Shown here one piece after another: positions 1-44,834 of a DNA stretch of 44,834 nucleotides. Under the pieces are notes generated by a model that worked only from the letters and a program-made list of their open reading frames with translations, ran no database searches and was not told where the DNA came from. The DNA comes from a virus (Duplodnaviria > Caudoviricetes). Numbering within the stretch: the first letter of the stretch is position 1; each line of letters opens with the position of its first letter. Location of the stretch: the IMG/VR virus record IMGVR_UViG_3300005077_001095, positions 1-44,834 of that record. The stretch is one strand, 5' to 3'. The translations under genes and the position numbers were made by a program.

Positions 1-151
1 GAATAGGTGGATCCAATAAGCTTTGGCTGTCCTTGGGAAAGGCACCTGAGTGATCCGTACAAACCTGTCCACCTGGGAAGCGTACCCAAGAGAATCATCA
101 TGGACTCCCAACCGTGGTCTCGCCAAGTCATCAACTATGAGACTGGATCTT

Positions 152-236
152 GCTCCGGTGGCGGAATGGTATACGCACAGGCTTGAGGTGCCTGGCCCAT
201 TAACTTGGGCTGTGGGTTCGAGTCCCACCCGGAGTA
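152..236 (+). tRNA. tRNA-Leu(GAG)
   Basis: Cloverleaf: acceptor GCTCCGG/CCGGAGT, anticodon arm CAGGC-TTGAGGT-GCCTG, long variable arm, T arm GTGGG-TTCGAGT-CCCAC; no encoded CCA. Confidence 0.93.
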
Positions 237-257
237 TTCCTAAGAATTGGAGAAAGC

Positions 258-554
258 ATGAAGTCAGCAATGTTCCTCCTAATAGTATTACTATTAGGCT
301 GCGCACGAAATCCGGATTTTGAAGAAAGAGTTCAAGCGCAAAAGGAGGAAAAGGTCTTTTTGGAAGCCTATCCAAAGGGGTTTCTGGTGGTACACAAGCT
401 TACCGGAGATACTCTTATGATTACCGGCCGTTATGTAAGATCTGGATCACTTCGAGTTAAGGACAGGGATTTGGACCTTCTAGAAGTAGATACTTTTGAG
501 GTCTCACCTGCCTTCAAACGTGAACAAACCACCTATGAAGAGGAGCAGCCATGA
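258..554 (+). CDS. putative lipoprotein
   Basis: Signal peptide with lipobox LLLGC; GGAG RBS; paralogous to the next ORF (HKLTGDTL). Confidence 0.7.
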   Translation: MKSAMFLLIVLLLGCARNPDFEERVQAQKEEKVFLEAYPKGFLVVHKLTGDTLMITGRYVRSGSLRVKDRDLDLLEVDTFEVSPAFKREQTTYEEEQP

Positions 555-841
555 TTCGCATTCTTCTATTGGTCCTCACCGCCATCACCCTTTTGGGTTG
601 TGCCTGGGACGAAGATCAGCTCTACAAGATCAAGGCCCAGTACCCCGAGGGTAGCTGGATGGTCCACAAGATCACCGACGACACTCTGTTGGTAAACGGC
701 TATGATCCCTGTGAGGGGACACTTAAAACCCTGGACAACCGAATGCGTCCTGTAAACTATAAACCTTCCGAGTTGACCAAGCTGGAAGCTCCTCCCCAAG
801 ACGCTGATGACTACACGGAAGACACTCCTACGGAAGAGTAA
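551..841 (+). CDS. putative lipoprotein, paralog of 258-554
   Basis: Lipobox TLLGC; shared HKITDDTLLVNG motif; AGGAG RBS; ATGA overlap. Confidence 0.7.
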   Translation: MIRILLLVLTAITLLGCAWDEDQLYKIKAQYPEGSWMVHKITDDTLLVNGYDPCEGTLKTLDNRMRPVNYKPSELTKLEAPPQDADDYTEDTPTEE

Positions 842-905
842 ATAGGCCTTGGAATGCGGCATGAAAGCATTTCCCGTTGGGGGTGGACGTGCGACCCACC
901 CATTC

Positions 906-978
906 GGGCGATTAGCTCAGCGGTTAGAGCACCTGTTTTACACGCAGGGGGTCACTGGTTCAAATCCAGTATCGCCCA
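906..978 (+). tRNA. tRNA-Val(TAC)
   Basis: Acceptor GGGCGAT/ATCGCCC, anticodon arm CCTGT-TTTACAC-GCAGG, T loop TTCAAAT. Confidence 0.95.
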
Positions 979-1008
979 TCTACTTATCAACCAAAACAAG
1001 GGAATACC

Positions 1009-3264
1009 ATGCACTCGAAGTTATCACTTAATGCCAACAGAGCTTTTGGGTACGCTGCACGCTCAACTCCAGGTAAACTATTTGGAACAGAGCATTTGTT
1101 ATTGAGTATCCTACTTCTCAAGGATACTTGTACTGCAGTTAAGCTTTTAAAGCAGGTAGGCGCAGACCTAGACCTACTGACAAAACAGGCAGAACTTGCT
1201 GTTAAAGTATCGAATGCCGGGCAAAAAGAAGAGACTCCAAAGGCAATGAATGTGGAGTTGAAAAACCTCATTGCTTCGGTATACAATGAAGCCTCTGAAA
1301 TTCCAAGCCCTTTCAACTTAATTCAGGCAGGAACTGAACATTATCTTTTAGCCATGCTCAACAGCGAGGGAACAGAAGCACGAGCGATTCTTGACTTGGA
1401 TCCAAACGCTACCTACAAAAAAGTGAAAGCTGCCCTTTCTGACCTCGTGGAAAAGGAGGGAAAGGCCGGCAAGGCAACTAAGACCCCTTTTCTTGATACG
1501 TATAGCCGGGACTTAACACACCTGGCTAAGCTTGGGAAGCTTGATCCCGTCGTTGGAAGACATATGGAGATCGAGCGCGTGGCGCAGATCCTCTCCCGCC
1601 GCAAGAAGAACAACCCCGTGCTCATCGGCGACCCGGGTGTGGGCAAGACGGCCATCGCCGAAGGCCTGGCCCTGCGCATCGTGGAAAAAGCAGTATGCAA
1701 GAAGCTCACCAGAAAGCGGGTTATGGCCCTAGATATGGGTGCTCTTGTAGCTGGAACCAAGTATCGTGGTGAGTTTGAACAGCGACTCAAGAATATCATG
1801 GACGAACTCCGTGACAACAAGGACGTGATCCTCTTTCTAGATGAAATGCATACACTCATCGGAGCTGGATCGGCCTCTGGAAGCCTAGACGCGGCAAACA
1901 TGCTTAAGCCAGCTCTTGCTCGTGGAGAAATTCAGTGTGTCGGTGCAACCACGATGGATGAGTACCGCAAGCACATCGAGAAGGATGGCGCTCTGGAACG
2001 GCGTTTTCAAAAGATTCTGGTGGAACCCACCTCTCCAGAGGAAACAACACAAATTCTGCTCAACATTCGTGAGCAGTATCAGGATCATCACAATCTATTG
2101 TATACCGATGAAGCTATTGAGCAGATCGTTAAGCTGGCAGATCGGTATATTACTGAGCGTTTCCTGCCCGACAAGGCCATCGACGTGCTGGACGAGACGG
2201 GCAGCCGCATCCGTATGCAGGCAGGAAATAACGATGTAACAGAAACAGTAACGCCAGAACACGTAGCACACGTAGTCAGTCAAATGACGGGTATTCCCGT
2301 GGAAAGTGTAAGCACCGACGAACGTGGCAAGTTAATGGCTTTACCAGAACAACTAAGTAGTGGTGTTATTGGTCAGGATGAGGCCATCTCCAAACTTGTG
2401 AAGAAAATTCGTCGTAGCCGTGCGGGCCTAAAGAGCCCTAATCGGCCCATCGGTTCCTTCTTATTTCTGGGACCCACTGGTGTCGGCAAAACCGAATTGG
2501 CGAAGGTTCTAGCACGCACAATGTTTGGCGACGAAAACGCCCTCGTTCGTATTGACATGTCTGAGTACATGGAGAAGCACGCCGTAAGTCGACTAGTGGG
2601 TGCCCCTCCCGGATATGTAGGATATGAAGAGGGAGGCCAGCTGACCGAGAAAGTGCGCCGCCGGCCTTACTCGATCATCCTGCTCGACGAGATCGAAAAG
2701 GCCCACCCTGACACCTTTAACATTCTACTCCAAATCTTGGACGATGGCCGGCTGACGGATTCCACCGGCCGCAAGGTGGACTTCCGCAACACCATCATCA
2801 TCATGACCTCCAACATGGGCACACGTGACCTGGTGCAAAGTAGTACAATTGGCTTTGGAGAAAAGCAAGTTGGTATGCCAGTTCACGTAGGAATGGAAAC
2901 CGAGATTATGCGCGAAGTAAAGCGTAGTCTAAGACCGGAGTTTATCAACCGGATCGATGACATGATCGTCTTCCACTCCCTCAGCAAGGACAATGTAAGA
3001 CAAATTGCGCAGCTGTTGATGAAGGACGTCATTGGTCGGCTTGCCGAGCAAGATCTCTCCCTCACACTCAGCGAATCTGCTTTGGACTTACTGGTCGAAA
3101 AAGGCTGGTCCCCAGAGATGGGTGCTCGACCCCTGAGAAGGGTGATCGAAACTATGTTGGAGGATAACTTGGCTGAGTTTATCCTTACCGGAAGGACAAA
3201 GCCAGGTGACACCATTGGTGTGGACGTCAAGGACGGAATCTTCGAATTCCAAACCACAATCTGA
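1009..3264 (+). CDS. clpC: Clp protease ATP-binding subunit (ClpC/ClpA-like)
   Basis: Clp N-domain repeats (GTEHLLL, GTEHYLL), Walker A GDPGVGKT and GPTGVGKT, pore loops KYRG and GYVG, ClpP-docking IGF loop; no coiled-coil middle domain. Confidence 0.92.
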   Translation: MHSKLSLNANRAFGYAARSTPGKLFGTEHLLLSILLLKDTCTAVKLLKQVGADLDLLTKQAELAVKVSNAGQKEETPKAMNVELKNLIASVYNEASEIPSPFNLIQAGTEHYLLAMLNSEGTEARAILDLDPNATYKKVKAALSDLVEKEGKAGKATKTPFLDTYSRDLTHLAKLGKLDPVVGRHMEIERVAQILSRRKKNNPVLIGDPGVGKTAIAEGLALRIVEKAVCKKLTRKRVMALDMGALVAGTKYRGEFEQRLKNIMDELRDNKDVILFLDEMHTLIGAGSASGSLDAANMLKPALARGEIQCVGATTMDEYRKHIEKDGALERRFQKILVEPTSPEETTQILLNIREQYQDHHNLLYTDEAIEQIVKLADRYITERFLPDKAIDVLDETGSRIRMQAGNNDVTETVTPEHVAHVVSQMTGIPVESVSTDERGKLMALPEQLSSGVIGQDEAISKLVKKIRRSRAGLKSPNRPIGSFLFLGPTGVGKTELAKVLARTMFGDENALVRIDMSEYMEKHAVSRLVGAPPGYVGYEEGGQLTEKVRRRPYSIILLDEIEKAHPDTFNILLQILDDGRLTDSTGRKVDFRNTIIIMTSNMGTRDLVQSSTIGFGEKQVGMPVHVGMETEIMREVKRSLRPEFINRIDDMIVFHSLSKDNVRQIAQLLMKDVIGRLAEQDLSLTLSESALDLLVEKGWSPEMGARPLRRVIETMLEDNLAEFILTGRTKPGDTIGVDVKDGIFEFQTTI

Positions 3265-3275
3265 CGTAACACATC

Positions 3276-3347
3276 TTGCACGTAGCTCAGTGGTCAGAGC
3301 CTCTGATGGTATCAGAGAGGTCGTTGGTTCGAATCCAACCGTGCATC
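3276..3347 (+). tRNA. atypical tRNA-Thr(GGT)-like
   Basis: TGCACG/CGTGCA acceptor, D arm GCTC/GAGC, anticodon arm CTCTG-ATGGTAT-CAGAG, T arm GTTGG-TTCGAAT-CCAAC; 1:72 mismatch and position 26 apparently missing. Confidence 0.65.
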
Positions 3348-3439
3348 TTACCTTAGCTTAAAAAAGTCGGGAGCTAGGCCACCCGAAGAGAGCGACATCT
3401 AACGCAGGTGGAGGTATGGGTGAGAATCCCATAGGTAAT
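3348..3439 (+). ncRNA. degenerate tRNA-like element (Arg ACG-like) with D-loop insertion
   Basis: TTACCT/AGGTAA acceptor, GCTT/GAGC D stem enclosing an extra TCGGG/CCCGA hairpin, CATC-TAACGCA-GGTG arm, ATGGG-TGAGAAT-CCCAT T-like arm. Confidence 0.45.
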
Positions 3440-3443
3440 TTGT

Positions 3444-3517
3444 GGCCCAGTAGCTCAATTGGTTGGAGCGCCGCCCTGTCACGGCGGAGGTTGGGGGTTC
3501 GAGTCCCCTCTGGGCCG
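3444..3517 (+). tRNA. tRNA-Asp(GTC)
   Basis: Acceptor GGCCCAG/CTGGGCC, anticodon arm CCGCC-CTGTCAC-GGCGG, T loop TTCGAGT. Confidence 0.95.
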
Positions 3518-3611
3518 CTAGGAAAAAGGGTTAGTAGTACTTCCATCAAACCAGTAACCCCGAAAGACACAGGTACGTCAAAGGACGTATGCTTGCTGTT
3601 AGGATGGACTC

Positions 3612-3637
3612 GGGAGAAAACTTCGGTTTTCTCTTTT
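3612..3637 (+). terminator. intrinsic terminator
   Basis: GGGAGAAAAC-TTCG-GTTTTCTCTT hairpin plus T run. Confidence 0.7.
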
Positions 3638-3639
3638 AG

Positions 3640-3648
3640 GGTATAAGA
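3640..3648 (+). promoter_or_regulatory. GGTATAAGA putative phage promoter motif (copy 1)
   Basis: Exact 9-mer seen six times, always just upstream of + strand units. Confidence 0.65.
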
Positions 3649-3693
3649 GTTTAGTAAGAATCGCAAAGACCATTACTTTAGAAGGAGAGCATA

Positions 3694-3948
3694 GTGAGGT
3701 TTTTCAAACCAGAGAAGGAAGCCCCTTTGGAAAATCCCAAGGGAGAAGGAAAGAAAGGGCTTGGGCACGGCGAGCTTTTTGAGGGTACCCCCATAATGGA
3801 GTTAATTGCTTTTCCAGACCCCGATAAATATATTAGAATGATAAAAGAGATCTGTGACCGCGATGGCACAGATCATCGTGTTGGGCGCCCAAAATCTTTA
3901 GAAGAGTTGGGCAAGGGAATCAAACTCCAAATGAGGACAAAAGAATGA
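3694..3948 (+). CDS. hypothetical protein
   Basis: AAGGAG RBS, GTG start, ATGA overlap with next ORF. Confidence 0.6.
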   Translation: MRFFKPEKEAPLENPKGEGKKGLGHGELFEGTPIMELIAFPDPDKYIRMIKEICDRDGTDHRVGRPKSLEELGKGIKLQMRTKE

Positions 3949-4400
3949 GTGGGCAAACTCACATCGATGATTGGATTGACTTTCCCACACCCGAAACTGA
4001 AGAATCCAAGTATGCTGCTTGGTTCTTCATGTTGCATCGCTTACCAGCAATGCTTCAGGTGAATTTTGAGCCATGGATCAAAAAGTACAAACTATTTTGT
4101 ACTTACAATGGCAAGCGCTATAGAGTTACGGGAGCCTCTCGTCTTGGTGATATTTGGCTGACATCTAAGCAGCATCAAGATACTGGGTATGAGCACAGAG
4201 TTTCCGTTGACGAATGCTCTGAGTGGGGACCCGAATGGGCCCAAAAGGAAGTACCAAAAGACGAGTATGGCTATTGTCCAAAGTGTGGTGCTCCGGGTGT
4301 GTTACGTGAGCGCCGTCCTCATGGTGACGATATTTGTAGATTTAACCATAAGTATCCTTCCAAAGATGCGTTGGATACTCCTCCAAACAAAAAGGACTAA
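3945..4400 (+). CDS. hypothetical phage protein with C-terminal CxxC motif
   Basis: 151-aa ORF in a tightly packed operon; CPKCG motif. Confidence 0.65.
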   Translation: MSGQTHIDDWIDFPTPETEESKYAAWFFMLHRLPAMLQVNFEPWIKKYKLFCTYNGKRYRVTGASRLGDIWLTSKQHQDTGYEHRVSVDECSEWGPEWAQKEVPKDEYGYCPKCGAPGVLRERRPHGDDICRFNHKYPSKDALDTPPNKKD

Positions 4401-4402
4401 AA

Positions 4403-4846
4403 ATGATTTATATGGCCCATACCTATTCGGTAAATACCACTCCAGAAATGACTGAAGAGGAGCGCTGGGAAATCTATGACCGTGAATTCAAAGATGCAAA
4501 CCTGTGCGCGGGTTTTCTCATGCAACAAGGGTTTACGGTCTTTTCTCCCATCTCTATGAGCCATCCCATTGCGAAGACTTGCACACTTCCAAGAGATTGG
4601 GCTTTCTGGGAAAAAATCGATCGTGATTTTCTCTCTGTTAGTAAAGTACTGATTGTGTGTATTACGCCTGGCTGGGACCGTTCTACTGGTATCACAGCCG
4701 AAATCGAAATTGCAAAGGAGCTTAATCTTCAAATATTTTATATGACCCGTCAAGATACACACACCTTTCAACTTTTCTTTGATCCCGAATTAAGACTTTT
4801 AGCCCTGTCCCAGGAACTAATTAATTGGGTTAAGAGTGAACTATAA
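4403..4846 (+). CDS. DUF1937-like protein (nucleoside deoxyribosyltransferase-like fold)
   Basis: IYMAHTYS, VFSPISMSHP and PGWDRSTGITAEIEIA motifs recalled as typical of this family. Confidence 0.65.
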   Translation: MIYMAHTYSVNTTPEMTEEERWEIYDREFKDANLCAGFLMQQGFTVFSPISMSHPIAKTCTLPRDWAFWEKIDRDFLSVSKVLIVCITPGWDRSTGITAEIEIAKELNLQIFYMTRQDTHTFQLFFDPELRLLALSQELINWVKSEL

Positions 4847-5039
4847 ACCTACACTCTCGGATTATGGCCACATAACCGAGAACGAGGCCCTGTCGATCTT
4901 TGAAAAGCTTCCTGACGAAGCCTACCTTGATCGTGAAAATCATAAAATCCACCTAAAGGATCAGGGCACACTACCACGGCATGCTTACAATGCTCTTATG
5001 GCTTTGTATTACATGCATGACTGGTGTATTATTGACTGA
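4836..5039 (+). CDS. hypothetical protein
   Basis: Short ORF overlapping the upstream gene end. Confidence 0.5.
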   Translation: MNYKPTLSDYGHITENEALSIFEKLPDEAYLDRENHKIHLKDQGTLPRHAYNALMALYYMHDWCIID

Positions 5040-5098
5040 ATCGCACGGGGGGAAAGGCCATCAACCGAGTACCTCCACCATTTTATTAGAGGTAAATC

Positions 5099-5404
5099 AT
5101 GGGAAATGATGAATATATTGAGAACTTAATAAACGAAGTTGTAGAAAAAATGAAGGCAAACGAATATTATCTTCATAAAGATGAATATCGTTCAAAGTAC
5201 CATAAGGAGAATAAAGCAGAAGACCATCTAAAGGAAGAAGTTAGAAGGCTACGGTTTATGCTTGCCTTAACTTTAAATTTAGTGTTGTGTAATCCACAAG
5301 ATGATGCCCTTCTAGAGCATATCAGCTCAAATTACACAAAGTTAGTATCTCAGGAAGAAATAGTAAGAGCAGGAAATACCCTCCATGACATGCAGCAGGT
5401 GTAA
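5099..5404 (+). CDS. hypothetical protein
   Basis: GAGGT RBS, 101 aa. Confidence 0.6.
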   Translation: MGNDEYIENLINEVVEKMKANEYYLHKDEYRSKYHKENKAEDHLKEEVRRLRFMLALTLNLVLCNPQDDALLEHISSNYTKLVSQEEIVRAGNTLHDMQQV

Positions 5405-5738
5405 GGGAACTGGTAAGTATCTATATCCAAATACAGGTACTTATCACAATAATCACAATCAAGTAGTGGGGCAGGCTCTAACTCAGGGGCCTTGCAATAT
5501 TTGTTGGGGCTCAGGCGATGAGAAACACCCTTGGTTAAATCTGCTTCTTATAGACGAGCTTAGCGTAGCGCAAGAAGCGCTGACTCGAGCAGAGGTAGCA
5601 GCTCTCGACTGGGTGCATGAAAACATGCATACCCCTAAAGACGAAGACTTTTACCATAACTATAACTTGAAAGCAGAGGAGGTATTCTCTGCTGAGAGGG
5701 AAGTACTGGCTATTGTAACCAAGCTTACTGGGAGATAA
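5385..5738 (+). CDS. DnaJ-type zinc-finger protein
   Basis: Two CxxCxGxG motifs (CSRCKGTG, CNICWGSG). Confidence 0.65.
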   Translation: MTCSRCKGTGKYLYPNTGTYHNNHNQVVGQALTQGPCNICWGSGDEKHPWLNLLLIDELSVAQEALTRAEVAALDWVHENMHTPKDEDFYHNYNLKAEEVFSAEREVLAIVTKLTGR

Positions 5739-5740
5739 TC

Positions 5741-6019
5741 ATGTTTAGAAAATTGTTGGGACTAAAACCTAAGGTAGCCTCCCAAAAACCCGAAAAAAGA
5801 CAGCCAATAGTTATTCCTATTCCAAAAGAACATGTAGCAGAGGCCTACAGATTATTTGAGATTTTTCTGTCTGACCGTACCTTAGTAAATAAGCACAGAT
5901 TTTGGCAGTTTATTTCGGAAGTTGTTCCAGAGTGGAAAACTTTGGAACCTGGAAAGACTTTTAATTTTGATAGAAGTTCAATTTTGGCCCCAAAACTGGT
6001 GGAGGACATCAATGCTTGA
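5741..6019 (+). CDS. hypothetical protein
   Basis: GGAG RBS, operon packing. Confidence 0.6.
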   Translation: MFRKLLGLKPKVASQKPEKRQPIVIPIPKEHVAEAYRLFEIFLSDRTLVNKHRFWQFISEVVPEWKTLEPGKTFNFDRSSILAPKLVEDINA

Positions 6020-6401
6020 GGTTTATACGGACGGAGCTTGCTCTGGCAACCCCGGTCCCGGCGGTTGGGCCTATTTAGTTGTATCCGAATCTGGAACAGA
6101 AACCATGGCAAGGAGTGGTCCTATCGCTTTAACAACAAACAACAAAATGGAGCTTCAAGCTGCTATCGAAGCGCTTCATGACACTCCTAAGACTCTGCCC
6201 ATTAGGGTAATTTCGGATTCCCAGCTATTAGTTAAAACCATGCTTGGTGAATGGAAGAAACATACTAACTACAAGCAGTGGCTTGAGTTGGAAGCGCTAT
6301 GCAAAGATAGACAAGTAGAGTGGGAGTGGAGAAAAAGAAACTCCAATGAGTATATGGAAAAAGTAGATAAGGCGGCACATAGCCATGCAAAAGCTAAATG
6401 A
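6012..6401 (+). CDS. rnhA: ribonuclease HI
   Basis: VYTDGACSGNPGPGGW, TNNKMEL, SDS and VDKAA catalytic motifs; start moved to ATG 6012 after GGAGG. Confidence 0.9.
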   Translation: MLEVYTDGACSGNPGPGGWAYLVVSESGTETMARSGPIALTTNNKMELQAAIEALHDTPKTLPIRVISDSQLLVKTMLGEWKKHTNYKQWLELEALCKDRQVEWEWRKRNSNEYMEKVDKAAHSHAKAK

Positions 6402-6720
6402 ATTTGAGGAACTCCTGATAAAGTTGCTCAAGGAAGCCATCCCATACCTAAATGACCACATGGATGATCCTCATGTGATAGCTCTTCTGCATGTAATACA
6501 TGAAGCAGTTTATGTTGCTTTGCCCGAGGAAATTCCGGAGCCTGGACTCTGTAGCTGTAAAATAGAGTACAGTATAGAGCCACATGGCCCGGATGGTCAC
6601 TTTGTACTATATAAGGGGCGATGCATGCATAGACACGGCTTAAATCTATGTAGGCTATCGGAATTTGATTATAATGGAGAACTTACGCGGGCACAAATTG
6701 TAAGGGCTCTAAACCTGTAA
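6385..6720 (+). CDS. hypothetical protein
   Basis: 111-aa ORF overlapping the rnhA end. Confidence 0.55.
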   Translation: MQKLNEFEELLIKLLKEAIPYLNDHMDDPHVIALLHVIHEAVYVALPEEIPEPGLCSCKIEYSIEPHGPDGHFVLYKGRCMHRHGLNLCRLSEFDYNGELTRAQIVRALNL

Positions 6721-6723
6721 AGT

Positions 6724-6732
6724 GGTATAAGA
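6724..6732 (+). promoter_or_regulatory. GGTATAAGA motif (copy 2)
   Basis: Intergenic, upstream of the 6768 ORF. Confidence 0.65.
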
Positions 6733-6767
6733 AGTATGAGGATAATCTAAAAGAAAGGAGTTTCCTC

Positions 6768-7919
6768 ATGCTTTGGGCTTTGTTGACCTTCGTTCTTATC
6801 CTCTTCGGAGGGTACATTGGTCGATCCGTCGACCCGGGAAACATGTCCAGCATTTTGTTGGGCATGGTGTTCGGTTGCCTCACCGGACTGGCAATCCGAT
6901 CCAGAATCGACAAGATCCGGCAGAACAAAGTTGTTCCTCCAGTGGTTGCACTGGTGGCGTTTTTATTCATGTCATGTTCATCGCCTCCAACTGCTCCAAC
7001 TGAGAATCCTAGCACTGGGAGCATGTATTCTACCCCCTCCGAAGTCGAGCTTCCAAAGAAGATCAAGGATGCCACGGAAACACCTGTTGATCTTCGTTAC
7101 ACGGCGGCTTCCCGATACCTGCGTGGGCAGGATCTGAGCATCTACCTTCAGATGATGCATATCTGGGATGCACAAGGACGTGGTACGGTTGCCGCAGCCA
7201 ATGTTTCCAGGACGGGTGAATGGTCCGATGCCTGTGGGATCTTTGGTGGGGCCGGCAATACTCCGGAGGAAATCGCGAACTGTGAAATGTTCGTGGAAAA
7301 TCTTCGATTGAATGCACACTGGACCAGCCAGTACGTGTCGCAAGCCTGTGGGCAGGCACCATCACCATCCAACCAGTACTTTACCGAAGAGGTCATTACC
7401 GAGGTAAATGACCGTGTACAGCGTTGTGGTGATGACATGATGCGCGGTATGAACCCCGTAATAGCAGCACTCCGTACGGCTTCGGATTCCCATTCAGCCG
7501 ATCGAACAGTTCCGGGCTCTCGCGGAGTATGGGCTGCCCAAATGATCATTGTCCAAGACCTGCTGCCACTCCTCGACCACAATCATGGTGGTGGAAATTG
7601 TCCCGATGGTAACTGCACCGATCTTCAATCACCCGAGGATTGGTGGGCCATGGTTGGCGGCGGTCTGGGAGGTTCAACATTTGCCACGATGTACGGCACT
7701 GTCGGCCTAACTGCTGTAGAAATTGCGCTTGGCGCAACTGCAGCTACTGTGGGCGGTGCGGTCATCGCCTTAGCGGCGTACTCCATGTACTGCGCAGGAT
7801 GCGAGCCGCCAGAGGACACCGACTGGGCCCCCGGCTACTGTCCGTGGCTCCCTGAGGGACCAAACAACATCAGGGATCTTCCAGCCCAGGACGACGACGG
7901 GCTTTGGCTGTTTCCATGA
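6768..7919 (+). CDS. Cys-rich membrane/lipoprotein-like protein
   Basis: AAGGAG RBS; N-terminal hydrophobic segments, internal lipobox-like FMSC, Gly/Ala-rich hydrophobic C-terminal region. Confidence 0.7.
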   Translation: MLWALLTFVLILFGGYIGRSVDPGNMSSILLGMVFGCLTGLAIRSRIDKIRQNKVVPPVVALVAFLFMSCSSPPTAPTENPSTGSMYSTPSEVELPKKIKDATETPVDLRYTAASRYLRGQDLSIYLQMMHIWDAQGRGTVAAANVSRTGEWSDACGIFGGAGNTPEEIANCEMFVENLRLNAHWTSQYVSQACGQAPSPSNQYFTEEVITEVNDRVQRCGDDMMRGMNPVIAALRTASDSHSADRTVPGSRGVWAAQMIIVQDLLPLLDHNHGGGNCPDGNCTDLQSPEDWWAMVGGGLGGSTFATMYGTVGLTAVEIALGATAATVGGAVIALAAYSMYCAGCEPPEDTDWAPGYCPWLPEGPNNIRDLPAQDDDGLWLFP

Positions 7920-7924
7920 TAACA

Positions 7925-7946
7925 GGTGGGGGCTTCGGCCCCCACC
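7925..7946 (+). terminator. hairpin, possible terminator
   Basis: GGTGGGGGC-TTCG-GCCCCCACC just after the stop; weak U tract. Confidence 0.55.
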
Positions 7947-7970
7947 ATTACTAACTTAAGGAACAATTTT

Positions 7971-8267
7971 ATGTATACAAAATGCAAAAAGTGTGGTGGT
8001 ACATTAAAGCAATCAAAGGCATTAAAACAAACATACAAAATTAGTACTGACTTTATTGGTGATTGCCCTGGACAAGGTTGTACCGTCTCTTTTGGCGGGC
8101 CAGGAGAATTACAAGACTGCTTAAAATGTGAGGACTGTGGTTGGAGTATGACAATACCCACCATTACAAGGGAAGCTTTAATAAAAAAGCTGTGTGATTT
8201 AGTAGAGGAAGATCTAAAATCGGGAAATCTACCAAAGCAACTGAAAAGAAAAAAATGTCAAGACTAG
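7971..8267 (+). CDS. zinc-ribbon protein
   Basis: CKKC and CEDC motifs; AAGGA RBS before ATG 7971. Confidence 0.6.
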   Translation: MYTKCKKCGGTLKQSKALKQTYKISTDFIGDCPGQGCTVSFGGPGELQDCLKCEDCGWSMTIPTITREALIKKLCDLVEEDLKSGNLPKQLKRKKCQD

Positions 8268-8671
8268 TCGATGCAACTATTGAGCTTCAGCCAGATTGTT
8301 TTGTTATTTCTATTCCGAGAGAAGCGGCAGAAGACGACAAAGACATAGCAGAAGCTCTAGCCAAGAGTTCTCTTAGGGCGCTTATGGCAAGCAAAGAATA
8401 TGATATTTTCCTTTTGTTAGAAAAGCTTAGTGGCCTAAAGAGCAAAATGTTTTCCTCTGCATCCTTTTTATATGAGGTTAATATTATTATTGATGAGTTT
8501 GAGGCGTTAAAAAAATCCAACAGTGGGGACCTTTCTTTTCTTGCCGCAGTAGGATTAGCTTTAAACTTCAAGGCCCTGGAAGAGGATCCACAAAACGAGA
8601 CACTTACAAATTTACTTTATGAAACGGTTGATAAAATCATTGAATCGTTTGAGGGAGTGACTTATGAGTAA
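8255..8671 (+). CDS. hypothetical protein
   Basis: 138-aa ORF, operon packing. Confidence 0.6.
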   Translation: MSRLVDATIELQPDCFVISIPREAAEDDKDIAEALAKSSLRALMASKEYDIFLLLEKLSGLKSKMFSSASFLYEVNIIIDEFEALKKSNSGDLSFLAAVGLALNFKALEEDPQNETLTNLLYETVDKIIESFEGVTYE

Positions 8672-8678
8672 AAATTCC

Positions 8679-8687
8679 GGTATAAGA
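8679..8687 (+). promoter_or_regulatory. GGTATAAGA motif (copy 3)
   Basis: Intergenic, upstream of the 8748 ORF. Confidence 0.65.
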
Positions 8688-8747
8688 ATAATGTCCACTG
8701 CCATTTGGCAGTACAAGTAGTGTTAGTCCATTCTTTACGGAGGAAGC

Positions 8748-9497
8748 ATGCCAACAACCAAGCCACTGCATTCGCTGCTGGCTCAAACCCAGTCCCTCAA
8801 CGGCTCGATGCACCAGGTGGTGCACGAGACCCAGAAGCTCTTCTCCGGACGGAAGGAAACCTTCCGCGGCGAGAGCAAGCGCACCGAGTACAAGGATTCC
8901 AACTTCTCCACGGAGTCCACCGAAACCCCCGTGACCACCACCGTCGAAGCACGCTTGGCTTACACGGCTGATCGATTGGTTCCTTGTCTGGATGCCTTGG
9001 TCACCAAGGAAGAGGCCAATTGCAGCGGCGTTGCCAAGGCAGAGCTGTTCATCAACAACCAGTCCTACGGCACCTTCTCGGCGTACGCCCTGGTAGCCCT
9101 GCTGAAGCGCTTCGAAACGCTTCGCAGCACCATCTTCGTCAACCTGCCCACGCTCAACCTGGGTGCCGGCAAGTGGGAAGACGCCCCGGACTACGAGCTC
9201 AAACACGTCCGGTGCTACAAGGAGGTCAAGAACCGCCAGGGAACCGAGCAGGTGCCCACCCAGCCGGTCGGGGGGAATGAGAAAACCCCTCCCGTGATGG
9301 TCACACGTCCCATCAACCTCGGTGAGATCCACACGACCTTCTACAGCGGCGAACTCACCCCCAACCGTGCCCACGAGATCCTGACCCGCGTGGATCAGGT
9401 GATCTTGGGCCTCAAGGATGCTCTGGCCAAGGCCAACCAGGCATCCATCACGGATGTCGAGATCTCCAAGAAGATCTTCGATTTCATCCTCAACTAA
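8748..9497 (+). CDS. conserved protein of unknown function (recalled as DUF7873-like)
   Basis: GGAGG RBS; strong GC3 codon bias; LHxLLA, TTV, KExAN, PTL, SG, AN and IFDFI pattern recalled from a widespread phage/bacterial family; family name not verified. Confidence 0.7.
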   Translation: MPTTKPLHSLLAQTQSLNGSMHQVVHETQKLFSGRKETFRGESKRTEYKDSNFSTESTETPVTTTVEARLAYTADRLVPCLDALVTKEEANCSGVAKAELFINNQSYGTFSAYALVALLKRFETLRSTIFVNLPTLNLGAGKWEDAPDYELKHVRCYKEVKNRQGTEQVPTQPVGGNEKTPPVMVTRPINLGEIHTTFYSGELTPNRAHEILTRVDQVILGLKDALAKANQASITDVEISKKIFDFILN

Positions 9498-9499
9498 CA

Positions 9500-10036
9500 A
9501 ACAACGTAGTGTAAGTGTAAAAACGACATTCAGTGTTAGCCCAAAGAGCTCTGGGGAATCACCTTCCCTAGCAAAAGCTCTCTACTAAGTGTCGAGTCTA
9601 GTGTCAGATTACTTTGCTGTTGTACCGATCGACCCGGAGAGTTGCAGGACCTGGAAACGGAGAGTAGAGTCCTCCTGGGGCCACCAAGGGAACTTTGAAG
9701 GATTACTTGTTGCGTGCTTGGCAATCAGCGGAACGCCGGTTTCAATGAGCCCCATGTACGACAAGTATTGAGAGTTAAACAGCCTTAGCACCCCCGGCGG
9801 GGAATCGCGGGCGAACGCCTCATGTTGTTCCAACAGAGTTCCCTACTATGGCCCCATCGAACAGAGTTAAGTTCACCAGGACAATTCAGTCTAAATGCCT
9901 GCTATCTGCGCGAGGAAGTTTGGCTGCAATGAGTAAAGTAGGAACAGTCAACCAGACCTGAAATCTGGAATGCGCTGATAACGCATGACATACAAATCTT
10001 GGCCCCGCTCGTAGGGTTAGCGGGCGGGGCTTCTTT
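9500..10036 (+). ncRNA. candidate large structured ncRNA
   Basis: No credible ORF; six nested long-range helices, AGTGT repeats, terminal terminator. Confidence 0.6.
10002..10036 (+). terminator. intrinsic terminator
   Basis: GCCCCGCTCG...CGGGCGGGGC followed by TTCTTT. Confidence 0.75.
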
Positions 10037-10053
10037 CAACTCAAGGAAACAAT

Positions 10054-11058
10054 ATGAGAAAATTAGCATCTATACAAGTAATTCAACAGCTAGAACCAAT
10101 TCCTGGAGCGGATGCAATAGAGACGGCTTCTGTACTTGGTTGGAAGGTTGTAGTAAAAAAAGGTGAGTTTAAGCAGGGTCAGTTTTGCGTTTATTGCGAA
10201 ATCGATTCTGTGTTTCCGCGCAGACCGGAATTTGATTTTTTAGCAGAACGCCATTATAGAATTAAAACGATCAAGCTAAGAGGACAAATATCACAGGGAA
10301 TTGTTTTCCCCTTAGATATATTGCCAGAGACTTACATAGCCAAAGAAGATGACGACGTAACGGAGCTTTTAGAAATAGTAAAGTATGAGCTCCCAGAAAG
10401 ATTTGCTATAGGCGGCTCAAGAGGATCTTTTCCAGGCTTCCTTAGGAAAACAGATGAAACCAGAATACAATCAATCCCTAGTGTTCTGGATATATTCAAT
10501 GGGAAGGCCTACTATATTACCCAAAAACTTGATGGAACATCAGCCACATACTACTATCATCCAGAACACGGATATGGGGCTTGTTCTCGTAACCATTTAA
10601 AGGATGATGGAGATAATGTATACTGGAATGTAGGTGTTAAAGAAGATATCGAAGTCAAGCTAAAGGACGCGTTTGAAAAATATGGTAGACCCTTTGCAAT
10701 ACAAGGGGAAATTTGTGGTCCGAACATACAAGGTAATAAGTTAGGTTTACCACATCATAAATTATTCTTATTCAACCTATACGACATTGATTTTGGAAAA
10801 TACGTTAATGGTCCTATAAATGATTGGTGTACAGTTCTTGGATTTACTCCAGTACCTCTCCTTGAAGAAGGAGATAACTTTGACTATACTCTTGCTGAGC
10901 TGCTAGAAAAAGCACGTGGCAAGTATCCTTCTGGTAAAAACCAAGAAGGTATAGTAGTTCGACTCAACAACGAGGAACTACAGTGTCGTGGAACCGCCGA
11001 AGGACGTCCTTCCTTCAAAGTCATAAATAATGATTTCCTGCTAAAAGACGAAACCTAA
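10054..11058 (+). CDS. ATP-dependent RNA ligase (DRB0094-like)
   Basis: N-terminal RKLASI/OB-type module; motifs KLDGTS, IQGEICG, EGIVVR, FKVIN. Confidence 0.88.
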   Translation: MRKLASIQVIQQLEPIPGADAIETASVLGWKVVVKKGEFKQGQFCVYCEIDSVFPRRPEFDFLAERHYRIKTIKLRGQISQGIVFPLDILPETYIAKEDDDVTELLEIVKYELPERFAIGGSRGSFPGFLRKTDETRIQSIPSVLDIFNGKAYYITQKLDGTSATYYYHPEHGYGACSRNHLKDDGDNVYWNVGVKEDIEVKLKDAFEKYGRPFAIQGEICGPNIQGNKLGLPHHKLFLFNLYDIDFGKYVNGPINDWCTVLGFTPVPLLEEGDNFDYTLAELLEKARGKYPSGKNQEGIVVRLNNEELQCRGTAEGRPSFKVINNDFLLKDET

Positions 11059-11073
11059 ACAAAGGAAAGTACA

Positions 11074-11409
11074 ATGCACGCTCTGTTTGTTCTCTTCGTA
11101 TTTCTAACTATCATCGTAACCATTTTTCAGTGGGCAGGTCTCTTCTACCTGGTCAAGGAAGACGAGTTAGAATCCCAGCGTATGATGATCAGTTTACTCA
11201 TTCCATGGGGGTTTTTAGTAATCTTAAATGATTACGTTCTATCCAAGGAAATGGAAAAGAAAGATTTCAAAGACATTAAAGTCTGCGAAGAATTCTGCGC
11301 ATCATACGTCAAGGGGTACAAAGCCTTGGATGAGGCAGAACGTCTAATCATCGCCGATCGCTGCAAGACCTGGCATGATATCTTCTCAAGGAGCAAGGTA
11401 ATTTCATGA
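11074..11409 (+). CDS. membrane protein
   Basis: Two hydrophobic segments; AAGGA RBS. Confidence 0.6.
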   Translation: MHALFVLFVFLTIIVTIFQWAGLFYLVKEDELESQRMMISLLIPWGFLVILNDYVLSKEMEKKDFKDIKVCEEFCASYVKGYKALDEAERLIIADRCKTWHDIFSRSKVIS

Positions 11410-11648
11410 AAACGGCTCTGGGAATTCTTCTAATTGTGGCAGGGCTTGTCTTTGGTCTCTGGGCAGGCATTTGGTGGGCATTTATTGGTGGAATAATCCA
11501 GGTGATTGTTGCCGCCAAAGCTACACCAATCGTAGCTTCTGCTATCGCCTGGGGAATCCTCAAGGTAATCTGTTCTGGGCTTATCGGATGGATTGCATTG
11601 GCGGTACTAGCGATCCCCGGAGCCGCATTCATCGCAAGCGATCAATAA
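11406..11648 (+). CDS. small membrane protein
   Basis: Almost entirely hydrophobic, 80 aa; ATGA overlap. Confidence 0.65.
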   Translation: MKTALGILLIVAGLVFGLWAGIWWAFIGGIIQVIVAAKATPIVASAIAWGILKVICSGLIGWIALAVLAIPGAAFIASDQ

Positions 11649-11675
11649 CAGGTGGGGCTCATCTGAGCCCCTTAT

Positions 11676-11747
11676 GCGTCGGTAGCTCAATGGTAGAGCT
11701 CCAGTTTTCCAAACTGGACGTTGCGGGTTCGAGCCCCGTCCGGCGCT
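11676..11747 (+). tRNA. tRNA-Gly(TCC)
   Basis: Acceptor GCGTCGG/CCGGCGC, anticodon arm CCAGT-TTTCCAA-ACTGG, T loop TTCGAGC. Confidence 0.95.
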
Positions 11748-11767
11748 TACAAACAAAGGAACCCACG

Positions 11768-12160
11768 ATGGAACAGTCTTTAGAGATTAACCTTCATAAG
11801 TTGATTATGGAAGACTCTTCGGAAATCATTAGAGTCTTACTAACCATAGCCAAAACCCACCCTGAAGTGTTGGAAAGTGCAATAAGACATAACTCTTCAA
11901 GAAGAGCCTTGTTATTTACTACTTTGGAGCGGGCAATTGCATTAGCAGACAGTGGAAAAGTGATCTCAGCAATTAAATTAATAAGAAGCCCTCTTGAGGT
12001 AGAAGGTCCATTACCTGATGAAACCCGGGTAATAGTAATGGGCCTTAAAGAAAGCAAAGACACAATGGACGCCATAAGAACCTATGTGAAGGCTTTCGAT
12101 CAAGCCTTCAATCATATGGAAAAGGAGGAAGATCTTGAACATCCAGCAGCCAACAGCTGA
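11768..12160 (+). CDS. protein with ribosomal L7/L12 C-terminal-like motif
   Basis: KVISAIKLIR...GLKESKD resembles KIxAIKxxR...GLKEAK; start moved to the ATG after the tRNA with AAGGA RBS. Confidence 0.55.
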   Translation: MEQSLEINLHKLIMEDSSEIIRVLLTIAKTHPEVLESAIRHNSSRRALLFTTLERAIALADSGKVISAIKLIRSPLEVEGPLPDETRVIVMGLKESKDTMDAIRTYVKAFDQAFNHMEKEEDLEHPAANS

Positions 12161-13046
12161 TTATGGTGTAATAGTGGGTAGGTTTCAAGTAAGCCAACTC
12201 ACGGCGGCCCATCATGACCTGATAGCTGGAGTCCTGCAAAGACACAGGCAGGTACTGGTCATTGTAGGGTGTACCCCCGGAAACCTTACTAACAAGGCTA
12301 ATCCATTATCCTACGCGGCTAGGACTATAATGCTACGGGATAGCTTCCCACTTATTCTCACTGAGGGACTTCAGGATATGCCCTCGGATGAAGATTGGTC
12401 CAGGGAAATGGACAAGATTATCCGAAGAGTTTTCCCGATGGGATCAGTGCTTCTATATGGAGGAAGAGATTCCTTCATACCGCACTATCACGGAAATTTC
12501 CCCACGGCTGAGGTATCTACGGTGGTATCTCTTTCGGGAACCGAGCAAAGAAATCAAATAAGGACACAAGTTCCTACCACAACTGAGGGAAGGGCAGGGG
12601 TCATCTTTGCTATTGAGAATCAGTACTCTTCCTTCAAGCCCTGTGTGGATATCCTCTGCTACAATCCTGCAACAAAGGAAATTCTGCTTGCAAAGCGTAA
12701 TTCAGAACCTGGTTGGAGAATGCCTGGTGGTCATGCAGACATCGAAAAGGATAATTCCTACGATGACGCTGCCAAAAGGGAATTCTATGAAGAGATGGGC
12801 CACACCATAGAAGCCGACAACTTTCAAATGTTATTCAGCTTCAAGGTGGACGATCCCCGTTATCGTACATCAAGTGACAAGATCATGACTCTGGTGTTCT
12901 CAGCGCAGTATGTCCATGGTTTTCCTAGAGCTTCTGACGACATCGATGAAGCCAAGTGGTTTCCCATAGGACAACTTCCAAATCTTATGCCGGAGCACAA
13001 AAACGCGATCGCTCAGGCCTGCCATAAAATCCTCACCCAAAAATAG
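12135..13046 (+). CDS. nadM: bifunctional NMN adenylyltransferase / Nudix hydrolase
   Basis: GRFQ..H nucleotidyltransferase motif, SGTEQR, Nudix box GG..D..AAKREFYEEMG; AAGGAGG RBS with TTG start. Confidence 0.85.
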   Translation: MNIQQPTADYGVIVGRFQVSQLTAAHHDLIAGVLQRHRQVLVIVGCTPGNLTNKANPLSYAARTIMLRDSFPLILTEGLQDMPSDEDWSREMDKIIRRVFPMGSVLLYGGRDSFIPHYHGNFPTAEVSTVVSLSGTEQRNQIRTQVPTTTEGRAGVIFAIENQYSSFKPCVDILCYNPATKEILLAKRNSEPGWRMPGGHADIEKDNSYDDAAKREFYEEMGHTIEADNFQMLFSFKVDDPRYRTSSDKIMTLVFSAQYVHGFPRASDDIDEAKWFPIGQLPNLMPEHKNAIAQACHKILTQK

Positions 13047-13054
13047 GACCCAAC

Positions 13055-14440
13055 ATGCGCAACAACTTCATTCTCAAAACGGACAGCTACAAGCCAAGTC
13101 ACTGGCCTGTGCTGGATCCCGAAGTCACCCACTCTTACTCATACTTTGAGAGTCGTGGTGGCCGATACGCAGGAACAATCTCCTTTGGGCATCAGGCCAC
13201 ATTGATGGAACATTTCCTCGGACAGCAGGTCACTCAGGAGAAGATCGATTACGCCCATGAATTCCTACGTCAGCACTTCGGATTCGACCTCATGAATCGA
13301 GCTGGCTGGGAACACATCCTTTCCAAGCACGAAGGTAGGTTACCTTTGGAAATCAAGGCTGTTGCCGAAGGTACTTACGTACCAGCGCACAACGTTTTGA
13401 TGACGGTGGAAAACACCGATCCCAAGGTGCCTTGGCTAACCAACTATGCTGAGACACTTCTGGTACAGGATTGGTATCCACTCACCATTGCCAGCAACTC
13501 CAATTCCTGTCGTAACATCATGCTGGACTTCCTGGAAAAAACAGGTGATCCTTCACGAATCGATTTCATGCTGCATGACTTCGGTTTCCGGGGTGTTACC
13601 TGCTGGGAACAAGCTGCAATTGGTGGTATGGCACATCTGCTGATGTTCAATGGCACTGACACACTTGCGGCAATCGAAGCTGCCAAGCACTACTACGATG
13701 CGCCAATGTGTGGTTTTTCCATTCCTGCCACTGAGCACTTCGTCATGACCATGCGCGGCCGGGACCAAGAAGCAGCCGTAGTTGACGCACTACTCGATGC
13801 CTATCCTGAAGGTCTCGTGGCTTGCGTAGGTGACCAATACAACATCTTTGAGTTCTGCCGCATGTTGAGTAACGCGCACTTCAAGCCGCGCATTCTTGGA
13901 CGCAACGGTACATTCGTAGTGCGGCCAGATTCTGGTTCGCCTCCCGAAGTGGTCTGCAAAGTTCTGGAGATCCTATGGCATGGGTTTGGCGGCACGTTCA
14001 ACAGCAAGGGATACAAGGTGCTCGATCCCCATATCCGTGTCATTCAAGGAGATGGCATCGATCACCAAATGATCCATATAGTGCTCGCCGCCATGATGGC
14101 CCACGGATTCAGTGCAGACAACATCGCGTTTGGTTCCGGTGGTGGCCTTCTCCAAAAATTCGATCGCGACACCAACCGTTTCGCCTTCAAGTGCTCCTCA
14201 GTGCAAGGAAGCTTCGGACAACGGGACGTATACAAGGATCCGATCACGGACATGGTCAAGACCTCCAAGCGAGGACGACTCTCCCTGATCAAGAACGGAC
14301 AGGGACAATTTCAGACGGTTCCACAACACACGGTGGATCCCGCCGAAGATTTCCTTCAAACCGTGTTTCTCAATGGTGAACTCGTCAATCGGCAAAACTG
14401 GGCTGATATCGTAGGACGTGCTCGCCGTTACAAGGTTTAA
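13055..14440 (+). CDS. nadV: nicotinamide phosphoribosyltransferase (NAMPT)
   Basis: TDSYK, HDFGFRG, SIPATEH, VRPDSG, IQGDG and FGSGGGLLQ motifs. Confidence 0.93.
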   Translation: MRNNFILKTDSYKPSHWPVLDPEVTHSYSYFESRGGRYAGTISFGHQATLMEHFLGQQVTQEKIDYAHEFLRQHFGFDLMNRAGWEHILSKHEGRLPLEIKAVAEGTYVPAHNVLMTVENTDPKVPWLTNYAETLLVQDWYPLTIASNSNSCRNIMLDFLEKTGDPSRIDFMLHDFGFRGVTCWEQAAIGGMAHLLMFNGTDTLAAIEAAKHYYDAPMCGFSIPATEHFVMTMRGRDQEAAVVDALLDAYPEGLVACVGDQYNIFEFCRMLSNAHFKPRILGRNGTFVVRPDSGSPPEVVCKVLEILWHGFGGTFNSKGYKVLDPHIRVIQGDGIDHQMIHIVLAAMMAHGFSADNIAFGSGGGLLQKFDRDTNRFAFKCSSVQGSFGQRDVYKDPITDMVKTSKRGRLSLIKNGQGQFQTVPQHTVDPAEDFLQTVFLNGELVNRQNWADIVGRARRYKV

Positions 14441-14448
14441 GCACCAGT

Positions 14449-14531
14449 GCTCGGGTGGCGGAATTGGTAGACGCGCCGGTCTCAAAAACCGGTGGGCTTT
14501 GCCCGTGTGGGTTCGACTCCCACCCCGAGTA
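14449..14531 (+). tRNA. tRNA-Leu(CAA)
   Basis: Acceptor GCTCGGG/CCCGAGT, anticodon arm CCGGT-CTCAAAA-ACCGG, long variable arm, T loop TTCGACT. Confidence 0.95.
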
Positions 14532-14536
14532 TTTAT

Positions 14537-14545
14537 GGTATAAGA
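14537..14545 (+). promoter_or_regulatory. GGTATAAGA motif (copy 4)
   Basis: Intergenic, upstream of clpP. Confidence 0.65.
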
Positions 14546-14573
14546 TATTCGTAACAACCAACAAGAGGTAAAA

Positions 14574-15143
14574 ATGTTGATCCCAACTGTAATTGAGTCG
14601 ACACATCGTGGCGAAAGAGCTTTTGACATCTTCTCTAGACTGTTAAAAGACCGAGTGGTTTTCTTGGGTGATCAGGTTAATGATCACACAGCAAACTTGA
14701 TCATAGCACAATTACTATTTTTGGAATCGGAAGGACCAGGCAAAGACATCAATTTTTATATCAACAGCCCGGGAGGGTCTGTATATGATGGTTTAGCCAT
14801 CTATGATACTATGCAATATATCTCGTCACCAGTGTCCACTATCTGTGTGGGCAAGGCAATGTCGATGGGAGCTTTTTTACTTGCGGCGGGAGCGCCAGGA
14901 AAGAGACGCGCCCTGAAGAATAGCAGGATCATGATCCACCAACCAATGGGGGGTGCTCGGGGACAGGCCTCTGAGATCGAAATCCAAGCTACCGAAATCC
15001 TAGACCTAAGAAAGAGGCTAAATGATCTATTAGCCTTGCATACAAAGCAGCCTTTGGAACGTATTGAAAAGGATACTGATCGTGATAAATTTATGTCGCC
15101 ACAGATGGCGCTAGAATATGGAGTAATTGATCAACTGGTATGA
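14574..15143 (+). CDS. clpP: ATP-dependent Clp protease proteolytic subunit
   Basis: DIFSRLL, YINSPGG, catalytic Ser (AMSMGA), His (MIHQP) and Asp (DRDKF). Confidence 0.95.
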
Positions 15144-15310
15144 AAAACATTGAAGTAGTGTGCCCTATGTGCGGCGTAGTAGTTCGAGATGAGACACTAG
15201 AACCTAATCAAGCGCCTCCTCCTAAGTATGAACTATGTGAAAATTGCGCCGATAATGATGGCTCTCGTGAAAGAATAGTAAGAAAAAGGCGTGGAAGAAA
15301 TGAGGACTGA
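15140..15310 (+). CDS. 56-aa zinc-finger protein (not in ORF track)
   Basis: [12 protein letters not shown]...LCENCAD; ATGA overlap with the clpP stop. Confidence 0.55.
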
Positions 15311-15671
15311 TGAATTAGAGGAAAGGGCCGAAAAAAGTTTACTATCGGCTCTGATTGCCTATCCTCAAAGGGCACAGAATCTATTAAAGGCAATCAAAGA
15401 GGGCAGAATTGACGGCTCGGAACATAATGCAATATTAGGTTTTCTTTCCGATGACGAAGAGATTACTTATATTGCCTCAGGTGTTGGCAATCATCCTATG
15501 GATTTACCCCCGATCGAAATATTTGTATTAGGGGTAAGGCTTGGGGACACCCCGGAGAATAATGAAGAGCTGGCTGTAGCTGCTGAAACCGTACTAGATT
15601 TCCTTAAGTCAACACGAATGGATCACCTAGGAGACCTATCACATGAGGGGTGGGTCGATAAGATTTATTAA
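15291..15671 (+). CDS. hypothetical protein
   Basis: 126-aa acidic ORF; true start may be ATG 15300. Confidence 0.6.
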   Translation: MEEMRTDELEERAEKSLLSALIAYPQRAQNLLKAIKEGRIDGSEHNAILGFLSDDEEITYIASGVGNHPMDLPPIEIFVLGVRLGDTPENNEELAVAAETVLDFLKSTRMDHLGDLSHEGWVDKIY

Positions 15672-15685
15672 ACGGGAGACAACCC

Positions 15686-16213
15686 ATGCCCAAGCAAGGC
15701 AAACCAAGACTCAAGCGGGTCAGTGAAGTACGATATGTACTGATCCAGCCCAAGGAAAAGGTGGAAAACCACCGTCCCACACGTACGCGTGTCCCAACCA
15801 GCCGCAATGTCTTCATGATCTATGCGACTGCCCAGGATGCAATGTTGACCGCTCGCAATCCACCGTCCAAAGTGGAAGAGGGTTACCAAGAGCCTCCTGT
15901 GGTATCCATCGCAGTCCACAAGGGAACATGCGACGCGGCTTACAGTTTGAAGTCCACCAAGGACATCAACCACGATCGGAAAGAAGGCTTCGGCTATGCC
16001 TATGATCGGCTGGCTGCCGCAATCCTCGATTTCGAGCCAGAAGAGCTCGCTTCGGCATCGCGCCGCCGTCTTTTGGTCTCTCCCCCCAAAGTTCGCCCCG
16101 ACTTTTTGGAAGCCTCTGGTTTCCAGTCGAAGGCCGAACTGGAAGCACACATCAACAAGCTGGTCACCGATGTGTTTACCAAGGAAAAGACCCGCAAACC
16201 CAAACATAAATGA
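15686..16213 (+). CDS. hypothetical basic protein
   Basis: GGGAG RBS, followed by a terminator. Confidence 0.7.
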   Translation: MPKQGKPRLKRVSEVRYVLIQPKEKVENHRPTRTRVPTSRNVFMIYATAQDAMLTARNPPSKVEEGYQEPPVVSIAVHKGTCDAAYSLKSTKDINHDRKEGFGYAYDRLAAAILDFEPEELASASRRRLLVSPPKVRPDFLEASGFQSKAELEAHINKLVTDVFTKEKTRKPKHK

Positions 16214-16219
16214 TAGGAA

Positions 16220-16249
16220 AAAGAGCGGGGAAATCCCCGCTCTTTCTTT
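16220..16249 (+). terminator. intrinsic terminator
   Basis: AAAGAGCGGGG-AAAT-CCCCGCTCTTT followed by CTTT. Confidence 0.75.
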
Positions 16250-16252
16250 ATT

Positions 16253-16477
16253 ATGCAAATAGTTGTAGATAAGTGTAGATTCTGTGGAATGGCCTATTTA
16301 GGCTTATTGCCAGAAGGCTTTGAGACAATTGCACAGAAGTTCTTAGAATTTCCTCATGTACAGGAAAACCTAACAGAAACCAATAATTTAGATATCTGCC
16401 CTCCGTGTATAGAGCATGAGGTAAGACATTTTGAAGAAACACAAACAAGTTTTTTATGGGGTGAAGAAAATGATTAG
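16253..16477 (+). CDS. small zinc-finger protein
   Basis: CRFC and CPPC motifs. Confidence 0.55.
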   Translation: MQIVVDKCRFCGMAYLGLLPEGFETIAQKFLEFPHVQENLTETNNLDICPPCIEHEVRHFEETQTSFLWGEEND

Positions 16478-16724
16478 TGCTCAGGAAGAGCTCGCAATAG
16501 CAAAGCAACAACTTGAAATATATGAGGCGTTTTTTGCAGGAAAAGAGGCTTTTTTCTCTAATACACCAAAACCAAAGTACGAAAATGATGACGTAGCAAG
16601 TAGTTGGTCAGCAGGTGTTAACGAGGCAATGGAACAAGACAAAATGCAAAAGCAATTAGCATTATGTAAAACTTTAGTAAATGCTTTTAAGGATGTATAT
16701 GACGGATTCTACTATACTGATTAA
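16470..16724 (+). CDS. hypothetical protein
   Basis: Start moved to ATG 16470, overlapping the upstream stop. Confidence 0.55.
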   Translation: MISAQEELAIAKQQLEIYEAFFAGKEAFFSNTPKPKYENDDVASSWSAGVNEAMEQDKMQKQLALCKTLVNAFKDVYDGFYYTD

Positions 16725-17151
16725 ACTAGAACTAGAAGATAGGTTTAATAATTTTAAACCTAAAATAGTAAATGTTTTGTATGACCCAAATGAACCTTTT
16801 CTGGCGGGGCAACTTGAGCACGTTGTACAAAATCAATTAAATGCGTTAGTAGCAGAAGAACTCCGAAATACCCAACTATTAAAACAACTAGTAAGACTTC
16901 TTGTAAACTCTCCAATTACAATGGTGGGTCTACAATCAAAGAACCATCACGAACAACAGGCTGCTTTGGATCTAGTTAATTTTATTAAGGATTGTTTTAG
17001 TCTACTTACTACCTCTATTCCTGATACAGAACCAGTAGGTCTAAAAATAGTAATGTTGATAAACGCTGTACTAGAACTTAACAAGGATCCCCAAAACGAA
17101 AAGGCTCATAAAGCACTTCAAGCGGCTGCAAAGGCCTTGGAAAAATTATAA
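16681..17151 (+). CDS. hypothetical protein
   Basis: Helical-looking ORF ending at a bidirectional terminator; start uncertain. Confidence 0.6.
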   Translation: MLLRMYMTDSTILIKLELEDRFNNFKPKIVNVLYDPNEPFLAGQLEHVVQNQLNALVAEELRNTQLLKQLVRLLVNSPITMVGLQSKNHHEQQAALDLVNFIKDCFSLLTTSIPDTEPVGLKIVMLINAVLELNKDPQNEKAHKALQAAAKALEKL

Positions 17152-17172
17152 AAGAAGGTTACCCTTCTTTTT
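17151..17172. terminator. bidirectional terminator
   Basis: AAAGAAGG-TTAC-CCTTCTTT with flanking A/T runs between convergent genes. Confidence 0.65.
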
Positions 17173-17176
17173 TAGA

Positions 17177-17584
17177 TTATAGATGTTTAACTATATTTTT
17201 AAAAACTATTATAGAACCTGCCATGTGTCCATTCTCTGGCCATTGTACTACATCATAGTCTCTATGTATATAGCTACATTCGGTCTTACCAGAACATTCT
17301 TCCATGCAGGAAAGTTTTTTTAGAAAAGCTTGGTTAAGATTAAAACAAGGAGGTAATAATTTAGAAATATGGATGCCTGTTAAATCGCCAAACTCCTCCA
17401 AACCAAATTCTTCTGCAAAAGAGTGTGTCCAAATGACCGCCTTTAAATCTTTGTCTAACATTATAATAGGAACTGGACAATATTTTATAAAGGCTTTTAT
17501 TACCAAAACAGAACTTACACTGGCCTCAATACTTGCTTGTAGTTCCTCCAAGCTTTTTTTAAATTGTGTGTCTTCCATGTCCAT
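17177..17584 (-). CDS. PAS-domain-like protein
   Basis: CPVPIIMLDKDLK...FAEEFGL...LTGIHISKLLP matches the PAS consensus pattern; AAGGAG RBS. Confidence 0.55.
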   Translation of the reverse strand: MDMEDTQFKKSLEELQASIEASVSSVLVIKAFIKYCPVPIIMLDKDLKAVIWTHSFAEEFGLEEFGDLTGIHISKLLPPCFNLNQAFLKKLSCMEECSGKTECSYIHRDYDVVQWPENGHMAGSIIVFKNIVKHL

Positions 17585-17589
17585 CTCCT

Positions 17590-18018
17590 TTAGGGAAAAA
17601 TTCCCGGAAATAAAAGATTAATAATGATACCCAATACAGGAAGTAAAAGCGCCCAAAACAATCTACGAGTAAATTTCATAGATTTTTCATGATCATCTAG
17701 TTTAACAAAAAGCTTTTCGTCTTCAACCTTTTTAATAAAAGTATCATAAACAACCGTTTTAGCAATAAGACCTTCTTTGGGATCATATACTTTGTTTTCT
17801 AACTCTTCTATTCTTAGATCAACCGTTTTTTTAAACTCTTGTAAACTTATTTTCAGGTCATGAATATCTTTAGTTTGTTGTTTTTCATGTTCTGTATTTA
17901 AAACCTGGGCGGTCTTTAATTCATTAACCGTATTAGCTATCTCTTTAAGATACTCTAGCATAGCAGGCATATTCTGCATTTGCTCAATTATATTTAGTAG
18001 TTTAGGATCAGTTGCCAC
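17590..18018 (-). CDS. coiled-coil protein with C-terminal TM helix
   Basis: Heptad-like region then LFWALLLPVLGIIINLLF. Confidence 0.65.
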   Translation of the reverse strand: MATDPKLLNIIEQMQNMPAMLEYLKEIANTVNELKTAQVLNTEHEKQQTKDIHDLKISLQEFKKTVDLRIEELENKVYDPKEGLIAKTVVYDTFIKKVEDEKLFVKLDDHEKSMKFTRRLFWALLLPVLGIIINLLFPGIFP

Positions 18019-18446
18019 TACTCCTCCTGCAACTTTATTATATTTTTTGCGTTGGTATTATCCGGGAGCCAGTTATCAATGTAGAACTTCCAAGCGTCTT
18101 CTGGCTTTTCCCCACCACGTATCAACCCAAGTATTTCTTCTATCATAAACGGAGGCATCTGCTTAGCAAAATACTCTCTAATCCATTCCTGTCTCAATAA
18201 CTTGGAGGCCACTTCATCAGAGGCCAGGATGATATTTATATTATTATAATTGTTTACCTTAAATGCAAGTTCTAAGTCTTTTATTATTAATGAAATGCTC
18301 TTTGTATAGGGACTACTCCAACAATTATATAAATAAACCTCAGCATCCCCTATTTCTCTAATTATATTATAAAGAGATTCCAAGAGAGAAGATTCATCTA
18401 CCCTCTTTATTTTATTTTTTATATAGTAAAGTTTTTTTAATTCCAT
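18018..18446 (-). CDS. hypothetical protein
   Basis: 142-aa ORF coupled to the next gene. Confidence 0.6.
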   Translation of the reverse strand: MELKKLYYIKNKIKRVDESSLLESLYNIIREIGDAEVYLYNCWSSPYTKSISLIIKDLELAFKVNNYNNINIILASDEVASKLLRQEWIREYFAKQMPPFMIEEILGLIRGGEKPEDAWKFYIDNWLPDNTNAKNIIKLQEE

Positions 18447-18457
18447 GTCTCAATTAT

Positions 18458-18466
18458 GGTATAAGA
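18458..18466 (+). promoter_or_regulatory. GGTATAAGA motif (copy 5)
   Basis: Upstream of a 59-aa ORF. Confidence 0.65.
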
Positions 18467-18495
18467 TATATGTAGAGTGTTAATGGAGGTGCCTT

Positions 18496-18675
18496 ATGGC
18501 AAGAACTTCCGGAGCGCACTCCACTTCCAAACGAACAGGTCGCACGTCAGACCGACACTCCGCAAGAACCGGGAACAAACAACCATGGCGCATTGACGCC
18601 ACGGAAGTTCCTAACACCTTTGGCGGACCCAAGGCTCTTACTGCGATCATATCCAATGCCCCGCTGTTCAAGTGA
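18496..18675 (+). CDS. 59-aa basic protein (not in ORF track)
   Basis: GGAGGT RBS, own promoter motif and terminator; MARTSGAHSTSKRTGRTSDRHSARTGNKQPWRIDATEVPNTFGGPKALTAIISNAPLFK. Confidence 0.7.
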   Translation: MARTSGAHSTSKRTGRTSDRHSARTGNKQPWRIDATEVPNTFGGPKALTAIISNAPLFK

Positions 18676-18719
18676 GGCAGAGGATCCTCCCGCCAACCGA
18701 CCGTTCCCACCTTCGGTTA

Positions 18720-18752
18720 GGAAACCCCGGATGCACTCCGGGGTTTTCTTTT
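18720..18752. terminator. terminator between convergent genes
   Basis: GAAACCCCGGA-TGCAC-TCCGGGGTTTT followed by CTTTT. Confidence 0.75.
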
Positions 18753-18755
18753 ACA

Positions 18756-21700
18756 TTAATAAAATCTTTTTTGTGTAAAATCAACATTCTTGTTAAATTC
18801 GGTGCCATAAAGATACGAAGGCATAGGATCTACCCCATGAAGGTTACTGGCAGCACCTAGAGCAGCACCATCTTTTAGCGTTTCTCTAATCCTATTGACA
18901 GTAAGCTTGCTGAGCCAATCTGGATTATCCATAGCAAGAGTATCAATACTCTTAAAATATGGAGTATATTTAATCTCTTCTTCTCCATCTAACTTGCGTT
19001 GTTTATTGATAGCTACCAACTTACTTAGAGGTGCTATATCCCCACGAATATATTCACTATCTTCTGGAGCTTCGTCAATTTCTGCATTATTTGCAATTCC
19101 ACGAATTACAGTTTCAAAGGTCTTCTTTCCAAGACCTTCCTTTTTAAATACACCTTCTAAGTCATCCACCATTTGAAGACGAGCAGCCTGATATCCTTTA
19201 TACTCCATTAATTCTTGTGGTTTTACTGAGCCAGCACTGATAGAGTCACCTTCTTCTAGCATATCACCTTTTTTTACTACCAGAACTCTGCCATATGGTA
19301 CATGGTGCTTTACACCAGCCACATATACATCAACACCACCAATAGGACTTTTCTCTATTCTGTGTACCACACCTTTTACAGAAGCAAGTGTAGCTTTTCC
19401 AGCAACGATTTCTGGCACCTTCACAATCTGCTCCATCTTAGGAAATCCTGAAAGTACATCCTGTTCCGCTGTAGCAGATCCACCACTGTGGAAAGCCTTC
19501 ATTGTCAACTGGGTTGACCTCTCAGTCATGGCCTGTCCCTCTTTGATACCAACATTAGTACCTATTGCTACTAAATTACCATCTTCGGCTAGTCCATAAC
19601 ATTTTTGACAAATGCCATTAATAGACTCACATGTTAAGGGAGATCTAACTAATAAACTAAGCATCCCTTTACTACGAGCTTTATTTATAATGGTGTTGTC
19701 GATTTCATCATTACGTTTACCAACACCAGGAATATCTCTTGGTAAAAATCTATCTTGAAGATTTCTCTGGTCGCTCAACTCAATTTCTACTCCGTCGTCA
19801 GTACCACAATCGGCCTCAACTATAAGTAGATTTTTTGTTACACCAAGAAGTGACTTATTGATAGCACCAGACTGCTCAGTATTAATAGCTCTATCAACCA
19901 TACCTTTACGAGCTCCATACAAACTCATCCAATAACTACCAAGATCTAGGCCTTCTGCCAGAGATTTAGTAATGGGGGTAGGAATAGCTTTTCCGTGAAC
20001 ATCAATTTTAATACCAGGAGCTGTTAGAATCTGTCTAACTGAGTCATGTTTACTCTCAGCACCTGACTCCAACATATCAAAAAGTCCGCGAGATTTCCCA
20101 GTTTCCTTAACATATTTATTCTGTGCCTCTTCAATCAAAGCTTGAGCCTTTAACCAGTGCTTTACCTTTTGCTCTCGGCTCCACTTAGGATCTTCTACAT
20201 CTTTGAAATGCTTAACGATCTTGTCTCTCCAAGATCTATCAATATCAAAATCGTTAATAGACACAGTACTACCAAACTCATGTCCAAACTGTATAGCCAT
20301 ATCTTTTAAAGCATCTATTACTGGTCCAAAATCATTTGGGTATTCCTTTGCTATTCTGTCCAGTATTTTCTTTAATACCTTTTTATCTACTGTGGTGTTA
20401 AACTCTTCTAACTGCATTCCCTTAGGCAGGGTTTTTAGAACCATCTGCCTACCAAGGCTGGTTCTAACACCTGCCAACATAAATGTATGATTTAGCTCTA
20501 ATTTATTTGCTCTATGTGCAGCATTGGCCTCAGCTAAAGATTTAAAAGACATATTGGTAGCTTGAAGTTCTCTTGTGAGATGCCACAATCCAAGCTGATA
20601 ATCTTTGCTAAATGCCCCGGCTGGGATATTAGACTTACTACCTGCCTGCCAAATATTTCTACTGGGAAGCATAGTAAATGCTTCCTCAACAGCCTTTGGT
20701 CCTACAGGTACATGTACCGACATTGTGTCACCATCAAAGTCAGCATTATAGCCTTTAACAATAAGAGGATTAAGCTTGATAGAACTACCAGTAACAGGTC
20801 TAGCCATATGGGCTTGAATAGAATGTTTGTGCAACGAAGGGGCTCTGTTCATAAGAACAGGTCTATTCTTCATTACTTCTGCAAATGCTATTTTTGCGAC
20901 ATGTGTATTCTGTCTCACTTCTTCTCTAGCCTGTAAGGGCGTAAAACCTTGGTTTACTAGCTCTCTCACAGCGAATGGTAAGAAAACCTTCTTATAGAGT
21001 GTCTCTGGTAAACCAATTTCATCTAAGCCCAAAGCGGGGTCAAGGGTGATAGTACTACGAGCACTAAGGTCCTGACGCTTACCCCATAGTTTATTGTGTG
21101 CATAACCATACTTGGGACTTTGCTTTCCAGCAATGGTAACTAATATACCTTCCTTCTTTTCTTTCTTTCCAGGAGTTGGGTCGTCATCAGTACCTATAGT
21201 ATAGGACATTTCCTTGTATAGATTAAATCTAGCATCACCTCCAAAGCCGGCCTCTAAACCTAGGGTTTTATAATCCTTTAAACCATTATTTACTACCGCG
21301 AGATCACGGTAGTTATAATTAATAGGAGAAGAATTAATGTCTCCACTAGCTAAAGAAAAAGCAGGTCTGTAAGCTGGAGGAATGACAGGAAAATACCTAA
21401 TCATATAAAGCTCATCTGGCCTTTTATTAAATTTATCCAAAGCCTCCAAGTAGCGATATCTTCTATTTAATTTATCTACTTCTGCTCTTGGAGCTTTAGC
21501 TAGTGCAGCCCTAGTAAGCCGCATCTCCTCTTTTACATTAATACTAGCTAAAGCATGCTCAATACCCCTTACACCTGTTTCCCCCGTTTTTGGAATAACA
21601 GCCTTTTCTTTAATAATATTCTCATACAGAGGCTTTGATAACCCCAGCACAGTTAAGATAGGCTTTTCGTACAGTGGGTGTGGCATCTTATCCGCTAGCG

Positions 21701-24700
21701 TAATATGAGACCACTTTTTGCCTTTCATGCCACCAGTAACATCTTTGTCAAAAAGTCCTCCGGCTATTGGGGAAAGATTCTTGCCAATTAGCATTTTTCC
21801 TGCATCGGTAAGCTCCCCATTACTCATTTCCAAAGTTTGATCATCGGTCGTAGGTTCTAAAGACATCATTGTGCCATTTTTGTTTACGTTGACACCAAGT
21901 CCCTTTAGTAACACCAAGAGCTTTTCAAATGCAAAGTTTGCCTGAGGTGGTGGTATTGGTCTGCCTGCTTGTATAGCTGCCCAAATTTCGTCGTTTCTTT
22001 GTGACTTAAGTGCAGCAAACTCACTAAGATTTTCTCTGGCCCCGTGGGCTAACAAACCAAAGGTAGTCAGTGGATCAATCTTTTGTCCGGGCTCAGCACC
22101 ATGTGAAGGCTGCTCCTCTACCGAGTAGGTACCATAAGACCTAGCCTTGGCTTTGTGCTCCACAGTGTGCATTAGTTTCATGATATACTGATTACCAGTA
22201 AATATTGGATTTTTAAATGGTTTTCCATCCTTCCCATCCAATAATACTTCATCAGCCTTAATTCCTAGAGACTTGAGCTCTGATTGTATCTCCTTTAGAT
22301 AATTTTTTCCGCTGAAGTTTTCTACATAAAATTTTTGTCCTTTAGCAGTAGCTATCTTGCCAGCAGCTGTCTCCAAAATTTGTCCTGTATTCATACGTCC
22401 CGGAACGCCATTTGGAGAAAGAATCAGATCAATCCTCTTACCGTCAGTAGTATGTGGCGCTTCCTCATCAGGAATAATTCTAGAGACAATGGACTTATTC
22501 CCATGTCTACCGGCTATCTTGTCTCCAACTACCATTGGATTACTTGTTTTAAGGTGTACTACTATTTTACCTCCAGATAGACGATTAACATAAATAACTT
22601 TGGCCTTCTCTCCACCATGCCAAGTTAAACTACGATTGGCATAAGGCATATACATGCTTTTGTTCATGCTTCGTAGAATTTTCTCTTCATCTGTAAAATC
22701 TTTTGGCTCTAAATACGCTACTATTACATCTTCTGGGTCAATCTCTGCTCCAACCTTAATGATTCCATCAGGATCATAGTTACCAGCTTTGCTATCTGGT
22801 ATGAGGGCTGGGTAATATAGCCTAAATTTTTTGAGGTTTTGGATACCTTCCTTATTTACAATAATAGACTCTGGTATAATTTTTGTAGAGGTGAAATCCT
22901 TGGATAAGCTCTCTGTGATAACACAAGAGTCTTCATAATTAAGCCCCTTCCAAGACATGTAGGCTACATTTACATTTAAACCCACAGATAAACTACCGTC
23001 CTTAGGATCTTGGAAGTTATTAAAAGCTAATAGTTGATTAGCCTTAACTTTTTCACCCACTTTAACTCTTGGGGTTGACTGCAAAAAAGTTTCTCTATTT
23101 AACGGAAATTGGTTAAATAGTCCTATCTTTACAGACTCTTTACTATTGTCTGGTTTTAAATAAATATAATCATCTGTTACTTTGGTAACCGTAGCACTTT
23201 TGATTTCTTCTGGTACCATAGGTGCCAGATATCTACCAATGGCCTGCTCAAAGGATATATTCTCTTTTGAACCATAAATTTTAGACTCTATAAGTGGTGA
23301 TTCTGTTTTATCTAATGGAATAGCCTGCGCACCCATTTTTGCACCGAAAGATGCTCTAACGGCATCGTCACTTTGCATAAAAGGAATTAGATTTGTTGGC
23401 CAGGAAAAAATAGACCAAGTATTTTGTATCCAACCATCTATCTTTTTAGAAGGGACTTCTTGTACCTGTCCTTCTGACATCGCCTTGACAATAGAGGCTT
23501 TAGCTTTTGGTTTTCCATTAACCCACTCCCATTGATCAGGAAAGCCCAAGGTAAGTTTGGAGACTTCAAGTGGAGTTAAAAATCTAGATTCCCCAGTAGG
23601 GGTAATAATGGACTTTTTAATATCATCACCATGCTTTTTAATATCTACGGCCAATGGAAGGGTAACACCCACCTTGCCAGATTCAGGAGTAGCAATGGGA
23701 TCAAGGAACCCTAATTGGCTGGGATGTACGTCTCGAACGCCCATAGTAATAGCATGAGAACTTTGAACACCACCAGTACCCATTACTGTGGTTTTTCTCC
23801 ACTCACTTAGAATACTAATAGGATTAGTTTGTTCTGGTGTGGAACTAAGATCACCAGTAGTATAAAACTTTTTTAATGGTTTGGTATAAGTATCAGAAGA
23901 AATAATGTCCTTAATACTGGATTTGTTATCTGTTCTAGTTGCTAAGTTAACCAATATTTTTGGTTTTTGCTTATCCATATAAGCTGCTAATAGATCCGTA
24001 GGTGTATAAAGATTTTTAAACACCAGACTATCTCTCTCGTCAGGAGACTGCTCTCCGCGTAACACACCAAGAATCTTCTTGCTTGTAGCAAAAAGAGTAT
24101 CTTCATTGACTTTTTCAAAGCCCTCACCAAGGGTGAGCTTTGTTGTAGCTGCGCTTACCTTTGTATTATCAAGATAAGTCTTTAGTGTGGTAATGGCAGA
24201 TTGATAATCTAAAGGACGTTTTCTTGTTATTTTCTCAACCAAGTCGGGTATTTCTATTACTTCTCTGTTAATACCACTAGCTTTATTAGCATTGAATACT
24301 TCTAAGCCCCAAGCCTTTTTCATTTCTTCATCTGGAAATCCCAAGGCATTAAGAATGGTATAAAGTTTAAACTTGCGGTTGGCCAGCAATAAATAAAATA
24401 ACCTAGACTCAGGGTCAAAAATCATCTTAAAGTTATAACCTTTCTCAAGGTCAAACCAAGACTCTAACTCACCGTTTTCCTTTACTCTAGTATAGATACC
24501 AGGCTTAAGTCTCAATTGATTAATTGTTTGGTACTCTGATCCATCGATAATCATGCTATATCTATTTGTTAGTCTTGGTAAACTAAGTATTTTTATTCGC
24601 TTTGATTCATCGATTACCTTTCCAGTTTTGTTATCTCTAAGTCTAAGATGTCCATAGATAGGTAGTACCCATGAACCACCCTTAAGTTTCATATCTTTTT

Positions 24701-24890
24701 GTGCGGGAATATCGTAAGGATCTACCTTATTTTCATCTGCACTAACTTCTACTAACTCTAGGGTATTTGTTTTTCCCTGAATGGGGAACTGCTCAACAAG
24801 ATATTTGGTAATGTAATCAACTAATTCATTATTTTGAACTTCTGGTTCTAAAATATCTTTTAGTATTTCGGCTGGTTTTGTTTGACTCAT
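18756..24890 (-). CDS. rpoBC: fused beta-beta' DNA-directed RNA polymerase
   Basis: Beta motifs RDVHP..TPE, LIPF..DD..RA, GDKIAGRHGNK, PGRMNTGQILE; beta' motifs PVIPP..RP, GKRQDLSARS, NRAPSLH, catalytic NADFDGD, GARKG, TQLTMKAFHSGG; one continuous ORF. Confidence 0.93.
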   Translation of the reverse strand: MSQTKPAEILKDILEPEVQNNELVDYITKYLVEQFPIQGKTNTLELVEVSADENKVDPYDIPAQKDMKLKGGSWVLPIYGHLRLRDNKTGKVIDESKRIKILSLPRLTNRYSMIIDGSEYQTINQLRLKPGIYTRVKENGELESWFDLEKGYNFKMIFDPESRLFYLLLANRKFKLYTILNALGFPDEEMKKAWGLEVFNANKASGINREVIEIPDLVEKITRKRPLDYQSAITTLKTYLDNTKVSAATTKLTLGEGFEKVNEDTLFATSKKILGVLRGEQSPDERDSLVFKNLYTPTDLLAAYMDKQKPKILVNLATRTDNKSSIKDIISSDTYTKPLKKFYTTGDLSSTPEQTNPISILSEWRKTTVMGTGGVQSSHAITMGVRDVHPSQLGFLDPIATPESGKVGVTLPLAVDIKKHGDDIKKSIITPTGESRFLTPLEVSKLTLGFPDQWEWVNGKPKAKASIVKAMSEGQVQEVPSKKIDGWIQNTWSIFSWPTNLIPFMQSDDAVRASFGAKMGAQAIPLDKTESPLIESKIYGSKENISFEQAIGRYLAPMVPEEIKSATVTKVTDDYIYLKPDNSKESVKIGLFNQFPLNRETFLQSTPRVKVGEKVKANQLLAFNNFQDPKDGSLSVGLNVNVAYMSWKGLNYEDSCVITESLSKDFTSTKIIPESIIVNKEGIQNLKKFRLYYPALIPDSKAGNYDPDGIIKVGAEIDPEDVIVAYLEPKDFTDEEKILRSMNKSMYMPYANRSLTWHGGEKAKVIYVNRLSGGKIVVHLKTSNPMVVGDKIAGRHGNKSIVSRIIPDEEAPHTTDGKRIDLILSPNGVPGRMNTGQILETAAGKIATAKGQKFYVENFSGKNYLKEIQSELKSLGIKADEVLLDGKDGKPFKNPIFTGNQYIMKLMHTVEHKAKARSYGTYSVEEQPSHGAEPGQKIDPLTTFGLLAHGARENLSEFAALKSQRNDEIWAAIQAGRPIPPPQANFAFEKLLVLLKGLGVNVNKNGTMMSLEPTTDDQTLEMSNGELTDAGKMLIGKNLSPIAGGLFDKDVTGGMKGKKWSHITLADKMPHPLYEKPILTVLGLSKPLYENIIKEKAVIPKTGETGVRGIEHALASINVKEEMRLTRAALAKAPRAEVDKLNRRYRYLEALDKFNKRPDELYMIRYFPVIPPAYRPAFSLASGDINSSPINYNYRDLAVVNNGLKDYKTLGLEAGFGGDARFNLYKEMSYTIGTDDDPTPGKKEKKEGILVTIAGKQSPKYGYAHNKLWGKRQDLSARSTITLDPALGLDEIGLPETLYKKVFLPFAVRELVNQGFTPLQAREEVRQNTHVAKIAFAEVMKNRPVLMNRAPSLHKHSIQAHMARPVTGSSIKLNPLIVKGYNADFDGDTMSVHVPVGPKAVEEAFTMLPSRNIWQAGSKSNIPAGAFSKDYQLGLWHLTRELQATNMSFKSLAEANAAHRANKLELNHTFMLAGVRTSLGRQMVLKTLPKGMQLEEFNTTVDKKVLKKILDRIAKEYPNDFGPVIDALKDMAIQFGHEFGSTVSINDFDIDRSWRDKIVKHFKDVEDPKWSREQKVKHWLKAQALIEEAQNKYVKETGKSRGLFDMLESGAESKHDSVRQILTAPGIKIDVHGKAIPTPITKSLAEGLDLGSYWMSLYGARKGMVDRAINTEQSGAINKSLLGVTKNLLIVEADCGTDDGVEIELSDQRNLQDRFLPRDIPGVGKRNDEIDNTIINKARSKGMLSLLVRSPLTCESINGICQKCYGLAEDGNLVAIGTNVGIKEGQAMTERSTQLTMKAFHSGGSATAEQDVLSGFPKMEQIVKVPEIVAGKATLASVKGVVHRIEKSPIGGVDVYVAGVKHHVPYGRVLVVKKGDMLEEGDSISAGSVKPQELMEYKGYQAARLQMVDDLEGVFKKEGLGKKTFETVIRGIANNAEIDEAPEDSEYIRGDIAPLSKLVAINKQRKLDGEEEIKYTPYFKSIDTLAMDNPDWLSKLTVNRIRETLKDGAALGAASNLHGVDPMPSYLYGTEFNKNVDFTQKRFY

Positions 24891-24905
24891 TTTGTAAAAT
24901 TTCCT

Positions 24906-24914
24906 GGTATAAGA
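24906..24914 (+). promoter_or_regulatory. GGTATAAGA motif (copy 6)
   Basis: Intergenic, divergent from the RNAP start. Confidence 0.6.
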
Positions 24915-24955
24915 TTTTTGGTGATGTTCATTTATATACTAGAATCCGCAGTTGA

Positions 24956-24984
24956 AGTATAATATTTTTTAAGTGATAAGTCAA
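24956..24984 (-). promoter_or_regulatory. sigma70-type promoter for the RNAP gene
   Basis: TTGACT-17 nt-TATACT on the - strand. Confidence 0.65.
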
Positions 24985-24989
24985 GTCAC

Positions 24990-25018
24990 TTGACTTAATC
25001 GACTTCAATTGCTATTAT
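24990..25018 (+). promoter_or_regulatory. sigma70-type promoter for the rightward operon
   Basis: TTGACT-17 nt-TATTAT with extended TGn. Confidence 0.65.
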
Positions 25019-25056
25019 TAAGGAACAACTTTTTATTATGTATAGGAAAAAATTGT

Positions 25057-25185
25057 ATGGCAGCCAGTACCGGATCTAGAACCAGTATTAGAGTAACCAA
25101 AAGTAGTAGAACTAGTACTTCGTCCTCAAAATCATTGACAAGAGCCATAACACCGTCCCAAACACTCAGAGGAAAATGCAAATGA
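25057..25185 (+). CDS. possible 42-aa Ser/Thr/Arg-rich peptide
   Basis: AGGA RBS; stop overlaps ATG 25182 of the next gene. Confidence 0.35.
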   Translation: MAASTGSRTSIRVTKSSRTSTSSSKSLTRAITPSQTLRGKCK

Positions 25186-25739
25186 AGAAAAAGGTTTGCC
25201 CAATCTGTAAGTCCGTAGAGCTTACAGAACAAGAACACAAGCATCCTCTCGGAAGGTGCTATTGGTGTGTGAAAGAATATCATGAAAAGGCCGCTCGTAC
25301 ATTAGGCCAAGCAATGGCTCCACCAAATCCTTCGGATTTTGGTAGAACAGAAGCAGAGGTAGCGCTTGGAAGACCCAAGCCTGCCGACCCATCGGACCCA
25401 ACGGCGTCTTATAGACGTCCCACAGGAGGCATTGATCCAGTGGCAGAGTCGGTGCCATTCTCTGCTGAATCTCGCGAGATCTTAAAGCAGAATTTTTTAT
25501 ACGATCCCGAAAATCCACCAGTAGTTACCGAGGTGATTGCTCGTGGAAACTATGGCACACAATTGGAACTCAGGATGCCGGTAGGCATTGCCAAGGAATG
25601 GCAGGATGTCATTCAGGGCCAGCTGGAAGAAATGCTGAAACACGTAATACGACTACTTACCTTTGGCACTCTCCACGACTCAATCAAGGAGGGTATGACA
25701 CAGGGTGGTCAGCCTTTTGGACAACACGGTAGAGAATAA
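25176..25739 (+). CDS. hypothetical protein with N-terminal zinc finger
   Basis: CPIC and CYWC motifs; GAGG RBS. Confidence 0.65.
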   Translation: MQMKKKVCPICKSVELTEQEHKHPLGRCYWCVKEYHEKAARTLGQAMAPPNPSDFGRTEAEVALGRPKPADPSDPTASYRRPTGGIDPVAESVPFSAESREILKQNFLYDPENPPVVTEVIARGNYGTQLELRMPVGIAKEWQDVIQGQLEEMLKHVIRLLTFGTLHDSIKEGMTQGGQPFGQHGRE

Positions 25740-26904
25740 AGGATACCAAGTGAATACGCTACCTGAAAAATTCCAGGCCATTGAAGAGGAACTCAGGGCC
25801 AGTTTTGCCGAAAGAGATGATGTAATTAGGGGTGGAATTCTTGCCCTACTATCTGGAAAGCATATCCTGCTTTTGGGCCCTCCAGGAACCGGTAAGTCCC
25901 TGTTGGCCAGAAAGCTTTGTGCTGCTGTCAGTGGCGCAAAATTCTTTGAGAAACTCCTAACAAGAGTGACTGGTGCAGAAGAATTATTCGGGCCAATCTC
26001 CATGGCCAATCTAAAACAAGATCGATTCATGCGAAAGACAGATGGGTATCTACCCGATGCTCATATTGCTTTCTTGGATGAGGTCTATAAGGGCAGTAGT
26101 GCCATCCTAAACTCTCTGCTGACCCTAGCAAACGAAGGCTTGTTCCATAACGATGGGATTCCTGTCAAAACTCCTTTGATGACAATCATTGGTGCCTCCA
26201 ACGAGGTTCCCGAAGAGGGTGATGGTTTGGAAGCCTTTGACGACCGGTTGCAACTACGGTTTATGGTTCAAAAGATCGACGACAGAGATACCATGCTGCG
26301 TATGCTTAAGTCAGACTTCTCTGGCCCTCCAAAAAACCAAGTAACCTTGGCTGAATTGGAGCAAGCAAAGAAGCAGGTATCTGAAATCGAAATTCCCGAC
26401 GACGTTTATAAGATGTATTTGGACCTATGGAATATCTTCCGTAGCAAGGGATTCGATATCACAGACCGTGTGTTCAAACAAGCCATCGATGTAATCAAGG
26501 CCTCCGCCTGGCTACGGGGCGTTAAAGTAGCCACCGAGGATGATTTCGAAGAGCTTCGTCATATGTTCTGGAAATCTCCGGAAAAACGGCGCGACGTGCA
26601 CCTGGAAATTTTGAGTGCCACCAATCCCGAGAAAGCACGTGTAACCGACATCTACCATGAAATCGAGAACCTGGTCAAGGAAGCCAATACCACGGCAGCC
26701 AACAAAAAGCCAGGCCAACAAGATAATGCTATAGAAGTAATGGGTAAGATTAAGGACAAGAAGGCCGAAGTAGAAAGAATCATGGCCTCGATGCGGAAGC
26801 AGAAAAAGGACATGAAGGAAGTCACAAACATGTACAACAAGATCAAGATTCACCTCCAAGACGTAGCGTCAAATCTGGTTGGACTGAGCATTAAGGTGGA
26901 CTAA
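25705..26904 (+). CDS. ravA: MoxR/RavA-family AAA+ ATPase
   Basis: GPPGTGKS, FLDEVYK..SAILNSLL, GASNE, DRLQLR; start may be GTG 25750. Confidence 0.85.
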   Translation: MVSLLDNTVENKGYQVNTLPEKFQAIEEELRASFAERDDVIRGGILALLSGKHILLLGPPGTGKSLLARKLCAAVSGAKFFEKLLTRVTGAEELFGPISMANLKQDRFMRKTDGYLPDAHIAFLDEVYKGSSAILNSLLTLANEGLFHNDGIPVKTPLMTIIGASNEVPEEGDGLEAFDDRLQLRFMVQKIDDRDTMLRMLKSDFSGPPKNQVTLAELEQAKKQVSEIEIPDDVYKMYLDLWNIFRSKGFDITDRVFKQAIDVIKASAWLRGVKVATEDDFEELRHMFWKSPEKRRDVHLEILSATNPEKARVTDIYHEIENLVKEANTTAANKKPGQQDNAIEVMGKIKDKKAEVERIMASMRKQKKDMKEVTNMYNKIKIHLQDVASNLVGLSIKVD

Positions 26905-28487
26905 TGCGTAAACTAACAGCAGAAGACATCTTAAAACATTTCGGCACAAACAAGTATACAGTAAAGTGTGACAAGTTCGACATAGAGGACTTTACTGACA
27001 TCAAGGAGGCTAGTGGGAACCTGCTTAAGGTAGAGGAAGAAGGTTTGAAAGAGCTGAACACTTACTCTGAACTAATGCAGGACTTATATAGCACGATGTT
27101 CAAGATTCACCCACACTTGAACGAGGATTATGAGGTGAGAAAGGAAATGCTCTTCAACTATGAGTTGATGAGAGTAATCCTAGACCACCGAAGAACAAAA
27201 GAAATCCGAGCCATCTCACAGATGGACAAACTAACCAGCGCCATCGGTGTGGAGTCTATAACACCCGAGGTAACTGAACTCATCAAACAGATGAAAGAGC
27301 AAAAAGAGGCCTTTGAGGCTATGCTCAACGCGGCACAGGAGGCTGAGGAAGCCGCTCAGGCCGCGGAAGAAGATGAGGAAGGGGAAGGAGCAGGCGTAGG
27401 CGCTGGGGAAGAAGAGGACGAAGAGGAAAAGGATCAAAAGGGTAAAAGGGGGCGTAATAACCAAAAGCCTACTCTTACCTTAGAAGAGGCAAAGGCAAGA
27501 CTGGAAGAAGCTCGAGCCAACCTGAAAGAAGCATTTGACGACCCGGCATTTAAAAACCAGGTTGGACAGATGATAGGTCGGGTCAGGCACAAAGTTGTAG
27601 AAACAACTTCTTTGCTTCAAACTTGGGGTTTAACCTCTGATTCAACTTTTTCCAAAAGCTCCCATAGGGAGAAGATGGAATTGGTAAAGAAACTTTCCAG
27701 TAGTACCAAGCTGAAGAAGGTTTCAGAGTTAGCGGGAAGGCTTATCCCATTAGCCATGAATCAGCAAACCCAAAAGGTGAAGAAAGGTTGCGAGGAAATC
27801 TACAATGTAGAGCTTGGTTCTGATTTGTCTAGACTCCTTCCACAAGAAATCTCAAAGCTCAATGACCCAGACCGTGAACTGGAATTCATGGCCTCCTTCT
27901 TTGAAAACAAGTGCCTACAGTACTCCCTAAAGGGGAAGGAAAAGAAGGCACGAGGAGCCATCGTAGTATGCATTGATGAGTCCGGGTCCATGGAAGGAGA
28001 AGCCGAAATCTGGTCCAAAGCAGTGGCCATAGCACTTTTGCACATAGCTGTAAAGCAGAAGCGAAGCTACTTCGTGATCCACTTCGATGCTACCCATGAC
28101 CCAAAAAGACTACCAGTTCACGCCTTCCCGAAAGGCGAAACTCTTAACATGCTTAAGCTTGTTGAGATGGCAGAGCTTTTTATGGGCGGCGGTACTGACT
28201 TTGAGACTCCTCTAACAAGAGCCAAGATGTGCATTGATCTTGAAAAGGATTACCACAAAGCAGACATCATCTTCATTACAGATGGGGAATGTGCTGTAAG
28301 AGACTCTTGGCAAAAGGAGTTCATGGCCTGGAAAAAGGAAAAGGGGATTTCGATCTACTCAATCCTTATCAACACTGGAATCAATTCCGACACATCGCTG
28401 AAGGAATTCTCCACACAAATCTACAAACTTTCTGACTTCAAGGAAACGTCGGAAGACGTAGTACTTGACTTGTTCATGCAAGTGTAA
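26904..28487 (+). CDS. viaA: VWA-domain protein (ViaA-like)
   Basis: MIDAS motifs DESGSM, GGTDF, FITDGE; coupled (TAATG) to the AAA+ gene. Confidence 0.82.
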   Translation: MRKLTAEDILKHFGTNKYTVKCDKFDIEDFTDIKEASGNLLKVEEEGLKELNTYSELMQDLYSTMFKIHPHLNEDYEVRKEMLFNYELMRVILDHRRTKEIRAISQMDKLTSAIGVESITPEVTELIKQMKEQKEAFEAMLNAAQEAEEAAQAAEEDEEGEGAGVGAGEEEDEEEKDQKGKRGRNNQKPTLTLEEAKARLEEARANLKEAFDDPAFKNQVGQMIGRVRHKVVETTSLLQTWGLTSDSTFSKSSHREKMELVKKLSSSTKLKKVSELAGRLIPLAMNQQTQKVKKGCEEIYNVELGSDLSRLLPQEISKLNDPDRELEFMASFFENKCLQYSLKGKEKKARGAIVVCIDESGSMEGEAEIWSKAVAIALLHIAVKQKRSYFVIHFDATHDPKRLPVHAFPKGETLNMLKLVEMAELFMGGGTDFETPLTRAKMCIDLEKDYHKADIIFITDGECAVRDSWQKEFMAWKKEKGISIYSILINTGINSDTSLKEFSTQIYKLSDFKETSEDVVLDLFMQV

Positions 28488-28491
28488 CAAC

Positions 28492-28518
28492 AGGGGGAGG
28501 AAACTCCCCCTCATTTTT
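28492..28518 (+). terminator. intrinsic terminator
   Basis: AGGGGGAG-GAAA-CTCCCCCT followed by CATTTTT. Confidence 0.7.
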
Positions 28519-29091
28519 CCCCTAAAACACGATTACTTTGGTGATAGTTGCCAAGTATTTTTTGAGGTGTAGCTAGCCTCTAATGATACGTATTAAACGA
28601 TTCGTTTAGTAGGACGTCTAATTTTCTAGCAAAGAGATGCTTTATAGCATCTCCCACCATTTCGCCTTCGGCTCCATTGTTGATTTTTTCTTACGCAAAT
28701 CCCAAGGGATTCGCTCCAGGAAAAATCATCCGGGAGATGAAGGGCCCCCTGAGGACCTCGAGGTGCCCAGACACGTGTACAACACCCGGGATCCCGATCG
28801 ACCTCACGTCGACCAGGTAACTTAAGACCGAAAGAGGGCACTGGCCAAAAAGATCTTATCAAACAACTGCAGTCCACGGTGCACGCGTACGGCCGGCAGC
28901 CGGAGACCCGGCGCCGCGGAAGCTTCACGAAGCATGCAACCATGGACCATTCGAAACCAGGGAACGAAGCTCGGTCTAGAAACACAGACAAACAAAAGTA
29001 TATAAAAATATATATTTAAAAATTTATAAATAATCTTTGTATACTTATTAATATTAATAAAAAAAACAGTATTACCAAAAAAGGGGATAAA
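28514..29091 (+). ncRNA. putative retron msr-msd ncRNA
   Basis: End pairings 28537-28546 with 29070-29079 and 28514-28523 with 29082-29091; 5' hairpins; directly upstream of a retron-type RT. Confidence 0.65.
28741..29060. repeat. dense array of distinct palindromic restriction-type sites
   Basis: 24 different perfect hexamer palindromes in 28742-28980 and 8 more AT-rich ones in 28999-29060, read directly from the sequence. Confidence 0.9.
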
Positions 29092-29092
29092 C

Positions 29093-30082
29093 ATGCCTTG
29101 GGTTTTTGGCAGGAAAGCAGCTATCCAAGCTGACACAACCGTGAACAAGCTTCAGAGCAAAACTCCGGTTACTACTCCGGTAGGTTTATTGGAGTTTGTA
29201 GGTACCTCTACGCAAGAGGTAAATGAGATTATTGAAAACAAAGCTAATTATTACATAAGTTACTCACTTGCCAAACATGGCAAAACAAACAAGAGAAGAT
29301 TCATTAACGCCCCGCAGGGGCGTTTGAAGGAAATACAAACATCAATCTTACATAAGGTTCTTTACCGATTCAGGGTTAGCCAAATAGCCCACGGATTTGT
29401 AAAGCATCGTAGTCCAAAGACTAATGCTCTTCCGCACTTAGGTGCGCAGACATTGGTTAAAATGGACCTGACAGACTTTTTTGGGAGTTTAAAAACCCCT
29501 TTAGTAGTATCCTTGTTAACTACTTTGATTTCCAAAATCCCCGAAATAAAGGAAGATCCAACCGGATCCAGCATAGAGCTGCTGGCCGAGTTATTAACCT
29601 TTAGAGGTCAAATACCTCAGGGTGCCCCATCAAGTCCCGCTGTTACCAACTTGATTATGAATGGGGTGGATAGACGGCTTAAGGATTACGCCGATCACCT
29701 CAAACTAAGTGTTACCAGATATGCCGATGACATTACCTTTTCCTCAAAAGAAAAACTCGACCCAAAAGCTATAAGGGAAGTTACGAAGTTTGTAACTGCC
29801 CTTTGCAAGAATTCCGTAGGGGTAAAGGTAAACAAAAAGAAGACGAAAGTCAAAAGACAATCCAGTAGAATGTCGGTAACAGGTGTGGTAGTGAATGAGA
29901 AGGCCAACATTCCAAACCATACCTATCGAGAGCTAAGAGCAAGAGTTCACAATTATGTGAACGGAACCGCAACACTGGATGAAAAAGAACTACAAAGTTT
30001 GAGGGGACAATTAGAATGGCTGAGGAGCGTAAACCCGGACAAAGGCCAAAAGTTGATAGAAAAACTTGGAAGCAAGAAATAA
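29093..30082 (+). CDS. retron-type reverse transcriptase
   Basis: AHGF..NALPH (NAxxH region X), DLTDFF, PQGAPSSP, YADD, VTG (region Y); 329 aa with no maturase or endonuclease domain. Confidence 0.9.
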   Translation: MPWVFGRKAAIQADTTVNKLQSKTPVTTPVGLLEFVGTSTQEVNEIIENKANYYISYSLAKHGKTNKRRFINAPQGRLKEIQTSILHKVLYRFRVSQIAHGFVKHRSPKTNALPHLGAQTLVKMDLTDFFGSLKTPLVVSLLTTLISKIPEIKEDPTGSSIELLAELLTFRGQIPQGAPSSPAVTNLIMNGVDRRLKDYADHLKLSVTRYADDITFSSKEKLDPKAIREVTKFVTALCKNSVGVKVNKKKTKVKRQSSRMSVTGVVVNEKANIPNHTYRELRARVHNYVNGTATLDEKELQSLRGQLEWLRSVNPDKGQKLIEKLGSKK

Positions 30083-30558
30083 AGTCCGTACTGGACACCG
30101 CACAACAAAATCCTAACATCACCTGTATCGAAACATGCTTACCAATAGGGATAATAGCTACGCTTGGACCACAGTCAACGATCCAAGCGGCTTCGAGTAC
30201 AGGTGTAATACAAAAGTTGGAAATAGGATGGATCGACCAACTCGACCCAACTAAACAGATTGTGATTAGAAGGCTAGAGTACGTGTACCAAAACCATCCA
30301 CTTAGAGGTAGGAAGAGCTATTTCAAGATAGAGCTTACCCCTTGGGATGGCAGTAGGTACACATCCTCAACTCCCGGGGTGACACACCAGACAAAGAATC
30401 ATGCCGGAAATGTAGTGCTACGAAAAGTGGTGGCTTCCGAAAAAGCGTTAGAACCGATGATGAAACATTTTCTTCAGTATAGCCTAACGTTCTTAACGCA
30501 ACACTGCGTTATTCCACGAACCATCACAAAAACGGATGAACAGACAAAAGTATATTGA
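30016..30558 (+). CDS. hypothetical protein, candidate retron partner
   Basis: GAGGGG RBS; overlaps the RT 3' end by 67 nt. Confidence 0.6.
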   Translation: MAEERKPGQRPKVDRKTWKQEIKSVLDTAQQNPNITCIETCLPIGIIATLGPQSTIQAASSTGVIQKLEIGWIDQLDPTKQIVIRRLEYVYQNHPLRGRKSYFKIELTPWDGSRYTSSTPGVTHQTKNHAGNVVLRKVVASEKALEPMMKHFLQYSLTFLTQHCVIPRTITKTDEQTKVY

Positions 30559-30706
30559 TGTGCTTAAGATAATCGTAACGGTCGCCGCCATTGTAATCGA
30601 AGTTTTGCAAAAAACACATCACGGCGCTCGTTGGAGATAGTGAGTTGCGATAATCTTTCAGAGATGAAGCGTTTTAACGCAGAGCTCCAAAAGAAAGACT
30701 TGCAAC

Positions 30707-30901
30707 ATGAAATATTTCAAGGGAGTGCTAATAGTAGGAAGCACCAAGAAAAAGCAGCGAGAAAGAGTTATCTATACTCGCGGGCATAACATCCTTTCTG
30801 CACTGGATATTTCACATAAAATTCGAACAGCACGCTGGGAGTCAATCACTGAGATTAACCACGACGAGTATATTCGTGGAGTCCAGGATAACTCCTATTA
30901 A
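30707..30901 (+). CDS. hypothetical protein
   Basis: 64-aa ORF before a terminator. Confidence 0.5.
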   Translation: MKYFKGVLIVGSTKKKQRERVIYTRGHNILSALDISHKIRTARWESITEINHDEYIRGVQDNSY

Positions 30902-30904
30902 ACT

Positions 30905-30927
30905 AAAGCAGGCTTGCCTGCTTTTTT
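30905..30927 (+). terminator. intrinsic terminator
   Basis: AAAGCAGGC-TT-GCCTGCTTT followed by T run. Confidence 0.7.
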
Positions 30928-30937
30928 ACATTAATAC

Positions 30938-30966
30938 TTGCTTTTTAGATAAACTTGTATTATATT
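30938..30966 (+). promoter_or_regulatory. sigma70-type promoter
   Basis: TTGCTT-17 nt-TATATT upstream of the glycosyltransferase. Confidence 0.45.
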
Positions 30967-30994
30967 TAGATAAACAAATAACCATTAACTTACT

Positions 30995-32362
30995 ATGAGA
31001 AAACCTAGACTTTTTATTTGGGGGGATACCCCAAATGTAACTACAGGTTTTGGAAACGTGGCCAAAAACCTGTTCCGAGACCTTCATCTTCATTTTGATG
31101 TGTACATACTTGGTATTAATGAATATGGATTAAAAAAGTATGACACCACCAACTGGTTTATTTACTCGGTAGACCAGAGAGATCCATATGGATATGGAAA
31201 ATTAGGCATGGTTCTGGATGACTGTAAACCAGACTTAATTTTGCTTTTCCAGGATATTTTCAATGTACAAATTTTTATGCAGAATATGCAAAGGGAGGGA
31301 AAACTAATCCAGTTACCTCCTACGGTGATTTACTTTCCAATTGATGGCGCCCCAGTAAATCCTACTTGGAGAGGATTATTTGAAGATCCCAGAGTAACAA
31401 AAATTATTACATACTCTGAGTGGGCAAAAGAACAACTAATAGAACGTTTTCCATTCATTAATAGAGATTCTGTAGATGTGCTTTATCACGGAATCGACGT
31501 AGATACTTTTAAACCAGCGCCAAAAGGCGAGGTAAAAGAATTTAGATTAAAGTCAGGGTGGGATTACAAACATCCAGTACACAATACTGTAGAAAAAAGA
31601 TTTATTCTTTCTATGGTTAACCGATACCAACCAAGAAAGATGGTGGCTTTGGGAATTAAGGCCGCTGCACTTGTAACAAAAGGTTATAAGGTTTGTAAAT
31701 GCGGAAATTTGTATTCTCTAACAAAAGCTAGATGCGACCTAAATATGTGCGGCCCAGAAGATATTGTAGAAATGAAGGCTCCAAATCCCGATGTTGGGCT
31801 TTATCTACATATGAATGTAGCCGAACCTATTATGGGTCCAGCTCCTAGCCACTTACTACCTGTATTGGTAATGAACTGCGGATACGAAGACTATGATGTA
31901 GGTAAGAACCTATTCCTATTGGGAAATAGAAATCATTTGGCACACCCAATGACCGAAGCAGAGATGGCCTTGATTTATTCTGCTGCAGACATAAATCTTA
32001 GCACTGCAATCGGTGAAGGATTTGGGCTTTCCTTAGCAGAATCAGCTGCATGCGGTACACAAAGCATAGCACCAAAGAATTCAGCTATTCCCGAAGTGTT
32101 AAGAGAAACAGGCTATATGGTGGAAAACGCTAGCCTTATAAACATGGCTATGGATAATAGCCATATACGTCCAGTTGTTAGTTTACCAGCCTTGGTAAAA
32201 ACTATTGAAAAGGCTTATAAAGATTGGCAAGTTAATGGAAGAAACAAAGTATTCTCGCAGGAATGCATTGACAATGTAAAAAATAACTTCCTGTGGGAGG
32301 ATAAGCGAGAGTACATTACAAATACTTTACTAAGCTTGGTACCAACAACACTAAATGAATAA
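30995..32362 (+). CDS. GT-B (GT4-like) glycosyltransferase
   Basis: GDTPNVTTGFG, HGIDVDTF, NRYQPRK, EGFGLSLAESAACG (ExFG...E motif); Cys-rich insertion. Confidence 0.85.
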   Translation: MRKPRLFIWGDTPNVTTGFGNVAKNLFRDLHLHFDVYILGINEYGLKKYDTTNWFIYSVDQRDPYGYGKLGMVLDDCKPDLILLFQDIFNVQIFMQNMQREGKLIQLPPTVIYFPIDGAPVNPTWRGLFEDPRVTKIITYSEWAKEQLIERFPFINRDSVDVLYHGIDVDTFKPAPKGEVKEFRLKSGWDYKHPVHNTVEKRFILSMVNRYQPRKMVALGIKAAALVTKGYKVCKCGNLYSLTKARCDLNMCGPEDIVEMKAPNPDVGLYLHMNVAEPIMGPAPSHLLPVLVMNCGYEDYDVGKNLFLLGNRNHLAHPMTEAEMALIYSAADINLSTAIGEGFGLSLAESAACGTQSIAPKNSAIPEVLRETGYMVENASLINMAMDNSHIRPVVSLPALVKTIEKAYKDWQVNGRNKVFSQECIDNVKNNFLWEDKREYITNTLLSLVPTTLNE

Positions 32363-32388
32363 GGGGCTTACGCCCCTTTTCTTTTTTT
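32361..32388. terminator. bidirectional terminator
   Basis: AAGGGG-CTTACG-CCCCTT plus T run between convergent genes. Confidence 0.65.
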
Positions 32389-32581
32389 AGTCTAATTCCC
32401 ACCTAGTACACTCTTCCCACCATACTGTAACCAACATCTTGTTTTCTCTGGATTTATCGTATGCAGGAAGCTCTTTTAATATATTAATATTTGGGTTGTT
32501 CATTATAGATTCATACTCTAGACGTTGAGCATCATCGTCAATATCGAATTTTTTAATTTTCTTTATCTTCGCTGTTTTCAT
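32387..32581 (-). CDS. hypothetical protein
   Basis: Last ORF of the late operon. Confidence 0.55.
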   Translation of the reverse strand: MKTAKIKKIKKFDIDDDAQRLEYESIMNNPNINILKELPAYDKSRENKMLVTVWWEECTRWELD

Positions 32582-32711
32582 CTATCTTTTCCCATTCTGC
32601 ACTTTTTTCTAACTCCTCAATAAGTTCTGTATCTCCCAAAGCAACTGATATTTCAGTTTCTTCCCCTACCTTCTTGAACTTAACAAAGGTTCCATATTTA
32701 TCCATACTCAT
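32553..32711 (-). CDS. 52-aa acidic protein (not in ORF track)
   Basis: MSMDKYGTFVKF...; TAATG coupling to the upstream portal-like gene. Confidence 0.5.
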   Translation of the reverse strand: MSMDKYGTFVKFKKVGEETEISVALGDTELIEELEKSAEWEKIDENSEDKEN

Positions 32712-34600
32712 TATTTTGGTTCCCCTCTTTTAGAGGCCGTATGTTTTGTAGAAGAGGATCTTCCACTTGCTCTTCTTGCCGACACCTCTTGTTTAACACT
32801 ACGTTCAGCCTGTGCTTCTTGTGTTTGTACTTGGGTTGGCATTGATTGCAGCATAAATTCATTCGCTAATTGTAGTCTAGTTGCCATTAGACTTGCTATT
32901 GTGGGCATTCCCTTGTTTTGCAATAGTTTGAGCGCTGACATTTGTCCTTCAGGATCATAATTAGATAATTGAGCAGTAAGTTTCTTCATAAATGTATGAG
33001 TATCTAGACCCGCCATCATATTTCCAGCCTCGCTCGCTATCTCTTCTGCGAAGATTAGCTCATTAAGAATACTCTTTTCATCCACATATGCTGCTTCGGC
33101 CTTTGCCTGTGCCTTCATCTGCTCCACAGTGGCATCAGCCTGGATTTGTGTTTGGAACTTAGCACGCTTAATATCTAACATTCCATTTGCTACAACGTCC
33201 TTTTGTATACGTTCGTAGTTCTCATCTGGATCATAGCCAAAATCTTGTATTAACATAGAATCAGAAAGTTTACCCATAGAATTAAGTTGGATAGCCAGAT
33301 TTTTTGTCTCTGTGTCATCAGCCATTCTAAAACGTTTAAACTTTACTTTTATTTCGGGATAACTAAGCATACCGGCAATCTTTGGTATGATAAAATAGTT
33401 TAACATATCCTCAAGATATTCTCGATAACTTAGAAAACCATTCTCTACGATTCTTAATGATATACTAGAGCCTGTCCATGTAGATCCACCTTTTACAAAC
33501 TCAATTGGAATACCAAGTGAATTGATAATTGTTTCTTCTAAAAATTTAAGCTCAGGTGTTGTTAATAAAGCTCTTGCGTCCCCGCCAAGACTTTGGTATC
33601 CAAGAGGAATTGGAAATACGCCAATGTAGTTAGGATCTTCTCTAAATTTGTCGAGCTCTTCCTGTACACGGCTTTTCCAATTACTTAGATTCATTTGCAG
33701 AAGTGGGTTGATATCCCCTGTACTTGCTGGATATACTGCACGCATTGGGACCACGTGCTCTAAAGCAATGGCCTCGTTGCCCCTTCTAAGTGTCTGCATA
33801 TACCAAATTAGACTTAGTGCAGGTAAAATTGTGGGCTTACCCCAACTCATATCTTCTTCGGAAAGACCCGGACGTCTTAGATGATAAATATTATCAGGAT
33901 CTAACTTTATTTTTTTACCTTCTTTAACACTATCTATAAATATTTTTGGTAGTTTGTTTATTTTGCTAATCTTACCTGCAGTAATATCTCTTTTTACAGC
34001 AGGATCCATCATGTAATAATATTCTCTATCACCTGTAAGAGAATCGTATTCAATTTCTACCTGCTCAGGAGCCCAACGCACAAACTTTATTGACTCTGGA
34101 CTCTTAATATAGGTATCTTCTATTTCAAACTCACAATTTGAAAGACATTCTGGACACACACCCTTATAATTAAAATTAACGAATTTTAACTCTTTTAGTT
34201 CATCGGCTAAACACATTTCTCCACAGTTGGGGCAACGAAGATGTCTTTTAAATTTCTGTACTGCGGATAAAAAGCAGTTACCAAATACGTGATAGTCCAA
34301 TCCTATTTCTACGAGAAGTGTTTTAATTTTTAGATTATGATAAAGTACTGTTCTCCATTTTTCGTTATATTCAGCATCTGATAAGTTATCAAATAATAAA
34401 GGGGTAATAGGATACTCAGTCATTTTATGTAAAACACTGTTAATAAATTCATTTCTGTAGAAGAACATTCTACAGAATCTTAAAATCGACTTTATGCCTT
34501 TTGGCATATAAACCTTTGACAAGTCAAAAAACGGATTAGGGTATTTTTGTCTTGCTAAAGTTCTATCTGTTAGCATGCTTGCATTAGTTACTGATGCCAT
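32711..34600 (-). CDS. probable portal protein
   Basis: Size, position in the late module, portal-like features (IYHLRRP, WGKP, IINSLGIP), zinc-ribbon insertion CPNC/CPEC. Confidence 0.6.
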   Translation of the reverse strand: MASVTNASMLTDRTLARQKYPNPFFDLSKVYMPKGIKSILRFCRMFFYRNEFINSVLHKMTEYPITPLLFDNLSDAEYNEKWRTVLYHNLKIKTLLVEIGLDYHVFGNCFLSAVQKFKRHLRCPNCGEMCLADELKELKFVNFNYKGVCPECLSNCEFEIEDTYIKSPESIKFVRWAPEQVEIEYDSLTGDREYYYMMDPAVKRDITAGKISKINKLPKIFIDSVKEGKKIKLDPDNIYHLRRPGLSEEDMSWGKPTILPALSLIWYMQTLRRGNEAIALEHVVPMRAVYPASTGDINPLLQMNLSNWKSRVQEELDKFREDPNYIGVFPIPLGYQSLGGDARALLTTPELKFLEETIINSLGIPIEFVKGGSTWTGSSISLRIVENGFLSYREYLEDMLNYFIIPKIAGMLSYPEIKVKFKRFRMADDTETKNLAIQLNSMGKLSDSMLIQDFGYDPDENYERIQKDVVANGMLDIKRAKFQTQIQADATVEQMKAQAKAEAAYVDEKSILNELIFAEEIASEAGNMMAGLDTHTFMKKLTAQLSNYDPEGQMSALKLLQNKGMPTIASLMATRLQLANEFMLQSMPTQVQTQEAQAERSVKQEVSARRASGRSSSTKHTASKRGEPK

Positions 34601-34603
34601 GTG

Positions 34604-35119
34604 TTACCAAACTTCTTTTGCGATCATTTTATCTATGTACATTTGTATAGCTAACCAACGACTGGCTTGTATTTCTACTAAAGAATCGTCTCCCAATGGG
34701 AATGGACCAAACTCGGCCTTGGCTTTAATATCTGATAGTTTTACCAAAGGAAACTCTTCTTCCAGTTTCAATTCCTCTGGGTAAAAGTAAACTCCAGCAA
34801 GTTCTAATGTTACCTTTATCCACTGTTTAACTTCCCAGTCAAAATAATAATCAAACCCTAATTTACCAATTACATAAAAAGCGTAAAAAATCTGCTCAGG
34901 TGTTGCCCCCTGCATAACGCGGAAATCCGCTTTTTGACCATTTAGGGCCAACACTACTTTTTCAAATATGTTATAGTCTTCGAATGGAGCATGACTGTGG
35001 AACAGGGTATTTAGAGCTTCTACCTTTTCAAACTCTTCCTGGGTAAGGGACGGAAAAAGCATTCTAATACTTTCTGGTAGTACAGCTTCTGGAGATTTTA
35101 AAACCTCAATTATTGTCAT
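34604..35119 (-). CDS. hypothetical virion-module protein
   Basis: 171-aa ORF in the late operon. Confidence 0.6.
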   Translation of the reverse strand: MTIIEVLKSPEAVLPESIRMLFPSLTQEEFEKVEALNTLFHSHAPFEDYNIFEKVVLALNGQKADFRVMQGATPEQIFYAFYVIGKLGFDYYFDWEVKQWIKVTLELAGVYFYPEELKLEEEFPLVKLSDIKAKAEFGPFPLGDDSLVEIQASRWLAIQMYIDKMIAKEVW

Positions 35120-35504
35120 ATTTCTTAAAGCCCATGTGAGTTAAATTAAGCGAACTTTTTTTATCCATAAAATTTTTCAATCCACTACCTACAGCAAAAG
35201 CCGTACCCATACCAATACCAAAACCCAGCCCTTTCTTAAAAACGGAGGCTGAGACACCACTCCAGTTCTTTAGTTTACCTGCTAGTTCTGGCTTTCCAAT
35301 AGAGTGGGCCTCATCCAAAGTAAATCTTGCCCATGGAGCAGTTAATAAATCCCTAGTACGCAATACCCCGCCAGGCTCTTGTGCACGTGTCATTACTGTA
35401 TCATAAGGATGTGTAAGGCCTGCATTAGCAACACCGCCCAGTGTGCCAGAAATTGCTCCTATCCAAGCATCTCTTCCAGCTTTTCTTTTTTGGTTCTCTG
35501 CCAT
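35106..35504 (-). CDS. small protein resembling one mitochondrial-carrier (SLC25) repeat
   Basis: GAISGTLGGVANAGLTHPYDTVMTRAQ and WSGVSASV..FGIGMG segments. Confidence 0.45.
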   Translation of the reverse strand: MAENQKRKAGRDAWIGAISGTLGGVANAGLTHPYDTVMTRAQEPGGVLRTRDLLTAPWARFTLDEAHSIGKPELAGKLKNWSGVSASVFKKGLGFGIGMGTAFAVGSGLKNFMDKKSSLNLTHMGFKKYDNN

Positions 35505-36575
35505 CTATAGCTCCGAAAGTAAACCTTCTCTGGTAGGCTCTGGTAAACTAGCTAGTACATCTAGACCTTCGGGTCCAGATAATTCTTTCTTGGTGTAATC
35601 ATCAATCCAGTTACTTACATCTTTTTGCAACAAAGAAGCCAACTTGGATTTGGTAATATATTTACCATCTATCTCTAATTCGGCTTCCTTGTATATACCA
35701 CAAGTAGTGCTAATAGGATCTGCAAGCTGTCTAGACCAAAGTCTATCCAAGCCATACTCTCTATCAATTACTTCGAGTACTTTAGCAGTCTTTACTACAC
35801 CCAAATTTGGGTGACGCTCTATAAGTTCATCGTATATATCAGGATCTTGGTCTGGATTCAAGTATGTTTTGCGCATATTAACAAGCTTGTCAAAATTTTC
35901 ATTGAAGCTATCCGTGCTTAATGAAGCAAACTTAGTAATGCTACCCGCTAATTTTATATTTTTATTGCTAGCCTCTCTGCAGGTATTAATGGCAAACATA
36001 AGCTTATCTGGCGCGGTAAAGCTATTTGCGTATTTTTCAAAATATTCAGCAGCCTTTTCTATGTCTTCTTTACTATCAAGAGGATATCTTTTGGATTCTT
36101 GTAAAGCCCACTTAGTAGTTTCTTTTTCTGTTTTATCGTTTAGTTTTTTATAATAAGCGATCTCCGATATTTTTTCTAACTCTACTATATTATTTGTGGG
36201 CTTAAAATCCCCAGCCAGACTGGCTAGCTCTTCTGGAACTACAACTCCTTGATTTAAGGCTGCCCTTTTTAGAAAAAATGCCGCTGTTTTCACTATTTCA
36301 TCTGGAAGAGCACTTGCTTTACTTATTAGGAGCTGAGAGTTTAGTTGTGTAAGGCCCGGATCATAACAGGCAAATTTCTTGATTTTACCTGTCTGTGGAT
36401 GATAAAGTTGAAGAGCAACTTGTTTATCTTCTAATTCTTGCATTTCAATAGATGTTGGGACATGCAAAGAATCAGGATCATAATCTAACTGGAGAGAAGC
36501 AATCTTCTCAATTTGCCCCAAACTAATTTCATCTACGAGATCATACGTAAATGTAGTAAATTTGGCTGTATTCAT
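35505..36575 (-). CDS. putative head-associated/structural protein
   Basis: 356 aa with recurrent K-x-A motifs; late operon. Confidence 0.55.
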   Translation of the reverse strand: MNTAKFTTFTYDLVDEISLGQIEKIASLQLDYDPDSLHVPTSIEMQELEDKQVALQLYHPQTGKIKKFACYDPGLTQLNSQLLISKASALPDEIVKTAAFFLKRAALNQGVVVPEELASLAGDFKPTNNIVELEKISEIAYYKKLNDKTEKETTKWALQESKRYPLDSKEDIEKAAEYFEKYANSFTAPDKLMFAINTCREASNKNIKLAGSITKFASLSTDSFNENFDKLVNMRKTYLNPDQDPDIYDELIERHPNLGVVKTAKVLEVIDREYGLDRLWSRQLADPISTTCGIYKEAELEIDGKYITKSKLASLLQKDVSNWIDDYTKKELSGPEGLDVLASLPEPTREGLLSEL

Positions 36576-36576
36576 T

Positions 36577-37128
36577 TTAATAAGATCTCCACGCTTTTAA
36601 GGTTTTCATAACGGTATCTCCGGGGCAAGCCGCTTTGTTAACAGGATCAGCTTCACAGTGTCCAATAAACTTTTTAACCGTTGGTAATTGTTTTTTTAAT
36701 GTATTTAACAGCTCTTTCAATGAATTGAGTTGTTCTATCGAAGGCTCATCTGCTTGCTTTACACCAGGTCCATTGAAATACCCACATACTAATATCCCAA
36801 GAGCTATTGTATTCTTGCCTTTGCAATGCCAAGTAATGTCTGTTAGTTCATTACATTGATGAACAGTTCCATCCTTGGAAATAGCAAAGTGATAACAAAT
36901 GTGTGGTGCCCCTGTGGGACTAATATGATTCTTTTCCCATCCCTCAATGGTACCATCTTTATCTCTATCTGATGTAGGGGTAATATGATACTTGTTAATG
37001 GGTTCTGGACCAGTAGCTCTAGACGCGGCCTGGTGTACTACAACTGTAGTAATATTTTCTACTTTTCTCTTGGACCACCTTTTTGTAGGATGCCAAGGTA
37101 AAGTTTTTATTGAATTAACAATCTGCAT
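36577..37128 (-). CDS. endolysin, N-acetylmuramoyl-L-alanine amidase (Amidase_2)
   Basis: VVHQ, YHFAI..DG, WHC, GH..ACPG zinc-amidase motifs. Confidence 0.88.
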   Translation of the reverse strand: MQIVNSIKTLPWHPTKRWSKRKVENITTVVVHQAASRATGPEPINKYHITPTSDRDKDGTIEGWEKNHISPTGAPHICYHFAISKDGTVHQCNELTDITWHCKGKNTIALGILVCGYFNGPGVKQADEPSIEQLNSLKELLNTLKKQLPTVKKFIGHCEADPVNKAACPGDTVMKTLKAWRSY

Positions 37129-37162
37129 AAACTATCCTTTAACTATTCAAAGTATAATAAAA

Positions 37163-37411
37163 TTATGGTTCACTGTCAACCGGAATCACTGGATCAGATA
37201 TTTTGGCCTTAATTGCTTCATAAGTATCTCGACCTTTTTTACCTAACTCATATACTAGAACCGTGGCCAAAGTCATATAAAGATTAGGGGGAATATCTAT
37301 TCCTATCCACCAAAATTTAACAATGGATATGAACAATAATAGAACGAAAGTGGTTCTACCAAGGCTTATTGAACCATTTTTGTTCTTAAGTGTTTTTGGT
37401 AAGTACTTCAA
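37163..37411 (-). CDS. putative holin
   Basis: 82 aa, two TM segments, directly upstream of the endolysin. Confidence 0.6.
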   Translation of the reverse strand: MKYLPKTLKNKNGSISLGRTTFVLLLFISIVKFWWIGIDIPPNLYMTLATVLVYELGKKGRDTYEAIKAKISDPVIPVDSEP

Positions 37412-37616
37412 TGCCTTTAGCCTCCGATTTTCTTAGTGCTAAATTATAGCCCAATAGTTCTATTTCTATTGGGTCACCTAGCGGAGCTATTCTTACTACT
37501 TTAACGATCTGTCCAGGAATTACACCCATATCTGCTAATCTGCGGCCAAGAGCCCCGGTATGAGATATACTTTGTATGGTGGCCAACTGGCCTATGGGCA
37601 AACAACAAAGTGCCAC
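37386..37616 (-). CDS. feoA: FeoA-domain protein
   Basis: RRLADMGVIPG..VVRIAPLGDPIEI..LALRKSEA FeoA consensus. Confidence 0.85.
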   Translation of the reverse strand: MALCCLPIGQLATIQSISHTGALGRRLADMGVIPGQIVKVVRIAPLGDPIEIELLGYNLALRKSEAKGIEVLTKNT

Positions 37617-37918
37617 TATATAATGTCGTTTCTAAGAGCTCTGCGATCAGCACCAGGTCTGCGCACTTTTTCGCCAAGAGTCTGCTCTATTTTGTCTAGG
37701 GGCATTTTCCCATCTGACTTCGTCCAAGCTTGTCCCATTAGCTTACGTTGGGTGGGATCTAAACTTTTACGACCCATAATACCCAAGTTATTTAAGCCAC
37801 GACGCTCATTTAGCACGCTACGTTGAACAAAATTTGTAGTTCGATTAACAGCAGGAGCTTTTTTAAATAGATTATCAAAGAGACCTGCGTACTTATGAAA
37901 TCCTAATTCTTGTAACAT
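37616..37918 (-). CDS. hypothetical basic protein
   Basis: Operon packing; N-terminal LGFHKYA. Confidence 0.6.
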   Translation of the reverse strand: MLQELGFHKYAGLFDNLFKKAPAVNRTTNFVQRSVLNERRGLNNLGIMGRKSLDPTQRKLMGQAWTKSDGKMPLDKIEQTLGEKVRRPGADRRALRNDII

Positions 37919-37921
37919 TAT

Positions 37922-38644
37922 TTACTTCCTTTTAAATGGATACCAACTATACTCTAAACCTATTACATCTCCAGTATAATACATTCCTGTCCAATTTCCA
38001 AATCCGACACCAAGGCCTCCACCATCAGACTTTATTTCCCCATCGAAATGTAGTTTAGTGTACCAAGGCGATTTATAGGGCACGACTTTAGATATAACAG
38101 GTTCTAACTTTAGGCCTGGCGAAGTGTCGTGTATTAATGTTCTCCAGGAACCATCGTCGCTCTCGGCTAAAGTAATTTCAAAGCGTAGCTTTTCAATCTC
38201 AGCCTTTGTAAACCTAATGGCCCAAGGCGATTTAGTATCGAAATTTCCAGCAAGATCAATAAGACCGAGCTTTTCTTCAAACTGTCTTATAGTGATGCTG
38301 TCTCCATCAACAACAAATACAGTATCTGTTGTTGCATACTCTTCCATAGAATCCAATTCAGCAGCATAACTTCCGGCGACTTCTGCCCAATATTTAGCTT
38401 TTGAATCGGATTTCTTAAGTACTTTCTTTACGGCGTCATTTTCAGCTTTTATTTTTTTAACTTGCTCAGTAAGTGCTACCACTGTGCTGTCATTCCCAAC
38501 AACAACTATTGATGGCTTAGTTGTTGTCGCTAGTTGGTTTTGTAAATCTATTATGTCGTTTTTATACGAGGCTCTTGATACAAAGTGGAAAAGTGAGCCT
38601 AATACTAATAGGCCTACTAAAATGTAAGTTATATAAGTTTTCAT
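37922..38644 (-). CDS. spanin-like membrane protein
   Basis: N-terminal TM, coiled coil, beta-rich aromatic C-terminus, near lysis genes. Confidence 0.45.
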   Translation of the reverse strand: MKTYITYILVGLLVLGSLFHFVSRASYKNDIIDLQNQLATTTKPSIVVVGNDSTVVALTEQVKKIKAENDAVKKVLKKSDSKAKYWAEVAGSYAAELDSMEEYATTDTVFVVDGDSITIRQFEEKLGLIDLAGNFDTKSPWAIRFTKAEIEKLRFEITLAESDDGSWRTLIHDTSPGLKLEPVISKVVPYKSPWYTKLHFDGEIKSDGGGLGVGFGNWTGMYYTGDVIGLEYSWYPFKRK

Positions 38645-38829
38645 TAAAAATTCATCCCAAAAAATATTGCGTTGTTTTGTTCTGCTGGAGGCTCGGGTGC
38701 TGCTGGCTCATATATAAATCTAATGGCAGGATTAGGTCCCACCCAATATACATAGGTAGGAGTTTCACCATTAGGCTCTGTTACATAAGTAGGTTTTGGC
38801 CCTACCCAATAAAAACCAGAGACAATCAT
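38644..38829 (-). CDS. small tail-associated protein
   Basis: Internal YWVGP repeat; coupled to both neighbours. Confidence 0.55.
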   Translation of the reverse strand: MIVSGFYWVGPKPTYVTEPNGETPTYVYWVGPNPAIRFIYEPAAPEPPAEQNNAIFFGMNF

Positions 38830-40448
38830 ACAAAATCAATCTCCGGTAAAGGGTCTATATAAGTTGCTTGAGCAGCGGTAGAACCATACTTACTATAAAA
38901 TAGTTTGGCTGTAAGATACCCGCTAGCCACTGTTAGCCCACTAATGTATACATACTGTGACCAATCAGAAGTAGAACTTCGTGCACTGATACCACCACTT
39001 GATTTATATATGATGGTGTTAACGGGAGACCAATAGGTTCCTGGACAACTACCAACTTCTAACCAAACGTCATCTAATGTAAGAGCATTGCCACTTGATT
39101 GTACGTAATATCTAATATCTACAGTACCTGATGGCACTATAAATTGGTGCTCTAAAACTTTTCTTCCATGTCTTAAGTCGGAATCTATTCCATCTTCGCT
39201 TCTAAATCCCCAACCTTCTAAAGACCAACGGTAAATTTGGGCCATTAAAAGATAGTCTTGGGAGCCGCCTGGCCTAAACGTTATTCCAGGTACCAAACTA
39301 GAATTTATTTTTCTTACATGTCCAGCTCCGGGCCAAATAGTACGATCATCTCCTACCACTCTATTATAATTCGTTACATTTAGTACTGGGCTTAGATTTG
39401 TTCCTTGATAATAACCTCCATAAGTAGACCCTTCGCTGCCTGCAGTTCCACTAAAACAACAATTTATAAAACTGCTCTTAGCGGCGGATTGCTGTCCATC
39501 AATAGCTCTATATAAATAATAGCCATCTAGTGGGGCTTTGACATTATCTAAAAGTAAAGTACCTCCATAAGGAAACACTGTCCTGCCACCCATGCTTACA
39601 AATACACTATTTAATATTACTAAATCATCTACTGTACATAAAATACCGTTTTGATCTGTATCAACTGCATTTAAACCTTCAAAAACACATCCATCAAACA
39701 CATATCTTCCTCTATAAGCATACCAAAGACTTGCATCGTCCATCTTACATTTATAGAGGCAATTTCGAAAATAACTGTTCTTAACGCCATGATCTTGCAT
39801 TAGATAACTAGATCCAATACAGCCTGTTACTGCAATATTAAATTTATCTAAATAGGAATTAGTAGTTGTCCAATAATAGCTACCATTAAAAAATACAGAG
39901 TAAATATCATTAGTATCCGCATCCCAAGTAGCTTGCAGATCTGCACCTGTAATTCCAGTAGAAAGTAGTGGATATAGATAATCTTGCTCAAATGTAAAGT
40001 TTGTAGCTACTTCAGCGTCTTTATATTCTGGGTCAATCAACATTGTGTTGGAATCTAATACTTTAGCTACTAAGTGTCGGATTCCGTTCGGAGCTATAAT
40101 AAACCGAGCTTCATTTCCCAGCTCTGTAAGATCCGCCGGAGAAATTGATTCTACACGTGCTGAATTTGGAAAAAATCTTCCAACATACCCGGAAGCGGGC
40201 CTTGGCCAGCTTGTTAAAATATTAGGAAAAGCTTCGTCACCATTAAAGTTTCCGGTAAGATTAGAAGATCTAATCTCTTGCTCACCCCTTCTACATATAA
40301 TTGCGGTTGACTTAGTAGAGCCAGCTAAACTTGTAAAGGCATAACCTAAAGTTTTAAAAGGTGTTGACATAGCTCTTCCGTAGCCTGCAGAATCTGTGCC
40401 GTTTGTATAGTCTACGTACACATATCCGGTAATAGTGTAATTAGCCAA
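38826..40448 (-). CDS. tail fibre/spike-like beta-rich protein
   Basis: YVYVD..G.D..G..TPFKTL beta-helix cap-like motif, Gly/Ser/Thr-rich. Confidence 0.6.
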   Translation of the reverse strand: MANYTITGYVYVDYTNGTDSAGYGRAMSTPFKTLGYAFTSLAGSTKSTAIICRRGEQEIRSSNLTGNFNGDEAFPNILTSWPRPASGYVGRFFPNSARVESISPADLTELGNEARFIIAPNGIRHLVAKVLDSNTMLIDPEYKDAEVATNFTFEQDYLYPLLSTGITGADLQATWDADTNDIYSVFFNGSYYWTTTNSYLDKFNIAVTGCIGSSYLMQDHGVKNSYFRNCLYKCKMDDASLWYAYRGRYVFDGCVFEGLNAVDTDQNGILCTVDDLVILNSVFVSMGGRTVFPYGGTLLLDNVKAPLDGYYLYRAIDGQQSAAKSSFINCCFSGTAGSEGSTYGGYYQGTNLSPVLNVTNYNRVVGDDRTIWPGAGHVRKINSSLVPGITFRPGGSQDYLLMAQIYRWSLEGWGFRSEDGIDSDLRHGRKVLEHQFIVPSGTVDIRYYVQSSGNALTLDDVWLEVGSCPGTYWSPVNTIIYKSSGGISARSSTSDWSQYVYISGLTVASGYLTAKLFYSKYGSTAAQATYIDPLPEIDFV

Positions 40449-43209
40449 AATTCAAACTCCCCATTCCATAATAATCCGTGCCATCAAAAAGAAAACTAAT
40501 TATGTCTGTAGCTCCTGATACAGTTGATAGAGTAGGCGCAGTTGAGTTTGCCCATTTGATAGTAGGCCAACTAGCTATAGTAGCACTGGCACTACCCTGA
40601 ACCACTATTAACAATACGTTACATGCTCCAGGAGGATCCGAAAATGTGATAATATTAGCTCCGTTTATAGTTAACTTCTGTTTATGTCCACTTGTCCAGT
40701 CTATGTTTTGTGTTGTATTAGTAATGCTACCTAAGTCTTTTAAGGTGAAATAAATATTTTGATCACTCATATTTATGTCACCGGTCATGGTCCCACCAGC
40801 TAATGGAAGTCTTAGTGCATCAGCAGTGTCTACGTAGGTTTTAGTAGTGAGTCCACTTACTCCAACTGGCGTTACACCACTAACTTCTGCAGTAAACTTA
40901 CGAGAAGCATTGGTCCGCATGTACATAGTGTGGTCGTCGCTAGAAAGGCCGGCTAATTGATGATGGTCAATATAAGGAGAAAAATTTACTATTTCAGATA
41001 AATCAAATACAGTATAGTCTAAATATCCGTCAGCGTCGAGTAATAGTGGCCTGTTTTCATTTCCAAATCCCCCCTTATAAGTAAAAGACTTAGTCGTATA
41101 GAACTCACTTGTAGCCCAACTTTGTACAGCCGATATTTGAGAGTCTATATAACCCTTTGTGGACAAATGGGCTGGGTTAATTGGAGTAATACCGCTTACT
41201 ACACCTGTAAAGCCACGTGTTCCATCTACTAAAATATATTGTGTATGGTCGTCTAAAGTTAGATTTGCTAAATCACCATGAGATACTTCAGACCATGTTA
41301 TAAATTTTTTGTCTATATATCCTGAAGTGTTTGTTTTTATTGGATCGAAACCGGTGCCATCCCAGGTGTCTATGAATTCAGACTTCTCGTAAAATGCACC
41401 GTCAACCCAACCAGAGAGAGTACTAAGACCTCCGTCTACATAATCTTTTCGAGTCACATGATAAGGCTGTAATGGAGTAAGGCCTGAAATATATGCAGGA
41501 AAACGGGCTAATCCAGTGTCTCTATTCATTGTGAATCTAAGATCTGGCTCCTGCTCGCTGTAATAACTCCAAAGCTCTAAATTATTATTAGATCCGTTAT
41601 AAACCCACCTAAAACCATAATTTCCTGCAGCACCAAACTCTCCTGTTGTGCCTTTCATTAAATCTAGAGCACCCGCTACAGGAGAAGTTAAGGAGGTACT
41701 ATAAGCTCTTATAACTCCGCTAGTTTCAACACCTACGGTTAGACCAGATGTTATTATTTTTCGTGTAGTCGTCAGCTCTCCTGTGTCTCTATGCATATAG
41801 AGCCAACGATTAGTAGTGGTATTGGCTGAAGACCACAATTCAAATAAATTAGAAGATGGGTTGTAATCTAATCTAAAACCATATCCCCCGTAACCAAAAT
41901 CTGTGCCATTCTCAAACAGATCTAAAGATACAGGAACATTTAGATCAGATACAGGTGGATAAATTCTTATATAGCCACTTGGGGCAACTACTGTTAAGCC
42001 GGATGCTCGAATTCTGCCTGTGATTATTGGGGATGAGTCCAGTAAGACATATTGAGAGTGTGTGTGGCCAGAAGAAGCAAATCCTGAGATTAGGCTACCG
42101 TCTACATATCCATCTCCATTCATAAGTAATGGTGCGTTCTTTGCTAGTTCTCTATTTGTGCCACTCGAAACAAACTCAGATTTTAAATAAAACGCGTCAT
42201 CAGCCCAGCCAGATAGTGTAGTAAAACGCCCATCTACATAAATTTTTGTTGTAAGTCCACTGACCCCTATGGGCGTTACACCAGATACTTCTGCAGTGAA
42301 TTTTCTAGACCCATTTACTAAAGAGTACTGCATATGGGGATCAGAATTACTTGTATGATCCTGTACCCAATCTTCTGCTGCCGTTTGTGCATAGTCTGCG
42401 GTAGCTAAGTGATATAACTGTGTTGGGTATCTACCGGATACAGGAGCCAAAAAGCCTCTTGTGCCACTTACAGTAACGTACTGTGGGTGATCATCATGAC
42501 TCATGCCATTATAATGCCATGAGTATTGATAGTCTGAAACCAGGGGATCATATCCATAATCGTATGCGGCGTCTATAGCAGCTTGGAATGTAGCTAAGTG
42601 ATAAGTTTGTGTTGGATAACGTCCAGAAACCGCCGCAGTAAATCCACGAGTACCGTGGGTTAAAACTAAATTAGGCTCTAATAAAGAATTATGCACCCAC
42701 CCAGAGTAGTTGGTTTTTACTGGAACATCTTGTGTTGGTTCTCCCCCAGCACTTGACATAAATTCGCTTCTCTCGTAGTAATTAGCCTGTACCCAAGAAT
42801 TAATCGCCCCACTATAAGCTATATCACTACTATCTACATATCCTTTAGTGGCTAAATGGCCAGATATAGTAGGATCTACACCGCTTACAGCTGCGCTAAA
42901 TCCTCTAGAGCCGTCAACTAAAACATACTGTGGGTGGTCGTCATCCCCAAGCCCAGTTAATGCCCCGTGATCTGAGGCTCCACCACTGGATATTACTGGA
43001 TACCACTCAGATTCTGCTGGTGTCTCCCCAAGTTTGTTTAAATAATACAAAGCTCCCGATGCTTGATGGTAAATTAGAAGACCTTCATAAGCTCTTCCAT
43101 TTGTTATAAGAGCATCTCTGGCAGTATCGTCTAATACTAAGTAGCGATCGCCATCTACTGGGTTGTCGTTTGAAATTCTTACACTAAAAGGTAAATTAAA
43201 ATATGCCAT
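40441..43209 (-). CDS. tail fibre protein with internal repeats
   Basis: About seven variably complete H..L..DDH.QY...G.R.F...VSG..P....HL.TK.YVD units; C-terminal W.N..APTLS...DIISF domain. Confidence 0.75.
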   Translation of the reverse strand: MAYFNLPFSVRISNDNPVDGDRYLVLDDTARDALITNGRAYEGLLIYHQASGALYYLNKLGETPAESEWYPVISSGGASDHGALTGLGDDDHPQYVLVDGSRGFSAAVSGVDPTISGHLATKGYVDSSDIAYSGAINSWVQANYYERSEFMSSAGGEPTQDVPVKTNYSGWVHNSLLEPNLVLTHGTRGFTAAVSGRYPTQTYHLATFQAAIDAAYDYGYDPLVSDYQYSWHYNGMSHDDHPQYVTVSGTRGFLAPVSGRYPTQLYHLATADYAQTAAEDWVQDHTSNSDPHMQYSLVNGSRKFTAEVSGVTPIGVSGLTTKIYVDGRFTTLSGWADDAFYLKSEFVSSGTNRELAKNAPLLMNGDGYVDGSLISGFASSGHTHSQYVLLDSSPIITGRIRASGLTVVAPSGYIRIYPPVSDLNVPVSLDLFENGTDFGYGGYGFRLDYNPSSNLFELWSSANTTTNRWLYMHRDTGELTTTRKIITSGLTVGVETSGVIRAYSTSLTSPVAGALDLMKGTTGEFGAAGNYGFRWVYNGSNNNLELWSYYSEQEPDLRFTMNRDTGLARFPAYISGLTPLQPYHVTRKDYVDGGLSTLSGWVDGAFYEKSEFIDTWDGTGFDPIKTNTSGYIDKKFITWSEVSHGDLANLTLDDHTQYILVDGTRGFTGVVSGITPINPAHLSTKGYIDSQISAVQSWATSEFYTTKSFTYKGGFGNENRPLLLDADGYLDYTVFDLSEIVNFSPYIDHHQLAGLSSDDHTMYMRTNASRKFTAEVSGVTPVGVSGLTTKTYVDTADALRLPLAGGTMTGDINMSDQNIYFTLKDLGSITNTTQNIDWTSGHKQKLTINGANIITFSDPPGACNVLLIVVQGSASATIASWPTIKWANSTAPTLSTVSGATDIISFLFDGTDYYGMGSLNFG

Positions 43210-44834
43210 TATGCTATTACCACATGATATGTTGCTGTTGAAGGATAGCCAACTGCTCCAATATAACTGTAATATCCTTCATAGTTTCTTGCTGTTCCAC
43301 CAGCGTCATTTACGGTAAATCCTATTTTAGTAAAAGATCCAGTAACATCGGCGTCTGAACTTTCTACATAAGTGATGGTTGCAGTTTTACCAGAATAAGT
43401 ATAAAAGTAAACTTCTGGTGTAGTAGCAGGTATACTAATATTAAAAGTTGCAGTATTTGAGCTACTTAAGAACCCACTATTTGCTAGAGCTCTTACTCCT
43501 GCGGAATTTGTTGGATGAGATCCAAAGGCCCCCATACCATACCAATATCTATAATATCCATTCAAAGTTGTAAAGTTGGCTAACACACTACTAGCTACAC
43601 GGCTTGCATCTAAGTTACTTCCAATATTGCCTTTGTTATCATAATAATTTCCACTACCAACAGCATAATATGCACGAACATCCCATGTATTAGATCCAGC
43701 TACTAAAGTATATGCTGGAGCAGTTATACCCTTAACCCATTGCCCCCCTACTAACGAAGGCACTTCATAACTTATAGTAGCATCTACCGGATTTCTAAAT
43801 AACATTCCACTACAATGCCCAACTAATCCAGGACCATTACTTCCATCTCCGTTTTGAATTACCCCAGAATTAAATGTACCCGTAAGGCTTGGTTCTAAAG
43901 AAGTACCTACCTCATAATTTGTAGTTCCTACGAAGATAGATGCACTAAGAGATCTATTTGTACCTATAGAGGCAAGTACGGTTGGAAATAATAGATTATC
44001 AAATAGTGAAATAAAGCTATCTCCTAATAAATCAGAAACTGTAGTTCCGGCAGGTATTCCCCCTACATCCTCCGGCATTTCTAGAGAAGGTGAGAGCAGT
44101 GTATTATATACTCCGCTGGAGACTTTGGTATCTACATAGTCTTTTCTAACTAAATGATAGGACTGCGTAGCGGTTTCTCCGGAAACTGCTGCAGTAAACC
44201 CACGACTTGCATTCACTGGTACATATTGTTCGTGGTCATCTTCGTCCAACCCGGTTAATTCTGAGTGTTTAGAAGCGCCCGCTGCACCAGAAACATTGGC
44301 CCAATAGGCAGAACCATCGGCTCGGACTCTTAAAAAATAACCTTCAGTAACTCCGGAATTATAAACTAATCCTGAAGCTTGAGATACCTGGAAAAATAAT
44401 GTTTCATCTTCATTCCAAAAACCTAAGGTAGGGTTAGTTCCTGCACTTTCTGGGTCGTCGTTAGCGTAGATACGAAGTCTAGGAAAGGTATTTCCCGTAT
44501 CAAATACACCTTTAGCAGGCAGAGTAGCCTTTATATGTGGTGCAACTAGGTCCTGTGATGGTACTCCACCCACAGTTCTAATAAATCTTATATTATCGGC
44601 ACGGCCTTTATACTGATAAGCCTCTTGACCATCCCAACAAAATAGATTCATTGGCGCAGTAGGACTAGTAATACTATACGCGGCACCACTAGTTCCCACC
44701 AAAAATCCATCCAAGTAAACAGATGCTACCCATTGTGAAGTATTAGACGCATCAATATTTATAAGTAAATGCTTTGCCTTGCCCTGTTCCCAAGCATATC
44801 CTGGCTTAGATGGTGGTAGCGCAAAATTTACGGC
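43209..44834 (-). CDS. tail fibre/structural protein, partial (open to the window edge)
   Basis: Frame has no stop from 44834; carries the same DDH.QY repeat unit. Confidence 0.7.
   Translation of the reverse strand, partial: AVNFALPPSKPGYAWEQGKAKHLLINIDASNTSQWVASVYLDGFLVGTSGAAYSITSPTAPMNLFCWDGQEAYQYKGRADNIRFIRTVGGVPSQDLVAPHIKATLPAKGVFDTGNTFPRLRIYANDDPESAGTNPTLGFWNEDETLFFQVSQASGLVYNSGVTEGYFLRVRADGSAYWANVSGAAGASKHSELTGLDEDDHEQYVPVNASRGFTAAVSGETATQSYHLVRKDYVDTKVSSGVYNTLLSPSLEMPEDVGGIPAGTTVSDLLGDSFISLFDNLLFPTVLASIGTNRSLSASIFVGTTNYEVGTSLEPSLTGTFNSGVIQNGDGSNGPGLVGHCSGMLFRNPVDATISYEVPSLVGGQWVKGITAPAYTLVAGSNTWDVRAYYAVGSGNYYDNKGNIGSNLDASRVASSVLANFTTLNGYYRYWYGMGAFGSHPTNSAGVRALANSGFLSSSNTATFNISIPATTPEVYFYTYSGKTATITYVESSDADVTGSFTKIGFTVNDAGGTARNYEGYYSYIGAVGYPSTATYHVVIA

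Follow-up and report, generated by a model that had tools for sequence, protein, structure and literature searches.

A catalogue of restriction–modification targets in the predicted template RNA of a phage retron-type reverse transcriptase: a possible DNA bait for host restriction enzymes

Introduction

Why should a large tailed phage carry, immediately upstream of a retron-type reverse transcriptase (RT) gene, some 240 nt of non-coding DNA crowded with 24 different 6-bp palindromes? No bacterial defence is commoner than restriction–modification (R-M), and the countermeasures of phages include avoidance of sites, modified bases, methylases, shells and mimic proteins. The reading preferred here, which is given a probability of about 45%, is that the RT copies this catalogue of sites, that the product would become duplex, and that the duplex would bait host restriction enzymes. 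The window referred to below is the whole stretch of DNA analysed, 44,834 nt, a linear virus record that is about 22% complete.

Results

A retron-type RT at a conserved phage locus

The locus encodes two overlapping proteins:

29093–30082, + strand: retron-type RT, 329 aa, with NAxxH, YADD and VTG motifs
30016–30558, + strand: ORF180, a 180-aa protein, overlapping the RT stop by about 65 nt

Alignment assigns to the window RT a region X (NAxxH), a YADD motif and a region Y (VTG), all of which are described as marks of retron RTs (PMC7736814). Its best PADLOC and PDB matches are retron RTs, the closest solved structure being that of the Ec86 RT (E 5e-36), and it scores 230.6 bits with the NCBIfam St85 retron model (NF038233), under the cut-off of 235. 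For two other identities the scores are also below cut-off, i.e. DRT2 (41.9 bits with the Drt2 model, cut-off 390) and a group II intron RT (53.4 bits, cut-off 300). A quick tree places 26 of 27 phage RTs on one branch apart from the sampled cellular RTs (SH-aLRT 91), with about 25 proteins making a close group around the window RT. No cultured phage has a close RT, the best being about 32% identical among the 30 of 45 records listed, and the portal of the nearest cultured phages is only about 30% identical.

Related phage contigs, several of them 205–215 kb, were found by an alignment query, a single-protein query of viral contigs having given no relative. They keep the gene order of the window: fused beta/beta-prime RNA polymerase, MoxR AAA, vWA, a non-coding stretch, RT, ORF180, glycosyltransferase and a portal-like gene. 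The RNA polymerase beta and beta-prime domains share one 2044-aa ORF (18756–24890), and the RavA/ViaA-like pair of MoxR AAA and vWA genes (25705–28487) is beside the RT in most relatives and missing there in some. No RT-less relative was found to serve as a control: of 38 close glycosyltransferase loci, 33 carry the RT and the remaining five end short upstream. Other regions of the window (10054–14440 and 1009–3264) encode an RNA ligase, a NUDIX protein, a nicotinamide phosphoribosyltransferase and a ClpB-like ATPase; the NAD-salvage genes may, we presume, counter NAD-depleting defences. Between ORF180 and the glycosyltransferase gene there are about 440 nt without a long ORF (30558–30995), and a search of this interval detected no retron unit.

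The palindrome array

28742–28980, unstranded: catalogue of 24 different 6-bp palindromes together with interrupted, degenerate and asymmetric R-M sites

The initial annotation had listed 24 distinct 6-bp palindromes in this interval, every one of which was found where it had been placed, with no word occurring twice: GGGCCC (28742), CTCGAG (28757), CACGTG (28772), TGTACA (28776), CCCGGG (28785), GGATCC (28789), CGATCG (28795), GTCGAC (28808), CTTAAG (28821), TGGCCA (28842), AGATCT (28851), CTGCAG (28867), GTGCAC (28879), ACGCGT (28883), CGTACG (28886), CGGCCG (28890), GCCGGC (28892), GGCGCC (28910), CCGCGG (28914), AAGCTT (28920), GCATGC (28932), CCATGG (28940), TTCGAA (28950) and TCTAGA (28975). 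The interrupted or degenerate sites that it had also reported (CCTGAGG, AGGACCT, ACCAGGT, CCACGG, GCAGC, GGACC and CCAGG) are present, as is the overlap among sites, which by their coordinates involves seven adjacent pairs.

The 24 hexamer palindromes in 28741–28980 compare with 3.2 ± 1.7 expected, and a maximum of 11, in 5,000 dinucleotide shuffles; the next-best 240-nt stretch of the 44.8-kb window has 13. The probability that 24 words would all be distinct is between 0.0004 (composition-weighted) and 0.007 (uniform). Whereas 24 of the 30 4-bp palindromes in the array lengthen to 6 bp, only 7 of the 24 6-bp palindromes lengthen to 8 bp (chance being 1/4), so the unit is the 6-bp word and not a hairpin. 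When degenerate and asymmetric sites are counted, 75 of the 195 commercial specificities in the Biopython enzyme list are present in 28735–28985, compared with 31.5 in shuffles (maximum 45) and with a mean of 21.2 (maximum 44) in 177 other sequence windows. The array is almost certainly a catalogue of R-M targets under selection.

The predicted template RNA

The proposal that the array lies within a retron ncRNA beside the RT was upheld in that retron-type anatomy was found, with predicted limits of 28537–29079 and the array in the position of the msd:

28492–28511, + strand: terminator-like hairpin after the upstream vWA gene
28537–28546, + strand: a1 arm of the closing stem, ending in TA and pairing with 29070–29079
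28547, + strand: predicted branching G, unpaired in the MFE fold, G opposite G
28555–28589, + strand: msr stem-loop 1, predicted from the fold
28591–28611, + strand: msr stem-loop 2, the family hairpin, with core Y-G-[ATC]-T-[TA]-C-G
28616–28745, + strand: 5' part of the msd, with a stem formed with 28976–28989, a perfect 8-bp hairpin (28634–28653) and a long imperfect stem (28664–28745)
28996–29068, + strand: AT-rich 3' part of the msd with a hairpin, which would be copied first
29069–29079, + strand: G facing the branch point (29069) and a2 arm (29070–29079)

The a1/a2 stem has 10 bp including one G-U (P = 0.0135, 2,000 shuffles), and the region 28530–29085 folds at z −5.1. In many relatives, too, a1/a2 pairs are found, with sequences that differ from this one. 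Among 31 closing stems of relatives with at least nine Watson–Crick pairs, which were found without a flanking-base condition, 27 have a G facing a G; the window stem, which has a wobble and is not among these 31, shows the same G-G arrangement. The branching G of retrons is reported to be commonly preceded by TTA (PMC10849725); in the window ATA precedes G28547. The two predicted msr hairpins are within the range of one to three used to define retrons. A model made from 35 hairpins of relatives has 28584–28618 as its top match in the window (E 0.11), and the family hairpin shows 101 two-sided changes in 35 sequences, a count that is inflated as the sequences were chosen for pairing; the hairpin at 28591–28611 is likely the one recognized by the RT. 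On this predicted anatomy the priming step is retron-like, as are the RT and the msr. By contrast, the msd fold is multi-branched and imperfect, rather than the single long stable stem-loop by which the retron msd is described (PMC7736814). The closing stem, the family G-G and the hairpin together place the array in the msd position, and it is very probable that the catalogue is inside a retron msd.

An Rfam search gave nothing near the gathering score. A nested unit closed by the stem 28616–28629/28976–28989 was considered and set aside as the less likely reading, as C faces G there, unlike in the 27 of 31 family stems. The terminator-like hairpin at 28492–28511 suggests that the ncRNA has a promoter of its own; a promoter scan for the ncRNA was at chance level (5 vs 4.5) and found none. 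The AT-rich region 28996–29068 may also serve as the promoter of the RT.

Arrays in related phages

Palindrome enrichment around RT homologues, which the initial annotation had proposed examining, proved to be recurrent: 17 of 27 phage loci carry arrays of their own, compared with 0 of 80 cellular retron-RT loci, an array being called where the best 250-nt window exceeds the maximum of eight whole-locus shuffles by at least three. The other 10 phage loci have the RT and no clear catalogue, so the catalogue is dispensable. Of 22 large units, chosen partly by eye for palindromes, 19 have z of at least 3.5 against local shuffles, the exceptions being L002, L005 and L015; unit boundaries are approximate for L009 and L026, and for four others depend on stems of 6–7 bp. 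The catalogue is the top palindrome window in each of three complete relatives and, in every case where a stem could be assigned, falls in the interval from the family hairpin to a2. The closest relative, L002, has a unit at the same spot as that of the window. In three sets of close relatives (L084/L085, L014/L018 and L011/L015/L021) the msr and a1/a2 align and the catalogues do not, so counts from the units can be treated as roughly independent.

Several template units per RT are common in the relatives, e.g. six in L004 and five in L027. The 33 small units are not palindrome-rich (50 palindromes in 4,369 nt); the cDNA folds better than the sense strand in 26, worse in six and equally in one, a comparison uncontrolled for composition that carries no conclusion. 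Tandem groups of three to six small retron-type units per RT, with hairpin-like msd and without an excess of palindromes, occur in L004 (2738–3785), L027 (6342–7175), L010 (6714–8800), L013 (3334–3933) and L016 (3435–3926). In one complete relative, G003, family hairpins are found far from the RT gene, at about 110.7–111.4 kb and 178.2–178.7 kb (L292, L295), one of them with a 10-bp closing stem; to judge from these remote hairpins, the RT may serve templates in trans.

Some large units contain single-site tandem repeats, with four 29-nt copies bearing CCTAGG in L026 (7013–7135) and six CCCGGG in L017 (6803–6865). In L044 (4001–5221) the RT is split into two ORF fragments about 350 nt apart, the gap being possibly an intron.

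Word choice in the catalogues

Whether the words follow R-M targets can be asked independently of how the units were picked. Eight of the 64 hexamer palindromes have no dedicated enzyme in the Biopython list, a number also stated in PMC4687349, file 1 of which confirms TTGCAA. Words made of A and T alone, eight in number, were left out, as most of their occurrences are in AT-rich stems (24 vs 9.4 expected for those without an enzyme, 27 vs 9.8 for those with one). In the 22 units, the 52 GC-containing words with enzymes occur 444 times against 134.7 expected (3.3-fold), and the four without an enzyme occur six times against 10.3. Interrupted 7-mers behave similarly (21 units, L015 being dropped), with 61 observed vs 26.3 expected for those with enzymes and 122 vs 111.2 for those without. 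GGWCC, CCWGG and GCWGC are approximately doubled, with GCSGC and GGSCC near chance, and asymmetric commercial hexamers, counted with palindromes masked, number 91 vs 60.9 (P = 0.002 against GC-matched sets).

The target with the most enzymes in the REBASE table, CTGCAG (372), is in 17 of the 22 units. Of all the enzymes that REBASE counts for 56 words, 68% belong to the 24 words of the window, where chance would give 47% (P = 0.005). The number of units per word correlates with REBASE counts (rho 0.59, 56 words), as expected frequency does too; for observed/expected ratios among the 52 words the relationship is weak (rho 0.25, p 0.08). AAGCTT and GCGCGC are not enriched in the units tested, nor is GANTC (27 vs 36.8), and non-redundancy of the words is significant in only four of 22 units. 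On these counts, the array words track real R-M targets.

Discussion

Single-copy sites and the need for a second strand

A palindrome pairs perfectly only with another copy of the same word. The absence of a long hairpin from the array, as stated in the initial annotation, holds in the sense that no word has a second copy for perfect pairing, but imperfect hairpins are present at about 28871–28948 and 28793–28817. Fourteen of 16 catalogue cores have no folding excess over block-shuffled versions, the two that do being the window array (z −3.2 for the cDNA and −2.7 for the sense strand) and L014 (z −3.0). In the window, CCATGG, GCATGC and GTCGAC can form G-T wobble pairings with one-off partners on the cDNA strand. 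Two strand-specific wobble tests gave no sign that the msd folds as cDNA, and the numbers of DNA mini-hairpin loops (20 on the cDNA strand, 13 on the sense strand) are uninformative as a comparison. In either orientation, an asymmetric site is mostly found once in a unit; CTGAAG is present in 13 of the 22 units, in a single orientation in 12, and so has no fold-back partner. From the single-copy sites and the lack of general fold-back we infer a second DNA strand. The retrons described in the sources consulted make single-stranded DNA with sites in hairpins (bioRxiv 2020.06.22.160242, 2023.08.16.553469; PMC7736814), and for DRT2 a second strand is reported to appear on infection (review PMC13434031). 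A search for a polypurine-tract primer found no excess (p 0.49).

Proposed mechanism

It is probable that the catalogue RNA is reverse-transcribed. The RT would prime at G28547 and copy from 29068 back to about 28612, i.e. about 455 nt. A second strand would then be made, most simply by extending the 3' end of the RNA where it stays paired with that of the cDNA or, alternatively, from a 3'-terminal fold-back such as 28634–28653. Thousands of short duplexes would result and, during replication of the phage DNA, in which catalogue sites are retained by the hundred, would compete for any type II enzyme present in the host. That many relatives carry their own arrays is the ground for preferring a reading in which bait DNA would be mass-produced against host cutting. 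In terms of copy number, engineered retron DNA is reported to reach about 10,000–20,000 copies per cell and to decoy DNA-binding proteins (bioRxiv 2023.09.27.556556). The wider proposal, that in a family of phages of about 200 kb one RT serves several RNAs, one of which would give rise to many copies of a double-stranded DNA acting as a sponge for most of the common type II enzymes at once, is more tentative still than the reading for the window.

The five complete relatives have no DNA methyltransferase of the three Pfam families searched for and no QueC over the cut-off. GC-containing palindromes are in deficit by 5–9% in three complete relatives and not in the window (672 vs 670). With sites kept and no such methyltransferase, some other protection of the phage DNA is likely. 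Catalogue words and other words do not differ in avoidance in three genomes (p 0.23–0.87). In G003 (210 kb) CTCGAG is fully purged, with 0 vs about 9.1–9.2 expected, and is also missing from the G003 catalogue; GGGCCC is rare in the same genome (2 vs 8.8). G003 DNA has probably been exposed to enzymes cutting CTCGAG/GGGCCC. The duplex bait would have two weak points, in that a cleavable bait made after entry could not stop cutting at injection, and in that host methylases would consume the bait too.

Alternative explanations

The main rival to the bait, which is nonetheless considered unlikely, is that the RT-DNA would be a universal R-M substrate acting as a broad sensor, methylation or cutting of which would free a partner (ORF180 or a protein acting in trans) and so report the R-M state of the host or the methylase of a rival phage. 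One copy per site fits such a role, and there is precedent in Retron-Sen2 and Eco1, for each of which methylation at one msDNA site is the trigger, those cited by the initial annotation (Dam/Sen2 and Dcm/Eco1) being in print (bioRxiv 2020.06.22.160242, 2023.08.16.553469). Of 28 non-redundant loci, the window among them, 21 have ORF180, which overlaps the RT stop and would be a candidate partner. Its homologues have a mean column identity of about 21% and are missing near the RT in the other seven loci; it is thus kept in most relatives and not required for the catalogue. The two of five complete genomes that lack it (G001 and G005) both have catalogues, whereas the catalogue-less loci L003, L004 and L027 have it. 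It matches no effector family (no match in Pfam, PHROGs, PADLOC, NCBIfam, PDB sequences or the ESM Atlas), and the window lacks the GP88-like gene, the second of the frequent neighbours. The sensor proposal is weakened since no required effector was found. In about 20 relatives, e.g. L005 (5744–6466), L010 (5783–6520) and L007 (5725–6582), the gene after the RT module is GP88-like or radical-SAM-like, of one of two subfamilies, and in L008 (5851–7345) a GP88-like gene is in pieces beside an unrelated 305-aa ORF.

It is improbable that the bait would work without a second strand, i.e. as an RNA:DNA hybrid, by wobble fold-backs or between two RT-DNA molecules, with sites that are perhaps bound and poorly cut. 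The folding of the window array and of L014, and the wobble partners of three window sites, are as this would predict, but neither the majority of cores, which fold no better than shuffles, nor the asymmetric sites, which lack partners, are accommodated by it. Few enzymes cut hybrids, only six of the 223 considered in PMC3001074 robustly cutting both strands, mostly at least 100-fold more weakly than on DNA, and the hybrid-cutter site GANTC is unenriched.

We regard as doubtful a role for the catalogue in the phage chromosome or as RNA that is never reverse-transcribed, e.g. as a programmed cut point. Only for the chromosome is a duplex form proven, but the catalogue words recur 197 times elsewhere in the window, and occur 297–821 times in three complete relatives, so one cluster would add little; the placing of the catalogue between the family hairpin and a2 also argues against such a role.

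There is only a slight chance that the catalogue is a by-product or record with no present function, made of scars of restriction cutting and re-ligation or of captured fragments. Such an origin would suit the fast turnover of the catalogues and the mirroring of R-M targets in their words, but overlapping sites sharing 2–4 bases, and intact asymmetric sites that are cut outside the site, are not expected of ligation scars, and the sites are mostly single-copy.

A synthetic polylinker or assembly chimera, suggested by the resemblance to a multiple cloning site, is highly improbable and is largely refuted by the relatives, i.e. by independent arrays in the same module of 17 of 27 and by the unit of L002; the plasmid part of the vector and chimera check proposed in the initial annotation gave no match beyond chance in 72,556 PLSDB records, mostly natural plasmids (best E 3). 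With independent arrays in the same module of relatives, the array is judged to be natural.

Implications

If the duplex bait is real, DNA spanning many specificities would represent a new anti-restriction route, the reverse of the role for which retrons are known. Such a product would amount to a decoy, itself DNA, for R-M enzymes at large, from a retron that makes a second strand. Even without a decoy function, the catalogues would provide an evolved read-out of R-M specificities in uncultured hosts, and a multi-template RT may give long or double-stranded RT-DNA that is useful for editing.

Comparison with known systems

A literature search, with most subscription journals outside its coverage, turned up no account of a phage retron bearing such a catalogue of restriction sites. 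Phage DNA-mimic proteins such as T7 Ocr and ArdA compete with phage DNA for restriction enzymes, mostly of type I. These are proteins, whereas the product of the window would be real DNA for many type II specificities. A functional parallel to the proposal is pretroDNA (bioRxiv 10.1101/2023.09.27.556556), where high-copy retron DNA decoys sequence-specific DNA-binding proteins; unlike the window system, pretroDNA is synthetic, has its sites in perfect hairpins and targets transcription factors. The DRT2 defence RT, like the RT of the proposal, copies a neighbouring ncRNA and gives a precedent for a duplex product (PMC13434031); by contrast with the window RT, it is of another RT class, makes a repeated gene and acts in host defence.

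The RT of the window is like those of Retron-Eco1 (Ec86) and Retron-Sen2 (St85), type II-A, in having NAxxH, YADD and VTG, and its predicted ncRNA is like those of bacterial retrons in having an a1/a2 stem, TA before the branching G and msr hairpins. Methylase sites in RT-DNA matter in both Eco1 and Sen2, one site there standing against dozens of different sites in the window. By contrast with bacterial retrons, the system of the window sits at a fixed locus of a large tailed phage, belongs to a family that often has several template RNAs per RT, and has a predicted msd of about 455 nt without one long stem and no required effector. With the long msd stem absent and ORF180 only a candidate effector, the system is not filed under a known retron type, even though its predicted priming step is that of a retron.
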